Source of the DNA: Candidatus Poseidoniales archaeon
GTDB taxonomy: Archaea > Thermoplasmatota > Poseidoniia > MGIII > CG-Epi1
Reading direction: 5' to 3'
NCBI GenBank assembly: GCA_045567975.1
Contig: JBJLBY010000016.1
Location: forward strand, 1-33,650
Length of the DNA: 33,650 nt
Positions 1-33,650 of this stretch are shown piece by piece. The translations under genes and the position numbers were made by a program. How positions within the stretch are numbered: the stretch's first letter is position 1; the number at the start of each line of letters is the position of its first letter. The notes beneath the pieces are model-generated. The model searched no databases. It was given only the letters and a program-made list of their open reading frames with translations, and was not told where the DNA came from.

Positions 1-197
1 TGGGACTTATCGTGGCAGGTATTGTAGAAATTCTTAACGATTTGTTTGTTGTTGGTGATTTCAATTCATCAAATGTAAGTTATATTTTAGCAGGTATTGT
101 TGTAGCCTTTATAGGTCTCTTGGTTCACGATAGTATAAGAGAGAAGGTCAAGGATCAGCCTTTTGATGATTCGGTAAAAATAGTCTCAGATAAGTAA
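1..197 (+). CDS. 3' end of a membrane protein gene truncated by the left window edge (function unknown)
   Basis: The frame of ORF 12..197 stays open back to nt 3. It has a hydrophobic segment ILAGIVVAFIGLLV followed by a charged tail. No family recognised. Confidence 0.35.
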   Translation, partial: GLIVAGIVEILNDLFVVGDFNSSNVSYILAGIVVAFIGLLVHDSIREKVKDQPFDDSVKIVSDK

Positions 198-203
198 AGT
201 AAA

Positions 204-728
204 ATGGCAGATTTTTTCGTTTTAAGATTAGGTCATAGGCCTGAAAGGGATAAGAGAATAACTACACACGTTTGTTTAACAGCTAGAGCTTTTGGTTGTC
301 CAAAAGTTTTCCTTTCAAAGCCAGACAGTAGAGTGAGTAAGACTGTTGGTGAAGTTGTAAAAAAGTTTGGGGGGGAATTTAGTATTGAGAATGTTACAAG
401 TCTAGAATCATTTGTAAAGAAATGGCCAGGTATTGTTGTTCATTTGACAATGTTTGGTTTACCTATTGACGATTTCGTTGGTGAGCTTAAGAAAGTGAAT
501 TCAGATATACTTTTTGTGGTAGGTGCAGAGAAGGTTCCTCCTTGGATTTTTGAAGAAGCTGATTACAATATTTCTATAGGCAATCAGCCACATTCCGAGG
601 TGGCTGCTTTAGCCGTTTCCCTCAATAAGGTATGTGGTGATACTTACTCTAAAGATTATGATGGAGCTTTGAAGGTAATTCCATCAGGCACTCACCGTCA
701 AATGGTTGATAATAGAGTATTTGATTAA
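204..728 (+). CDS. trm56: tRNA (cytidine56-2'-O)-methyltransferase aTrm56 (SPOUT family)
   Basis: The N-terminus FVLRLGHRPERDKRITTHVCLTARAFG is the hallmark aTrm56 motif. The 174-aa size is typical. Confidence 0.85.
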   Translation: MADFFVLRLGHRPERDKRITTHVCLTARAFGCPKVFLSKPDSRVSKTVGEVVKKFGGEFSIENVTSLESFVKKWPGIVVHLTMFGLPIDDFVGELKKVNSDILFVVGAEKVPPWIFEEADYNISIGNQPHSEVAALAVSLNKVCGDTYSKDYDGALKVIPSGTHRQMVDNRVFD

Positions 729-1123
729 TCTTCCATTTCTTTCGATTCAGCAGAAACAGATATTTCGATGAAGGACATTCTGAATGTTCCCTTTTTATCT
801 TTTCTTGGTACATCTTCAGTACCTATGTCTACATTATCAACTTTAGTATCAAATTCTTTTTTGAATCGATTCTTAAATTGCTCTGCTACATTTACTGCAT
901 TGGATATAGACTTCCCTCTAGCCTTCAACTTTACACATTCAATTTCCTCTCTCCCAAGATAAGACATCATGTCTGGAAAGTAAAGGAAGGGATCTTCAGA
1001 ACCGATAAAAATAGTACCTATTTTTCCATCTAGTTTCTTGTTGACTCTAAACCTTCTTTTATTTGGCTTAGATTTTTTAGCTTCCGTTTTTTTTTCTTTG
1101 CTAGCTTTCTTCTTCTGAGGCAT
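725..1123 (-). CDS. albA: Alba chromatin/RNA-binding protein with a ~35-aa lysine-rich N-terminal extension
   Basis: The core VKLKARGKSISNAVNVAEQFKNRF ... VDNVDIGTEDV ... RMSFIEISVS matches the Alba fold signature. The N-terminus is MPQKKKASKEKKTEAKKSKPNKRRFRVNKK. Confidence 0.85.
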   Translation of the reverse strand: MPQKKKASKEKKTEAKKSKPNKRRFRVNKKLDGKIGTIFIGSEDPFLYFPDMMSYLGREEIECVKLKARGKSISNAVNVAEQFKNRFKKEFDTKVDNVDIGTEDVPRKDKKGTFRMSFIEISVSAESKEMED

Positions 1124-1144
1124 TTTTTTATCAATTTGATATAT

Positions 1145-1152
1145 CTATATAT
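1145..1152 (-). promoter_or_regulatory. Candidate TATA box for alba (ATATATAG on the minus strand)
   Basis: The element is centred about 25 nt upstream of the alba ATG (1123), directly after the upstream permease stop. That spacing fits a leaderless or near-leaderless archaeal transcript. Confidence 0.35.
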
Positions 1153-1154
1153 GA

Positions 1155-2591
1155 CTAATCAAAGCTTTCCGCTTGCCACTTAGTTTCTATTTTATTGTAA
1201 AAATATATGCTTATCATAGCCAGAGTACCGCAAATAAATGATAGGGAAATAAGAATTAGAGATTGACTGTAGCTTATGGCTAGGCTAAGAATAGTCATTG
1301 CAATCATTGGAGGTACTGATACGAAGAAGAATTTTATGAATATAATTGCGTCAAAAAGTGCAGAATTTGTTCTGAGACCTGTAGATAACGCAGTGTAATT
1401 TACTATGTAAATTCCAACAGTTATCATTACAACTATGCCGATTGGTAATAGGTTGATTTCAGAGCTTAAATATGATATTAGGATCATAAAAATTAATGGA
1501 ATCCACCAAGTAATTGTAATAAAAAGAATAAGTCTAGCTCTTATAACTTGAGGGACAGTTATTGGTAGTGTCGAATAGAAATTAGGGCTATCTATAGTGT
1601 TCAACCAAGAATAAAGCATAGTCCCAAAAAACCCCACCATCACACCATAAAATATGGTGTTAAAGTCAACATCAATGGGTAAGCCTCTATCTATGAACCA
1701 GTTCATAAATGTGAGAATTCCTAATGGGAAAGCAAAAGAAAAAAACATTTTGATTCCAGTTTTACTTCTTTGGAGATCTATTCTTTCTTTAGATATGATA
1801 GTAGTTGAGGTGATATTCTTCGCCCAGCTAAATTTCTCCTTATATTCTTTGAAACGTTCTCTATATCCAATCTGTGGGATTGAACTAACTTCATTGATTT
1901 CATTTATTAATAATGTAGCAGTAGTTGTCAAAATTCCAGTTATAGAGATAGATATTAAAATAGAGTTTAGGTCTGAGTTCAAATACCAATGTAAGCTAGG
2001 TGTTATATCCAAATCTTGAACTACAAAAATGTAGCAAGTCAAGGCAATACTACTACCTAATATTGAATGTTTCAAAGATATACGATACAAGCTAGAAATT
2101 AGATATGCAAATGCCAATCCCATTATGAAAGTGAGGAATAATGATATACTGAATAATATTACATTTATTAAATTAAAATTATTAAATTGAGATCCAATAA
2201 CAGCTCCTAATAAAGCTGGTAAAAGTGTGAATATTGAGTAGAATATTATTTCTTTAATAAAGTATAATAAAGTGATTCGCTTCTGACTTAGAGGTTGTGT
2301 TGAGGGGAGTCCAATGATAAGGCCAAGATAACCAAATATTCTTTCTAAAAAATCGCTGCCGAAGAAAGCAAGAAATCCAGTAAATATCCCATAGAAAAGT
2401 ATTGCAATATGACATGATTCTAGAAAATCTTTGTAACCCATATCTGCAATCATTTCATCTGCAAAAACAATAGCCAGGATTCCAGAAAGTATTACCAAAA
2501 TGGGGAAAGAGTAGAACCCTTTACCACTTGCAAAGCTTGTGTTTAGTCTAATCTCTTCGAGAAGCATTTTCCAGACTATTAATCTATTCAT
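1155..2591 (-). CDS. Multi-pass integral membrane permease of an ABC-2-type exporter
   Basis: A 478-aa protein that is hydrophobic throughout (roughly 12 predicted helices by eye). Its start overlaps the stop of the upstream ABC ATPase (ATGA, 2588..2591). Confidence 0.6.
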   Translation of the reverse strand: MNRLIVWKMLLEEIRLNTSFASGKGFYSFPILVILSGILAIVFADEMIADMGYKDFLESCHIAILFYGIFTGFLAFFGSDFLERIFGYLGLIIGLPSTQPLSQKRITLLYFIKEIIFYSIFTLLPALLGAVIGSQFNNFNLINVILFSISLFLTFIMGLAFAYLISSLYRISLKHSILGSSIALTCYIFVVQDLDITPSLHWYLNSDLNSILISISITGILTTTATLLINEINEVSSIPQIGYRERFKEYKEKFSWAKNITSTTIISKERIDLQRSKTGIKMFFSFAFPLGILTFMNWFIDRGLPIDVDFNTIFYGVMVGFFGTMLYSWLNTIDSPNFYSTLPITVPQVIRARLILFITITWWIPLIFMILISYLSSEINLLPIGIVVMITVGIYIVNYTALSTGLRTNSALFDAIIFIKFFFVSVPPMIAMTILSLAISYSQSLILISLSFICGTLAMISIYFYNKIETKWQAESFD

Positions 2592-3289
2592 AACACAATT
2601 TCGTGGAAGAGTTCTTCCAGATTTATATTCTGCTTTTCTAAATCTTTTAGAGTAATTAAAGATTGAATTTGACCGTGATGTATAATTGCAGCTTTTGTAC
2701 AGAGACGTTGAGCGTTTTCTAAGAGGTGTGTATTGAGAAACACAGTACCTCCATCTTTAACAAATTCAGTGAGCCAATCTCTAACTTTAGTTTGAACGAT
2801 AGGATCCAGATTGATAAAAGGTTCATCTAGAAATAGTAATTTACATTCTGAGAGGAAAGCTGCAGCCAGCATTACTTTTTGTCTTTGCCCTCTAGATAAA
2901 TTTCTACAAACTCGACCTTCTAATGCATCCATTTCAAAAAACTCAATCCATTTTTCAATTCTAGGATTTTCAATTTCTCGTATTGAAGCTACCATTTCCA
3001 AAACTTCTCTTGGAGTGAGGAAGCTAGGTGGAGACTCCTGTTCTGGTACAATTCCAATGTTTTTCTTTACAGACATAACATTATCTTCAACAATCAGGTC
3101 CAGTACTTTTGCACTTCCTTTAGTCGATCTAAGTTGGCCAGTTAATATCTTTAGAAGAGTAGTTTTTCCAGCTCCGTTTGGACCGAGAAGTCCAAAGAAT
3201 TCTCCTTCCTCAATTTCTAAATCAACATTATTCAATGCCAAAAAATCGTCATATTTTTTTGACAAACCTTTACAATCGATAACAGACAT
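2588..3289 (-). CDS. ABC transporter ATP-binding protein
   Basis: Walker A GLLGPNGAGKTT, ABC signature LSRGQRQKV and Walker B LLFLDEP are all present. Confidence 0.92.
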   Translation of the reverse strand: MSVIDCKGLSKKYDDFLALNNVDLEIEEGEFFGLLGPNGAGKTTLLKILTGQLRSTKGSAKVLDLIVEDNVMSVKKNIGIVPEQESPPSFLTPREVLEMVASIREIENPRIEKWIEFFEMDALEGRVCRNLSRGQRQKVMLAAAFLSECKLLFLDEPFINLDPIVQTKVRDWLTEFVKDGGTVFLNTHLLENAQRLCTKAAIIHHGQIQSLITLKDLEKQNINLEELFHEIVL

Positions 3290-3294
3290 TACAA

Positions 3295-3777
3295 TTATCT
3301 AAACATACCCTTGATAGTCTTTTTTATTAGACCTTCATCAGTTTTGTCAACTTTTGGTTCGGTTTTATCTTTACCAAATACTAGTTTTCTTAGTGTGAAC
3401 ATAGCTGTGTTATAGCCTAATGATTCTTTCCCAATTAACCTTACTGGTAATGGTAACATTTCCCAAGTTCTTCCTATAAATTTTTCGTATTTTTGATCAT
3501 TAAATAGATATTCAGTTCCCTTGCTACCAGCACTTTTCATAGATTTTATTACAATTTTTGTGGCTAATGTAATGACAACGGAATCCACTGCATTTTTAGC
3601 GGCTTTACCAGCTGATGAAGCAACATCTGCTACGCTTTGAACTGCATCACTAGCAATCTTTGCAGCACTTTCTCCTACATCTTTTGCCTTATCGGTTACT
3701 TTGTTGGTGATCCCAGATGTACCCTCCTTAATTTGTTCAGCTTTTTCTTCAGCCTTCTTTCTTACATCTTTAAACAT
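3295..3777 (-). CDS. Hypothetical protein with an Ala/Lys-rich amphipathic N-terminal half; first gene of the ABC operon
   Basis: A 160-aa ORF whose stop lies 5 nt from the ABC ATPase start on the same strand. The N-terminal half KAEEKAEQIKEG...DKAKDVGESAAKIASDAVQSVADVASSAGKAAKNAVDS is low-complexity and helical. No family recognised. Confidence 0.5.
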   Translation of the reverse strand: MFKDVRKKAEEKAEQIKEGTSGITNKVTDKAKDVGESAAKIASDAVQSVADVASSAGKAAKNAVDSVVITLATKIVIKSMKSAGSKGTEYLFNDQKYEKFIGRTWEMLPLPVRLIGKESLGYNTAMFTLRKLVFGKDKTEPKVDKTDEGLIKKTIKGMFR

Positions 3778-3828
3778 ACAGTAGCATCACCAATTCTATT
3801 ATTAAACATGTGGTTCAGAGGTATTGTA

Positions 3829-3915
3829 GCGGGGGTCGCATAGCCAGGCCAATTGCGCTGGGTTTAGGTCCCAGTCCTTAGTGGTACGAGGGTTCAAATC
3901 CCTCCCCCCGCACCA
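3829..3915 (+). tRNA. tRNA-Leu (anticodon UAG), class II with long variable arm, CCA encoded
   Basis: Acceptor stem GCGGGGG/CCCCCGC. Anticodon stem CTGGG/CCCAG with loop TTTAGGT. T-arm GAGGG-TTCAAAT-CCCTC. Discriminator A followed by CCA. Confidence 0.9.
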
Positions 3916-3942
3916 TTTATATCCTTCTCATATTAGAGGTTC

Positions 3943-4062
3943 ATGGCAGAGGGTTCTGAAGTTTCTAGGAAAAAAAGAGTCACAAAAGGTGATAAGAAGG
4001 CAAAAAAACATTTTAGTCGTTACAAAAAAGGTGGACCTAAGAAGCAGAGAGTTAAGTTGTGA
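3943..4062 (+). CDS. Candidate 39-aa highly basic small ORF, stop overlapping the ROK kinase GTG start
   Basis: Hand translation gives MAEGSEVSRKKRVTKGDKKAKKHFSRYKKGGPKKQRVKL. TTTATAT at 3916..3922 lies ~24 nt upstream of the ATG. GTGA overlap at 4059..4062. It is below the ORF-track size cutoff, and the A-rich DNA could produce Lys codons by chance. Confidence 0.3.
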   Translation: MAEGSEVSRKKRVTKGDKKAKKHFSRYKKGGPKKQRVKL

Positions 4063-4895
4063 TTGGTGGTATCGAATTAGGAGGAACTAAGTGTCTTGTT
4101 GCTGTTGCAAATAATCCGTTGGAAATAGTTGAAAAAAAATTAATAACTACAAAAGATCCAATTAGTACAATATCAGAAATTAAGTCTTTTTTTACTAATT
4201 TTCAGATTGCCAGACTAGGTGTTGGCTCTTTTGGCCCATTAGTTCTTAATTCAGGTTCCAAAGACTACGGACTTTTGGTTGCTGAGAGTAAAAATGGTTG
4301 GAAAGGAATAAATATTGTTAAAGAGTTTTCAAAAATTAGTACAAATATTGTCCTTGATACAGATGTCAATGCAGCAGCATTGGGAGAATATAAATATGGA
4401 GCTGGAAAATCATCTGAAACTTTCGTTTATGTGACAATTGGTACCGGTATTGGAGTCGGTATTTTGATAGGTGGCAAGCCCAATGTTGGTAATTTTCATT
4501 TGGAAATAGGCCATATGTTCGTTCCTAATAATGATAATTTTAAGGGAGTTTGTAGAATACATGGCAATTGCTGGGAAGGTTTGGCAAGTGGTCCGGCCAT
4601 ACATACTAGATGGGGAGTTCAGGCAGGTGATCTTTCTCCAGACCATGAAGCATGGGAAAAAGAAGCACAATTATTAGCCTTTGGAATTATAAATATAATT
4701 TCAAATCATTCCCCAGATAAGATTGTATTGGGTGGAGGCGTCATGAGTCAAAAACACCTATTTGAAATGATAAGACTTCACGTTAAGAGAATGTGGAATG
4801 GCTACACTCCTTTAGGTTCTCTACCAGATTTAATTTTGGAACCAGAATTAGGTAAGGACTCAGGTATAGTAGGTTCACTTTATTTGGCTTTGTGA
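4059..4895 (+). CDS. ROK-family sugar kinase (fructokinase/mannokinase-like)
   Basis: N-terminal IGGIELGGTK ATP-binding motif, GTGIGVGILIGG, and the ROK zinc motif region HMFV...CRIHGNCWEGLASGPA. GTG start. Confidence 0.8.
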   Translation: MIGGIELGGTKCLVAVANNPLEIVEKKLITTKDPISTISEIKSFFTNFQIARLGVGSFGPLVLNSGSKDYGLLVAESKNGWKGINIVKEFSKISTNIVLDTDVNAAALGEYKYGAGKSSETFVYVTIGTGIGVGILIGGKPNVGNFHLEIGHMFVPNNDNFKGVCRIHGNCWEGLASGPAIHTRWGVQAGDLSPDHEAWEKEAQLLAFGIINIISNHSPDKIVLGGGVMSQKHLFEMIRLHVKRMWNGYTPLGSLPDLILEPELGKDSGIVGSLYLAL

Positions 4896-5049
4896 TTAGA
4901 TTAGTCCAGCTAGCATAACTATTCCAATTGTAGTGATTACAATAATCAAGTTCAACACCGTAGTTGTAGACTCTTTCTCTAATATACAGTTTTTACATTT
5001 TAGGCATTGCATAGCCCTATAAATTTTAGGTATTATATAAAATATTTTT

Positions 5050-5125
5050 TGGTGGGCCCGCCCAGATTTGAACTGGAGTCTATACCACCCCAAGGTACAA
5101 GGATGCCAAGCTACCCCACGGGCCC
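5050..5125 (-). tRNA. tRNA-Pro (anticodon GGG by best stem pairing; UGG in an alternative fold), CCA encoded
   Basis: The reverse complement reads GGGCCCGTGGGGTAGCTTGGCATCCTTGTACCTTGGGGTGGTATAGACTCCAGTTCAAATCTGGGCGGGCCCACCA. Acceptor stem GGGCCCG/CGGGCCC, anticodon stem GTACC/GGTAT with loop TTGGGGT, T-loop TTCAAAT. Confidence 0.9.
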
Positions 5126-5159
5126 AGTATCTGGTTTATTGTGTGGCAATAGTTAAAAA

Positions 5160-5351
5160 TTAGTCGTAAGGTAGTAACTCATCTATCAAATCTAGATGGG
5201 AAACAAATATTTTTCTACAACAATATCTTTCGAGACCTAGTGAATCCATAATCTCACCTGGATTCTCTCCGGCTTCTTTTCTTTCCACAAATTCTTCGTA
5301 TAAGCCGCCGACCACTTTGTTACAACTGAAACATCTAACTGGAACTAACAT
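5160..5351 (-). CDS. rpoN: DNA-directed RNA polymerase subunit N (Rpo10)
   Basis: MLVPVRCFSCNKVVG...YCCRKIF is the conserved Zn-binding RpoN/RPB10 pattern. 63 aa. Confidence 0.95.
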   Translation of the reverse strand: MLVPVRCFSCNKVVGGLYEEFVERKEAGENPGEIMDSLGLERYCCRKIFVSHLDLIDELLPYD

Positions 5352-5357
5352 GATAAA

Positions 5358-5759
5358 TCACCTGTATGACTTCTGCCTCTTTTTACGAGCACCACGACCC
5401 ATCGGGTGTTTCGGTTCTTTTCTTCTAGTATCATTAACTAGCAACGCTCTATCGTAATTTTGGAAAAGCTTTTGGAGTTTTTCATCGTCAAACCATTGTA
5501 CAATTCCTCTAGCAATAGCAGTTCTTGAGGCCTCAGCTTGGCCCATTACTCCACCACCTTCAACATTCACATTAATGTCAACGCGGTTTGCTTGCTTTCC
5601 AGCCAATTCAATAGGCTCCTTTATTTTCAAACGTGCCAACTCAGGCTGGTAAAACTCTACCGGCTTACTGTTGATTCTTACTCTTCCTTTGCCAGATCTC
5701 AAGGTAGCTCTAGCAATAGCTGTTTTTCTTTTACCACTTGTGTGCACTACTTTAACCAT
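5358..5759 (-). CDS. rps9: 30S ribosomal protein S9 (uS9)
   Basis: [12 protein letters not shown] near the N-terminus and a basic C-terminus ending KSYR. Confidence 0.95.
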
Positions 5760-6171
5760 CGAATTTCGCTCCTAAAACTTTTGATACTTCGCTTAGTGTA
5801 ATATATTTTGATGTATTTTTCATCTTTGCATGATCTATAGTTTGTATATCTTTTTCTTCAATTTCTCTTGGTTCACCTATATCTACGCGCAGTCTTTTGA
5901 AGGCTTCACGCCCTTTTGGCTTTTGGTATGGTATCATTCCTCTTACAGCTCTCTTAAGCATTAGGTGAGGCATCCTTGGATAATATGGGCCTTTACGTGG
6001 GTGATTTAGATTTCTTTTTTCGATATATTCACCGAATACCATTTCTTTAGTCCCAGATATAACTGCTCTCTCTGCATTTATTATGTGTATTTGTTCTCCG
6101 TTTAGTAGACTCTTAGCTACGGAGCTTGCCAATCTTCCCATTACACAATTCTTTGCATCAATGACTTTCAT
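5752..6171 (-). CDS. rpl13: 50S ribosomal protein L13 (uL13)
   Basis: [38 protein letters not shown] matches the uL13 N-terminal signature. Confidence 0.95.
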
Positions 6172-6542
6172 TAACCGATCACCATCACATCTTTACCCTT
6201 TGGATTTGATTTGATAAAGTCACTATAATGTAAGCATTTTCCTCCAGCCTTTTCTATTTTCTCTGTGGCTGATTTTGTGAAACTATATGCAGAAACTGTA
6301 ACTTTTTTGGTCAGGTTTCCACTCCCCATTAACTTCCCAGGAACTACAATTTTAGAGTTTTTCTGGCTATTGTATTCTAGTTTACTTATGTTGACAGTAG
6401 GCCAATTACGAGATGGTCCTTCAAGTCTCTTAGCGATGCTTCTCCAAATAGGTGCATCGTTATCACGAGAAGCCTTCTTTAGGCTCGTGATTGCTTGCAC
6501 TAATTCAGGGTTGCTTTTCCGGTTGATTTGTTTCAGAGACAT
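6171..6542 (-). CDS. rpl18e: 50S ribosomal protein L18e
   Basis: SNPELVQAITSLKKAS...APIWRSIAKRL...VNISKL...VVPGKLMGSG...KAGG matches the archaeal L18e pattern. It also holds the conserved position upstream of rpl13. Confidence 0.9.
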   Translation of the reverse strand: MSLKQINRKSNPELVQAITSLKKASRDNDAPIWRSIAKRLEGPSRNWPTVNISKLEYNSQKNSKIVVPGKLMGSGNLTKKVTVSAYSFTKSATEKIEKAGGKCLHYSDFIKSNPKGKDVMVIG

Positions 6543-6582
6543 CGCTATCTTCTTAAAGTAGGTTGGCGGCCAGACTGTGGCG

Positions 6583-6590
6583 TATTTAAA
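6583..6590 (-). promoter_or_regulatory. Candidate TATA box TTTAAATA for the rpl18e-rpl13-rps9-rpoN transcript
   Basis: A consensus archaeal TATA octamer on the minus strand, immediately after the purN stop and ~44 nt upstream of the rpl18e ATG. Confidence 0.4.
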
Positions 6591-6593
6591 GTA

Positions 6594-7199
6594 TTAGTCG
6601 GTTTGAATAGATACATTTCTACCGTCTATAATAAGTTTTTTTGAGCAAAAGAGTTCTAATGCTTTAGGCATTAATTCATGTTCTAGTGGCAATATTTTTT
6701 GTGAAAGAGTTTCTTCTGTTTCATTATTATCAACTTTCACAGAGGCTTGCATTATAATTGGCCCCGTATCAACACCTTCATCTACAAGATGAACCGTACA
6801 TCCGCTAATTTTTGAACCGTATTTTATCGTGTCTCTATGTGCGTGAGCTCCTGGGAAAGAGGGTAATAGTGAAGGGTGAATATTGATAATTTTATTTTTG
6901 TATGAATTAATAAATTGCGAAGTCAGAATTCGCATAAATCCAGCCAATACTATAACGTCTATTTTTTCAGTTTTAAGTACTTCTAAAGCTTTTTTTTCAA
7001 ACTCTTTTCTGCTGCAGTTTTTAGATTCTATTATGGTGTAATCAATTCCATGGTTAGTTGCTCTCTGAATAACATATGCGTCCTTTTTATCAGTAATGAG
7101 ATGTACAATCTCAGCATGAGGTGTTTCTCCTCTCTCTGATGAATCTATAATAGCTTGGAAATTACTTCCTCTTCCCGAAGCCATGACTGCAACTTTCAT
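6594..7199 (-). CDS. purN: Phosphoribosylglycinamide formyltransferase (PurN)
   Basis: VMASGRGSNFQAIID, VLAGFMRIL and NIHPSLLPSFPGAHAHRD are the formyltransferase catalytic motifs. Confidence 0.9.
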   Translation of the reverse strand: MKVAVMASGRGSNFQAIIDSSERGETPHAEIVHLITDKKDAYVIQRATNHGIDYTIIESKNCSRKEFEKKALEVLKTEKIDVIVLAGFMRILTSQFINSYKNKIINIHPSLLPSFPGAHAHRDTIKYGSKISGCTVHLVDEGVDTGPIIMQASVKVDNNETEETLSQKILPLEHELMPKALELFCSKKLIIDGRNVSIQTD

Positions 7200-7843
7200 A
7201 ATCTTTTCAACTTATTTTTTGGGGCATATTCAACTAATACTCCACTACCCATAATTTCCGCATTTTTAACTTCCAGTTTAAGGATATTGGTTGCATCTTT
7301 GCACCCATTTCCTCCGGCTATAGTAGGTGTTTCAGTTCCACCTATAATCATGTTTGAAGTAAAAATATAAAGTTTAGTAAATAATTTTTTTTCCAAAAAG
7401 GACCACATTACAGTTTCTCCACCTTCTACTAGTATTTTGTTTATTCCTATTGCTTTGAGTTTAGGTAATAATTCTAGCAGATCTATTTGTTTAAGTCCGC
7501 AGTTTATTATTTCAATGTTTGGATTTTGTTTTACAGTAGTATTTTCTCCTACAGCTACTATGGTTCTACTCTCACCATCAAGTACATTTGAGTTCTTTGG
7601 AATCCTAAAGTTTGTATCCAATATAATTCTAGTCGGTTTTATTCCATTACTGTTTCTCAGTGTAAGTTTGGGATTGTCTTCAATTACTGTGCCAATACCT
7701 ACTAAGATAGCATCGCATTCACTTCTAAGTTTGTGCACTCTTTCAAAATCTTCTTCATTTGATAATGTTATTCTTTTTCTATCAGGTAAGGCTATTTTTC
7801 CGTCTGCAGATGCTGCACAATTTAGTATAATTTCAGGAAACAC
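7196..7843 (-). CDS. 2,5-diamino-6-ribosylamino-4(3H)-pyrimidinone 5'-phosphate reductase (RibD C-terminal-domain type, archaeal riboflavin pathway)
   Basis: ILNCAASADGKIALPDRKRITLSNEEDFERVHKLRSECDAILVGIGTVIEDNPKLT matches the RibD_C/archaeal reductase N-terminal region. ATGA overlap with purN. Confidence 0.8.
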   Translation of the reverse strand: MFPEIILNCAASADGKIALPDRKRITLSNEEDFERVHKLRSECDAILVGIGTVIEDNPKLTLRNSNGIKPTRIILDTNFRIPKNSNVLDGESRTIVAVGENTTVKQNPNIEIINCGLKQIDLLELLPKLKAIGINKILVEGGETVMWSFLEKKLFTKLYIFTSNMIIGGTETPTIAGGNGCKDATNILKLEVKNAEIMGSGVLVEYAPKNKLKRL

Positions 7844-7900
7844 GTTAATTCCAATGAGGCTTCATTAAAATATAATGGGTAGCTACTATTTTTTGAGTAA

Positions 7901-8731
7901 TCAATATTGTTCTTTGTTGTTTGGGAATTTCTTACTTTTAACATCGTTGACGTAAGCTTTCACAGCATTATCTATGTCTTTTGAAAGGTTTAGATATCTA
8001 CGTAAAAATCTAGGATTGAATTCATGTGTCATTCCCAACATGTCATGTAAAACTAATACTTGTCCATCAACATCTACTCCAGCTCCAATACCTATTACTG
8101 GAATTTTAACGGACTTACTAACTTTTTTGGCTAATTTTGCAGGTATTTTCTCTAGTACGATTGAGAAACAACCTGCCTTTTCTAATTCCTTTACATCATT
8201 TATCAATTTATTTGCTTCTTCATCCTCTTTAGCCCTGACAGTGTATGTTCCAAATTTGTAGATAGATTGAGGGGTAAGGCCAAGATGTCCCATAACTGGT
8301 ATACCTGCAGTCAGAATTCTTTCAATTGACTCCATAATCTCTGAACCTCCCTCTAATTTAACTGCATGAGCTCCAGATTCTTTCATAATTCTTATTGAAG
8401 ACTCTAGTGCTCTTTTTGAGTCACCCTGATAGGATCCAAAAGGTAGGTCAACAACTACTAAGGATCTTTTTACAGCCCTTACCACTGAGCTTGCGTGATA
8501 TATCATATTATCAAGAGTTATTGGTAGTGTAGTTTCATGACCCGCTATTACATTTGATGCAGAGTCTCCGACTAGTATAACGTCTATTCCAGCTTCATCA
8601 ACAATTCTGGCTAAGGTGTAATCATACGAAGTAAGCATTGATATTTTTTCTTTTTTTGCTTTCATTTCATGCAAAACATTTGTGGTTATTCTCTTATATT
8701 CTTTAATCATTTTGCTGCCTTTGTAGCACAT
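7901..8731 (-). CDS. panB: 3-methyl-2-oxobutanoate hydroxymethyltransferase (PanB)
   Basis: [36 protein letters not shown] and KLEGG motifs. An internal ATG at 8710 ([10 protein letters not shown]...) is an equally plausible start. Confidence 0.9.
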
Positions 8732-8768
8732 CTATTGGTAGGCCTATTTATTAAGCATTTTATCTTTT

Positions 8769-9182
8769 TTGAAGTTGTCACTAGCCCTAACTCTTTTAAT
8801 AGGGTTTTGCAACAGGGTAACTGTGCTTGGACATGAGTACGTTCCTATAGGGATATTTGCGCTTATTGCGCTGTCATTTCCTATACTGACATTTTTCATC
8901 GGAAGATTCTTCCGACCCAATAATGACAATGCTCTAAAAAATTCAACTTATGAGTGTGGAGAAATTCCAATGGGAGAGGCTCACATCCAGTTTCATTTTC
9001 AATATTATATGTTTGCAATCTTATTCGTAGTTTTTGATCTAGTTGTTGTCTTTTTAATTCTATGGGTTCAGGTCTATCTATCTTTGGCTGTGTCTGCAAA
9101 GGTAGTTATGCTATTATTTTTGCTTTTGACACTATTAGGTTTGTGGTATGCTTTTAGAAAAGAGGATGTGATATGGATATGA
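8769..9182 (+). CDS. nuoA: NADH-quinone oxidoreductase-like complex, subunit A
   Basis: YECGEIPMGEAHIQFHFQYYMFAILFVVFDLVVVFL is the NuoA/ND3 core. The ORF-track start is TTG; an in-frame GTG at 8823 would give a more typical 119-aa protein. Confidence 0.85.
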   Translation: MKLSLALTLLIGFCNRVTVLGHEYVPIGIFALIALSFPILTFFIGRFFRPNNDNALKNSTYECGEIPMGEAHIQFHFQYYMFAILFVVFDLVVVFLILWVQVYLSLAVSAKVVMLLFLLLTLLGLWYAFRKEDVIWI

Positions 9183-9820
9183 GCAGTAAAGGAATTAGGG
9201 GCAATCCGAAACTCAGACGGGGGGTAGGGTCCAAGACAACAGATTCAGACAAGATTATGGAAGATCCGCCAGCTGGTGATTGGCTTCTACTTCGTTCTGA
9301 CCAGTTTTTGAAATGGATTGATGATACTGTCTACAACATAGCTGAAGCTACTGGGGTAAGAGATGTGGTGAATAGAGTCACAAGACCTATTTTCAACTAT
9401 GCTCAAAGGTTCTCACCTCATCCGCTTCATTTTGGGATAATGTGTTGTGCGATAGAAATGGGTCAGGCCTCAGCGCCAGACCATGATATTGATAGACTAG
9501 GTTTAGTTTATAGGTCATCACCAAGACAATGTGATGTGTTGATTGTTAACGGACCAGTTTGTGAAAAATTAAGGCCTAAATTAAAAACATTATATGAGCA
9601 AATGCCAGAACCAAAGTGGGTCATTGCAATGGGAGAGTGTGCTATATCTGGTGGGCCATATTGGGATTCTTATTCCGTTGTTGCTGGTGCTGATACTTTT
9701 ATGCCTGTTGATGTCTATATTCCTGGCTGCCCAGTTAGACCTGAAGCTTTGATGCATGGTTTCTTAACATTACAGAAAAAGATTAGAGAAAAAGAACCTG
9801 GAATGTTTTTGAGGAGATAA
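9173..9820 (+). CDS. nuoB: Complex I subunit B (cluster N2 carrier) with an extended N-terminus
   Basis: [18 protein letters not shown] and IPGCPVRPE cysteine motifs. About 75 aa precede the SPHPLHFG region, compared with roughly 35-40 in typical NuoB. ATG 9179 (ATGA overlap with nuoA) is an alternative start. Confidence 0.9.
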
Positions 9821-9821
9821 A

Positions 9822-10301
9822 ATGGAAATAAAGGCCTTCATGAAGGAATTGTCGTCTGATAAAGGCGTTAGTGATATTTCTTTATTAAGGTCTAATGTAG
9901 TTAAGATAAATTTAGAAAGAGATAATTGTAAGGAATTTTTCACAAAAGTTAAAGATGGTTATGGGTTTGAGCACTGTTCTCTTATTAGTGCTATTGATAA
10001 TCAACCAGAGTTTGAACTAGTTTACCATTTTTCAGTTATTGATGGGTCTATATTTGTTGAGGATAATCCTGCAGCAGTTATGCTTGAAGTTCATATATTC
10101 CTTAAAAGGGATACTCCTACAGTTGATTCGATTTCAGATCTTTGGTTTGGGGCCAATTGGCATGAGAGAGAAGCATACGATTTGATGGGTATATACTTTA
10201 TAGGTCATCCAGATTTAAGAAGAGTTCTTCTTCCTGAAGGTTTTGCAGGCCATCCTCTTAGGAAAGATTATGTGTATGAAATACACGAGGAGGAGTGGTA
10301 A
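9822..10301 (+). CDS. nuoC: Complex I subunit C (30-kDa family)
   Basis: [29 protein letters not shown] motif. GAGGAG Shine-Dalgarno sequence upstream. Confidence 0.85.
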
Positions 10302-11395
10302 TGGCTGAGATGTGGATTAGTATGGGTCCGCAACACCCTATGACTCATGGTCTTTGGACTCTGAAGGTTAAAGTCGACGGCGAGACGATAACTGATGCAG
10401 ATCCTGAATTAGGTTATCTTCACCGTTCAGTTGAAAAGATGGGTGAACGTCGTAAGTACTTCATGAACACTACTTTGACAGATAGGTTGTGCTATGCTAG
10501 TTCTACAACTTGGACACATTGTTATGCACTTTCAGTTGAGGAGTTAATGGAAGTCGAAGTTCCTCAAAGGGCTAAATATATACGTACAATTATGCTGGAG
10601 TTGCAACGTTTAGCTTCACACTTGATGTGGGCTGGCGCTTACATGCCAGATTTAGGGCATATTACTGGGGCACTCTACTTCTGGAGAGATAGAGAATTAT
10701 TTCTAAATCTACTAGAGCTACCTAGTGGAAGCCGTTTACTTTACAATTACATTCGAATTGGTGGCGTTAAGAGAGATTTGCCTGACGGATTTATGGAGAA
10801 GACAGAGAGAGTTCTCAAATTATTTGAGCAAAGATTGGATGAATATGCAGATTTATTTGAAAATTCAAAGATTTTTAGGATGAGAACTGAGGACGTGGGT
10901 AACTTTTCAGCAGTTCAAGCAAAAAATTTAGGTATCACTGGACCCAATTTGAGAGGTTGTGGTACAAAGTTCGATTTTCGTGAGCACGATACATATGAAA
11001 TATATGAAGAGATTGATTGGGAAATTCAGACTAGGGAAGCTGGTCCTGGCTACGGAGATTGTTTCAGTAGATATATGGTTAGAATTGATGAAATGAGAGA
11101 GTCAGTTCGTATCATTCGAGAATGCTTTGCTAAAATGCCGGAAGGTCCTACTATGGCTTCTAGGGTTCCAGTTCGTGCTACTGGTGAGGCTTTTAGGCGT
11201 ACTGAAGATCCGAGAGGTGAGGCTTTGATGTACATTGTAGGAGATGGTAGTGATAGGCCATATCGTTGGAAAATAAAAAGTCCTATGTTCACTACAATCT
11301 CAGCTTGTCCACATTATTTGAAAGGGTACAAACTTGCAGATATTCCAGCTATAATGGGTAGCATAGATATTTGTATAGGAGAAACCGACAAATGA
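10295..11395 (+). CDS. nuoD: Complex I subunit D (49-kDa family)
   Basis: [28 protein letters not shown] and a C-terminal IGETDK. ATG at 10301 (TAATG overlap with nuoC) is the more likely start. Confidence 0.9.
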
Positions 11396-12624
11396 GTTTG
11401 TTCTCAGTTTGCAAGTCTATGGCAGAGTGGACTGCTAATTATATGCTAATTCCGGTTTTTGAGTTTCAGAGGAATCTGTTCCCACCATTCAGTCATCCCG
11501 CAGGTATGGTGGCTGACTGGTTAAGTACAGATGGAGGTCTTAACACACTAGCTTGGGTATTTGCAGTAAATATCGCATTTGCGGTTGGTATGACTAATCT
11601 GATTATTGTCATCCATTTAGAAAGGAAAATTGCAGCTAGGATACAAGATCGTAGAGGGCCTATGCTCTCTTTCAGATCATTTAGGGAACTAGGGGAAGAT
11701 TTAGCAGGTAATGCACCAACTTGGAGATTTAAAGAAAATTATGCTGGCATTGGTATTTTACAGAATATGGCCGATGGAATTAAAGCGATTACTAAGGAAT
11801 TGATTATACCTGCTAAAGCAGATAAATTTCTATTTACTATGGGTCCTATAATTTTTATTTCTTCATCTGTATTTTTACTAGCGCTTTTCCCTCTTTCAGA
11901 TAGGTTTGCAGCTTCATCTGCACCAGCAGGTTTAATGGTTATTATGGCTGCTTTCTCTATTGCACCAATTGGAGTTCTAACATCTGGTTGGGCTTCAAAT
12001 AATAAATATTCCATGATTGGTGGAATGAGATCTGCAGCTCAATTGATGTCCTATGAAATACCCTTGCTTCTAAGTATGGCTGGTGTTTTTCTCTTAGCTG
12101 GTTCTTTTGACCCCGTAGATATCGTTGAGCAACAAAGAGAATCAACATGGCTTTTTGGGTTGCCAATGTGGAATTTCATTCCTCAATTTATTGGATTTGT
12201 GGTCTTCATGATATGTATACTAGCTGAAGTAGAGAGAGTTCCTTTTGATTTGCCAGAGGCTGAAGCTGAGCTTGTTGAGGGTTGGACTACAGAATATAGT
12301 GGTATCCGTTATATGTTGTTTTTAGCAGCAGAATACATTCGGGGTTTTGCAGGAGCTGCAGTAGCTACAATATTGTTTTTAGGTGGCTGGGCTGGGCCTT
12401 GGCCAGTACCGCCAGAGATTTGGTTCTTGTTGAAAGTTTACTTGATTTTAATATTCTGGATTTTTATTAGATGGACAGTTCCACGTATAAGAACTGATCA
12501 AATTCTGGAGTTAGGGTGGAAAAAACTTCTGCCTTTATCTTTAATAAATATTCTAATAGTGATTCTTATGGTAGAGATTTATCCTTATTTCAGCGAAGTT
12601 GTTCAACTTCCGGAGGTATTTTAG
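11392..12624 (+). CDS. nuoH: Complex I subunit H (ND1 family) with an N-terminal extension and a ~30-aa insertion in the first cytoplasmic loop
   Basis: ERKIAARIQDRRGP ... LQNMADGIKAITKE and EVERVPFDLPEAEAELVEGWTTEYSG. I chose the ATG at 11392, which overlaps the nuoD stop as ATGA. The ORF track offers TTG at 11371. Confidence 0.9.
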   Translation: MSLFSVCKSMAEWTANYMLIPVFEFQRNLFPPFSHPAGMVADWLSTDGGLNTLAWVFAVNIAFAVGMTNLIIVIHLERKIAARIQDRRGPMLSFRSFRELGEDLAGNAPTWRFKENYAGIGILQNMADGIKAITKELIIPAKADKFLFTMGPIIFISSSVFLLALFPLSDRFAASSAPAGLMVIMAAFSIAPIGVLTSGWASNNKYSMIGGMRSAAQLMSYEIPLLLSMAGVFLLAGSFDPVDIVEQQRESTWLFGLPMWNFIPQFIGFVVFMICILAEVERVPFDLPEAEAELVEGWTTEYSGIRYMLFLAAEYIRGFAGAAVATILFLGGWAGPWPVPPEIWFLLKVYLILIFWIFIRWTVPRIRTDQILELGWKKLLPLSLINILIVILMVEIYPYFSEVVQLPEVF

Positions 12625-13401
12625 ATGAGTAGTGACAGAGACATTGGAATAATGGATATTCTTGTTAATCCTATGAAGGTTACTTTGAAGCAGTTTTTCA
12701 AGTCAACTTTTGGTAAGCCAACAACTGTGATGTACCCTCTTGAAAAGAGAGATCCTCCACCTACCTACAGAGGGATGAATGCAGTTATTTGGGATCTTTG
12801 CATTGGTTGTGGTATTTGTGGTGAAGTTTGTCCTAACAAATGTTTGAAAATGAAACCAACAGATTTGTCTGAAGAAGAAAAAGATAGGGCATGGTATGGT
12901 TCTCATGTGGCTAAAAGAAAGCATAAGGCTGAGAGGCCAGCAATTAACTTTGGTCACTGCATGTTTTGTGGTTTCTGTGAAGATTATTGTCCAACTGGTG
13001 CTATGACTATGACTGATTTTTATGAGCTTGCAGATACTACAAGAGAGGGTCTAATTTATCCTGCACGTTCTATGAAAGTTGATCTAGAAGAGTTACCACA
13101 ATTACCTTTAACCAATTATATGATGGAATCTCCGGTTTTGAATTCAGATACTTGCATAGGATGTAGCAAATGTGTTGATAATTGTCCAACTAATTGTATA
13201 ATTATGGATGAAGGCCCTCAGAATAAAGAATTGAAGAGTGGTAAAGTGAGAAATGTTGAAAACCCTTATTTTGATTATACTATTTGTATTGGTTGTTCAA
13301 CTTGTGTAAAAGTTTGCCCAGCTTCTTGCTTGCACATGGAGCCTATAAGCAATTCTGGTTCTAGTGGTCTTAAGGCCAAGGTATCTGAGACGGAGGCATA
13401 G
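12625..13401 (+). CDS. nuoI: Complex I subunit I fused to an additional C-terminal 2x[4Fe-4S] ferredoxin domain
   Basis: Four CxxCxxCxxxCP motifs start at Cys59, Cys112, Cys177 and Cys221. The first pair has the NuoI spacing. 258 aa, compared with roughly 150-180 for a usual NuoI. Confidence 0.9.
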   Translation: MSSDRDIGIMDILVNPMKVTLKQFFKSTFGKPTTVMYPLEKRDPPPTYRGMNAVIWDLCIGCGICGEVCPNKCLKMKPTDLSEEEKDRAWYGSHVAKRKHKAERPAINFGHCMFCGFCEDYCPTGAMTMTDFYELADTTREGLIYPARSMKVDLEELPQLPLTNYMMESPVLNSDTCIGCSKCVDNCPTNCIIMDEGPQNKELKSGKVRNVENPYFDYTICIGCSTCVKVCPASCLHMEPISNSGSSGLKAKVSETEA

Positions 13402-13404
13402 TCT

Positions 13405-13668
13405 TTGGATTTAGCAGTTGTAGTTTTCTGGGGCCTTGGCTCTTTGATTTTGGCGTCAGCTTGGGCTGTCGTAAATGGTAAAGATATTGTGCATTCAGTC
13501 GTATGGCTTTCAACTGTTTTTCTTTTGACCGCAGGTCTTTTTATTATTGCGGATGCTGAATTTCTAGCAGTTATTCAAGTATTGGTATATGTAGGTGCTA
13601 TCTCTGTGGTCATTATTTTTGGTATTATGCTTACAAAGAGGACTCTGAAAGGAGGAGAAAATGTCTGA
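13405..13668 (+). CDS. nuoJ1: Complex I subunit J, N-terminal half (TM1-3)
   Basis: AEFLAVIQVLVYVGAISVVIIFGIMLTK is the conserved NuoJ TM3 region. TTG start. Three hydrophobic helices. Confidence 0.75.
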   Translation: MDLAVVVFWGLGSLILASAWAVVNGKDIVHSVVWLSTVFLLTAGLFIIADAEFLAVIQVLVYVGAISVVIIFGIMLTKRTLKGGENV

Positions 13669-14473
13669 TAGAACAGTTATTTGGTTTAGAGATGTTTTTG
13701 TCATAGTTCTGGTAATTTACGTTGTTTCCTCGGTTGCTATGGCACCATGGGCTAATTTGAAACCAGATATGTCATATTCAGACTCTTGTCAAACTGGATG
13801 TCCGCCAGTCATGATTTTCCCAGAAAATGGTTATTATCATTACAAGGATGAACTAACTTTTGATTGGAATCCAATATCTATTGATTATTTGGTTGTTATA
13901 GAAGATGAAAACTCTGATATTATTTTGAGCGAGAATGTCACAGACATGACCACTTTCACAACTTCAAAAGTTGTAGCTGGAAATTATACCTCATCCGTTT
14001 TCTTCAAAGGAATTTCTGGAGCTTTTGATTCGGATGATCATCCTTTAGTTTCTTCCACAGAACATAAGTTAGAGTCTTCATCGAAAATAACTCTAATCTG
14101 GGCAGATACTGAAGTTACTTACAATATTCAGATTAAGTTGGTTGAAGATCCAGATATTCTCTCTGAATATCATCCAGTCGTGCATCAAATATCGGGTATT
14201 GAATCTACAAGTTACGAATATTCCGATTTTGATCCAGGTCATACTTACTTCTGGTCTGTGAGTGGTTCGGCCAACTTTACAGATGATATTGGTAATCGAC
14301 TTGGATTTGAATCTGAGATGTCCACAGACTCGGAACTCAATATAGATACTACAAAGTTTTTAGCTTTTGAATTATTCAATGATTGGGATTTACCGTTTAT
14401 TTTGTTAGGTGTCTTAATGGTCATTGCTTTACAGGCTGGTGTATTTTTAGCTAGGGAGGAAAAAGATGATTGA
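13661..14473 (+). CDS. nuoJ2: Complex I subunit J, C-terminal half (TM4-5) carrying a ~200-aa insertion between the two helices
   Basis: The C-terminus FLAFELFNDWDLPFILLGVLMVIALQAGVFLAREE matches the NuoJ C-terminal helix. N-terminal TM helix VFVIVLVIYVVSSVAMAPW. A strong GGAGGAG sits 5 nt upstream of an ATG that overlaps the nuoJ1 stop. Confidence 0.7.
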   Translation: MSDRTVIWFRDVFVIVLVIYVVSSVAMAPWANLKPDMSYSDSCQTGCPPVMIFPENGYYHYKDELTFDWNPISIDYLVVIEDENSDIILSENVTDMTTFTTSKVVAGNYTSSVFFKGISGAFDSDDHPLVSSTEHKLESSSKITLIWADTEVTYNIQIKLVEDPDILSEYHPVVHQISGIESTSYEYSDFDPGHTYFWSVSGSANFTDDIGNRLGFESEMSTDSELNIDTTKFLAFELFNDWDLPFILLGVLMVIALQAGVFLAREEKDD

Positions 14474-14768
14474 TCCCTTCCACTTCATAGTATTTTCATC
14501 ACTATTATTTATGATTGGAGCTTATGGCGTTATAAGAAATAAGAATTCAATAGTGGTTTTGATGTCTGTTGAGATAATGCTTACTGCTGCGAACATTAAC
14601 TTTGTTGCATTTTCTACATATTATAATGATTTAACTGGGCAAATCGTAGCACTCTTTGTCACAACAATAGCTGCAGCTGAAGTTGCTATTGGTTTAGCTA
14701 TTCTTTTAAGTCTTTTTAAGCAAAGAGATACAATTGAGTTAGATTTACTTAATAGGTTGAGGTGGTAG
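14466..14768 (+). CDS. nuoK: Complex I subunit K
   Basis: 100 aa with three TM helices. VEIMLTAANINFVAF and AAAEVAIGLAILL motifs. Confidence 0.9.
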   Translation: MIDPFHFIVFSSLLFMIGAYGVIRNKNSIVVLMSVEIMLTAANINFVAFSTYYNDLTGQIVALFVTTIAAAEVAIGLAILLSLFKQRDTIELDLLNRLRW

Positions 14769-14769
14769 C

Positions 14770-16944
14770 TTGGGTAGTCAAGAGCGTAATTCCAACATTT
14801 TTCTTAATAAAGTAATTATTTCTGCACTTTTAGCAATTGCTTTGTTGGCATTTTTGGTTATGCCAGGATCAAAAACACCAGTTCATTTCTCTTGGCTTGT
14901 CCCTGTCTTCCCTTTAATTTCTTTTGGATTAATACTAATATTTGGTATGCAAGATTCAGAGAGAGGTGGTTCTATTGCCTTATTAGGTGCTAGTTTTTCT
15001 TCAGTATTTTCATTATCTATAGCTTATGATGTTTTTATCAATAATGCAGTTCATGGTTCCTTCATAGAATCCACAAGAGTCTGGTTTAGTGGTTCAACCT
15101 ATTCTTTTGAGTTTGGAACTTATATCGATTCCTTAGCAGCCTTATTGCTGTTAGTAGTCGGTCTTGTATCTTACTTAATCGTAGTATTTTCGATTAGTTA
15201 TATGGATGATCAAGGAGATAGGCGTATTCGTTATTTTGCTGAAATTTCACTTTTCATTACAGCAATGTATGGTTTAACTGTAGCAAATTCGTTTTTGTTG
15301 ATGTTTATTTTCTGGGAGATAATGGGTGTTTGTTCTTATCTTTTAATTGGTTTCTGGTATGAGAAGCCTTCAGCATCATCTGCTGCAAAGAAGGCATTCA
15401 TAGTCACCAGAGTTGGTGATGTTTTCCTTCTTTTGGGTTTAGTTATACTGTATAATACATTTGGTACGCTACGTTACTCGGAACTTTTTGCAGACCCTCA
15501 AATTATAATGAACAATCTTGAGGAAGTAAAATGGGCAACTCTCTGTCTGTTTGGAGGTTCAGTTGGCAAGTCTGCTCAATTCCCATTACACGTATGGCTT
15601 CCGGATGCTATGGAAGGTCCTACAACAGTTTCAGCTCTAATACACGCAGCTACAATGGTGAAGGCTGGAGTTTTTTTGGTAGCAAGAGCTTTCCCATTGA
15701 TAGTTCATAGTCCAGATACAGCAATATACATAGCTGTAACAGGAGGTGTAACTGCACTCATAGCCGCGAGTATGGCCATGGTTATGTACGACATCAAGAA
15801 AGTCCTTGCGTATTCTACTATTTCACAATTAGGTTACATGTTTCTTGCATTAGGTACTGGAGCATGGGCTGTGTGGCATGCAGCTGAAGAAGGATTAGAG
15901 ATTCATTCACAAGGGTATATGGCAGGTTTGTTCCATTTGATGAATCATGCTTTTTTTAAGGCACTACTATTTTTGGGGTCTGGTGCAGTTATTCACTCAG
16001 TTCACACACAAGATATGCGTGAAATGGGTGGTCTTAGACAAACAATGCCTATTACCTCCACCACTATGGGTCTTGGAGTTTTATCTATAGCAGGAGTACC
16101 ATTCTTCTCAGGTTTCTGGTCTAAGGATGAAATATTGGAGGCTGTGCACTATAATGGTCATAGTGAAGGTATTTTTGGTGCATTATGGTGGATGGCATTG
16201 TTAACTGCAGGTATGACTGCTTTTTACATGACACGTCTTTGGATGATGACTTTCAGTGGTCCTTTGAAACGGACTATAGAAGAAATGGTTCCTGCAAAAG
16301 ATCATGACTCTTCAGGGAATTGGGTTTTGAAAAAGAGGAAATTAGCGACCCATAGTCATGAATCGCCTCTCATAATGACATTTCCTTTGATGATTCTAGC
16401 TTTTTTGGCAGTTTTCTCAGGTTTCTTCTTGTTTTTAGGCGAAGGCTTTGGAGGAAAAGTTTACTATGGCTCTCATCATTCCTCGGAGGGTAATATTCAA
16501 TGGGGAATTATCGATCATATTTTATCTTCTAATCTAACTTATTTGTCTGTCACAGTTGGTCTTACTGGAGTCACATTGGGTTACCTATTCTATAAGAGAG
16601 GCCCAGATGGTAATACAGCATTTTCGACTGATTTTGTCAAAAATAATTTTGTTCTAAGCTCGCTTCATACTTTCCTTTTAAACAGACTATATATGGCTAA
16701 ATTGTTTGATTGGATTGGGATGAGAACATGGGATACGTTCGCTTCAATTTGTGATTGGTTTGATAGGAACATTATTGATGGTATTGTCAATTTTACTGCA
16801 TTCAGTGCTCAGGAATTGGGTCGAATATTTAGGAAAACCACTTCAGGTTTTACAGGTCATTATGCATCATTAAGTATAGGTGGTCTTGGTTTCCTAGTAA
16901 TTATTACTAGAATTGTTATGCCTTTAATGGGGTGGTCACTTTGA
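14770..16944 (+). CDS. nuoL: Complex I subunit L (antiporter-like, with long C-terminal region)
   Basis: FWEIMGVCSYLLIGFWY and WLPDAMEGPTTVSALIHAATMVKAGVFL. 724 aa. TTG start preceded by GAGGTGG. Confidence 0.9.
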   Translation: MGSQERNSNIFLNKVIISALLAIALLAFLVMPGSKTPVHFSWLVPVFPLISFGLILIFGMQDSERGGSIALLGASFSSVFSLSIAYDVFINNAVHGSFIESTRVWFSGSTYSFEFGTYIDSLAALLLLVVGLVSYLIVVFSISYMDDQGDRRIRYFAEISLFITAMYGLTVANSFLLMFIFWEIMGVCSYLLIGFWYEKPSASSAAKKAFIVTRVGDVFLLLGLVILYNTFGTLRYSELFADPQIIMNNLEEVKWATLCLFGGSVGKSAQFPLHVWLPDAMEGPTTVSALIHAATMVKAGVFLVARAFPLIVHSPDTAIYIAVTGGVTALIAASMAMVMYDIKKVLAYSTISQLGYMFLALGTGAWAVWHAAEEGLEIHSQGYMAGLFHLMNHAFFKALLFLGSGAVIHSVHTQDMREMGGLRQTMPITSTTMGLGVLSIAGVPFFSGFWSKDEILEAVHYNGHSEGIFGALWWMALLTAGMTAFYMTRLWMMTFSGPLKRTIEEMVPAKDHDSSGNWVLKKRKLATHSHESPLIMTFPLMILAFLAVFSGFFLFLGEGFGGKVYYGSHHSSEGNIQWGIIDHILSSNLTYLSVTVGLTGVTLGYLFYKRGPDGNTAFSTDFVKNNFVLSSLHTFLLNRLYMAKLFDWIGMRTWDTFASICDWFDRNIIDGIVNFTAFSAQELGRIFRKTTSGFTGHYASLSIGGLGFLVIITRIVMPLMGWSL

Positions 16945-18848
16945 AGATTAAATTATTTTTTGCTTTACTATTTATTTCATTAATATTTAACCCAACTGAG
17001 GCTATAGCTGAAGAGCATACTGTTTACGTTGGCACTGATGACAATCCCTTTATTTTTAGTTCAGATAGCATTCGTATAGCGCCCGGAGATACAGTATTAT
17101 TTGTTTGGACTGCCGGTCAACCTCACAATGTAGTTCAGGTTTCTGATGCATCATCTATGGCTTATGTTGAGAATGGCGATGTAGTTATTCCATTCCGTTC
17201 AGGTGAACCAGTTGACGGTGTCACTTGGTTGTTGGATTCAAATTATACCCAAGAAGAAACTACACTCTATTACATCTGTGAACCTCATGTTGGAATGCAA
17301 ATGAGAGGTCAAATTATTATTGAAAGCCGACCTGAAATGACATTAGATATAGGCAATTTCCCTTGGCTCTCGTATCTTCTTATTTTCCCATTGATAGGGG
17401 CTGTTTGGACGTTTGCTTTCAGAGATAGTCCAAGTGCACCAAGATTAATAGCATTAGTGACGACTCTGTTTACTCTCGGGATTTCCATATTAGTATTTAT
17501 CAAGCAAGCAGATTTATTTGGTGACGGGAGCGGCCCAGGTTCAGGTTTCGTCTTGGTTGAGGAATATGTGTGGGCACCTAATTTAGGTATTTCTCTTCTT
17601 CTTGGTGTTGATGGTTTAAGTTCGCCAATGGTTTTACTTACTGGAATAATAGTGCCTTTGACAGTTTTATTTTCCTGGCATGAAAAAGAAAAACCAGCAT
17701 TATTCTTTTCACTTTTATTAATAATGCAAACAGCACTCTATGGTGTTTTTATTACTCTTGATTATTTTGTTTTTTATATTTTCTGGGAAGTTGTTTTGAT
17801 CCCTATGTTCTTTTTGATTGCAATATGGGGTGGGGACAACAGAAAATATGCTTCGGTTAAATTTTTCATTTATACTTTTACAGCATCAGTAATAATGCTT
17901 GTAGGTTTCATGGCACTCTACTTTGAGACTGGAGCTAATTCGTTCTCAATGATCGAAATTGCTAAGCAGAATACAGAATTTTCTAGAGACTTCCAAATTT
18001 GGGTTTTTGCAGCTTTGTTTATTGGTTTTGCAGTTAAAATACCGTCAGTACCTTGGCATACATGGCTACCTGATGCTCACGTTCAGGCTCCAACTGCAGG
18101 TTCGATTCTTTTGGCTGGTGTGATGCTTAAAATGGGGCTTTATGGACTTATGCGAGCTGCCTTGCCAGTATTGCCTTTGGGTGCCGAATACTTCATTCCG
18201 GTAATGGTTGCTTTAGCTATAATTTCAATTCTTTATGGTGCTGCATTGAGTTTGGGTCAGACAGATATTAAGAAATTGGTAGCTTATTCTAGTGTTTCAC
18301 ATATGGGAGTAGCCCTTTTGGGTGTTGCTACAATGACTGAATTAGGTTTTGCAGGAGCTGTATTCATGATGTTTGCCCACGGCTTACTTAGTCCAGCTAT
18401 GTTTATGGTTGCAGGTGTTCTGTTACACCAATTAGGAACTCGAGATATACCAAGGTTGGGGGGTCTTGCTCAAAGGCAGCCAACAACAACTGGTCTTTTT
18501 GTTGTAATTTTCCTAGGTAGTCTAGGTGTTCCAGGTATGGCTGTATTCGTATCTGAATTGTCAGTTTTCATAGCGTTTTTTGAATCTCATGGTTATCTCT
18601 TACTTCTACCTATATTTGGAATGGTACTTACTGCAGGATATCATCTCTGGGCTCTTCAGAGAGCTATATTTGGAATTGAAAGCGACAAAATAGATATTGA
18701 AAAGGTGCATGAGGCGCCATGGTATGAGATGTATCCAATGTTTATTCTAATAGTAATTGCAGTGTTCTTTGGCATTTTCCCACATTATTTAATGGACACA
18801 ATATCGGCATCATCTTATGACATTCTGGACTTCATGGGGGTTCTTTAG
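16932..18848 (+). CDS. nuoM: Fusion protein: signal peptide + type-1 copper cupredoxin domain + complex I subunit M (antiporter-like)
   Basis: Residues 1-135 contain the signal-like KIKLFFALLFISLIFNPTEAIA, QPHNVV, and YYICEPHVGMQMRGQIIIE (Cys-x2-His-x2-Met). Residues ~137-638 form a NuoM core with FWEVVLIPMFF, WLPDAHVQAPTAGSILLAGVMLKMGLYG. Single uninterrupted frame. Alternative TTG start at 16941. Confidence 0.9.
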   Translation: MVTLKIKLFFALLFISLIFNPTEAIAEEHTVYVGTDDNPFIFSSDSIRIAPGDTVLFVWTAGQPHNVVQVSDASSMAYVENGDVVIPFRSGEPVDGVTWLLDSNYTQEETTLYYICEPHVGMQMRGQIIIESRPEMTLDIGNFPWLSYLLIFPLIGAVWTFAFRDSPSAPRLIALVTTLFTLGISILVFIKQADLFGDGSGPGSGFVLVEEYVWAPNLGISLLLGVDGLSSPMVLLTGIIVPLTVLFSWHEKEKPALFFSLLLIMQTALYGVFITLDYFVFYIFWEVVLIPMFFLIAIWGGDNRKYASVKFFIYTFTASVIMLVGFMALYFETGANSFSMIEIAKQNTEFSRDFQIWVFAALFIGFAVKIPSVPWHTWLPDAHVQAPTAGSILLAGVMLKMGLYGLMRAALPVLPLGAEYFIPVMVALAIISILYGAALSLGQTDIKKLVAYSSVSHMGVALLGVATMTELGFAGAVFMMFAHGLLSPAMFMVAGVLLHQLGTRDIPRLGGLAQRQPTTTGLFVVIFLGSLGVPGMAVFVSELSVFIAFFESHGYLLLLPIFGMVLTAGYHLWALQRAIFGIESDKIDIEKVHEAPWYEMYPMFILIVIAVFFGIFPHYLMDTISASSYDILDFMGVL

Positions 18849-20341
18849 TGGACGCTACTCTCCTGTTTTTGCCAGAGCTGTTACTGATTGCAAGTATCAT
18901 TGCTATTCCAGCATTATACATTGCAACAGAGAATAATAAGTCATTTTCCATATGTGCGAATTTATCACTTTTTATATCGCTAATTGTACTAGTAACATTC
19001 TGGTTTTATCCTGAGAACTTATCTTTGGATAAAGGCAGTGATTCTTACTCTATTTATGATCATTTCAAGGTGGATGATTTTTCTCAGATATTTAAGATTA
19101 TTTTTGTTATGACTGCACTGGCAGTTTCATTGATAAGTTCTTCTTACCTAAGGGATGACGAGCCTCACCAAGCTGAATATTATCTTCTAATACTTTCAAG
19201 TACTCTAGGTATGTTATTAGTAGCATCAGCTACAGATTTTTTGACCTTGTTTTTAGGTATTGAAATTTCAGCTTTCAGTAGTTATGCACTTGTGGCTTTT
19301 AGAAAAACTGATGATCAATCCACTGAAGCAGGAGCAAAGTATTTGCTTATTGGTGCCTTCTCATCAGCCCTTACACTGTATGGAGTTTCATTGATTTATG
19401 CTTTAACTGGAACCACAAACTTTGAAGGAGTTAATGCCTTTCTTATTGGTTTGAATAATGGAGTTATTTCAGGTAATTTCAATGAAATTATATTTATTTC
19501 AAGTTTATTCATTCTTGCAGGTCTTGGATTTAAGGTTGCAATCGTACCTTTCCATGCGTGGGCGCCTGATGTCTATCAAGGTGCACCTACTCCAGTCACA
19601 GCTTTATTGGCAGCAGCAAGCAAAGCTATGGGTTTTGTTGCTTTATTTAGAGTATTTGCATTTACTCTTGAATCATTCTCTGATGAATGGATGTTAGTTA
19701 TAGGGATAATAGCCTTAGCCTCTATGACATTAGGTAATTTAATTGCAATTTCTCAGGAAGATATAGGTCGGATGTTGGCTTATTCATCTATAGCACAGGC
19801 AGGTTACGTTTTAGTGGCTTTTACGGCCTTATCAAACGATGCTATTTCTGGTGGTATCGCACATATCTTAGTTCATGCATTCATGAAAGGAGGTGCCTTT
19901 GTTGTTGTAGCTGCAGTGGGTGCGGCAGGATTAGGTTACAGTATAGATTCCTACAAAGGTTTAGCAAAACGGTCGCAATTACTTGCCCTTTCAATGACAA
20001 TCTGCTTGCTATCATTAGTAGGTATACCTCCTTTTGCAGGTTTCATCAGTAAGTTCCTTTTGTTTTATGGTGTTTTACAAGTAGGAATTTCCGATGGTAG
20101 CACATGGATAATTGCCTTAGTTGTTGCTGGTGTGCTTAACTCAGCTTTATCTCTTTACTATTACTTGAGAGTAATGAGGTATATGTATATCTATGATCCT
20201 ACAGATGACGATGTTAAGTTCTCAGATTCCATGCGTTATATTGCATTGTTTGCAGCTCTGTCTCTGTTCGTTATAATTCCTATTTTCTGGGAATCCTTGT
20301 ATAGTCTTTGTAAGGATGCAGCAATGGCATTGCTTTCATGA
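18848..20341 (+). CDS. nuoN: Complex I subunit N (antiporter-like)
   Basis: PFHAWAPDVYQGAPTPVTALLAAASKAMGF. 497 aa. The GTG start overlaps the nuoM TAG by 1 nt. Confidence 0.9.
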   Translation: MDATLLFLPELLLIASIIAIPALYIATENNKSFSICANLSLFISLIVLVTFWFYPENLSLDKGSDSYSIYDHFKVDDFSQIFKIIFVMTALAVSLISSSYLRDDEPHQAEYYLLILSSTLGMLLVASATDFLTLFLGIEISAFSSYALVAFRKTDDQSTEAGAKYLLIGAFSSALTLYGVSLIYALTGTTNFEGVNAFLIGLNNGVISGNFNEIIFISSLFILAGLGFKVAIVPFHAWAPDVYQGAPTPVTALLAAASKAMGFVALFRVFAFTLESFSDEWMLVIGIIALASMTLGNLIAISQEDIGRMLAYSSIAQAGYVLVAFTALSNDAISGGIAHILVHAFMKGGAFVVVAAVGAAGLGYSIDSYKGLAKRSQLLALSMTICLLSLVGIPPFAGFISKFLLFYGVLQVGISDGSTWIIALVVAGVLNSALSLYYYLRVMRYMYIYDPTDDDVKFSDSMRYIALFAALSLFVIIPIFWESLYSLCKDAAMALLS

Positions 20342-20598
20342 TAGATAAAGAGAGTAAAAAATATTTGCAATTTGAAAAAATGTGGGATGGTATTACACCC
20401 AAAGGAACAAATGTCAGTAAAAAGAATTCATTTCGTTCTCTCATGAAAAACAACTGTCAGCAAGAAGGTTTTGAATTCAGCAAAATAAATTCTTATTTAG
20501 TTTATTCTGGAGAATATAAGAATCTGGATGAAGATACAATAATTAAAAACGACATAAAATTAACAAGGCCACCTAGGCGTCATTTACGCAAGTTTTAA
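20338..20598 (+). CDS. Hypothetical 86-aa hydrophilic basic protein, translationally coupled to nuoN
   Basis: ATGA overlap with the nuoN stop. No TM segment and no recognised family. C-terminus TRPPRRHLRKF. Confidence 0.4.
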   Translation: MIDKESKKYLQFEKMWDGITPKGTNVSKKNSFRSLMKNNCQQEGFEFSKINSYLVYSGEYKNLDEDTIIKNDIKLTRPPRRHLRKF

Positions 20599-21572
20599 TT
20601 TTTATCATTGCCAAGTAATTCGTTTGTGAAAGCAATAGGTACTTGTTCGAGTAACTTTTTTTCAGGAGTATCTGGAACGTCCTTTAGGAATTTTCTTGCC
20701 ATTTCTTGCCAAGGTTCAATTAAGCTTTCAAAAATTTCTTGAGCGTGACTTATTTCTACATTTTCAATTAAAGCTTCACTATTACCATTATATACAAAAT
20801 CAGCGACCATTTCTCTGTATTGAGGATACTTGCCAAGTTTAGTCACAGGTAATGTCGGTATCTTCAGTGCTAAATCACCAACTGGTGTTTTTGTTATTAA
20901 TGAGTTTAGTAAGTCTAAGAAATCATCTGTAATTTGATATAATATACCTACACTTTCACCATATTTGTACATATTTGTTGATAAATCGGTTCTTGGAGAT
21001 ACTAGAGCGCCTAGTTCTGCAGCTGTACTGAAAAGTGCACCTGTTTTTCTCTTTATACGATGAAGATATACAGATTCACTGTAATTTTCTTTGTCAGTAA
21101 AATCTGCTATTGCACCCTCAGACAAATTTCTAACGCATTTTGCCAGAGATTTCCCAGTTTCAAGAGAAATAGCTCCATGAAGTGAACCAGTTGCAGCCAT
21201 CAAATCACCAACCAACACTGAAGTTCTTGGACCCAGTTCATTCCAGAGAGATGGTGCAGCTCGCCTAAATTTGTCTCCATCGATCCAATCATCATGTATT
21301 AGAGCACCACAGTGGACAAGTTCAAGGGCCATGCCACATTCAAAAGCTAGATGTGTGTCTCCTCCCAAGGCATCTGAAACTAACCTACACAGTACAGGTC
21401 TAAGTTTTTTACCGCCAGAAATTCCCTTTCGCATTAGATTACCAATTTCAGTAGGTTCTTTTGCAATCTCTCTTTCTATGTGATCAATGAATTCGCTTTT
21501 CACCAGTTTATAGTAATCACTAAGTTCATCTGAAGTAGCTAAATCAATTCTAGTTTTAATGTTATTATTCAT
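20595..21572 (-). CDS. trans-Polyprenyl diphosphate synthase (GGPP/longer-chain type)
   Basis: First Asp-rich motif LIHDDWIDGD and second motif ITDDFLD. Its ATG abuts the MenA stop (TAAATG). Confidence 0.85.
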   Translation of the reverse strand: MNNNIKTRIDLATSDELSDYYKLVKSEFIDHIEREIAKEPTEIGNLMRKGISGGKKLRPVLCRLVSDALGGDTHLAFECGMALELVHCGALIHDDWIDGDKFRRAAPSLWNELGPRTSVLVGDLMAATGSLHGAISLETGKSLAKCVRNLSEGAIADFTDKENYSESVYLHRIKRKTGALFSTAAELGALVSPRTDLSTNMYKYGESVGILYQITDDFLDLLNSLITKTPVGDLALKIPTLPVTKLGKYPQYREMVADFVYNGNSEALIENVEISHAQEIFESLIEPWQEMARKFLKDVPDTPEKKLLEQVPIAFTNELLGNDKN

Positions 21573-22868
21573 TTAAGTGTACTCCAATCCTAAAATCATC
21601 AGTATACCAGTTATTGCATGTATACCAATAGTGCCCCAATTAGCTATGGCTAATTCTCTTGTGTTGTAGCTTGTTATTACTTTGTAAGAGCAATATATCG
21701 CTATTGGTAGCGCAAGTAATGATAGCAAGGCACCTTCTGGAAGGATATTGTAAATGTGTAGTAGGTAAATTGAACTAAAAGCAGTAATCATGAGTACAAC
21801 ATATCCCCAGCTGGCCTTTTCCAATCCAAGAACTACAACTAGATGGTTTTTTCCAGCTATTTCATCAGAGTCTCGATCTGGGAATTGATTTATCCAAAGA
21901 ATGGCAGTTGTTAGTATACCTAGTGGTATTCCAAACATAAATGCATCCCAATTATGAATTCCACTCATTGCAAATATAGCCCCCATAGTCATTAATGGAC
22001 CATAGTTCAGTCCAATTAGTATTTCTCCGAGCCCTTTTCTAGCTACCAGCCTGAGCGGATATCCAGTGTAGAAGTATGCTGAAAACGCTCCAGCTAATCC
22101 ATAGTATAATAGTTCAAATTTATTGTCACCAAGAGTAGACATAACGCCAATTCCCATCAAACCTGCAAGACCCAAGAAAACAGTTGCAAGGTTGAAAAGT
22201 TGTTTTTCTGTTATCAATCCCAATTCGATTGCTCTACTTCCACCAGATAATTGAAGAAAATAGTCATTATTGATTTGATCTGTTCCACTAGTCCAATCAA
22301 AATAATCATTGTAAGTATTAGCAGCTAGGTGGAGAAAAGATCCCCCTAATATTACATATATAAATGTCATCCACTCCATACTAATCATATCTTGGTTTAT
22401 TGCCCAAACCACACTTGCTATGATTGGTATCCATGTAGCGCTCAGAAATGGTAATCTTGTGATTGCTACTATAGAAATAAATCTAGTTAGTAGTGAAGTA
22501 TGAGGCATTGCGTCCTCAGGTGAGACGTCTACGAGTTCTTTAGTTCTTCCACAATAACCTACATGTTTTCCTTTCTTGATTGTGGCAGTTACTCTGAATT
22601 CAGCTGCAAATTTAGTTCCATCCTTTCTGATAAAGGTGGTTTTAGTACTATAGCCATTTTCATTTTCTCTAGCTTTTTTGAGCCAGTTAGCTACATGTCC
22701 TAGAACGACCAAACCTGGTGAGAAAAGAGATACTCTTTTTTTATCAACAATTTCTTCAGCAGAGTATCCGAATAGTTTTTCAGCGTTTTTATTGAACGTT
22801 TCGATTCTTCCTTCAGTATCGCATGTTATTACACTTACTATTCGGTCTGCTTCAGCTTGGTCAGACAT
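21573..22868 (-). CDS. menA: PAS domain fused to a 1,4-dihydroxy-2-naphthoate polyprenyltransferase (MenA, UbiA superfamily)
   Basis: Residues ~8-112 carry the PAS pattern ITCDTEGRIETFNKNAEKLFGYSAEEIVDKK...FIRKDGTKFAAEF. The membrane part carries NTYNDYFDWTSGTD and INQFPDRDSDEIAGKNHLVV, which match the two MenA Asp-rich motifs. Confidence 0.8.
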   Translation of the reverse strand: MSDQAEADRIVSVITCDTEGRIETFNKNAEKLFGYSAEEIVDKKRVSLFSPGLVVLGHVANWLKKARENENGYSTKTTFIRKDGTKFAAEFRVTATIKKGKHVGYCGRTKELVDVSPEDAMPHTSLLTRFISIVAITRLPFLSATWIPIIASVVWAINQDMISMEWMTFIYVILGGSFLHLAANTYNDYFDWTSGTDQINNDYFLQLSGGSRAIELGLITEKQLFNLATVFLGLAGLMGIGVMSTLGDNKFELLYYGLAGAFSAYFYTGYPLRLVARKGLGEILIGLNYGPLMTMGAIFAMSGIHNWDAFMFGIPLGILTTAILWINQFPDRDSDEIAGKNHLVVVLGLEKASWGYVVLMITAFSSIYLLHIYNILPEGALLSLLALPIAIYCSYKVITSYNTRELAIANWGTIGIHAITGILMILGLEYT

Positions 22869-22892
22869 ATACTTATTCTCTAGTTAAACTGG

Positions 22893-22900
22893 TATTTAAA
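22893..22900 (-). promoter_or_regulatory. Candidate TATA box TTTAAATA for the menA-polyprenyl synthase transcript
   Basis: A consensus octamer on the minus strand, centred ~28 nt upstream of the PAS-MenA ATG (22868). This implies a leaderless or very short-leader mRNA. Confidence 0.4.
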
Positions 22901-22917
22901 ACATCCACTTATAATGC

Positions 22918-25900
22918 CTAATATTTTACCTTCAGAAGAGGTTTGAGATAGCTTGATTCTCCCTCCTTTAGGGAATCGATTGCAGCTTTGGCTCCGGTGA
23001 GTGTAGTTATGAAAGGGATACCCAGTTCAACAGCCAATCTTCTCATTTGAGCACCGTCAGTAGCGGCTCTTTTTCCAGTAGGAAGATTGACAATTAGATC
23101 TACCTCTCCATTTCTCATTACAGATAGGATATCTGGTTGCCTTTGATCAGATATTCTCCAGATTACGTCACTAGATATTCCATCCTTTCTAAGATGGGCA
23201 GCTGTACCTTTAGTAGCTATAATTTTGAATCCTAAGTCTTTGAATTCTTGTGCTATGTTGCTAAATTCTAATTTTAATTTATTAGATATTGACAGGAAAA
23301 CAGTGCCACTAGTTGGCAATTTTTTGTTTCCTCCCTTCATTGCTTTCAAGTAAGCAGTTCCAAAATTTGGACCATGCCCCATAGCTTCACCAGTAGATTT
23401 CATTTCAGGACCCAATACTGTATCGAGTCCAGTAATTTTTAGCCAAGAAAAAGTTGGTACTTTTACAGAGGAGCCTTTCATGGGTATAATCTCTGGTAGA
23501 TTCTTTAATCTTTCACCAAGCATTGCGTTAACAGCTATTCTTGCAAGTGGATAACCAGTAGATTTACTTACATATGGTAGAGTTCTACTAGCTCTTGGGT
23601 TAGCTTCTAAAAGATAAATTTTTTCATCTTTTATAGCTAATTGAAGGTTTGCTGCACCAACAACTTTCAAAGCTTTTGCTACTTTCTTTGAAATACTAAT
23701 TATTTCCTTTTCAGTTTTTTTGTCTAACGATTCAGGAGGCATAACGCAAGCACTGTCCCCGGAGTGTACGCCTGCCATTTCAATTTGTTCCATTATAGCG
23801 CCAATTATTACATTCTTACCATCAGAAATCAAATCTACATCTAGTTCAACTGCACCTTCTAGAAATTTGTCAACTAGTACTGGCTTGTCAGGTGTTGCAT
23901 GAGTTTCTAACTTTAGATATTTTTTCAATTGAGTCTTATTGTGAACAATCTCCATTCCTCTTCCTCCCAAAACGAATGATGGTCTAACAAGAACAGGATA
24001 TCCTATTTTCTCAGCATATGAGATAACTTGTTCTGAGTTTTCAGCAGCAGCCCACTCAGGCATGTTGATACCTGCCTTTTCCATTAGTTTTCCACACTTA
24101 CCACGATCTTCTGCCAAATCCATATCACGAACTGTAGTTCCAAGTATTTTCGTCTTTAACTTTTCATCCTTAATGTATTTCTCAATGTGTGCTGCCAAAT
24201 TAACTGCAGTTTGACCACCTAATTGTAAAATAATTCCATACGGTTTCTCTAAATCTAGAATTTCGAATATAGCTTCTCTATCTAGAGGCTCAAAGTATAG
24301 TCTATCTGAGGCGTCGAAATCGGTTGAAACAGTCTCAGGATTATTATTTACCACTACTGCGTCATATCCTGCATTTCTTGCAGCTTGCACACCATGCACT
24401 GTAGAATAATCAAATTCAATTCCTTGTCCTATACGTATTGGTCCGGAACCTAGGATAACAATACTTTTTCCAGTTCTAAATTTTGTTTTCTGGTCGGCAT
24501 ATGTAGAGTAGAAGTATGGCGTTTTTGCTTCGAATTCGCCAGCACAAGTATCAACCATAAGGAAGCTTGATATTATTCCCAATTTTTTTCTCTTATTCCG
24601 GATGATATCCTGTTTTATTCCAGTTAGATGGCTTATATGTTTATCTCCAAAGCCATTCTCTTTGAGTGTAGTCAAAAGTTCATCTGACAACTTATTTTTA
24701 GCCTTAATAGCTTCAATTTCTAATCTAACTAGTTTAGCTATTCTTTCTATAAAGAAAGCATGGAATTCAGTTATCTCACATACTTTTTCTATACTTTTCT
24801 TTGTAGCACTTTCCTTCTTCAAATAGGTCCATATTGCTAGTAATCTTTGGTCGTTTGGTTTACTAAGTTTGGTATTTAGCTCCTTTTCACTCCAATTCAA
24901 GTTTTCAGGGTATCCTTCCCCTTGACCAATAGATCTCCAAGCTTTCATCAGCGACTCCTCAAAGGTTCGTCCAATGGACATAGTTTCACCTGTTGACTTC
25001 ATTTGAGTTCCTAGCTCTCTATCTGCTAGCTTGAACTTGTCAAATGGCCATCTTGGTATTTTTGTTACTATGTAATCAATAGATGGTTCAAAGGCAGCAC
25101 TTGTGTTTCCTGTTACTCTATTAGATAATTCATGTAATTTATACCCTAAACACAACATTGCTGCAATTCTTGCTATTGGAACGCCAGTTGCTTTGGAGGC
25201 CAGTGCAGATGATCTTGAAACACGAGGATTAACTTCGATTAAGATATAGTCTTGAGTTTTCGAATTATATGCAAATTGTACATTACAACCCCCCACGATT
25301 CCTAAACTTTTTACAACTTTCAATGCAGAAGTACGTAATTTTTGATATGCTCTTTCAGGTAATGTTAGAGATGGTGCAACAACAATAGATTCCCCCGTAT
25401 GTACACCCATAGGGTCTAAATTTTCCATTGAACAAACAATAATTGCATTGTTATCTTCATCTCTCAAAACTTCAAACTCAAATTCTAACCAACCTAAAAT
25501 GGATTCTTCAACTAGAAGTTGTTTTACTGGTGAGAGAGCTAAGCCTCTTCCAGCTATAATTTCTAGTTCTTCCTCATTGTAAGCAATTCCTCCACCTGTA
25601 CCTCCCAAAGTAAATGCAGGCCTAATTACTACAGGATAGTTTAATTTTTCAGCTAATTTCAATGATGCATCAATAGTAGTGGCGATACCACTCTTTGCCA
25701 CAGGTTCTCCGATTTCTACCATTCTCTTACGGAATAAATCTCTATCTTCCGCCATCTCAATAGATTTTAGAGAAGTCCCTAGAAGTTTCACTCCATGTTT
25801 CTTCAGCACTCCCTTTTCATTTAATCCTACTGTCAAGTTGAGACCTGTTTGACCACCCATTCCAGGAATTATAGCATCAGGTTTTTCTTTTTCAATTATT

Positions 25901-26115
25901 TTTTCAACAGATTCTACCGTCAAAGGTTCAATGTAAACAATGTCTGCAGTGTCTGGATCAGTTTGTATCGTAGCTGGATTTGAATTCACAAGGACGACAG
26001 TATGGCCAGCTTCTCTTAGTGCTGAACAACACTGTGAACCTGAATAATCAAATTCAGCAGCTTGTCCAATAATTATAGGTCCAGCTCCAGGAACTAGGAT
26101 TTTCATTTTATCCAT
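22918..26115 (-). CDS. carB: Carbamoyl-phosphate synthase large subunit
   Basis: 1065 aa with duplicated ATP-grasp halves beginning GAGPIIIGQAAEFDYSGSQ and GSGPIRIGQGIEFDYS. C-terminal MGS-like domain. Confidence 0.97.
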   Translation of the reverse strand: MDKMKILVPGAGPIIIGQAAEFDYSGSQCCSALREAGHTVVLVNSNPATIQTDPDTADIVYIEPLTVESVEKIIEKEKPDAIIPGMGGQTGLNLTVGLNEKGVLKKHGVKLLGTSLKSIEMAEDRDLFRKRMVEIGEPVAKSGIATTIDASLKLAEKLNYPVVIRPAFTLGGTGGGIAYNEEELEIIAGRGLALSPVKQLLVEESILGWLEFEFEVLRDEDNNAIIVCSMENLDPMGVHTGESIVVAPSLTLPERAYQKLRTSALKVVKSLGIVGGCNVQFAYNSKTQDYILIEVNPRVSRSSALASKATGVPIARIAAMLCLGYKLHELSNRVTGNTSAAFEPSIDYIVTKIPRWPFDKFKLADRELGTQMKSTGETMSIGRTFEESLMKAWRSIGQGEGYPENLNWSEKELNTKLSKPNDQRLLAIWTYLKKESATKKSIEKVCEITEFHAFFIERIAKLVRLEIEAIKAKNKLSDELLTTLKENGFGDKHISHLTGIKQDIIRNKRKKLGIISSFLMVDTCAGEFEAKTPYFYSTYADQKTKFRTGKSIVILGSGPIRIGQGIEFDYSTVHGVQAARNAGYDAVVVNNNPETVSTDFDASDRLYFEPLDREAIFEILDLEKPYGIILQLGGQTAVNLAAHIEKYIKDEKLKTKILGTTVRDMDLAEDRGKCGKLMEKAGINMPEWAAAENSEQVISYAEKIGYPVLVRPSFVLGGRGMEIVHNKTQLKKYLKLETHATPDKPVLVDKFLEGAVELDVDLISDGKNVIIGAIMEQIEMAGVHSGDSACVMPPESLDKKTEKEIISISKKVAKALKVVGAANLQLAIKDEKIYLLEANPRASRTLPYVSKSTGYPLARIAVNAMLGERLKNLPEIIPMKGSSVKVPTFSWLKITGLDTVLGPEMKSTGEAMGHGPNFGTAYLKAMKGGNKKLPTSGTVFLSISNKLKLEFSNIAQEFKDLGFKIIATKGTAAHLRKDGISSDVIWRISDQRQPDILSVMRNGEVDLIVNLPTGKRAATDGAQMRRLAVELGIPFITTLTGAKAAIDSLKEGESSYLKPLLKVKY

Positions 26116-27163
26116 TGATCATCTCTCCCACCTTCTCAAACAATATGTTTGCATCCATTGGTCCAGGAGCAGCTTCAGGATGGAATTGGACTGACCAGCA
26201 ATTCTCTCCACTTATTCCCTCACAAGTACCATCGTTTAAATTTATGAATGTTTCTTTGATGTTCTTTGGCAATTTATGCAGCGCAAAACCATGGTTTTGA
26301 GATGTAATGTAAACGTCTTCAGTTTTAACATCCTTTACTGGTTGATTTCCTCCTCGATGTCCGTATTTTAATTTATAAGTCTGTCCACCAAGTGCAAGAC
26401 CTAGAATCTGATGTCCTAGACATATTCCAATAGTTGGATATTCTTTAGTTAGTTCTTTTATTGTATTAACAACAGTTTTCATCTCTGGATGATCTGGATC
26501 ACCAGGGCCATTACTCATGAATATTAAGTCAGGTTTTGTTTTTCTAACTTGTTCAGGAGTGTAGTTCCACGGTACAACTGTAACTTTATTTTTTTCAGCT
26601 AGATTAGTTACAATTGATTGCTTTACGCCCCAGTCAAAGAGAGTTACATTTGGTCCTTTCTTCCCTTTTTTGTAAACTTTCTTTGTTGATACTTCAGCCA
26701 CCAAGTTTGAATCCGAAGGCCATGCCATTTTCTTAGCTCGTTTAACACCTTCCTCCGGAGTTATTTTTCCATCATTACTGATAACTGCTCTGAGGGTTCC
26801 AGATTCTCTTGTTATGATTGTTAATTCTCTGGTATCTATTCCTTCTAGCCCGGGTATTTTTTCTCTTTTCAACCATTCATCAAAATTTTCCTCGCCTTGA
26901 TGTGGGTGTCTACACCATTCCTTTACAATACAAGCTTTAGTCTGAATTTTTCCAGACTCATAATTTTCTTTATTACATCCATAATTTCCAATCTGTGGAA
27001 ATGTGAACATCAGTATCTGACCAGCGTAGCTTGGGTCTGTAAGAGCTTCTTGATAGCCCGTCATTGATGTATTGAAAACAAGCTCTCCCTCTACTGTTCT
27101 TGGATAACCAAATGAGTCACCAAAAAAAACAGAACCGTTCTCTAGTGCAATCCATCCCTGCAT
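26108..27163 (-). CDS. carA: Carbamoyl-phosphate synthase small (glutaminase) subunit
   Basis: FNTSMTGYQEALTDPSYAGQI, catalytic GICLGHQ and VQFHPEA. Overlaps the carB start by 8 nt. Confidence 0.95.
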   Translation of the reverse strand: MQGWIALENGSVFFGDSFGYPRTVEGELVFNTSMTGYQEALTDPSYAGQILMFTFPQIGNYGCNKENYESGKIQTKACIVKEWCRHPHQGEENFDEWLKREKIPGLEGIDTRELTIITRESGTLRAVISNDGKITPEEGVKRAKKMAWPSDSNLVAEVSTKKVYKKGKKGPNVTLFDWGVKQSIVTNLAEKNKVTVVPWNYTPEQVRKTKPDLIFMSNGPGDPDHPEMKTVVNTIKELTKEYPTIGICLGHQILGLALGGQTYKLKYGHRGGNQPVKDVKTEDVYITSQNHGFALHKLPKNIKETFINLNDGTCEGISGENCWSVQFHPEAAPGPMDANILFEKVGEMING

Positions 27164-27204
27164 CTAGGTAGAACTAGTTCGAGGGGGGCTTAAAACAGGA
27201 ACGG

Positions 27205-27951
27205 TTAGAGACTCTCGAGGAACTCTCTTTCTGTGAAGTGTAGTTTAGCTGGAACTACTATGCTGTGCGGTTCTTTTCCGAGGTCTCTATTTGCTAAATA
27301 TTTTAACTTTCCGTACCACAATTCTTGATCTTCCCTACCAACTCTTGCAGCAACAGCTACTTTCTTTTTTTCATCTATTCCAGCTTCAATCATTTGTTTA
27401 GCAGCTTGTGATGCAGTCATGTAAGTAGGTTCAGCTTCTGGGTCATCAGCCTTAATATCTAACAATACCAAAGTATGGTTTTCATTTTTCAAATTAGCTT
27501 TAATTTTATCGATAGGACTTAGTGGTTTGTAATTTCCCTCAGGGAGAACTAGTGTAGCTACAGGGCCAAAATTATAGTGCTGCAAACCTAGAACACCTGC
27601 GACAGCTGTCAAAACAGATGCATTATGTATTACGTTGGTTTCAACATTATTCTTTTTACATTGTAGTAACAAACTAACGTGTGTAGTAGCAGACAGTGAA
27701 TCTCCAACAACTAGTAGTGCTACATTGGCTACCTTTGCTAATTCAATTAGTTTTTCGGGTTCTTCAACTTGACTTCTAGAGAGATGTATGGGTTTCTTTT
27801 GAGATTTTAATTCTATCCACTCTAAGGTGTCTTGATGAATTGGTGAAGTATAGGTTTCATAGAAAATGTGCTCTGATAAACTAAGGGCAATTATACCATC
27901 CATAGTTGTCGAGTTTGGTCCTCCAAGACCAAGACCTATCATTGTGAGCAT
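27205..27951 (-). CDS. dphB: Diphthine synthase (DphB, tetrapyrrole-methylase fold)
   Basis: MLTMIGLGLG...IFYETYTS N-terminal pattern and VVGDSLSATTH. The 248-aa size is typical. Confidence 0.85.
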   Translation of the reverse strand: MLTMIGLGLGGPNSTTMDGIIALSLSEHIFYETYTSPIHQDTLEWIELKSQKKPIHLSRSQVEEPEKLIELAKVANVALLVVGDSLSATTHVSLLLQCKKNNVETNVIHNASVLTAVAGVLGLQHYNFGPVATLVLPEGNYKPLSPIDKIKANLKNENHTLVLLDIKADDPEAEPTYMTASQAAKQMIEAGIDEKKKVAVAARVGREDQELWYGKLKYLANRDLGKEPHSIVVPAKLHFTEREFLESL

Positions 27952-27985
27952 GAAGTCTTATTTGAGGCTCTCTTAATTAGTTTCT

Positions 27986-28402
27986 ATGACAGTATCACAA
28001 GATTCGTTAGAGTTTCAAACGGATCCTAAATCTTTTTTGGATATTACAAGTCATGTGCAGGATTTTGTTACAAGTTCAGATATCCAGAATGGTGTTTGCC
28101 ATTTATTCATTAAACATACAAGTGCAAGTTTAGTTATTCAGGAGAATTATGATCCTTCGGTAAGGGAAGATTTTGAGACTATTTTTTCTAAATTAGCACC
28201 TGAAGATTTTCCTTATGTTCATAATATGGAAGGTAAGGATGATATGCCAGCACATATTCGTTCAGCTTTGACCAGTACTTCTGAAACAGTCCCTGTAGTT
28301 AATGGAAAATTGTCATTGGGTACTTGGCAAGGGATTTACGTGTGGGAACACAGAGACCAAACACATAATAGGAAGGTAATGGTTAGTATGGTTGGTGAAT
28401 AA
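27986..28402 (+). CDS. YjbQ/UPF0047 family protein (secondary thiamine-phosphate synthase-like)
   Basis: NGVCHLFIKHTSASLVIQENYDPSV, EGKDDMPAHIRSAL and LSLGTWQGIYVWEHR are family hallmarks. Confidence 0.85.
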   Translation: MTVSQDSLEFQTDPKSFLDITSHVQDFVTSSDIQNGVCHLFIKHTSASLVIQENYDPSVREDFETIFSKLAPEDFPYVHNMEGKDDMPAHIRSALTSTSETVPVVNGKLSLGTWQGIYVWEHRDQTHNRKVMVSMVGE

Positions 28403-28857
28403 TGGCAAAAGATCTGGTAGACGCGCTCTTTCTAACGATTAGGGTTATTGAGTCTGTTGGTAGAACCGTTGAATTTGCTGTCGGAGCCATAGAGAAAATA
28501 AGTGAGGCAAATTCCCGTAAGTCTCAAGAAAAAAAATATGATGTGGAATGGATAGACATTAAAAAAACAGAATGGATTGATGTCAACTGTAAAAATAACA
28601 AAAAATTATATGATGTAAATGGCAATATAATTGTAATTGGAAAGCCTAGTCCAAAAATACATACAATGGCTACGTATGATATGAATGGAAATCTAATAGA
28701 AGATTCTCCAGTAAAAGTTAAGAAAGCAGCGAAAAAAGTGATTTTTATGGATGTAAGGGACAAGAAAGATGAAAGAGGAAAATTGAAAAAACTGTATCGA
28801 GACGGCTACCTTTCCAAATCAAGATATAATTCACTCATGAAGGACTTAAACAAATAA
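28402..28857 (+). CDS. Hypothetical protein with short internal repeats and a SHOCT-like C-terminus
   Basis: TAATG junctions on both sides. Repeats EWIDI/EWIDV and YDVNGNII/YDMNGNLI. The C-terminal KLKKLYRDGYLSKSRYNSLMKDL resembles the SHOCT short C-terminal domain. Confidence 0.5.
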   Translation: MAKDLVDALFLTIRVIESVGRTVEFAVGAIEKISEANSRKSQEKKYDVEWIDIKKTEWIDVNCKNNKKLYDVNGNIIVIGKPSPKIHTMATYDMNGNLIEDSPVKVKKAAKKVIFMDVRDKKDERGKLKKLYRDGYLSKSRYNSLMKDLNK

Positions 28858-29441
28858 TGGAATTTAATCTGTACAAAGCAAACGCAATGAAAAAATTAGA
28901 TGATGCTAAATCTAAAGGTTTAGTTGATGAAGGTGTAATCGAAGTTCTTAACGCATTTAATTCACATCCTGACATTTTTACTACATCGAGTTGTGCAGGA
29001 AGGTTACAACTCATAGTTCTTCCTGATATAGGTCGTAAAGATTCTGTTGAATTAAGGAAAACATGGCATAGGCCTGTTGAATTTGAAGAAGTTAAGAAAG
29101 CTCTCGACAATTTGAACATTCCTGCCAATTCAATTGTTATTCTTCAAGGTCAATCACCAATTTTTCATGTAGCTTGCAGAACTATGGAATTAGCTCAAAA
29201 ATTTAGAGGAATTGTTCATAGTCAAGGATGGAAGTATTCTTCATTGATTACAGGTAATGAAGATAAATGGGTTGTAGAAATCCTTTCTGCAAATCGAATT
29301 GATAATTTGCTTTACCGTGACGGTGTCATTGACAAACCGAGTGATGAACGTCTAAAATTCATAATTGAAGAGTCAAACAAGATACTTATCAAAGCTCAGG
29401 CCAGGTTGGAAGCTTTAGAATATATACCATCTGGTTTATAG
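28857..29441 (+). CDS. taw3: tRNA wyosine-derivative methyltransferase Taw3 (TYW3 family)
   Basis: GLVDEGVIEVLNAFNSHPDIFTTSSCAGRL matches the TYW3 TTSSC(S/A)GR motif, followed by TWHRPVEFEEV. Confidence 0.8.
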   Translation: MEFNLYKANAMKKLDDAKSKGLVDEGVIEVLNAFNSHPDIFTTSSCAGRLQLIVLPDIGRKDSVELRKTWHRPVEFEEVKKALDNLNIPANSIVILQGQSPIFHVACRTMELAQKFRGIVHSQGWKYSSLITGNEDKWVVEILSANRIDNLLYRDGVIDKPSDERLKFIIEESNKILIKAQARLEALEYIPSGL

Positions 29442-29448
29442 TCAAAGT

Positions 29449-30474
29449 ATGAAGGCACTCTACTTTGAAGAGCACGGAGAAAGAGAGGTATTGCAGTATG
29501 GAAATTTACCAGATTTAGAAAATAAAGAAAATCATGTTTTAATCAAAGTAGAAGCATGTGCTTTGAATCACCTAGATGTATGGATTCGTAAAGGATGGCC
29601 AGGTCTCAATCTGGAAATGCCACATATCGGAGGTAGCGATGTTTCAGGTACTGTTGTAGAAGGTAGTGGACAATGGAAAGAAGGAGACAAAGTAGTTATT
29701 GATCCTGGTATCACTACAAAGCAGGATTCTTGGACAGAACAAGGTCTCGATAGTATGAGTCCCGGATATCGTATTCTTGGAGAACATATTAGTGGTGGAT
29801 GTGCAGAATATGTATGTGTACCTGTAGGGAATGTTCATAAGCGCCCAGATGGCATGACTGCTACACAGGCTGCTGCACCACTTCTTGCAGGTTTAACGGC
29901 CTATAGAATGCTTGTAATCAGGGCAGGAATACAGAAAGGTGACAATGTTCTAGTAATGGGGTCTGGGGGAGGTGTTAATTCACTATCTATTCAGATTGCT
30001 AAACATTTCGGGGCAGAGGTTCATGTTGTTGCAGGTGGCTCTGAAAAGAAAGCTAAAGCAGAAGATTTAGGAGCATCATTTGTAGTAGATTACAAAGCTA
30101 ATGATAATTGGCACAAAGAATTATTTCCAGTTATTGGTAGGAAAGGCTATGATATTGTAGTAGATAATGTTGGTAAACCAACTTGGACACGTTCTATTCA
30201 ATTATCTGGCATTGGTGGAAGAATAGTTACTGTAGGAAATACAAAAGGCCCTATTGCTGAAACTGATATTAGACATGTATTTTCAAAACAATTGTCTATC
30301 CTTGGTTCGACAATGGGTTCACATGCCGATTTTGCGGAACTATTGAAACTATTAAATTCTGGAGCAATAAATCCAGTGATTGATTGTGAAATCTCTCTTT
30401 CAAATGGAGCAAAAGGTCATCAAATTTTAGAAGAAGGAACTATGTTTGGTAAAGTTGTTATTGTTCCAGATTAA
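29449..30474 (+). CDS. Medium-chain (zinc-type) dehydrogenase/reductase, quinone oxidoreductase-like
   Basis: GroES-like N-terminus ACALNHLDVWIRKG...IGGSDVSG, Rossmann motif VMGSGGGVNSLSIQIAK, and a C-terminal FGKVVIVP. Confidence 0.85.
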   Translation: MKALYFEEHGEREVLQYGNLPDLENKENHVLIKVEACALNHLDVWIRKGWPGLNLEMPHIGGSDVSGTVVEGSGQWKEGDKVVIDPGITTKQDSWTEQGLDSMSPGYRILGEHISGGCAEYVCVPVGNVHKRPDGMTATQAAAPLLAGLTAYRMLVIRAGIQKGDNVLVMGSGGGVNSLSIQIAKHFGAEVHVVAGGSEKKAKAEDLGASFVVDYKANDNWHKELFPVIGRKGYDIVVDNVGKPTWTRSIQLSGIGGRIVTVGNTKGPIAETDIRHVFSKQLSILGSTMGSHADFAELLKLLNSGAINPVIDCEISLSNGAKGHQILEEGTMFGKVVIVPD

Positions 30475-30830
30475 GTGAATTGTTCAATCTTTTCAATTAA
30501 AGACGGTAAACGTACTGGTTTAGTTTCAAATTCATCAAAACCTCCGTCTAAAGCCTCTTGTCGATGTTCAGCCATTGCATTTGCAGTTAAGGCAATAATA
30601 GGTATACTAGTAGTATCAGAATTTTCTTTGATTTCTTTAGTAGCTTCAAGGCCAGTCTTTACCGGAAGACCCATATCCATTAGAATTACATCAGGTTTTT
30701 CACTTTGAGCCATGTCAATTGCTTCTTGGCCATCCACTGCAAAAATAACCTCATATCCCTTTTTCATTAGTCTTCTACTTAACATATCTTTGTTCATTTC
30801 ATCATCTTCAACAAGTAAAATTGTGGTCAT
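30471..30830 (-). CDS. Single-domain response regulator (CheY-like receiver)
   Basis: ILLVEDDEMN, phospho-acceptor context VILMDMGLP, IALTA and ETKP. Its ATG overlaps the kinase stop (TAATG). Confidence 0.9.
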   Translation of the reverse strand: MTTILLVEDDEMNKDMLSRRLMKKGYEVIFAVDGQEAIDMAQSEKPDVILMDMGLPVKTGLEATKEIKENSDTTSIPIIALTANAMAEHRQEALDGGFDEFETKPVRLPSLIEKIEQFT

Positions 30831-32155
30831 TATTTTTCCTCTTTAACCTCTACAGGTATAGTTATTGAAAAAGTTGTTCCCTTTCCTTCTTCACTTTCCA
30901 CTTCCATTTTTCCTCCCATCATTTCGGTCATTTTCTTACTTATTGGGAGTCCTAATCCAGTACCTCCATAATCTTTTGCTGTGGATGCTTCAGCTTGTGT
31001 GAATTCATCAAACACTTTCCCTAGTTGTTTTTCATTCATACCAATTCCAGTATCTGTAACTGCAAACCTGACATCTTTTTCAATCGTATTTATGGACAAG
31101 GTAACTGATCCTTCCTTCGTGAATTTTGCAGCATTGCTTAACATATTGAAGAGTATTTGCCTAAGCTTAGTTTGGTCATTCTTTAGCTTTTCAAATGTAG
31201 CATTATTTTCTAAAATAAATTTGTTGCCATTTTTCTCAACCAAGGGTTTAGCTGTAGCCTCAATTTGGGCCAAGTGCTTTACAAACTCGAATTCTTCAAT
31301 GTGTAAGTCCATTTTTCCAGCTTCGATTTTTGAAAGATCAAGTATGTCATTAATTAATGTAAGAAGATGTTCACCAGATGATTGTATTTTAGCTAAATCT
31401 GCTGCATAACTTTCTAGTTCATCATCTTCAGCTTCTTCCATCAACATTTCACTATATCCTAGTATTGCATTCAATGGTGTTCTCAATTCATGACTCATAT
31501 TGGCTAAGAAATCAGATTTTGCCTTACTTGCATTTTGAGCTTGTTCTCTCAATATTTTCAATTCTTCCGTTTTTACATAGTCTATTCTATCTTTGTATTC
31601 ATTAGATCTCTTTACAAAAACACTGTAAACAAAAGGCATGATTAGTAAATATGGAATTTGTGAACCAGTTATAATTTCCATTTCTAAGAGGTATATCAGA
31701 AATCCAACTACGGTTGTTGTAACGATGAAAAAACTGTTCAGAAAATTAACAGGATATATTGTAAAAAATAGAAGTGTTAATAGAGGAAGCGCAGCTTCAC
31801 CAGGACCAAAGAAGGCCTCTTTGTCCATTGAATAATGATATGCACCATTAGCCATTAGTGCAGGAATTACAAAAGTGAAATAATGTTCATAATACTGTTC
31901 ACGATATTTTTCAGATAGAAGTAAGAAATAAACTGTAACTGAAGCAATAGCATGAACTAAAACATAGATTGGTTGAATACCTAATTGTTTCAAGTCATCT
32001 AATATTACTAGTAAAAATATCAGATGTCCTAATAACATTAGATTCCAAATATAATTCCTGTTTTTTTCTAATTTCACTTTCTTGTATTCTTTTTCTAAAT
32101 TATCATTATTGAAAGTGCACGTCAGGCGATTGATACTTTCTTCACCCTCTAACAT
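30830..32155 (-). CDS. Membrane-embedded sensor histidine kinase (multi-TM sensor + HisKA + HATPase_c, no receiver domain)
   Basis: H-box FLANMSHELRTPLNAILGYSEML, N-box LFNMLSNAAKFT, G-boxes DTGIGM and GGTGLGL. Roughly 5-6 hydrophobic helices in residues 35-180. Confidence 0.9.
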   Translation of the reverse strand: MLEGEESINRLTCTFNNDNLEKEYKKVKLEKNRNYIWNLMLLGHLIFLLVILDDLKQLGIQPIYVLVHAIASVTVYFLLLSEKYREQYYEHYFTFVIPALMANGAYHYSMDKEAFFGPGEAALPLLTLLFFTIYPVNFLNSFFIVTTTVVGFLIYLLEMEIITGSQIPYLLIMPFVYSVFVKRSNEYKDRIDYVKTEELKILREQAQNASKAKSDFLANMSHELRTPLNAILGYSEMLMEEAEDDELESYAADLAKIQSSGEHLLTLINDILDLSKIEAGKMDLHIEEFEFVKHLAQIEATAKPLVEKNGNKFILENNATFEKLKNDQTKLRQILFNMLSNAAKFTKEGSVTLSINTIEKDVRFAVTDTGIGMNEKQLGKVFDEFTQAEASTAKDYGGTGLGLPISKKMTEMMGGKMEVESEEGKGTTFSITIPVEVKEEK

Positions 32156-32177
32156 TATAATTCCCTATGTTCCACAA

Positions 32178-32186
32178 TATTTAAGA
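32178..32186. promoter_or_regulatory. Candidate shared TATA element (TATTTAAGA / TCTTAAATA) in the 55-nt divergent kinase/HPt intergenic region
   Basis: The element is centred ~27 nt from the kinase ATG (32155, minus strand). It is also ~26 nt upstream of position ~32208, just before the HPt ATG at 32220. Confidence 0.3.
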
Positions 32187-32210
32187 ATATAACCTATACT
32201 GCCTACTTGG

Positions 32211-32498
32211 TTGATACATATGGAAGGTTTTGATGATGATGAATGGGCTGAGATGCAGGAAATGTATATCAATCATACTTCAAAGGAATTAGAAAAGATT
32301 AAGTCAGAGTTAACATTAGAGTCTATTGATTCTATTCGTACTTTTGGTCATAATATCAAGGGTAGTGGAGGGATGTATGGATTTGATGAAGTTACTAAAA
32401 TTGGTTTGTTGATAGAAACAGCAGCAAAAGCAGATGATCTGGAGTCTATAAAATCAAATCTCAAAGATTTAGAAAACTTTTTGCAGTCTAAGAGATAA
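32211..32498 (+). CDS. Stand-alone histidine phosphotransfer (HPt) protein
   Basis: FGHNIKGSGGMYGF matches the HPt HxxKG(S/A) motif in a ~95-aa all-helical protein. The ATG at 32220 is a more likely start than the TTG at 32211. Confidence 0.8.
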   Translation: MIHMEGFDDDEWAEMQEMYINHTSKELEKIKSELTLESIDSIRTFGHNIKGSGGMYGFDEVTKIGLLIETAAKADDLESIKSNLKDLENFLQSKR

Positions 32499-32539
32499 TT
32501 CAGCATCAATTTCTAATAATAAAGTTCTATGCGGTAGTT

Positions 32540-33490
32540 ATGACTGATGATGATTTGCCAAATATAATTGCTGTGGACGATGATTTTGCAGTGCGCATGG
32601 CAATGGATTTTATGTTCAAAAAATGGCCAGAATATAATTTAATTTTAGCAGAAGATGCAAAAGATGCTTTATCTAAACTAGAGGAACGAGATTACATGAT
32701 GATGTTTAGCGATATAAATATGCCAGAAGTCTCAGGACTCGAATTACTGGAGATTGTTAAAGGCAAATATCCTGAATTACCTGTTTTTATGTTAACCTCA
32801 GAAACAGACATTCAAAATTCAATTACAGCTTTTAGACATGGTGCAATGGATTATCTTTTGAAACCACCAACTGTTAGTAGCATCAAAGGTGCTATAGATA
32901 AGACAGTGGAATACCTTGAAGAAAAGGCTGAGAAAGAAAAAGTTGATATGACTGATTTCAAGCAAATGGTTGAGAATTTCTCGCCAGAAGAAATGGGTCT
33001 AACCAAATCAGGATCAAAGAATACTGAATTTACAAAATTAGTTAATGTTCTTCAAGAAAAATTGATACATCCAGGAAAAGTAGGCCGAGTTCATAATCTT
33101 TTTTTACTTTCTAAATCTGGTATTGTTATCAGCAATTTATCAGCTAATGAAGTGGAAGAAACTGATGCAGATATTTTGGGAGGAATGTTTACTGCTGTAA
33201 AGAATTTTATGGAAGATGCCTTCAGTGCCCGTAGTGATTCTTCACTAAATGACATACAATTTGGTAATTTTCATATAACTTTTGCTTCTGGTGCATATTC
33301 TGAGTTAGCTGTTGTTTATACGGGTATAATTAATCAAGCATCTGAAGAGGCTATTGCAGATACACTAATTGCTTTTGAGTTAGAGAATATTAAGACATTA
33401 GAAAACTGGGATGGTGATCTTTCAAGATTATCGACAGCAGCAGATTATTTAGAGAAATTATTTGCAGATATTGATAAAGAGAAGAATTAA
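32540..33490 (+). CDS. Response regulator: receiver domain + charged linker + uncharacterised ~140-aa C-terminal domain
   Basis: Receiver motifs IIAVDDD, MMFSDINMP, FMLTS and LLKPP. The C-terminal region NLFLLSKSGIVISNLS...DILGGMFTAVKNFMEDAF...FHITFASGAYSELAVVYTG has no DNA-binding signature. Confidence 0.85.
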   Translation: MTDDDLPNIIAVDDDFAVRMAMDFMFKKWPEYNLILAEDAKDALSKLEERDYMMMFSDINMPEVSGLELLEIVKGKYPELPVFMLTSETDIQNSITAFRHGAMDYLLKPPTVSSIKGAIDKTVEYLEEKAEKEKVDMTDFKQMVENFSPEEMGLTKSGSKNTEFTKLVNVLQEKLIHPGKVGRVHNLFLLSKSGIVISNLSANEVEETDADILGGMFTAVKNFMEDAFSARSDSSLNDIQFGNFHITFASGAYSELAVVYTGIINQASEEAIADTLIAFELENIKTLENWDGDLSRLSTAADYLEKLFADIDKEKN

Positions 33491-33650
33491 TTCTTTTTCA
33501 ATCTTGCAATAATATGGCTTGTACTAGGTCCATAAAATTTTACTCTTTCAAACTTTTCTACTGTAAAGCTATTTTGAAACATCAAATCAGAGAAATTTTC
33601 AGGTATTGCTCCCCAGTCACTTCTACTCTTAAAACCTAACCAATTGTTTC
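33487..33650 (-). CDS. 3' end of a gene truncated by the right window edge (possibly a class I methyltransferase C-terminus; very tentative)
   Basis: Hand translation of the minus strand gives an open frame NNWLGFKSRSDWGAIPENFSDLMFQNSFTVEKFERVKFYGPSTSHIIARLKKN-stop. The stop TAA (33487..33489) overlaps the stop of the convergent response regulator gene. Confidence 0.45.
   Translation of the reverse strand, partial: NNWLGFKSRSDWGAIPENFSDLMFQNSFTVEKFERVKFYGPSTSHIIARLKKN

Follow-up and report, generated by a model that had tools for sequence, protein, structure and literature searches.

A plastocyanin-type copper domain fused in frame to the complex I subunit NuoM in low-GC Marine Group III archaea

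The NuoM subunit of complex I encoded by a Candidatus Poseidoniales archaeon carries a complete type-1 copper domain at its N-terminus. In the window analysed here (33,650 nucleotides of contig JBJLBY010000016.1), the forward-strand ORF 16932..18848 is a single open frame of 638 codons, as an earlier note on this DNA had described it, and encodes in order a signal peptide, a plastocyanin-type cupredoxin, a linker of about 11 residues and a full-length NuoM (residues are numbered from the GTG at 16932). We confirm that the fusion is genuine and in frame, and that it joins a complete type-1 copper domain to a NuoM that is otherwise ordinary. As to its role, we favour, with about even confidence, a reading in which the domain is a tethered carrier for electrons to the oxidase and keeps that enzyme next to complex I.

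The fusion is an old, lineage-wide trait of Marine Group III (MGIII) that is under purifying selection. It is present in 27 species-level genomes of low-GC MGIII (Poseidoniia), among them three single-cell genomes (L020, L023 and L024); the full-length fusion ORFs, in 26 species-representative genomes, measure 620–636 aa, while in the 27th genome (L023) the ORF is cut at the end of the available stretch. The Pfam families PF00127 and PF00361 occur together in 78 of the best 120 protein clusters, and these 78 further clusters keep the same open frame at 60–95% identity. The probability that an overlooked stop, a frameshift or chimeric assembly joined a separate cupredoxin gene to nuoM is negligible: a stop or frameshift between the modules is contradicted by the identical frame in 27 independent genomes from different studies and in the further clusters, and dN/dS is far below 1 through the junction region. 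Independent assemblies thus rule out an artefact. Our literature search found no paper on a cupredoxin–NuoM architecture. The architecture is already present, unremarked, in public protein sets, where several gene calls start at an internal methionine or say merely ‘subunit M’, which hides the domain.

The fusion gene belongs to an 11-gene nuoABCDHIJKLMN operon on the forward strand, in which Pfam searches of each ORF detected no nuoEFG. The upstream part, nuoA-B-C-D-H-I-J(split)-K (8769..14768), has the same order in L040 and is followed by nuoL (14770..16944; 724 aa; Pfam Proton_antipo_N and Proton_antipo_M), by the fusion gene and by the final gene nuoN (18848..20341; 497 aa; Proton_antipo_M). 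At nuoN, L040 and L041 show the same synteny, and the synteny of the fusion is identical on a 422-kb contig. The NuoJ of this operon bears an outer insert of about 190 residues.

Translation probably starts at the TTG at 16941, which the earlier note had already considered plausible and which would give a protein of 635 aa. This choice is supported because codon 4 is ATG, GTG or TTG in 28 of 28 sequences, because this codon overlaps the nuoL stop as NTGA at all 28 homologous loci (TGA 16942–16944 in the window) and because a conserved GGGGTGGTC lies directly upstream of it. A Shine–Dalgarno-like GGGGTGG (16929..16935, forward strand), located within the C-terminal codons of nuoL (M-G-W-S) and 5 nt 5′ of the TTG, may act as the ribosome-binding site; the surrounding atgggGTGGTC is kept in 28/28 loci. 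From the TTG onwards, a Sec-type signal peptide is predicted (16941..17009, forward strand), with a K-rich n-region, an LFFALLFISLIF core and an A-I-A motif, and with cleavage after residue 26. All homologues keep the K/R n-region, the hydrophobic core and a small-x-small motif ahead of E-[EDN]-H, even though this segment is just 37% identical. Glu27-x-His29, immediately after the predicted cleavage site, is invariant. Halocyanin-type archaeal lipoprotein carriers have a twin-arginine signal and a lipobox cysteine; neither an RR pair nor any Cys is found in residues 1–26 of any of the 27 homologues, and we have rejected a carrier of this type.

The copper domain itself (residues 27–131; 17010..17324, forward strand) matches the Pfam family PF00127 (Copper-bind) at residues 31–131, with an E-value of 6.7e-12 and 46.1 bits for the full protein and 2.1e-13 and 50.9 bits when the N-terminus is searched alone, well above the curated cut-off of 21.2 bits, so that the cupredoxin identity suggested in the earlier note is upheld. 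Four ligands are invariant, both across the 27 genomes and among 50 aligned sequences: His65 (codon 17124–17126), Cys116 (17277–17279), His119 (17286–17288) and Met124 (17301–17303), which align with plastocyanin His37, Cys84, His87 and Met92. The first three are those named previously, and the survey of related genomes proposed at that time finds them conserved together with the fusion. The fourth is not the Met122 that had been chosen, nor is the spacing that of amicyanin: position 122 is variable (13 Met, 13 Leu and 1 Ala in 27 sequences), Met124 is invariant and CEPHVGMQMRG aligns in register with plastocyanin CEPHAGAGMKG, which makes Met124 the axial ligand and the spacing the plastocyanin-type C-x2-H-x4-M, as judged from the alignments. 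The best solved relatives are plastocyanins (top PDB sequence match 1pla, E = 2.8e-9), whereas amicyanins match only with E-values of 0.2–0.9; we have therefore rejected the amicyanin subfamily (Cys-x2-His-x2-Met).

The AlphaFold2 (AF2) model of the domain has a pLDDT of 89 and confidently predicts an eight-stranded Greek-key β-sandwich with the plastocyanin fold; every leading Foldseek match is a plastocyanin (E = 6e-9, TM 0.65–0.79), and so are the first 12 in the PDB (E = 6e-9 to 8e-8, TM 0.62–0.76). The domain is strongly acidic (16 D+E versus 3 K+R) and has a median dN/dS of 0.074. Since the ligands are invariant, selection is strong and the modelled fold is that of plastocyanin, the sequences indicate a functional domain, and residues 27–131 are predicted to bind copper.

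The linker (residues 132–142, SRPEMTLDIGN; 17325..17357, forward strand; delimited by the AF2 model and the homologue alignment) measures 11–15 residues throughout the homologues and has an invariant Pro134. Its pLDDT is below 50 at residues 133–141, and the structure model leaves the placement of the domain relative to NuoM undefined, which we count against the favoured reading. Most homologues have a methionine in the linker, 9–10 residues ahead of FPWLSYLL, which is probably a relic of the ancestral nuoM start codon, and one GenBank gene call (P0081) begins there. Two products might accordingly arise, either by proteolysis of the linker, which would free the cupredoxin, or by internal initiation, which would also yield an unfused NuoM, so that mature complex I would be ordinary. 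We regard this as improbable: the window protein has a leucine at this place (TLDIG), there is no conserved stop, frameshift or separate ribosome-binding site at the internal Met, the proline and the length of the linker are conserved, and release would produce a soluble carrier, yet the free relatives of the domain are anchored.

Downstream of the linker, the protein is a canonical NuoM (residues 143–638; 17358..18848, forward strand), as previously noted, with the 14-helix core, the key Glu and Lys residues and the gene position between nuoL and nuoN that characterize NuoM, ND4 and NdhD. It scores 512 bits against NCBIfam TIGR01972 (NDH_I_M; residues 146–632; cut-off 263.8 bits), matches the proton-antiporter profile PF00361 (Proton_antipo_M) at residues 277–567 (E = 3.2e-73), aligns with residues 4–491 of Escherichia coli NuoM (E = 1.5e-91) and superposes on solved NuoM, ND4 and NdhD structures with TM 0.90–0.94 (Foldseek). 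Glu286, Lys369, Lys400 and Glu542, in the columns of E. coli Glu144, Lys234, Lys265 and Glu407 in the proton path, are invariant in 62 sequences. Nevertheless, the nearest unfused NuoM proteins (P0089–P0091, 60% identical) begin directly at helix 1, and among the 50 best-matching solved structures none aligns beyond the core of about 500 residues. At this N-terminus, the NuoM of a related high-GC lineage has another exported module instead, a ‘choice-of-anchor V’ domain (NF041895, E = 3e-22).

The sequence supports a location of the copper domain on the outer face of the membrane, because a signal peptide precedes it, because the NuoM part begins at E. coli residue 4 and because the loop charges fit an outside N-terminus (Arg164 and Arg171 in TM1–2; no K/R and five D/E in TM2–3, the loop with the β-hairpin; two Lys in TM3–4). 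This is the face to which the earlier note had assigned it.

Free relatives of the domain help to delineate its possible function. Its closest non-NuoM homologues are 45–54% identical. One is the C-terminal domain of a C-terminally anchored protein with two cupredoxins, the gene of which adjoins ctaA-coxB-coxA at three or more loci of high-GC Poseidoniia (L027, L029 and L032; Pfam confirmed L027); the others have a single domain and consist of a signal peptide, a cupredoxin and a C-terminal helix (L028 and L034). The unfused, anchored cupredoxins found in Poseidoniia, Kariarchaeota and Heimdallarchaeota (L027–L034) belong to the same subfamily, with 44–54% identity and the motif LYY[IV]CEPH....M[RK]G, and like the window domain they combine export with C-terminal membrane attachment, but they are anchored by one helix or by a PGF-CTERM-like tail in place of the 14-helix NuoM.

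The fusion and an aa3-type CuA oxidase occur together in one MGIII MAG, the bin of which is possibly mixed: contig JAKURQ010000035.1, with ctaA-ctaB-coxB-coxA-coxC-coxD, shares its WGS prefix, hence its MAG, with the fusion-bearing locus L019 (JAKURQ010000016.1). Related low-GC cox loci contain a SCO1-family gene and a coxB with the CuA motif C-x-E-x-C-G-x2-H-x2-M, and MGIII coxB is an ordinary subunit of 244–249 aa with no extra domain. MGIII are predicted haem auxotrophs (bioRxiv 10.1101/2021.01.11.426183), which fits dependence on copper carriers in place of cytochrome c. No enzyme that reduces the copper domain was identified in the loci examined. No Rieske motif was found in about 170 loci, which says little since all but about 41 of them, centred on nuo or cupredoxin genes, were picked for coxA.

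These loci also bear on whether the domain is a carrier at all. MGIII-type cox loci encode further surface proteins that end in a cupredoxin (L137, 648 and 1205 aa); the fused domain is thus not the sole candidate, and the true carriers could be among them. The fused domain might instead capture or deliver copper for CuA assembly, for which the invariant Glu27-x-His29 would provide an X-X-His (ATCUN-like) amino terminus, act as a redox sensor that modulates complex I, or form a structural cap with the outer NuoJ insert. We find such roles unlikely, although somewhat less so than the two-product scheme: a complete type-1 site whose His-Cys-His-Met ligands are invariant and whose loop is spaced as in plastocyanin is the hallmark of outer-sphere electron transfer and not of copper trafficking, and the cox locus already encodes SCO1-type chaperones.

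The favoured reading, the tethered carrier, can then be stated as follows. The N-terminal 131 residues would constitute an exported, copper-binding electron-transfer domain of the plastocyanin type. Its insertion between nuoL and nuoM would have exchanged the anchor helix or PGF-CTERM-like tail of a free carrier for NuoM, the first helix of which would hold the domain on the outer face. Most likely, the domain would carry single electrons at high potential and pass them to the CuA of the aa3-type haem–copper oxidase. Because a linker of about 11 residues is so short, and because the domain is attached at a fixed point midway along the membrane arm of complex I, both the oxidase and the quinol-oxidizing reductant of the copper would have to adjoin complex I, so that the carrier would be an integral part of a respirasome-like assembly. 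This supercomplex is what we infer from these features, and so are the partners between which electrons would pass and the direction in which they would do so. Of the two meanings offered in the earlier note, the tethered carrier that nucleates a supercomplex is favoured by the cox-linked anchored relatives, the CuA oxidase and the short linker, its supercomplex part still being conjectural, whereas an extra redox site of complex I finds no support, because no cofactor in NuoM connects the copper to the quinone site.

NuoM might also be a mere anchor for a working carrier that meets its partners by lateral collision, with no defined supercomplex and no meaning for complex I. The interchangeable anchors of the free relatives would agree with this, as would the ‘choice-of-anchor V’ domain at the same N-terminus, since the attachment point seems permissive. 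Yet large complexes diffuse slowly and shuttle poorly, an 11-residue linker gives very small reach, and the 1:1 ratio to complex I has persisted clade-wide under strong purifying selection; we consider this account rather doubtful. Going beyond the tethered carrier, one may tentatively envisage, with only slightly more confidence, an obligate MGIII respirasome with complex I as its hub, in which the plastocyanin domain of NuoM, perhaps with the NuoJ insert, would lie at the contact with the aa3-type oxidase and the quinol-oxidizing donor and be the dedicated wire between these two.

Known carriers put this proposal in context. High-potential carriers do not have complex I as a redox partner and, to our knowledge, tethered carriers attach to their redox partner rather than to complex I. 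Sulfocyanin SoxE of the Sulfolobus acidocaldarius SoxM supercomplex and Natronomonas halocyanin are membrane-bound archaeal blue-copper proteins that take the place of cytochrome c in linking a Rieske/cytochrome b module to a haem–copper oxidase. They are separate polypeptides outside complex I, anchored by an N-terminal helix or by a Tat signal plus lipid, whereas the window protein has neither a twin-arginine motif nor a lipobox cysteine. In caa3-type oxidases a haem carrier is kept at the membrane surface by fusion to oxidase subunit II, and not to NuoM as here. The membrane-anchored cytochrome cy of Rhodobacter is a membrane-restricted carrier that can enter III–IV supercomplexes (PMC8361435), but it is a haem protein that has its own anchor and a linker both long and flexible, in contrast to the short linker and NuoM anchor of the copper domain.

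The functional purpose of respiratory supercomplexes has long been argued, and the clearest cases are those in which the carrier is covalently built in and the complexes must touch. If our reading is true, this would be the first high-potential carrier to be a covalent part of complex I, extending the principle to that complex in a lineage of uncultured marine archaea that is found worldwide and for which a shortage of haem is predicted. The fusion provides a concrete, genetically fixed prediction on membrane organization, and it demonstrates that exported modules can be accommodated at the N-terminus of NuoM. The closest parallel is the obligate cytochrome bcc–aa3 supercomplex of Actinobacteria, in which the di-haem cytochrome cc domain of QcrC replaces a diffusible carrier (reviewed in PMC8361435) and electron flow to the oxidase requires physical association because the carrier is covalently built in. 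In both cases the carrier domain is covalently part of a membrane respiratory complex. There, however, it is a c-type cytochrome on its own donor, complex III, and supercomplexes of the bcc–aa3, caa3 or SoxM type are defined by a carrier fused or anchored to one of its own redox partners (complex III or IV), whereas in MGIII a type-1 copper domain is fused to the NuoM subunit of complex I.

The gene under study is a single uninterrupted frame of 638 codons (16932..18848, +; residues are numbered from the GTG at 16932). It is cistron 10 of a nuoA-B-C-D-H-I-J-K-L-M-N operon (8769..20341, +) that contains no nuoEFG, with nuoL (14770..16944, +) directly upstream and nuoN (18848..20341, +) directly downstream. 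The earlier note had read its product as a blue-copper domain joined in frame to NuoM, and profile searches with the two parts bear this out: the isolated N-terminus matches PF00127 (Copper-bind) over residues 31–131 with 50.9 bits (cut-off 21.2 bits), and the NuoM part matches the Pfam family Proton_antipo_M at residues 277–567 (E = 3e-73), with the NCBIfam model NDH_I_M spanning residues 146–632 (512 bits). Translation almost certainly starts at TTG 16941, as had been suggested, because in 28 of 28 loci (the window and 27 homologues) codon 4 of the frame is ATG, GTG or TTG and overlaps the nuoL stop as NTGA, and because a conserved string, GGGGTGGTC, lies just 5′ of it. The gene call of P0009, a 95% identical database protein, begins at the equivalent position.

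Scanning a single genome for each species gave 27 loci that align across the junction with 52–75% identity; three are single-cell genomes. Not every record carries a group name, and those that do read Marine Group III (MGIII), Poseidoniia or Poseidoniales, L011 alone being labelled Thalassarchaeaceae. The complete ORF, with the same layout and a length of 620–636 aa, is found in 26 of the 27, and the last one ends with the fetched stretch. PF00127-type and antiporter Pfam domains also occur together in 78 further protein clusters (60–95% identity, best 120 clusters listed), and the gene order of a 422-kb metagenome contig (Ga0315338_1000088) is that of the window over at least 20 kb. The in-frame fusion thus holds across related genomes, and a missed stop or frameshift is excluded by the 27 independent genomes and 78 clusters, leaving a negligible chance of an artefact. 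All fusion loci have a G+C content of 35–42%; among the matches listed, the closest NuoM without a copper domain is 60% identical and is found on contigs of 62–63% G+C, in which nuoM directly adjoins nuoL. Two seemingly unfused MGIII entries (P0081 and P0082) are truncated gene calls that start at internal methionines, inside the linker or the copper domain. GenBank lists P0081, the call beginning in the linker, as a ‘hypothetical protein’, and where full-length entries have a name it is just ‘NADH-quinone oxidoreductase subunit M’. Public annotation thus hides the copper domain, the calls being either truncated at an internal Met or named ‘subunit M’. A second independent cupredoxin–NuoM family can be dismissed: only this clade falls below 1e-30 in an exhaustive domain search of 1.84 billion representative proteins. 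The fusion is therefore a real, conserved and lineage-wide trait of MGIII archaea.

The best solved relatives of the copper domain by sequence are plastocyanins (PDB entry 1pla, E = 2.8e-9), with PHNVV aligned to PHNIV and CEPHVGMQMRG to CEPHAGAGMKG. The AlphaFold2 model of residues 26–140 has a mean pLDDT of 89, and a Foldseek search of the PDB with this model returns plastocyanins at all of ranks 1–12 and pseudoazurins from rank 13. The earlier note had proposed His65, Cys116, His119 and an axial Met122 as ligands, with amicyanin-type spacing. The first three residues are invariant across the 27 genomes, whereas position 122 is Met, Leu or Ala and it is Met124 that is invariant; the set His65, Cys116, His119 and Met124 is equally invariant in a 50-sequence alignment including metagenome proteins. 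An amicyanin-type site with Met122 is excluded by the plastocyanin alignment and by this conservation in the 27 genomes: because Met124 is invariant and position 122 variable, the predicted copper site is of the plastocyanin type, C-x2-H-x4-M. The domain is very acidic (16 Asp and Glu against three Lys and Arg). It is less conserved than the NuoM part (mean pairwise identity of 65% versus 86%), yet it is under strong purifying selection, with a median dN/dS of 0.074 compared with 0.026 for NuoM (27 unsaturated pairs). The identity of the domain is solid; its function is read from relatives and geometry, and a role other than that of a carrier, for example copper handling or sensing, seems unlikely.

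In residues 1–26, a Lys/Arg-containing n-region leads into a hydrophobic core and then a small-x-small motif, a layout kept in all homologues although identity across this segment is only 37%; neither a twin-arginine pair nor a cysteine is present in it. The N-terminal peptide expected after the predicted cleavage is EEHTVYVGTDDNPFIFSSDSIR. Glu27 and His29 of the triplet Glu27-Glu28-His29 (17010..17018), which immediately follows the predicted A-x-A cleavage site, are invariant in the 27 genomes; such a mature X-X-His N-terminus would have the ATCUN copper(II)-binding pattern, which may mark a second metal site or be a coincidence. The alignment to Escherichia coli NuoM begins at residue 4 of the latter, so the copper domain attaches right where helix 1 begins. 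The intervening linker of about 11 residues is modelled with a confidence below 50; separation of the two parts during or after translation is a quite improbable alternative. Arg164 and Arg171 lie in the loop that follows helix 1, and two Lys in the one that follows helix 3; between them, the long helix 2–3 loop, which contains a β-hairpin, is devoid of Lys and Arg and includes five acidic residues. These charges fit an outside N-terminus, which is where it lies in solved complex I structures. The outer-face placement that had been proposed is thus consistent with both the signal-peptide layout and the loop charges.

NuoI of the same operon (12625..13401, +; 258 aa) has the usual two-cluster core (residues ~24–147) followed by an extra PorD-like 2×[4Fe–4S] domain (residues 166–239), which may be an electron-input module, an idea prompted by the operon being without nuoEFG. 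In a high-GC relative (L037, 4070–6250), NuoI is 726 aa long and fused to a Pyr_redox_2 flavoprotein. NuoJ is split into 87 aa (13405..13668, +) and 270 aa (13661..14473, +), the second piece comprising a helix, an acidic insert of ~190 residues with faint fn3/Ig-like matches and the C-terminal NuoJ helix. The insert is probably extracytoplasmic, which would make it, besides the copper domain, a second addition to the outer face of this complex I; the split NuoJ with its insert is conserved in two other loci (L040 and L041) and is larger in L037 (386 aa). An 86-aa ORF (20338..20598, +) that overlaps the nuoN stop has no family match, recurs at the same place in L040 (13377–13637) and may be an extra small subunit. 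Immediately downstream of the operon lie a polyprenyl synthase gene (20595..21572, −) and, next to it, a fusion of a PAS domain to a MenA-like 1,4-dihydroxy-2-naphthoate prenyltransferase (21573..22868, −), a region conserved in L040. This suggests that menaquinone is the quinone and that its synthesis is sensor-controlled.

As to the origin of the copper domain, the next relatives after the fusion clade in the search of 1.84 billion representative proteins are at most 53% identical and have many architectures. The closest that can be placed in genomes are the C-terminal domain of a ~550-aa two-cupredoxin protein with a PGF-CTERM-like tail in high-GC Poseidoniia (45–54% identical) and small proteins of Kariarchaeota/Heimdallarchaeota consisting of a signal peptide, a cupredoxin and one C-terminal helix (44–52% identical). 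Since these relatives are anchored C-terminally, the fusion looks like the exchange of a single anchor helix for NuoM. A Met 9–10 residues before the conserved FPWLSYLL in most homologues is probably the old nuoM start.

The same two-cupredoxin gene points to a link between the domain and an oxidase. In a high-GC Poseidoniia locus (L027) it lies directly beside ctaA, coxB and coxA, divergently transcribed (confirmed by Pfam); coxA and coxB motifs are close to it in L029 and L032, and a coxA motif in L030. Both L027 oxidase subunits have N-terminal extensions without a Pfam match, of ~275 residues in CoxA (3739–6123, −; 794 aa) and ~300 in CoxB (6006–7514, −; 502 aa). To find an MGIII oxidase, we searched metagenome contigs with the WYFGHPEVY motif in a low-GC version; this yielded about 30 low-GC loci whose coxA is, from end to end, ~60–65% identical to that of L027. 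One of the loci compared, L109 (MIZB01000208.1), is probably from an MGIII CG-Epi2 bin. A protein search with one low-GC CoxA identified the product of a gene on JAKURQ010000035.1 (ctaA-ctaB-coxB-coxA-coxC-coxD), a contig of the same metagenome-assembled genome as a fusion locus (L019, JAKURQ010000016.1, isolate ALOHA_A2.5_59, ‘MGIII-7’), since the two share a WGS prefix. This co-occurrence rests on one metagenome bin: look-ups of two database proteins (P0315 and P0369) yielded no further genome in which fusion and coxA occur together, and the 422-kb MGIII contig is absent among the 120 best CoxA protein matches. Related low-GC cox loci also contain SCO1-type genes, and their coxB has a CuA motif; the enzyme therefore takes electrons from a one-electron donor on the outer face. 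MGIII archaea are predicted haem auxotrophs (bioRxiv 10.1101/2021.01.11.426183). A search for the enzyme that would reduce the copper domain, by a Rieske motif scan, found none in the loci compared, which were not selected for Rieske proteins. In L137, a cox locus syntenic with the JAKURQ010000035.1 type, two large surface proteins end in a cupredoxin domain (33–39% identical to the fused one) and a PGF-CTERM tail or anchor, so that the fused domain is not the sole type-1 copper protein available. One (8550–10496; 648 aa) combines two fasciclin domains with a cupredoxin at the C-terminus and a PGF-CTERM tail, whereas the other (10604–14221; 1205 aa) has a cupredoxin and an anchor at its end; both have full type-1 copper loops and lie near this MGIII-type cox operon.

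From relatives and geometry, the most probable arrangement, to which we give about even chances, is a tether in which the plastocyanin-type domain would pass electrons to an aa3-type oxidase, with NuoM serving as the membrane anchor of the carrier. As the linker of ~11 residues would limit the reach of the copper centre to a few nanometres, donor and acceptor would have to be positioned alongside the central part of the membrane arm of complex I, in a respirasome-like manner. Alternatively, the carrier function may be kept with NuoM as a convenient anchor and no defined supercomplex, which we consider possible but distinctly less probable. It is favoured by a protein of a related high-GC lineage, P0087 (L039, 1153–3174; GCA_964586125.1, 65.5% G+C), which has a different exported module at exactly the same attachment point on NuoM. 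Its NuoM is 68% identical to that of the window, and at its N-terminus a signal peptide is followed by a ‘choice-of-anchor V’ domain with the motif GCNCHG in place of a cupredoxin; this domain matches nothing in Pfam or, by sequence, in the PDB and was identified by NCBIfam (NF041895, E = 3e-22).

The tethered carrier feeding an oxidase beside complex I would surprise a bioenergeticist and yields a testable prediction about supercomplexes in organisms that are uncultured. The architecture is present, unremarked, in public protein sets under the label ‘subunit M’. A full-text literature search, whose coverage did not extend to the principal paper on MGIII genomes (ISME J 2017), returned no description of a cupredoxin–NuoM fusion, and in none of the 50 best-matching solved NuoM/ND4/NdhD chains does the alignment reach beyond the core of ~500 residues. 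Built-in or anchored carriers are familiar from the caa3 oxidases, from halocyanin and from the sulfocyanin of the Sulfolobus SoxM complex. In actinobacterial complex III, the di-haem cytochrome cc domain is a built-in carrier that makes the III2IV2 supercomplex obligatory, and cytochrome cy is a membrane-anchored carrier (PMC8361435). In all of these systems the carrier is on its own redox partner or its own anchor, whereas the MGIII protein has it on an antiporter-like complex I subunit; the fusion would extend the established principle of the tethered respiratory carrier.

Follow-up and report, generated by a model that had tools for sequence, protein, structure and literature searches.

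The locus described here raises the question of what a PAS domain does at the N-terminus of a membrane-bound prenyltransferase, and of what that enzyme makes. The gene lies in a stretch of 33,650 nucleotides (the window) from an MGIII archaeon of the class Poseidoniia, whose assembly (56 contigs, 750 kb in total) is 71% complete. The gene and its parts are as follows.

21573..22868, minus strand: coding sequence of the PAS-fused MenA/UBIAD1-like prenyltransferase, 431 amino acids plus stop, ATG start
22533..22841, minus strand: PAS domain, residues 10-112, above cut-off in Pfam and NCBIfam and recognised by Foldseek
22464..22532, minus strand: linker with pre-membrane helix, residues 113-135, of low conservation apart from Pro122
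21576..22463, minus strand: UbiA-superfamily membrane domain, residues 136-431 (PF01040)

The original prediction described a PAS-like domain of ~112 residues followed by a polytopic enzyme of the UbiA superfamily, and both halves were recovered by profile searches. Pfam assigned PAS_9 (PF13426) to residues 12-103 (38.7 bits against a cut-off of 27) and PAS (PF00989) to residues 11-108 (28.6 against 22.6), and the NCBIfam sensory_box model TIGR00229 scored 47.4 bits against 22.9. The AlphaFold2 model places strands at residues 11-16, 21-25, 73-80, 86-98 and 101-111 and helices at 27-33, 37-40, 46-49 and 52-68, giving the PAS part a five-stranded antiparallel sheet with flanking helices C-F. 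Foldseek matched this part to solved PAS domains with a probability of 1.00 and target TM-scores of 0.70-0.82; the haem PAS domain of EcDOS ranked first, followed by Aer, CPS_1291, NifL and FixL, and LOV domains were among the matches. A 68-residue PAS fragment searched against the PDB returned chance matches only. The remainder of the protein matched UbiA (PF01040) in Pfam over residues 147-406 with 90.2 bits (cut-off 34.2). The two parts are encoded by a single intact ORF, with neither a frameshift nor an internal stop between them.

A scan of species-representative genomes returned 571 related loci. The best 80 of these were all full length, running from query residue ~1-12 to 428-430, and 77 of the 80 held a clean collinear fusion ORF; they came from MGIII, Poseidoniales-labelled MAGs, Marinimicrobia, many Anaerolineae, other Chloroflexota and Myxococcota. 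Among 1.84 billion cluster representatives, ~25 clusters combined PAS and UbiA collinearly at 31-52% identity, with named members from Marinimicrobia, Chloroflexota/Dehalococcoidia, Micrarchaeia and 'Euryarchaeota' MAGs, and the ESM Atlas contained several clusters with the same domain pair. The fusion is therefore not rare, occurring in hundreds of genomes from at least five phyla, where it is automatically named 'PAS domain-containing protein' or 'MenA'. No paper on it was found in the literature on PAS with MenA/UbiA, on MGIII quinones or on Marinimicrobia MenA. The earlier suspicion that the architecture is undescribed thus stands as far as the literature searched goes and fails for the databases, which hold it in number.

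Within the archaeon's own family, full-length matches with 58-83% identity were present in three genera, and 31 of 36 genomes carried the fusion at E <= 1e-10, compared with none of the 22 genomes from two MGII-like families. In the sister MGIII family the homologue is PAS-less, and relatives without a PAS domain exist at 38-40% identity. The fusion is absent from some genomes of the genus, which carry a divergent second MenA-like paralogue. It is present in four Poseidoniales-labelled (MGII-like) genomes, three of which have an EF-hand pair before the PAS domain, and other relatives have either a PNPOx-like domain or N-terminal extensions without a domain assignment. The membrane domain on its own was used for a quick maximum-likelihood tree, in which MGIII, the EF-hand forms and Marinimicrobia formed one clade with 100% support, apart from a Chloroflexota/Myxococcota group, and the PAS-less homologue of the sister family was placed elsewhere; a branch of length 10 led to the canonical-MenA row (L111), for which the wrong ORF was probably chosen. 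The clade of marine archaea and Marinimicrobia points to gene transfer between marine archaea and bacteria, which may have run in either direction.

The membrane domain has the profile, both Asp-rich motifs and the multi-helix fold of the UbiA superfamily, to which it belongs.

22278..22319, minus strand: first Asp-rich motif, N184-x2-N187-D188-x2-D191-x5-D197, named residues invariant
21864..21890, minus strand: second Asp-rich motif, N327-QF-P330-D331-x3-D335, with N327, P330, D331 and D335 invariant

Residues 184-197 read NTYNDYFDWTSGTD, and N184, N187, D188, D191 and D197 were invariant across 28 fusions; residues 331-345, in the region of the second motif, read DRDSDEIAGKNHLVV. SGGSR, a distinct invariant loop motif of the fusion family, follows the first motif and precedes the next helix. 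In a Foldseek search with the AlphaFold2 model, the membrane fold matched UBIAD1, DGGGP synthase, AfUbiA and ApUbiA, and the closest solved structure was UBIAD1 (8djk_B), with a TM-score of 0.80 on the target and a sequence match of E 8.2e-9 at 20% identity. The best NCBIfam models were MenA equivalogs, none of which reached its cut-off (NF004751, 116 against 264; TIGR02235, 111.5 against 225; TIGR00751, 69 against 102). The fusion clade is thus a distinct MenA-like subfamily in the MenA/UBIAD1 branch of the superfamily. Of the original assignment to MenA, the branch and both motifs hold; the label itself goes too far, because the equivalog cut-offs are missed, no DHNA or futalosine pathway was found, and a canonical MenA (221-224 bits) is present beside the fusion (90-100 bits) in three of five bacterial carriers, namely Anaerolinea, Chloroflexia and Myxococcales. 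Since the other two UbiA paralogues found in the assembly are haem O synthase (beside CoxB) and DGGGP synthase, the fusion is the only candidate quinone prenyltransferase found there.

A MenA-type enzyme would be expected to come with men or futalosine genes elsewhere in the genome; in this 71% complete genome, MenB above cut-off, MenD and MqnA/D were not found. MenB above the cut-off of 342.7 bits was found in none of 46 genomes of the class, the best score in MGIII being 159 bits, and MqnA/D were found in none of 29 MGIII genomes. MqnA/D were present in 16/16 genomes of the two MGII-like families, which are without the fusion, and in 0/4 of the MGII-like carriers, where MenB was not found either. 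In total, 36 of the 37 carrier or same-genus genomes tested were without both MenB and MqnA/D. The genomes compared are mutually related and incomplete, and these absence counts, like those that follow, mean 'not found in those searched'. Chorismate synthase (AroC) was found in 0/29 MGIII genomes and in 16/16 of the two MGII-like families. A MenG/UbiE-type methyltransferase was found in 0/28 genomes of the archaeon's own genus, in 2/2 of the sister family and in 15/16 MGII-like genomes at E <= 1e-25, below cut-off. Among the five bacterial carriers, only the Myxococcales genome had MenB and none had MqnA/D. In most cases, then, no known naphthoate pathway was found beside the fusion clade, and within Poseidoniia its distribution is complementary to that of the futalosine pathway.

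Two candidate correlates were rejected. Loss of chorismate does not hold across the family, as AroC is present in the four MGII-like carriers and in one Marinimicrobia genome. Homogentisate was considered as the head group; HPPD was found in 23/27 genomes of the genus and, within the class, in this family alone, but it adjoins a divergent HmgA-like gene, suggesting tyrosine breakdown, and is present in only 2/5 bacterial carriers. For MGIII alone, homogentisate is a low-probability head group.

The genes that follow the fusion are a polyprenyl synthase and, converging on it, complex I.

20595..21572, minus strand: polyprenyl diphosphate synthase, 325 amino acids (PF00348, 130.6 bits)
8769..20598, plus strand: nuo (complex I) operon with an 86-amino-acid tail ORF, given as context

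As originally read, the stop codon of the fusion abuts the start codon of the synthase (TAA-ATG, minus strand, 21570-21575), and the pair converges on the nuo operon, the tail of which overlaps the end of the synthase gene by 4 nt (20595-20598). Every MGIII genome checked had exactly two polyprenyl synthases. The partner of the fusion carries DDWID, preceded by Gly/Ala at -5/-4, and DDFLD; the other synthase of the genome resembles GGPP synthases and has Phe at -5 ahead of DDVMD. By the chain-length rule, Phe at -5 is the pattern of short-chain GGPP synthases, and because the partner synthase has Gly/Ala and not Phe at -5/-4, its product is probably longer than C20. Of 25 loci assigned to MGIII, 21 retain the fusion and synthase together, and a comparable pair together with a MarR regulator was present at three Chloroflexota loci and one Myxococcales locus. 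Neighbourhood clustering of the 80 loci revealed no conserved head-group genes; the bacterial neighbours of the fusion included MarR and TetR regulators, ABC transporters, an EamA transporter, GNAT and others.

The reading that we favour, with a probability of roughly 45%, is that of a PAS-gated module for quinone prenylation, its head group coming from salvage or an unknown route. A single polypeptide would carry a cytoplasmic PAS domain docked on a nine-helix prenyltransferase of the MenA/UBIAD1 type, and the fusion and the abutting synthase would form a two-gene module under its own promoter. This module would attach the polyprenyl chain made by the synthase to an aromatic head group, yielding a membrane quinone for the adjacent complex I. 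Neither known naphthoate route would supply the head group, nor, in MGIII, would chorismate; it would therefore be either taken up, perhaps as external DHNA or naphthoquinone in the manner of UBIAD1, or synthesised by an unknown route. As an integral, strongly constrained part of the enzyme, the PAS domain may bind a redox-active cofactor or ligand and may gate prenyl transfer by oxygen or redox state. Speaking for this reading are the intact catalytic motifs and UBIAD1-like fold, the lack of another candidate quinone prenyltransferase in the assembly, the conserved synthase partner, the distribution complementary to MqnA/D, the conservation, confident docking and DosP-like features of the PAS domain, the TATA-like box and, weakly, the RNA-library contigs.

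How tightly the PAS domain is tied to the enzyme is apparent from its conservation. Across 74 full-length fusions, the PAS domains of MGIII and bacteria were 59% identical, the linkers 29% and the membrane domains 51%. At least 97% conservation, in archaea and bacteria, was observed for 26 of 103 PAS positions, including D17, E19-G20-R21, R45-V46-S47, F49-S50-P51-G52, W62-L63, F79, G104, C106 and G107. The AlphaFold2 model of the full fusion had a mean pLDDT of 96.5 and a pTM of 0.93, with pLDDT >96 throughout the linker, which we take to mean that the arrangement of the two domains is fixed in the model and that the PAS domain is on the cytoplasmic side. UbiA active sites open on this side.

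These properties bear on an alternative in which the PAS domain is non-sensory and a permanent structural part of a constitutive enzyme: a cytoplasmic cap, a site that binds and delivers the aromatic substrate, or a surface for dimerisation or docking, for example of the synthase. Conservation equal to or above that of the catalytic domain is unusual for signal-input domains and, like the confident interdomain arrangement, speaks for such a part, as do pocket elements lined by the invariant F33, F49, W62, F79 and Y105 and the loss of the flavin contacts known from Aer. However, relatives without a PAS domain exist at the 38-40% identity given above, and because of them the PAS domain should be dispensable for catalysis in the clade. 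The EF-hand pair before the PAS domain, or the PNPOx-like domain in its place, gives the N-terminus the look of an interchangeable regulatory or cofactor slot, and the conserved His and Cys residues at cofactor-type positions suggest redox chemistry. We regard a purely structural PAS domain as somewhat unlikely, though a serious contender. A constitutive structural or substrate-binding role would account for the very high conservation and rigid docking of the PAS domain as well as a switch would.

A further alternative concerns the product. The fusion could be a paralogue for another prenylated aromatic, for instance a protective lipid or a second type of quinone, with the respiratory quinone of MGIII obtained otherwise. 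The canonical MenA of the Anaerolinea, Chloroflexia and Myxococcales carriers is consistent with this possibility, and so are the scores under every MenA equivalog cut-off and the distinct SGGSR loop. Yet the fusion is the sole MenA-type gene found in MGIII (some genomes having a divergent paralogue), in the four MGII-like carriers and in two Marinimicrobia; within the class it replaces the futalosine pathway and does not accompany it; and it has complex I adjoining it and a dedicated long-chain synthase. We therefore consider a different product unlikely. Several observations weigh against the PAS-gated quinone prenyltransferase in turn. With canonical MenA in three of the five bacterial carriers, the family may have another product; there are genus genomes without the fusion that have the divergent MenA-like paralogue; no MenG/UbiE was found in the genus; and the assembly is only 71% complete.

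Candidate cofactor residues of the PAS domain are encoded at three positions.

22695..22697, minus strand: codon of His58, helix F-alpha, aligned with the proximal haem ligand of DosP
22821..22823, minus strand: codon of Cys16, strand A-beta, motif ITCD, at least 90% conserved
22551..22553, minus strand: codon of Cys106 in the GYCG motif of strand I-beta, conserved in at least 97% of 74 fusions

The position of His58 was occupied by His in at least 90% of 30 diverse sequences and by Tyr in 3/30, and His58 was missing from more divergent fusions. When a profile of 30 PAS domains was aligned by hhalign with residues 1-140 of E. coli DosP (probability 91%, E 9.4e-7), His58 fell on the 'PAH' histidine, His69 of the current record. 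We take this residue to be the proximal haem ligand His77 of the literature numbering, assuming an 8-residue offset that also maps Met87 to the distal Met95. In the same alignment, the FG loop of DosP with the distal Met was deleted in the fusion PAS domain; the NCBIfam DosP model matched the fusion protein at 5.4e-5. From PAS topology, Cys16 and Cys106 would be near each other, on neighbouring strands. Our best guess is a haem-type or thiol-based redox cofactor, with a haem-type PAS domain best supported by these alignments, and sensory control of the enzyme by the PAS domain is plausible. The Tyr at the position of His58 in 3/30 sequences, the loss of His58 in divergent fusions and the deleted distal-Met loop weigh against the haem-sensor part.

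A bolder proposal takes the PAS-fused UbiA clade to be the prenylation step of a third, undescribed respiratory-quinone route, with a haem- or thiol-based PAS domain as its oxygen or redox sensor. Its users would be MGIII, some MGII, SAR406 and many Chloroflexota, and its head group would come from neither the Men nor the futalosine pathway. We hold this to be decidedly unlikely.

Light had been raised in the original prediction as one possible input, and the alignments do not favour it. With Aer, the same PAS profile gave a probability of only 45%. The flavin contacts of Aer are Asn85, His53, Arg57 and Arg115 (PMC9668731). In the hhalign alignment, Asn85 lies opposite the invariant Phe79, His53 opposite Arg45, Arg57 opposite Phe49 and Arg115 opposite Thr109, and only Trp70 (as Trp62) and Gly28 (as Gly20) are retained; in an alignment with NifL, Phe79 is likewise opposite an Asn. 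Flavin- or LOV-type light sensing is unlikely, because the position of the flavin-binding Asn85 of Aer is an invariant Phe. A blue-light LOV domain or other flavin photoreceptor controlling quinone synthesis in a sunlit-ocean archaeon would be in keeping with PAS_9 as the best Pfam model, with the LOV domains among the Foldseek matches and with close relatives named after MGIII groups described from surface waters, but given these replacements and a family that is common in Anaerolineae of dark habitats, we regard it as highly improbable.

The start of the gene is marked by a promoter-like element.

22893..22901, minus strand: TATA-like box TTTTAAATA, 24 nt upstream of the PAS ATG

The sequence TTTTA[AT]ATA was present 24-32 nt 5' of the PAS ATG here and at 15/16 other MGIII loci examined. 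It is inferred to be an archaeal promoter that would give rise to a leaderless or short-leader mRNA, separate from the upstream carAB. Across 17 MGIII loci, the mean nucleotide differences at codon positions 1/2/3 of the PAS region were 0.18/0.09/0.51, showing the PAS reading frame to be under purifying selection. At >=99% identity, RNA-library contigs from three studies covered 22648-22847 in the PAS part and 22412-22585 across the PAS/TM junction, and also matched the membrane part and the synthase; as short contigs that attest presence in RNA libraries only, with DNA carry-over possible, they lend weak support. An annotation or assembly artefact, or translation from a start after the PAS domain such as the internal Met121, has a negligible chance given the same collinear ORF at 77/80 independent loci, the codon-position pattern, the conserved TATA box and the RNA-library contig across the junction.

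The PAS-gated quinone prenyltransferase that we favour resembles several known systems in part. It shares with MenA (TIGR00751; PRK06080 models) the UbiA branch and the motif types N-x-x-[N]-D-x-x-D-x5-D and N-x-x-P-D-x3-D, and differs from it in the N-terminal PAS domain, the SGGSR loop, the sub-cut-off scores and a genome in which no DHNA-producing pathway was found. Human UBIAD1 (PDB 8djk) is the nearest solved structure by both sequence and fold. UBIAD1 makes MK-4 from a pre-formed naphthoquinone, a head group that the cell does not itself produce, in keeping with the salvage proposed for the fusion. In contrast to the fusion, to which it is only 20% identical, UBIAD1 lacks a PAS domain, and its regulation is by binding to HMG-CoA reductase and not by a fused domain. 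The haem PAS domains of DosP (EcDOS) and FixL are the best structural and profile matches, with His58 at the proximal histidine of DosP; their outputs are a phosphodiesterase or a kinase, whereas the output here would be a biosynthetic membrane enzyme, with haem binding a prediction only.

Two further systems are precedents for the proposed control. ArcB has a PAS domain with redox-active cysteines that report on the quinone pool (PMC11620690). The fusion likewise has two conserved PAS cysteines, Cys16 and Cys106; the output of ArcB is transcription via a phosphorelay, whereas that of the fusion would be the quinone-forming enzyme itself. Allosteric feedback by DHNA on MenD (PMC9835592) is a precedent for enzyme-level over transcriptional control of menaquinone synthesis. 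It acts on another enzyme and another step, and no fused sensor domain is part of it.

New here are the failure of the MenA equivalog models, the missing ring pathways, the missing chorismate synthase of MGIII, the coexistence with canonical MenA, the conservation and docking of the PAS domain, and the alignment of His58 with DosP together with the Phe at the flavin-binding Asn position of Aer. MGIII, MGII and SAR406 are abundant uncultured heterotrophs of the ocean, and we are aware of no study that measured their respiratory quinones directly. Replacement of the futalosine pathway by a prenyltransferase within one archaeal class suggests either that the carriers depend on quinone precursors released by other plankton or that they have an unknown pathway to the head group; precursor dependence, if true, would be a new marine metabolic dependency. 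Bacterial quinone composition changes with oxygen supply. A sensor-type domain on a membrane biosynthetic enzyme would be one of the few cases in which control acts directly on the enzyme.

In Poseidoniales-labelled MAGs, a 540-551-aa variant carries a pair of EF-hands ahead of the PAS-UbiA fusion (loci L070, L094 and L096, ~7686-9314; protein P0123), which suggests a calcium input in addition to the PAS domain. In the MenA-like relatives P0148, P0153 and P0246 an N-terminal PNPOx-like (FMN split-barrel) domain takes the place of PAS, and P0156, P0172, P0180 and P0193 have extensions of 100-200 aa to which no domain was assigned.

We also identified a second, very divergent MenA-like paralogue, which is 372-445 aa long, shows 30-34% identity and sits at the end of a very long branch. 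It is present in about nine genomes of the window's family, among them three where the fusion went undetected; we did not find it in the window's genome. A small ORF also overlaps the end of nuoN, and shares 4 nt with the convergent polyprenyl synthase gene. A Pfam search with its product returned no significant match.

L027:1701-2816, (-), divergent MenA-like paralogue (also at L026)
Window 20338-20598, (+), 86-aa ORF overlapping the nuoN stop (ATGA)

In 22-23 of the 27 genomes of the window's genus, a 4-hydroxyphenylpyruvate dioxygenase gene (~465 bits) adjoins a divergent HmgA-like gene that scores ~80 bits against a cut-off of 510 (L120, L121 and L122; e.g. G015:C22:7194-9400). None of the other families in the class has the pair, and the window's own assembly, which is incomplete, did not yield it either.

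The sister MGIII family, with genomes of 2.6-2.9 Mb, has a PAS-less MenA-like gene (L024, L025) and a MenG/UbiE methyltransferase above the cut-off (L108, G037:C4:70991-71659); we detected no MenB, MqnA/D or AroC there. The Anaerolinea and Chloroflexia genomes that carry the fusion (G061, G062) encode a canonical MenA (~223 bits; L111, L112), but we detected neither MqnA/D nor a MenB above the cut-off in them. In three fusion-carrying MGII-like genomes, each AroC (chorismate synthase) match contains one in-frame stop (TAA or TAG).

G067:C148:301-1344, AroC match with in-frame stop
G068:C19:5708-6751, AroC match with in-frame stop
G069:C5:7142-8185, AroC match with in-frame stop
G069:C3:154-1197, AroC match with in-frame stop

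In the class-wide search (G001-G054), chorismate synthase and MqnA/D were present in all genomes of the two MGII-like families (16/16), whereas they were found in none of the 29 MGIII genomes. MGIII thus appears to be an aromatic auxotroph, and it lacks the futalosine pathway present in its sister order.
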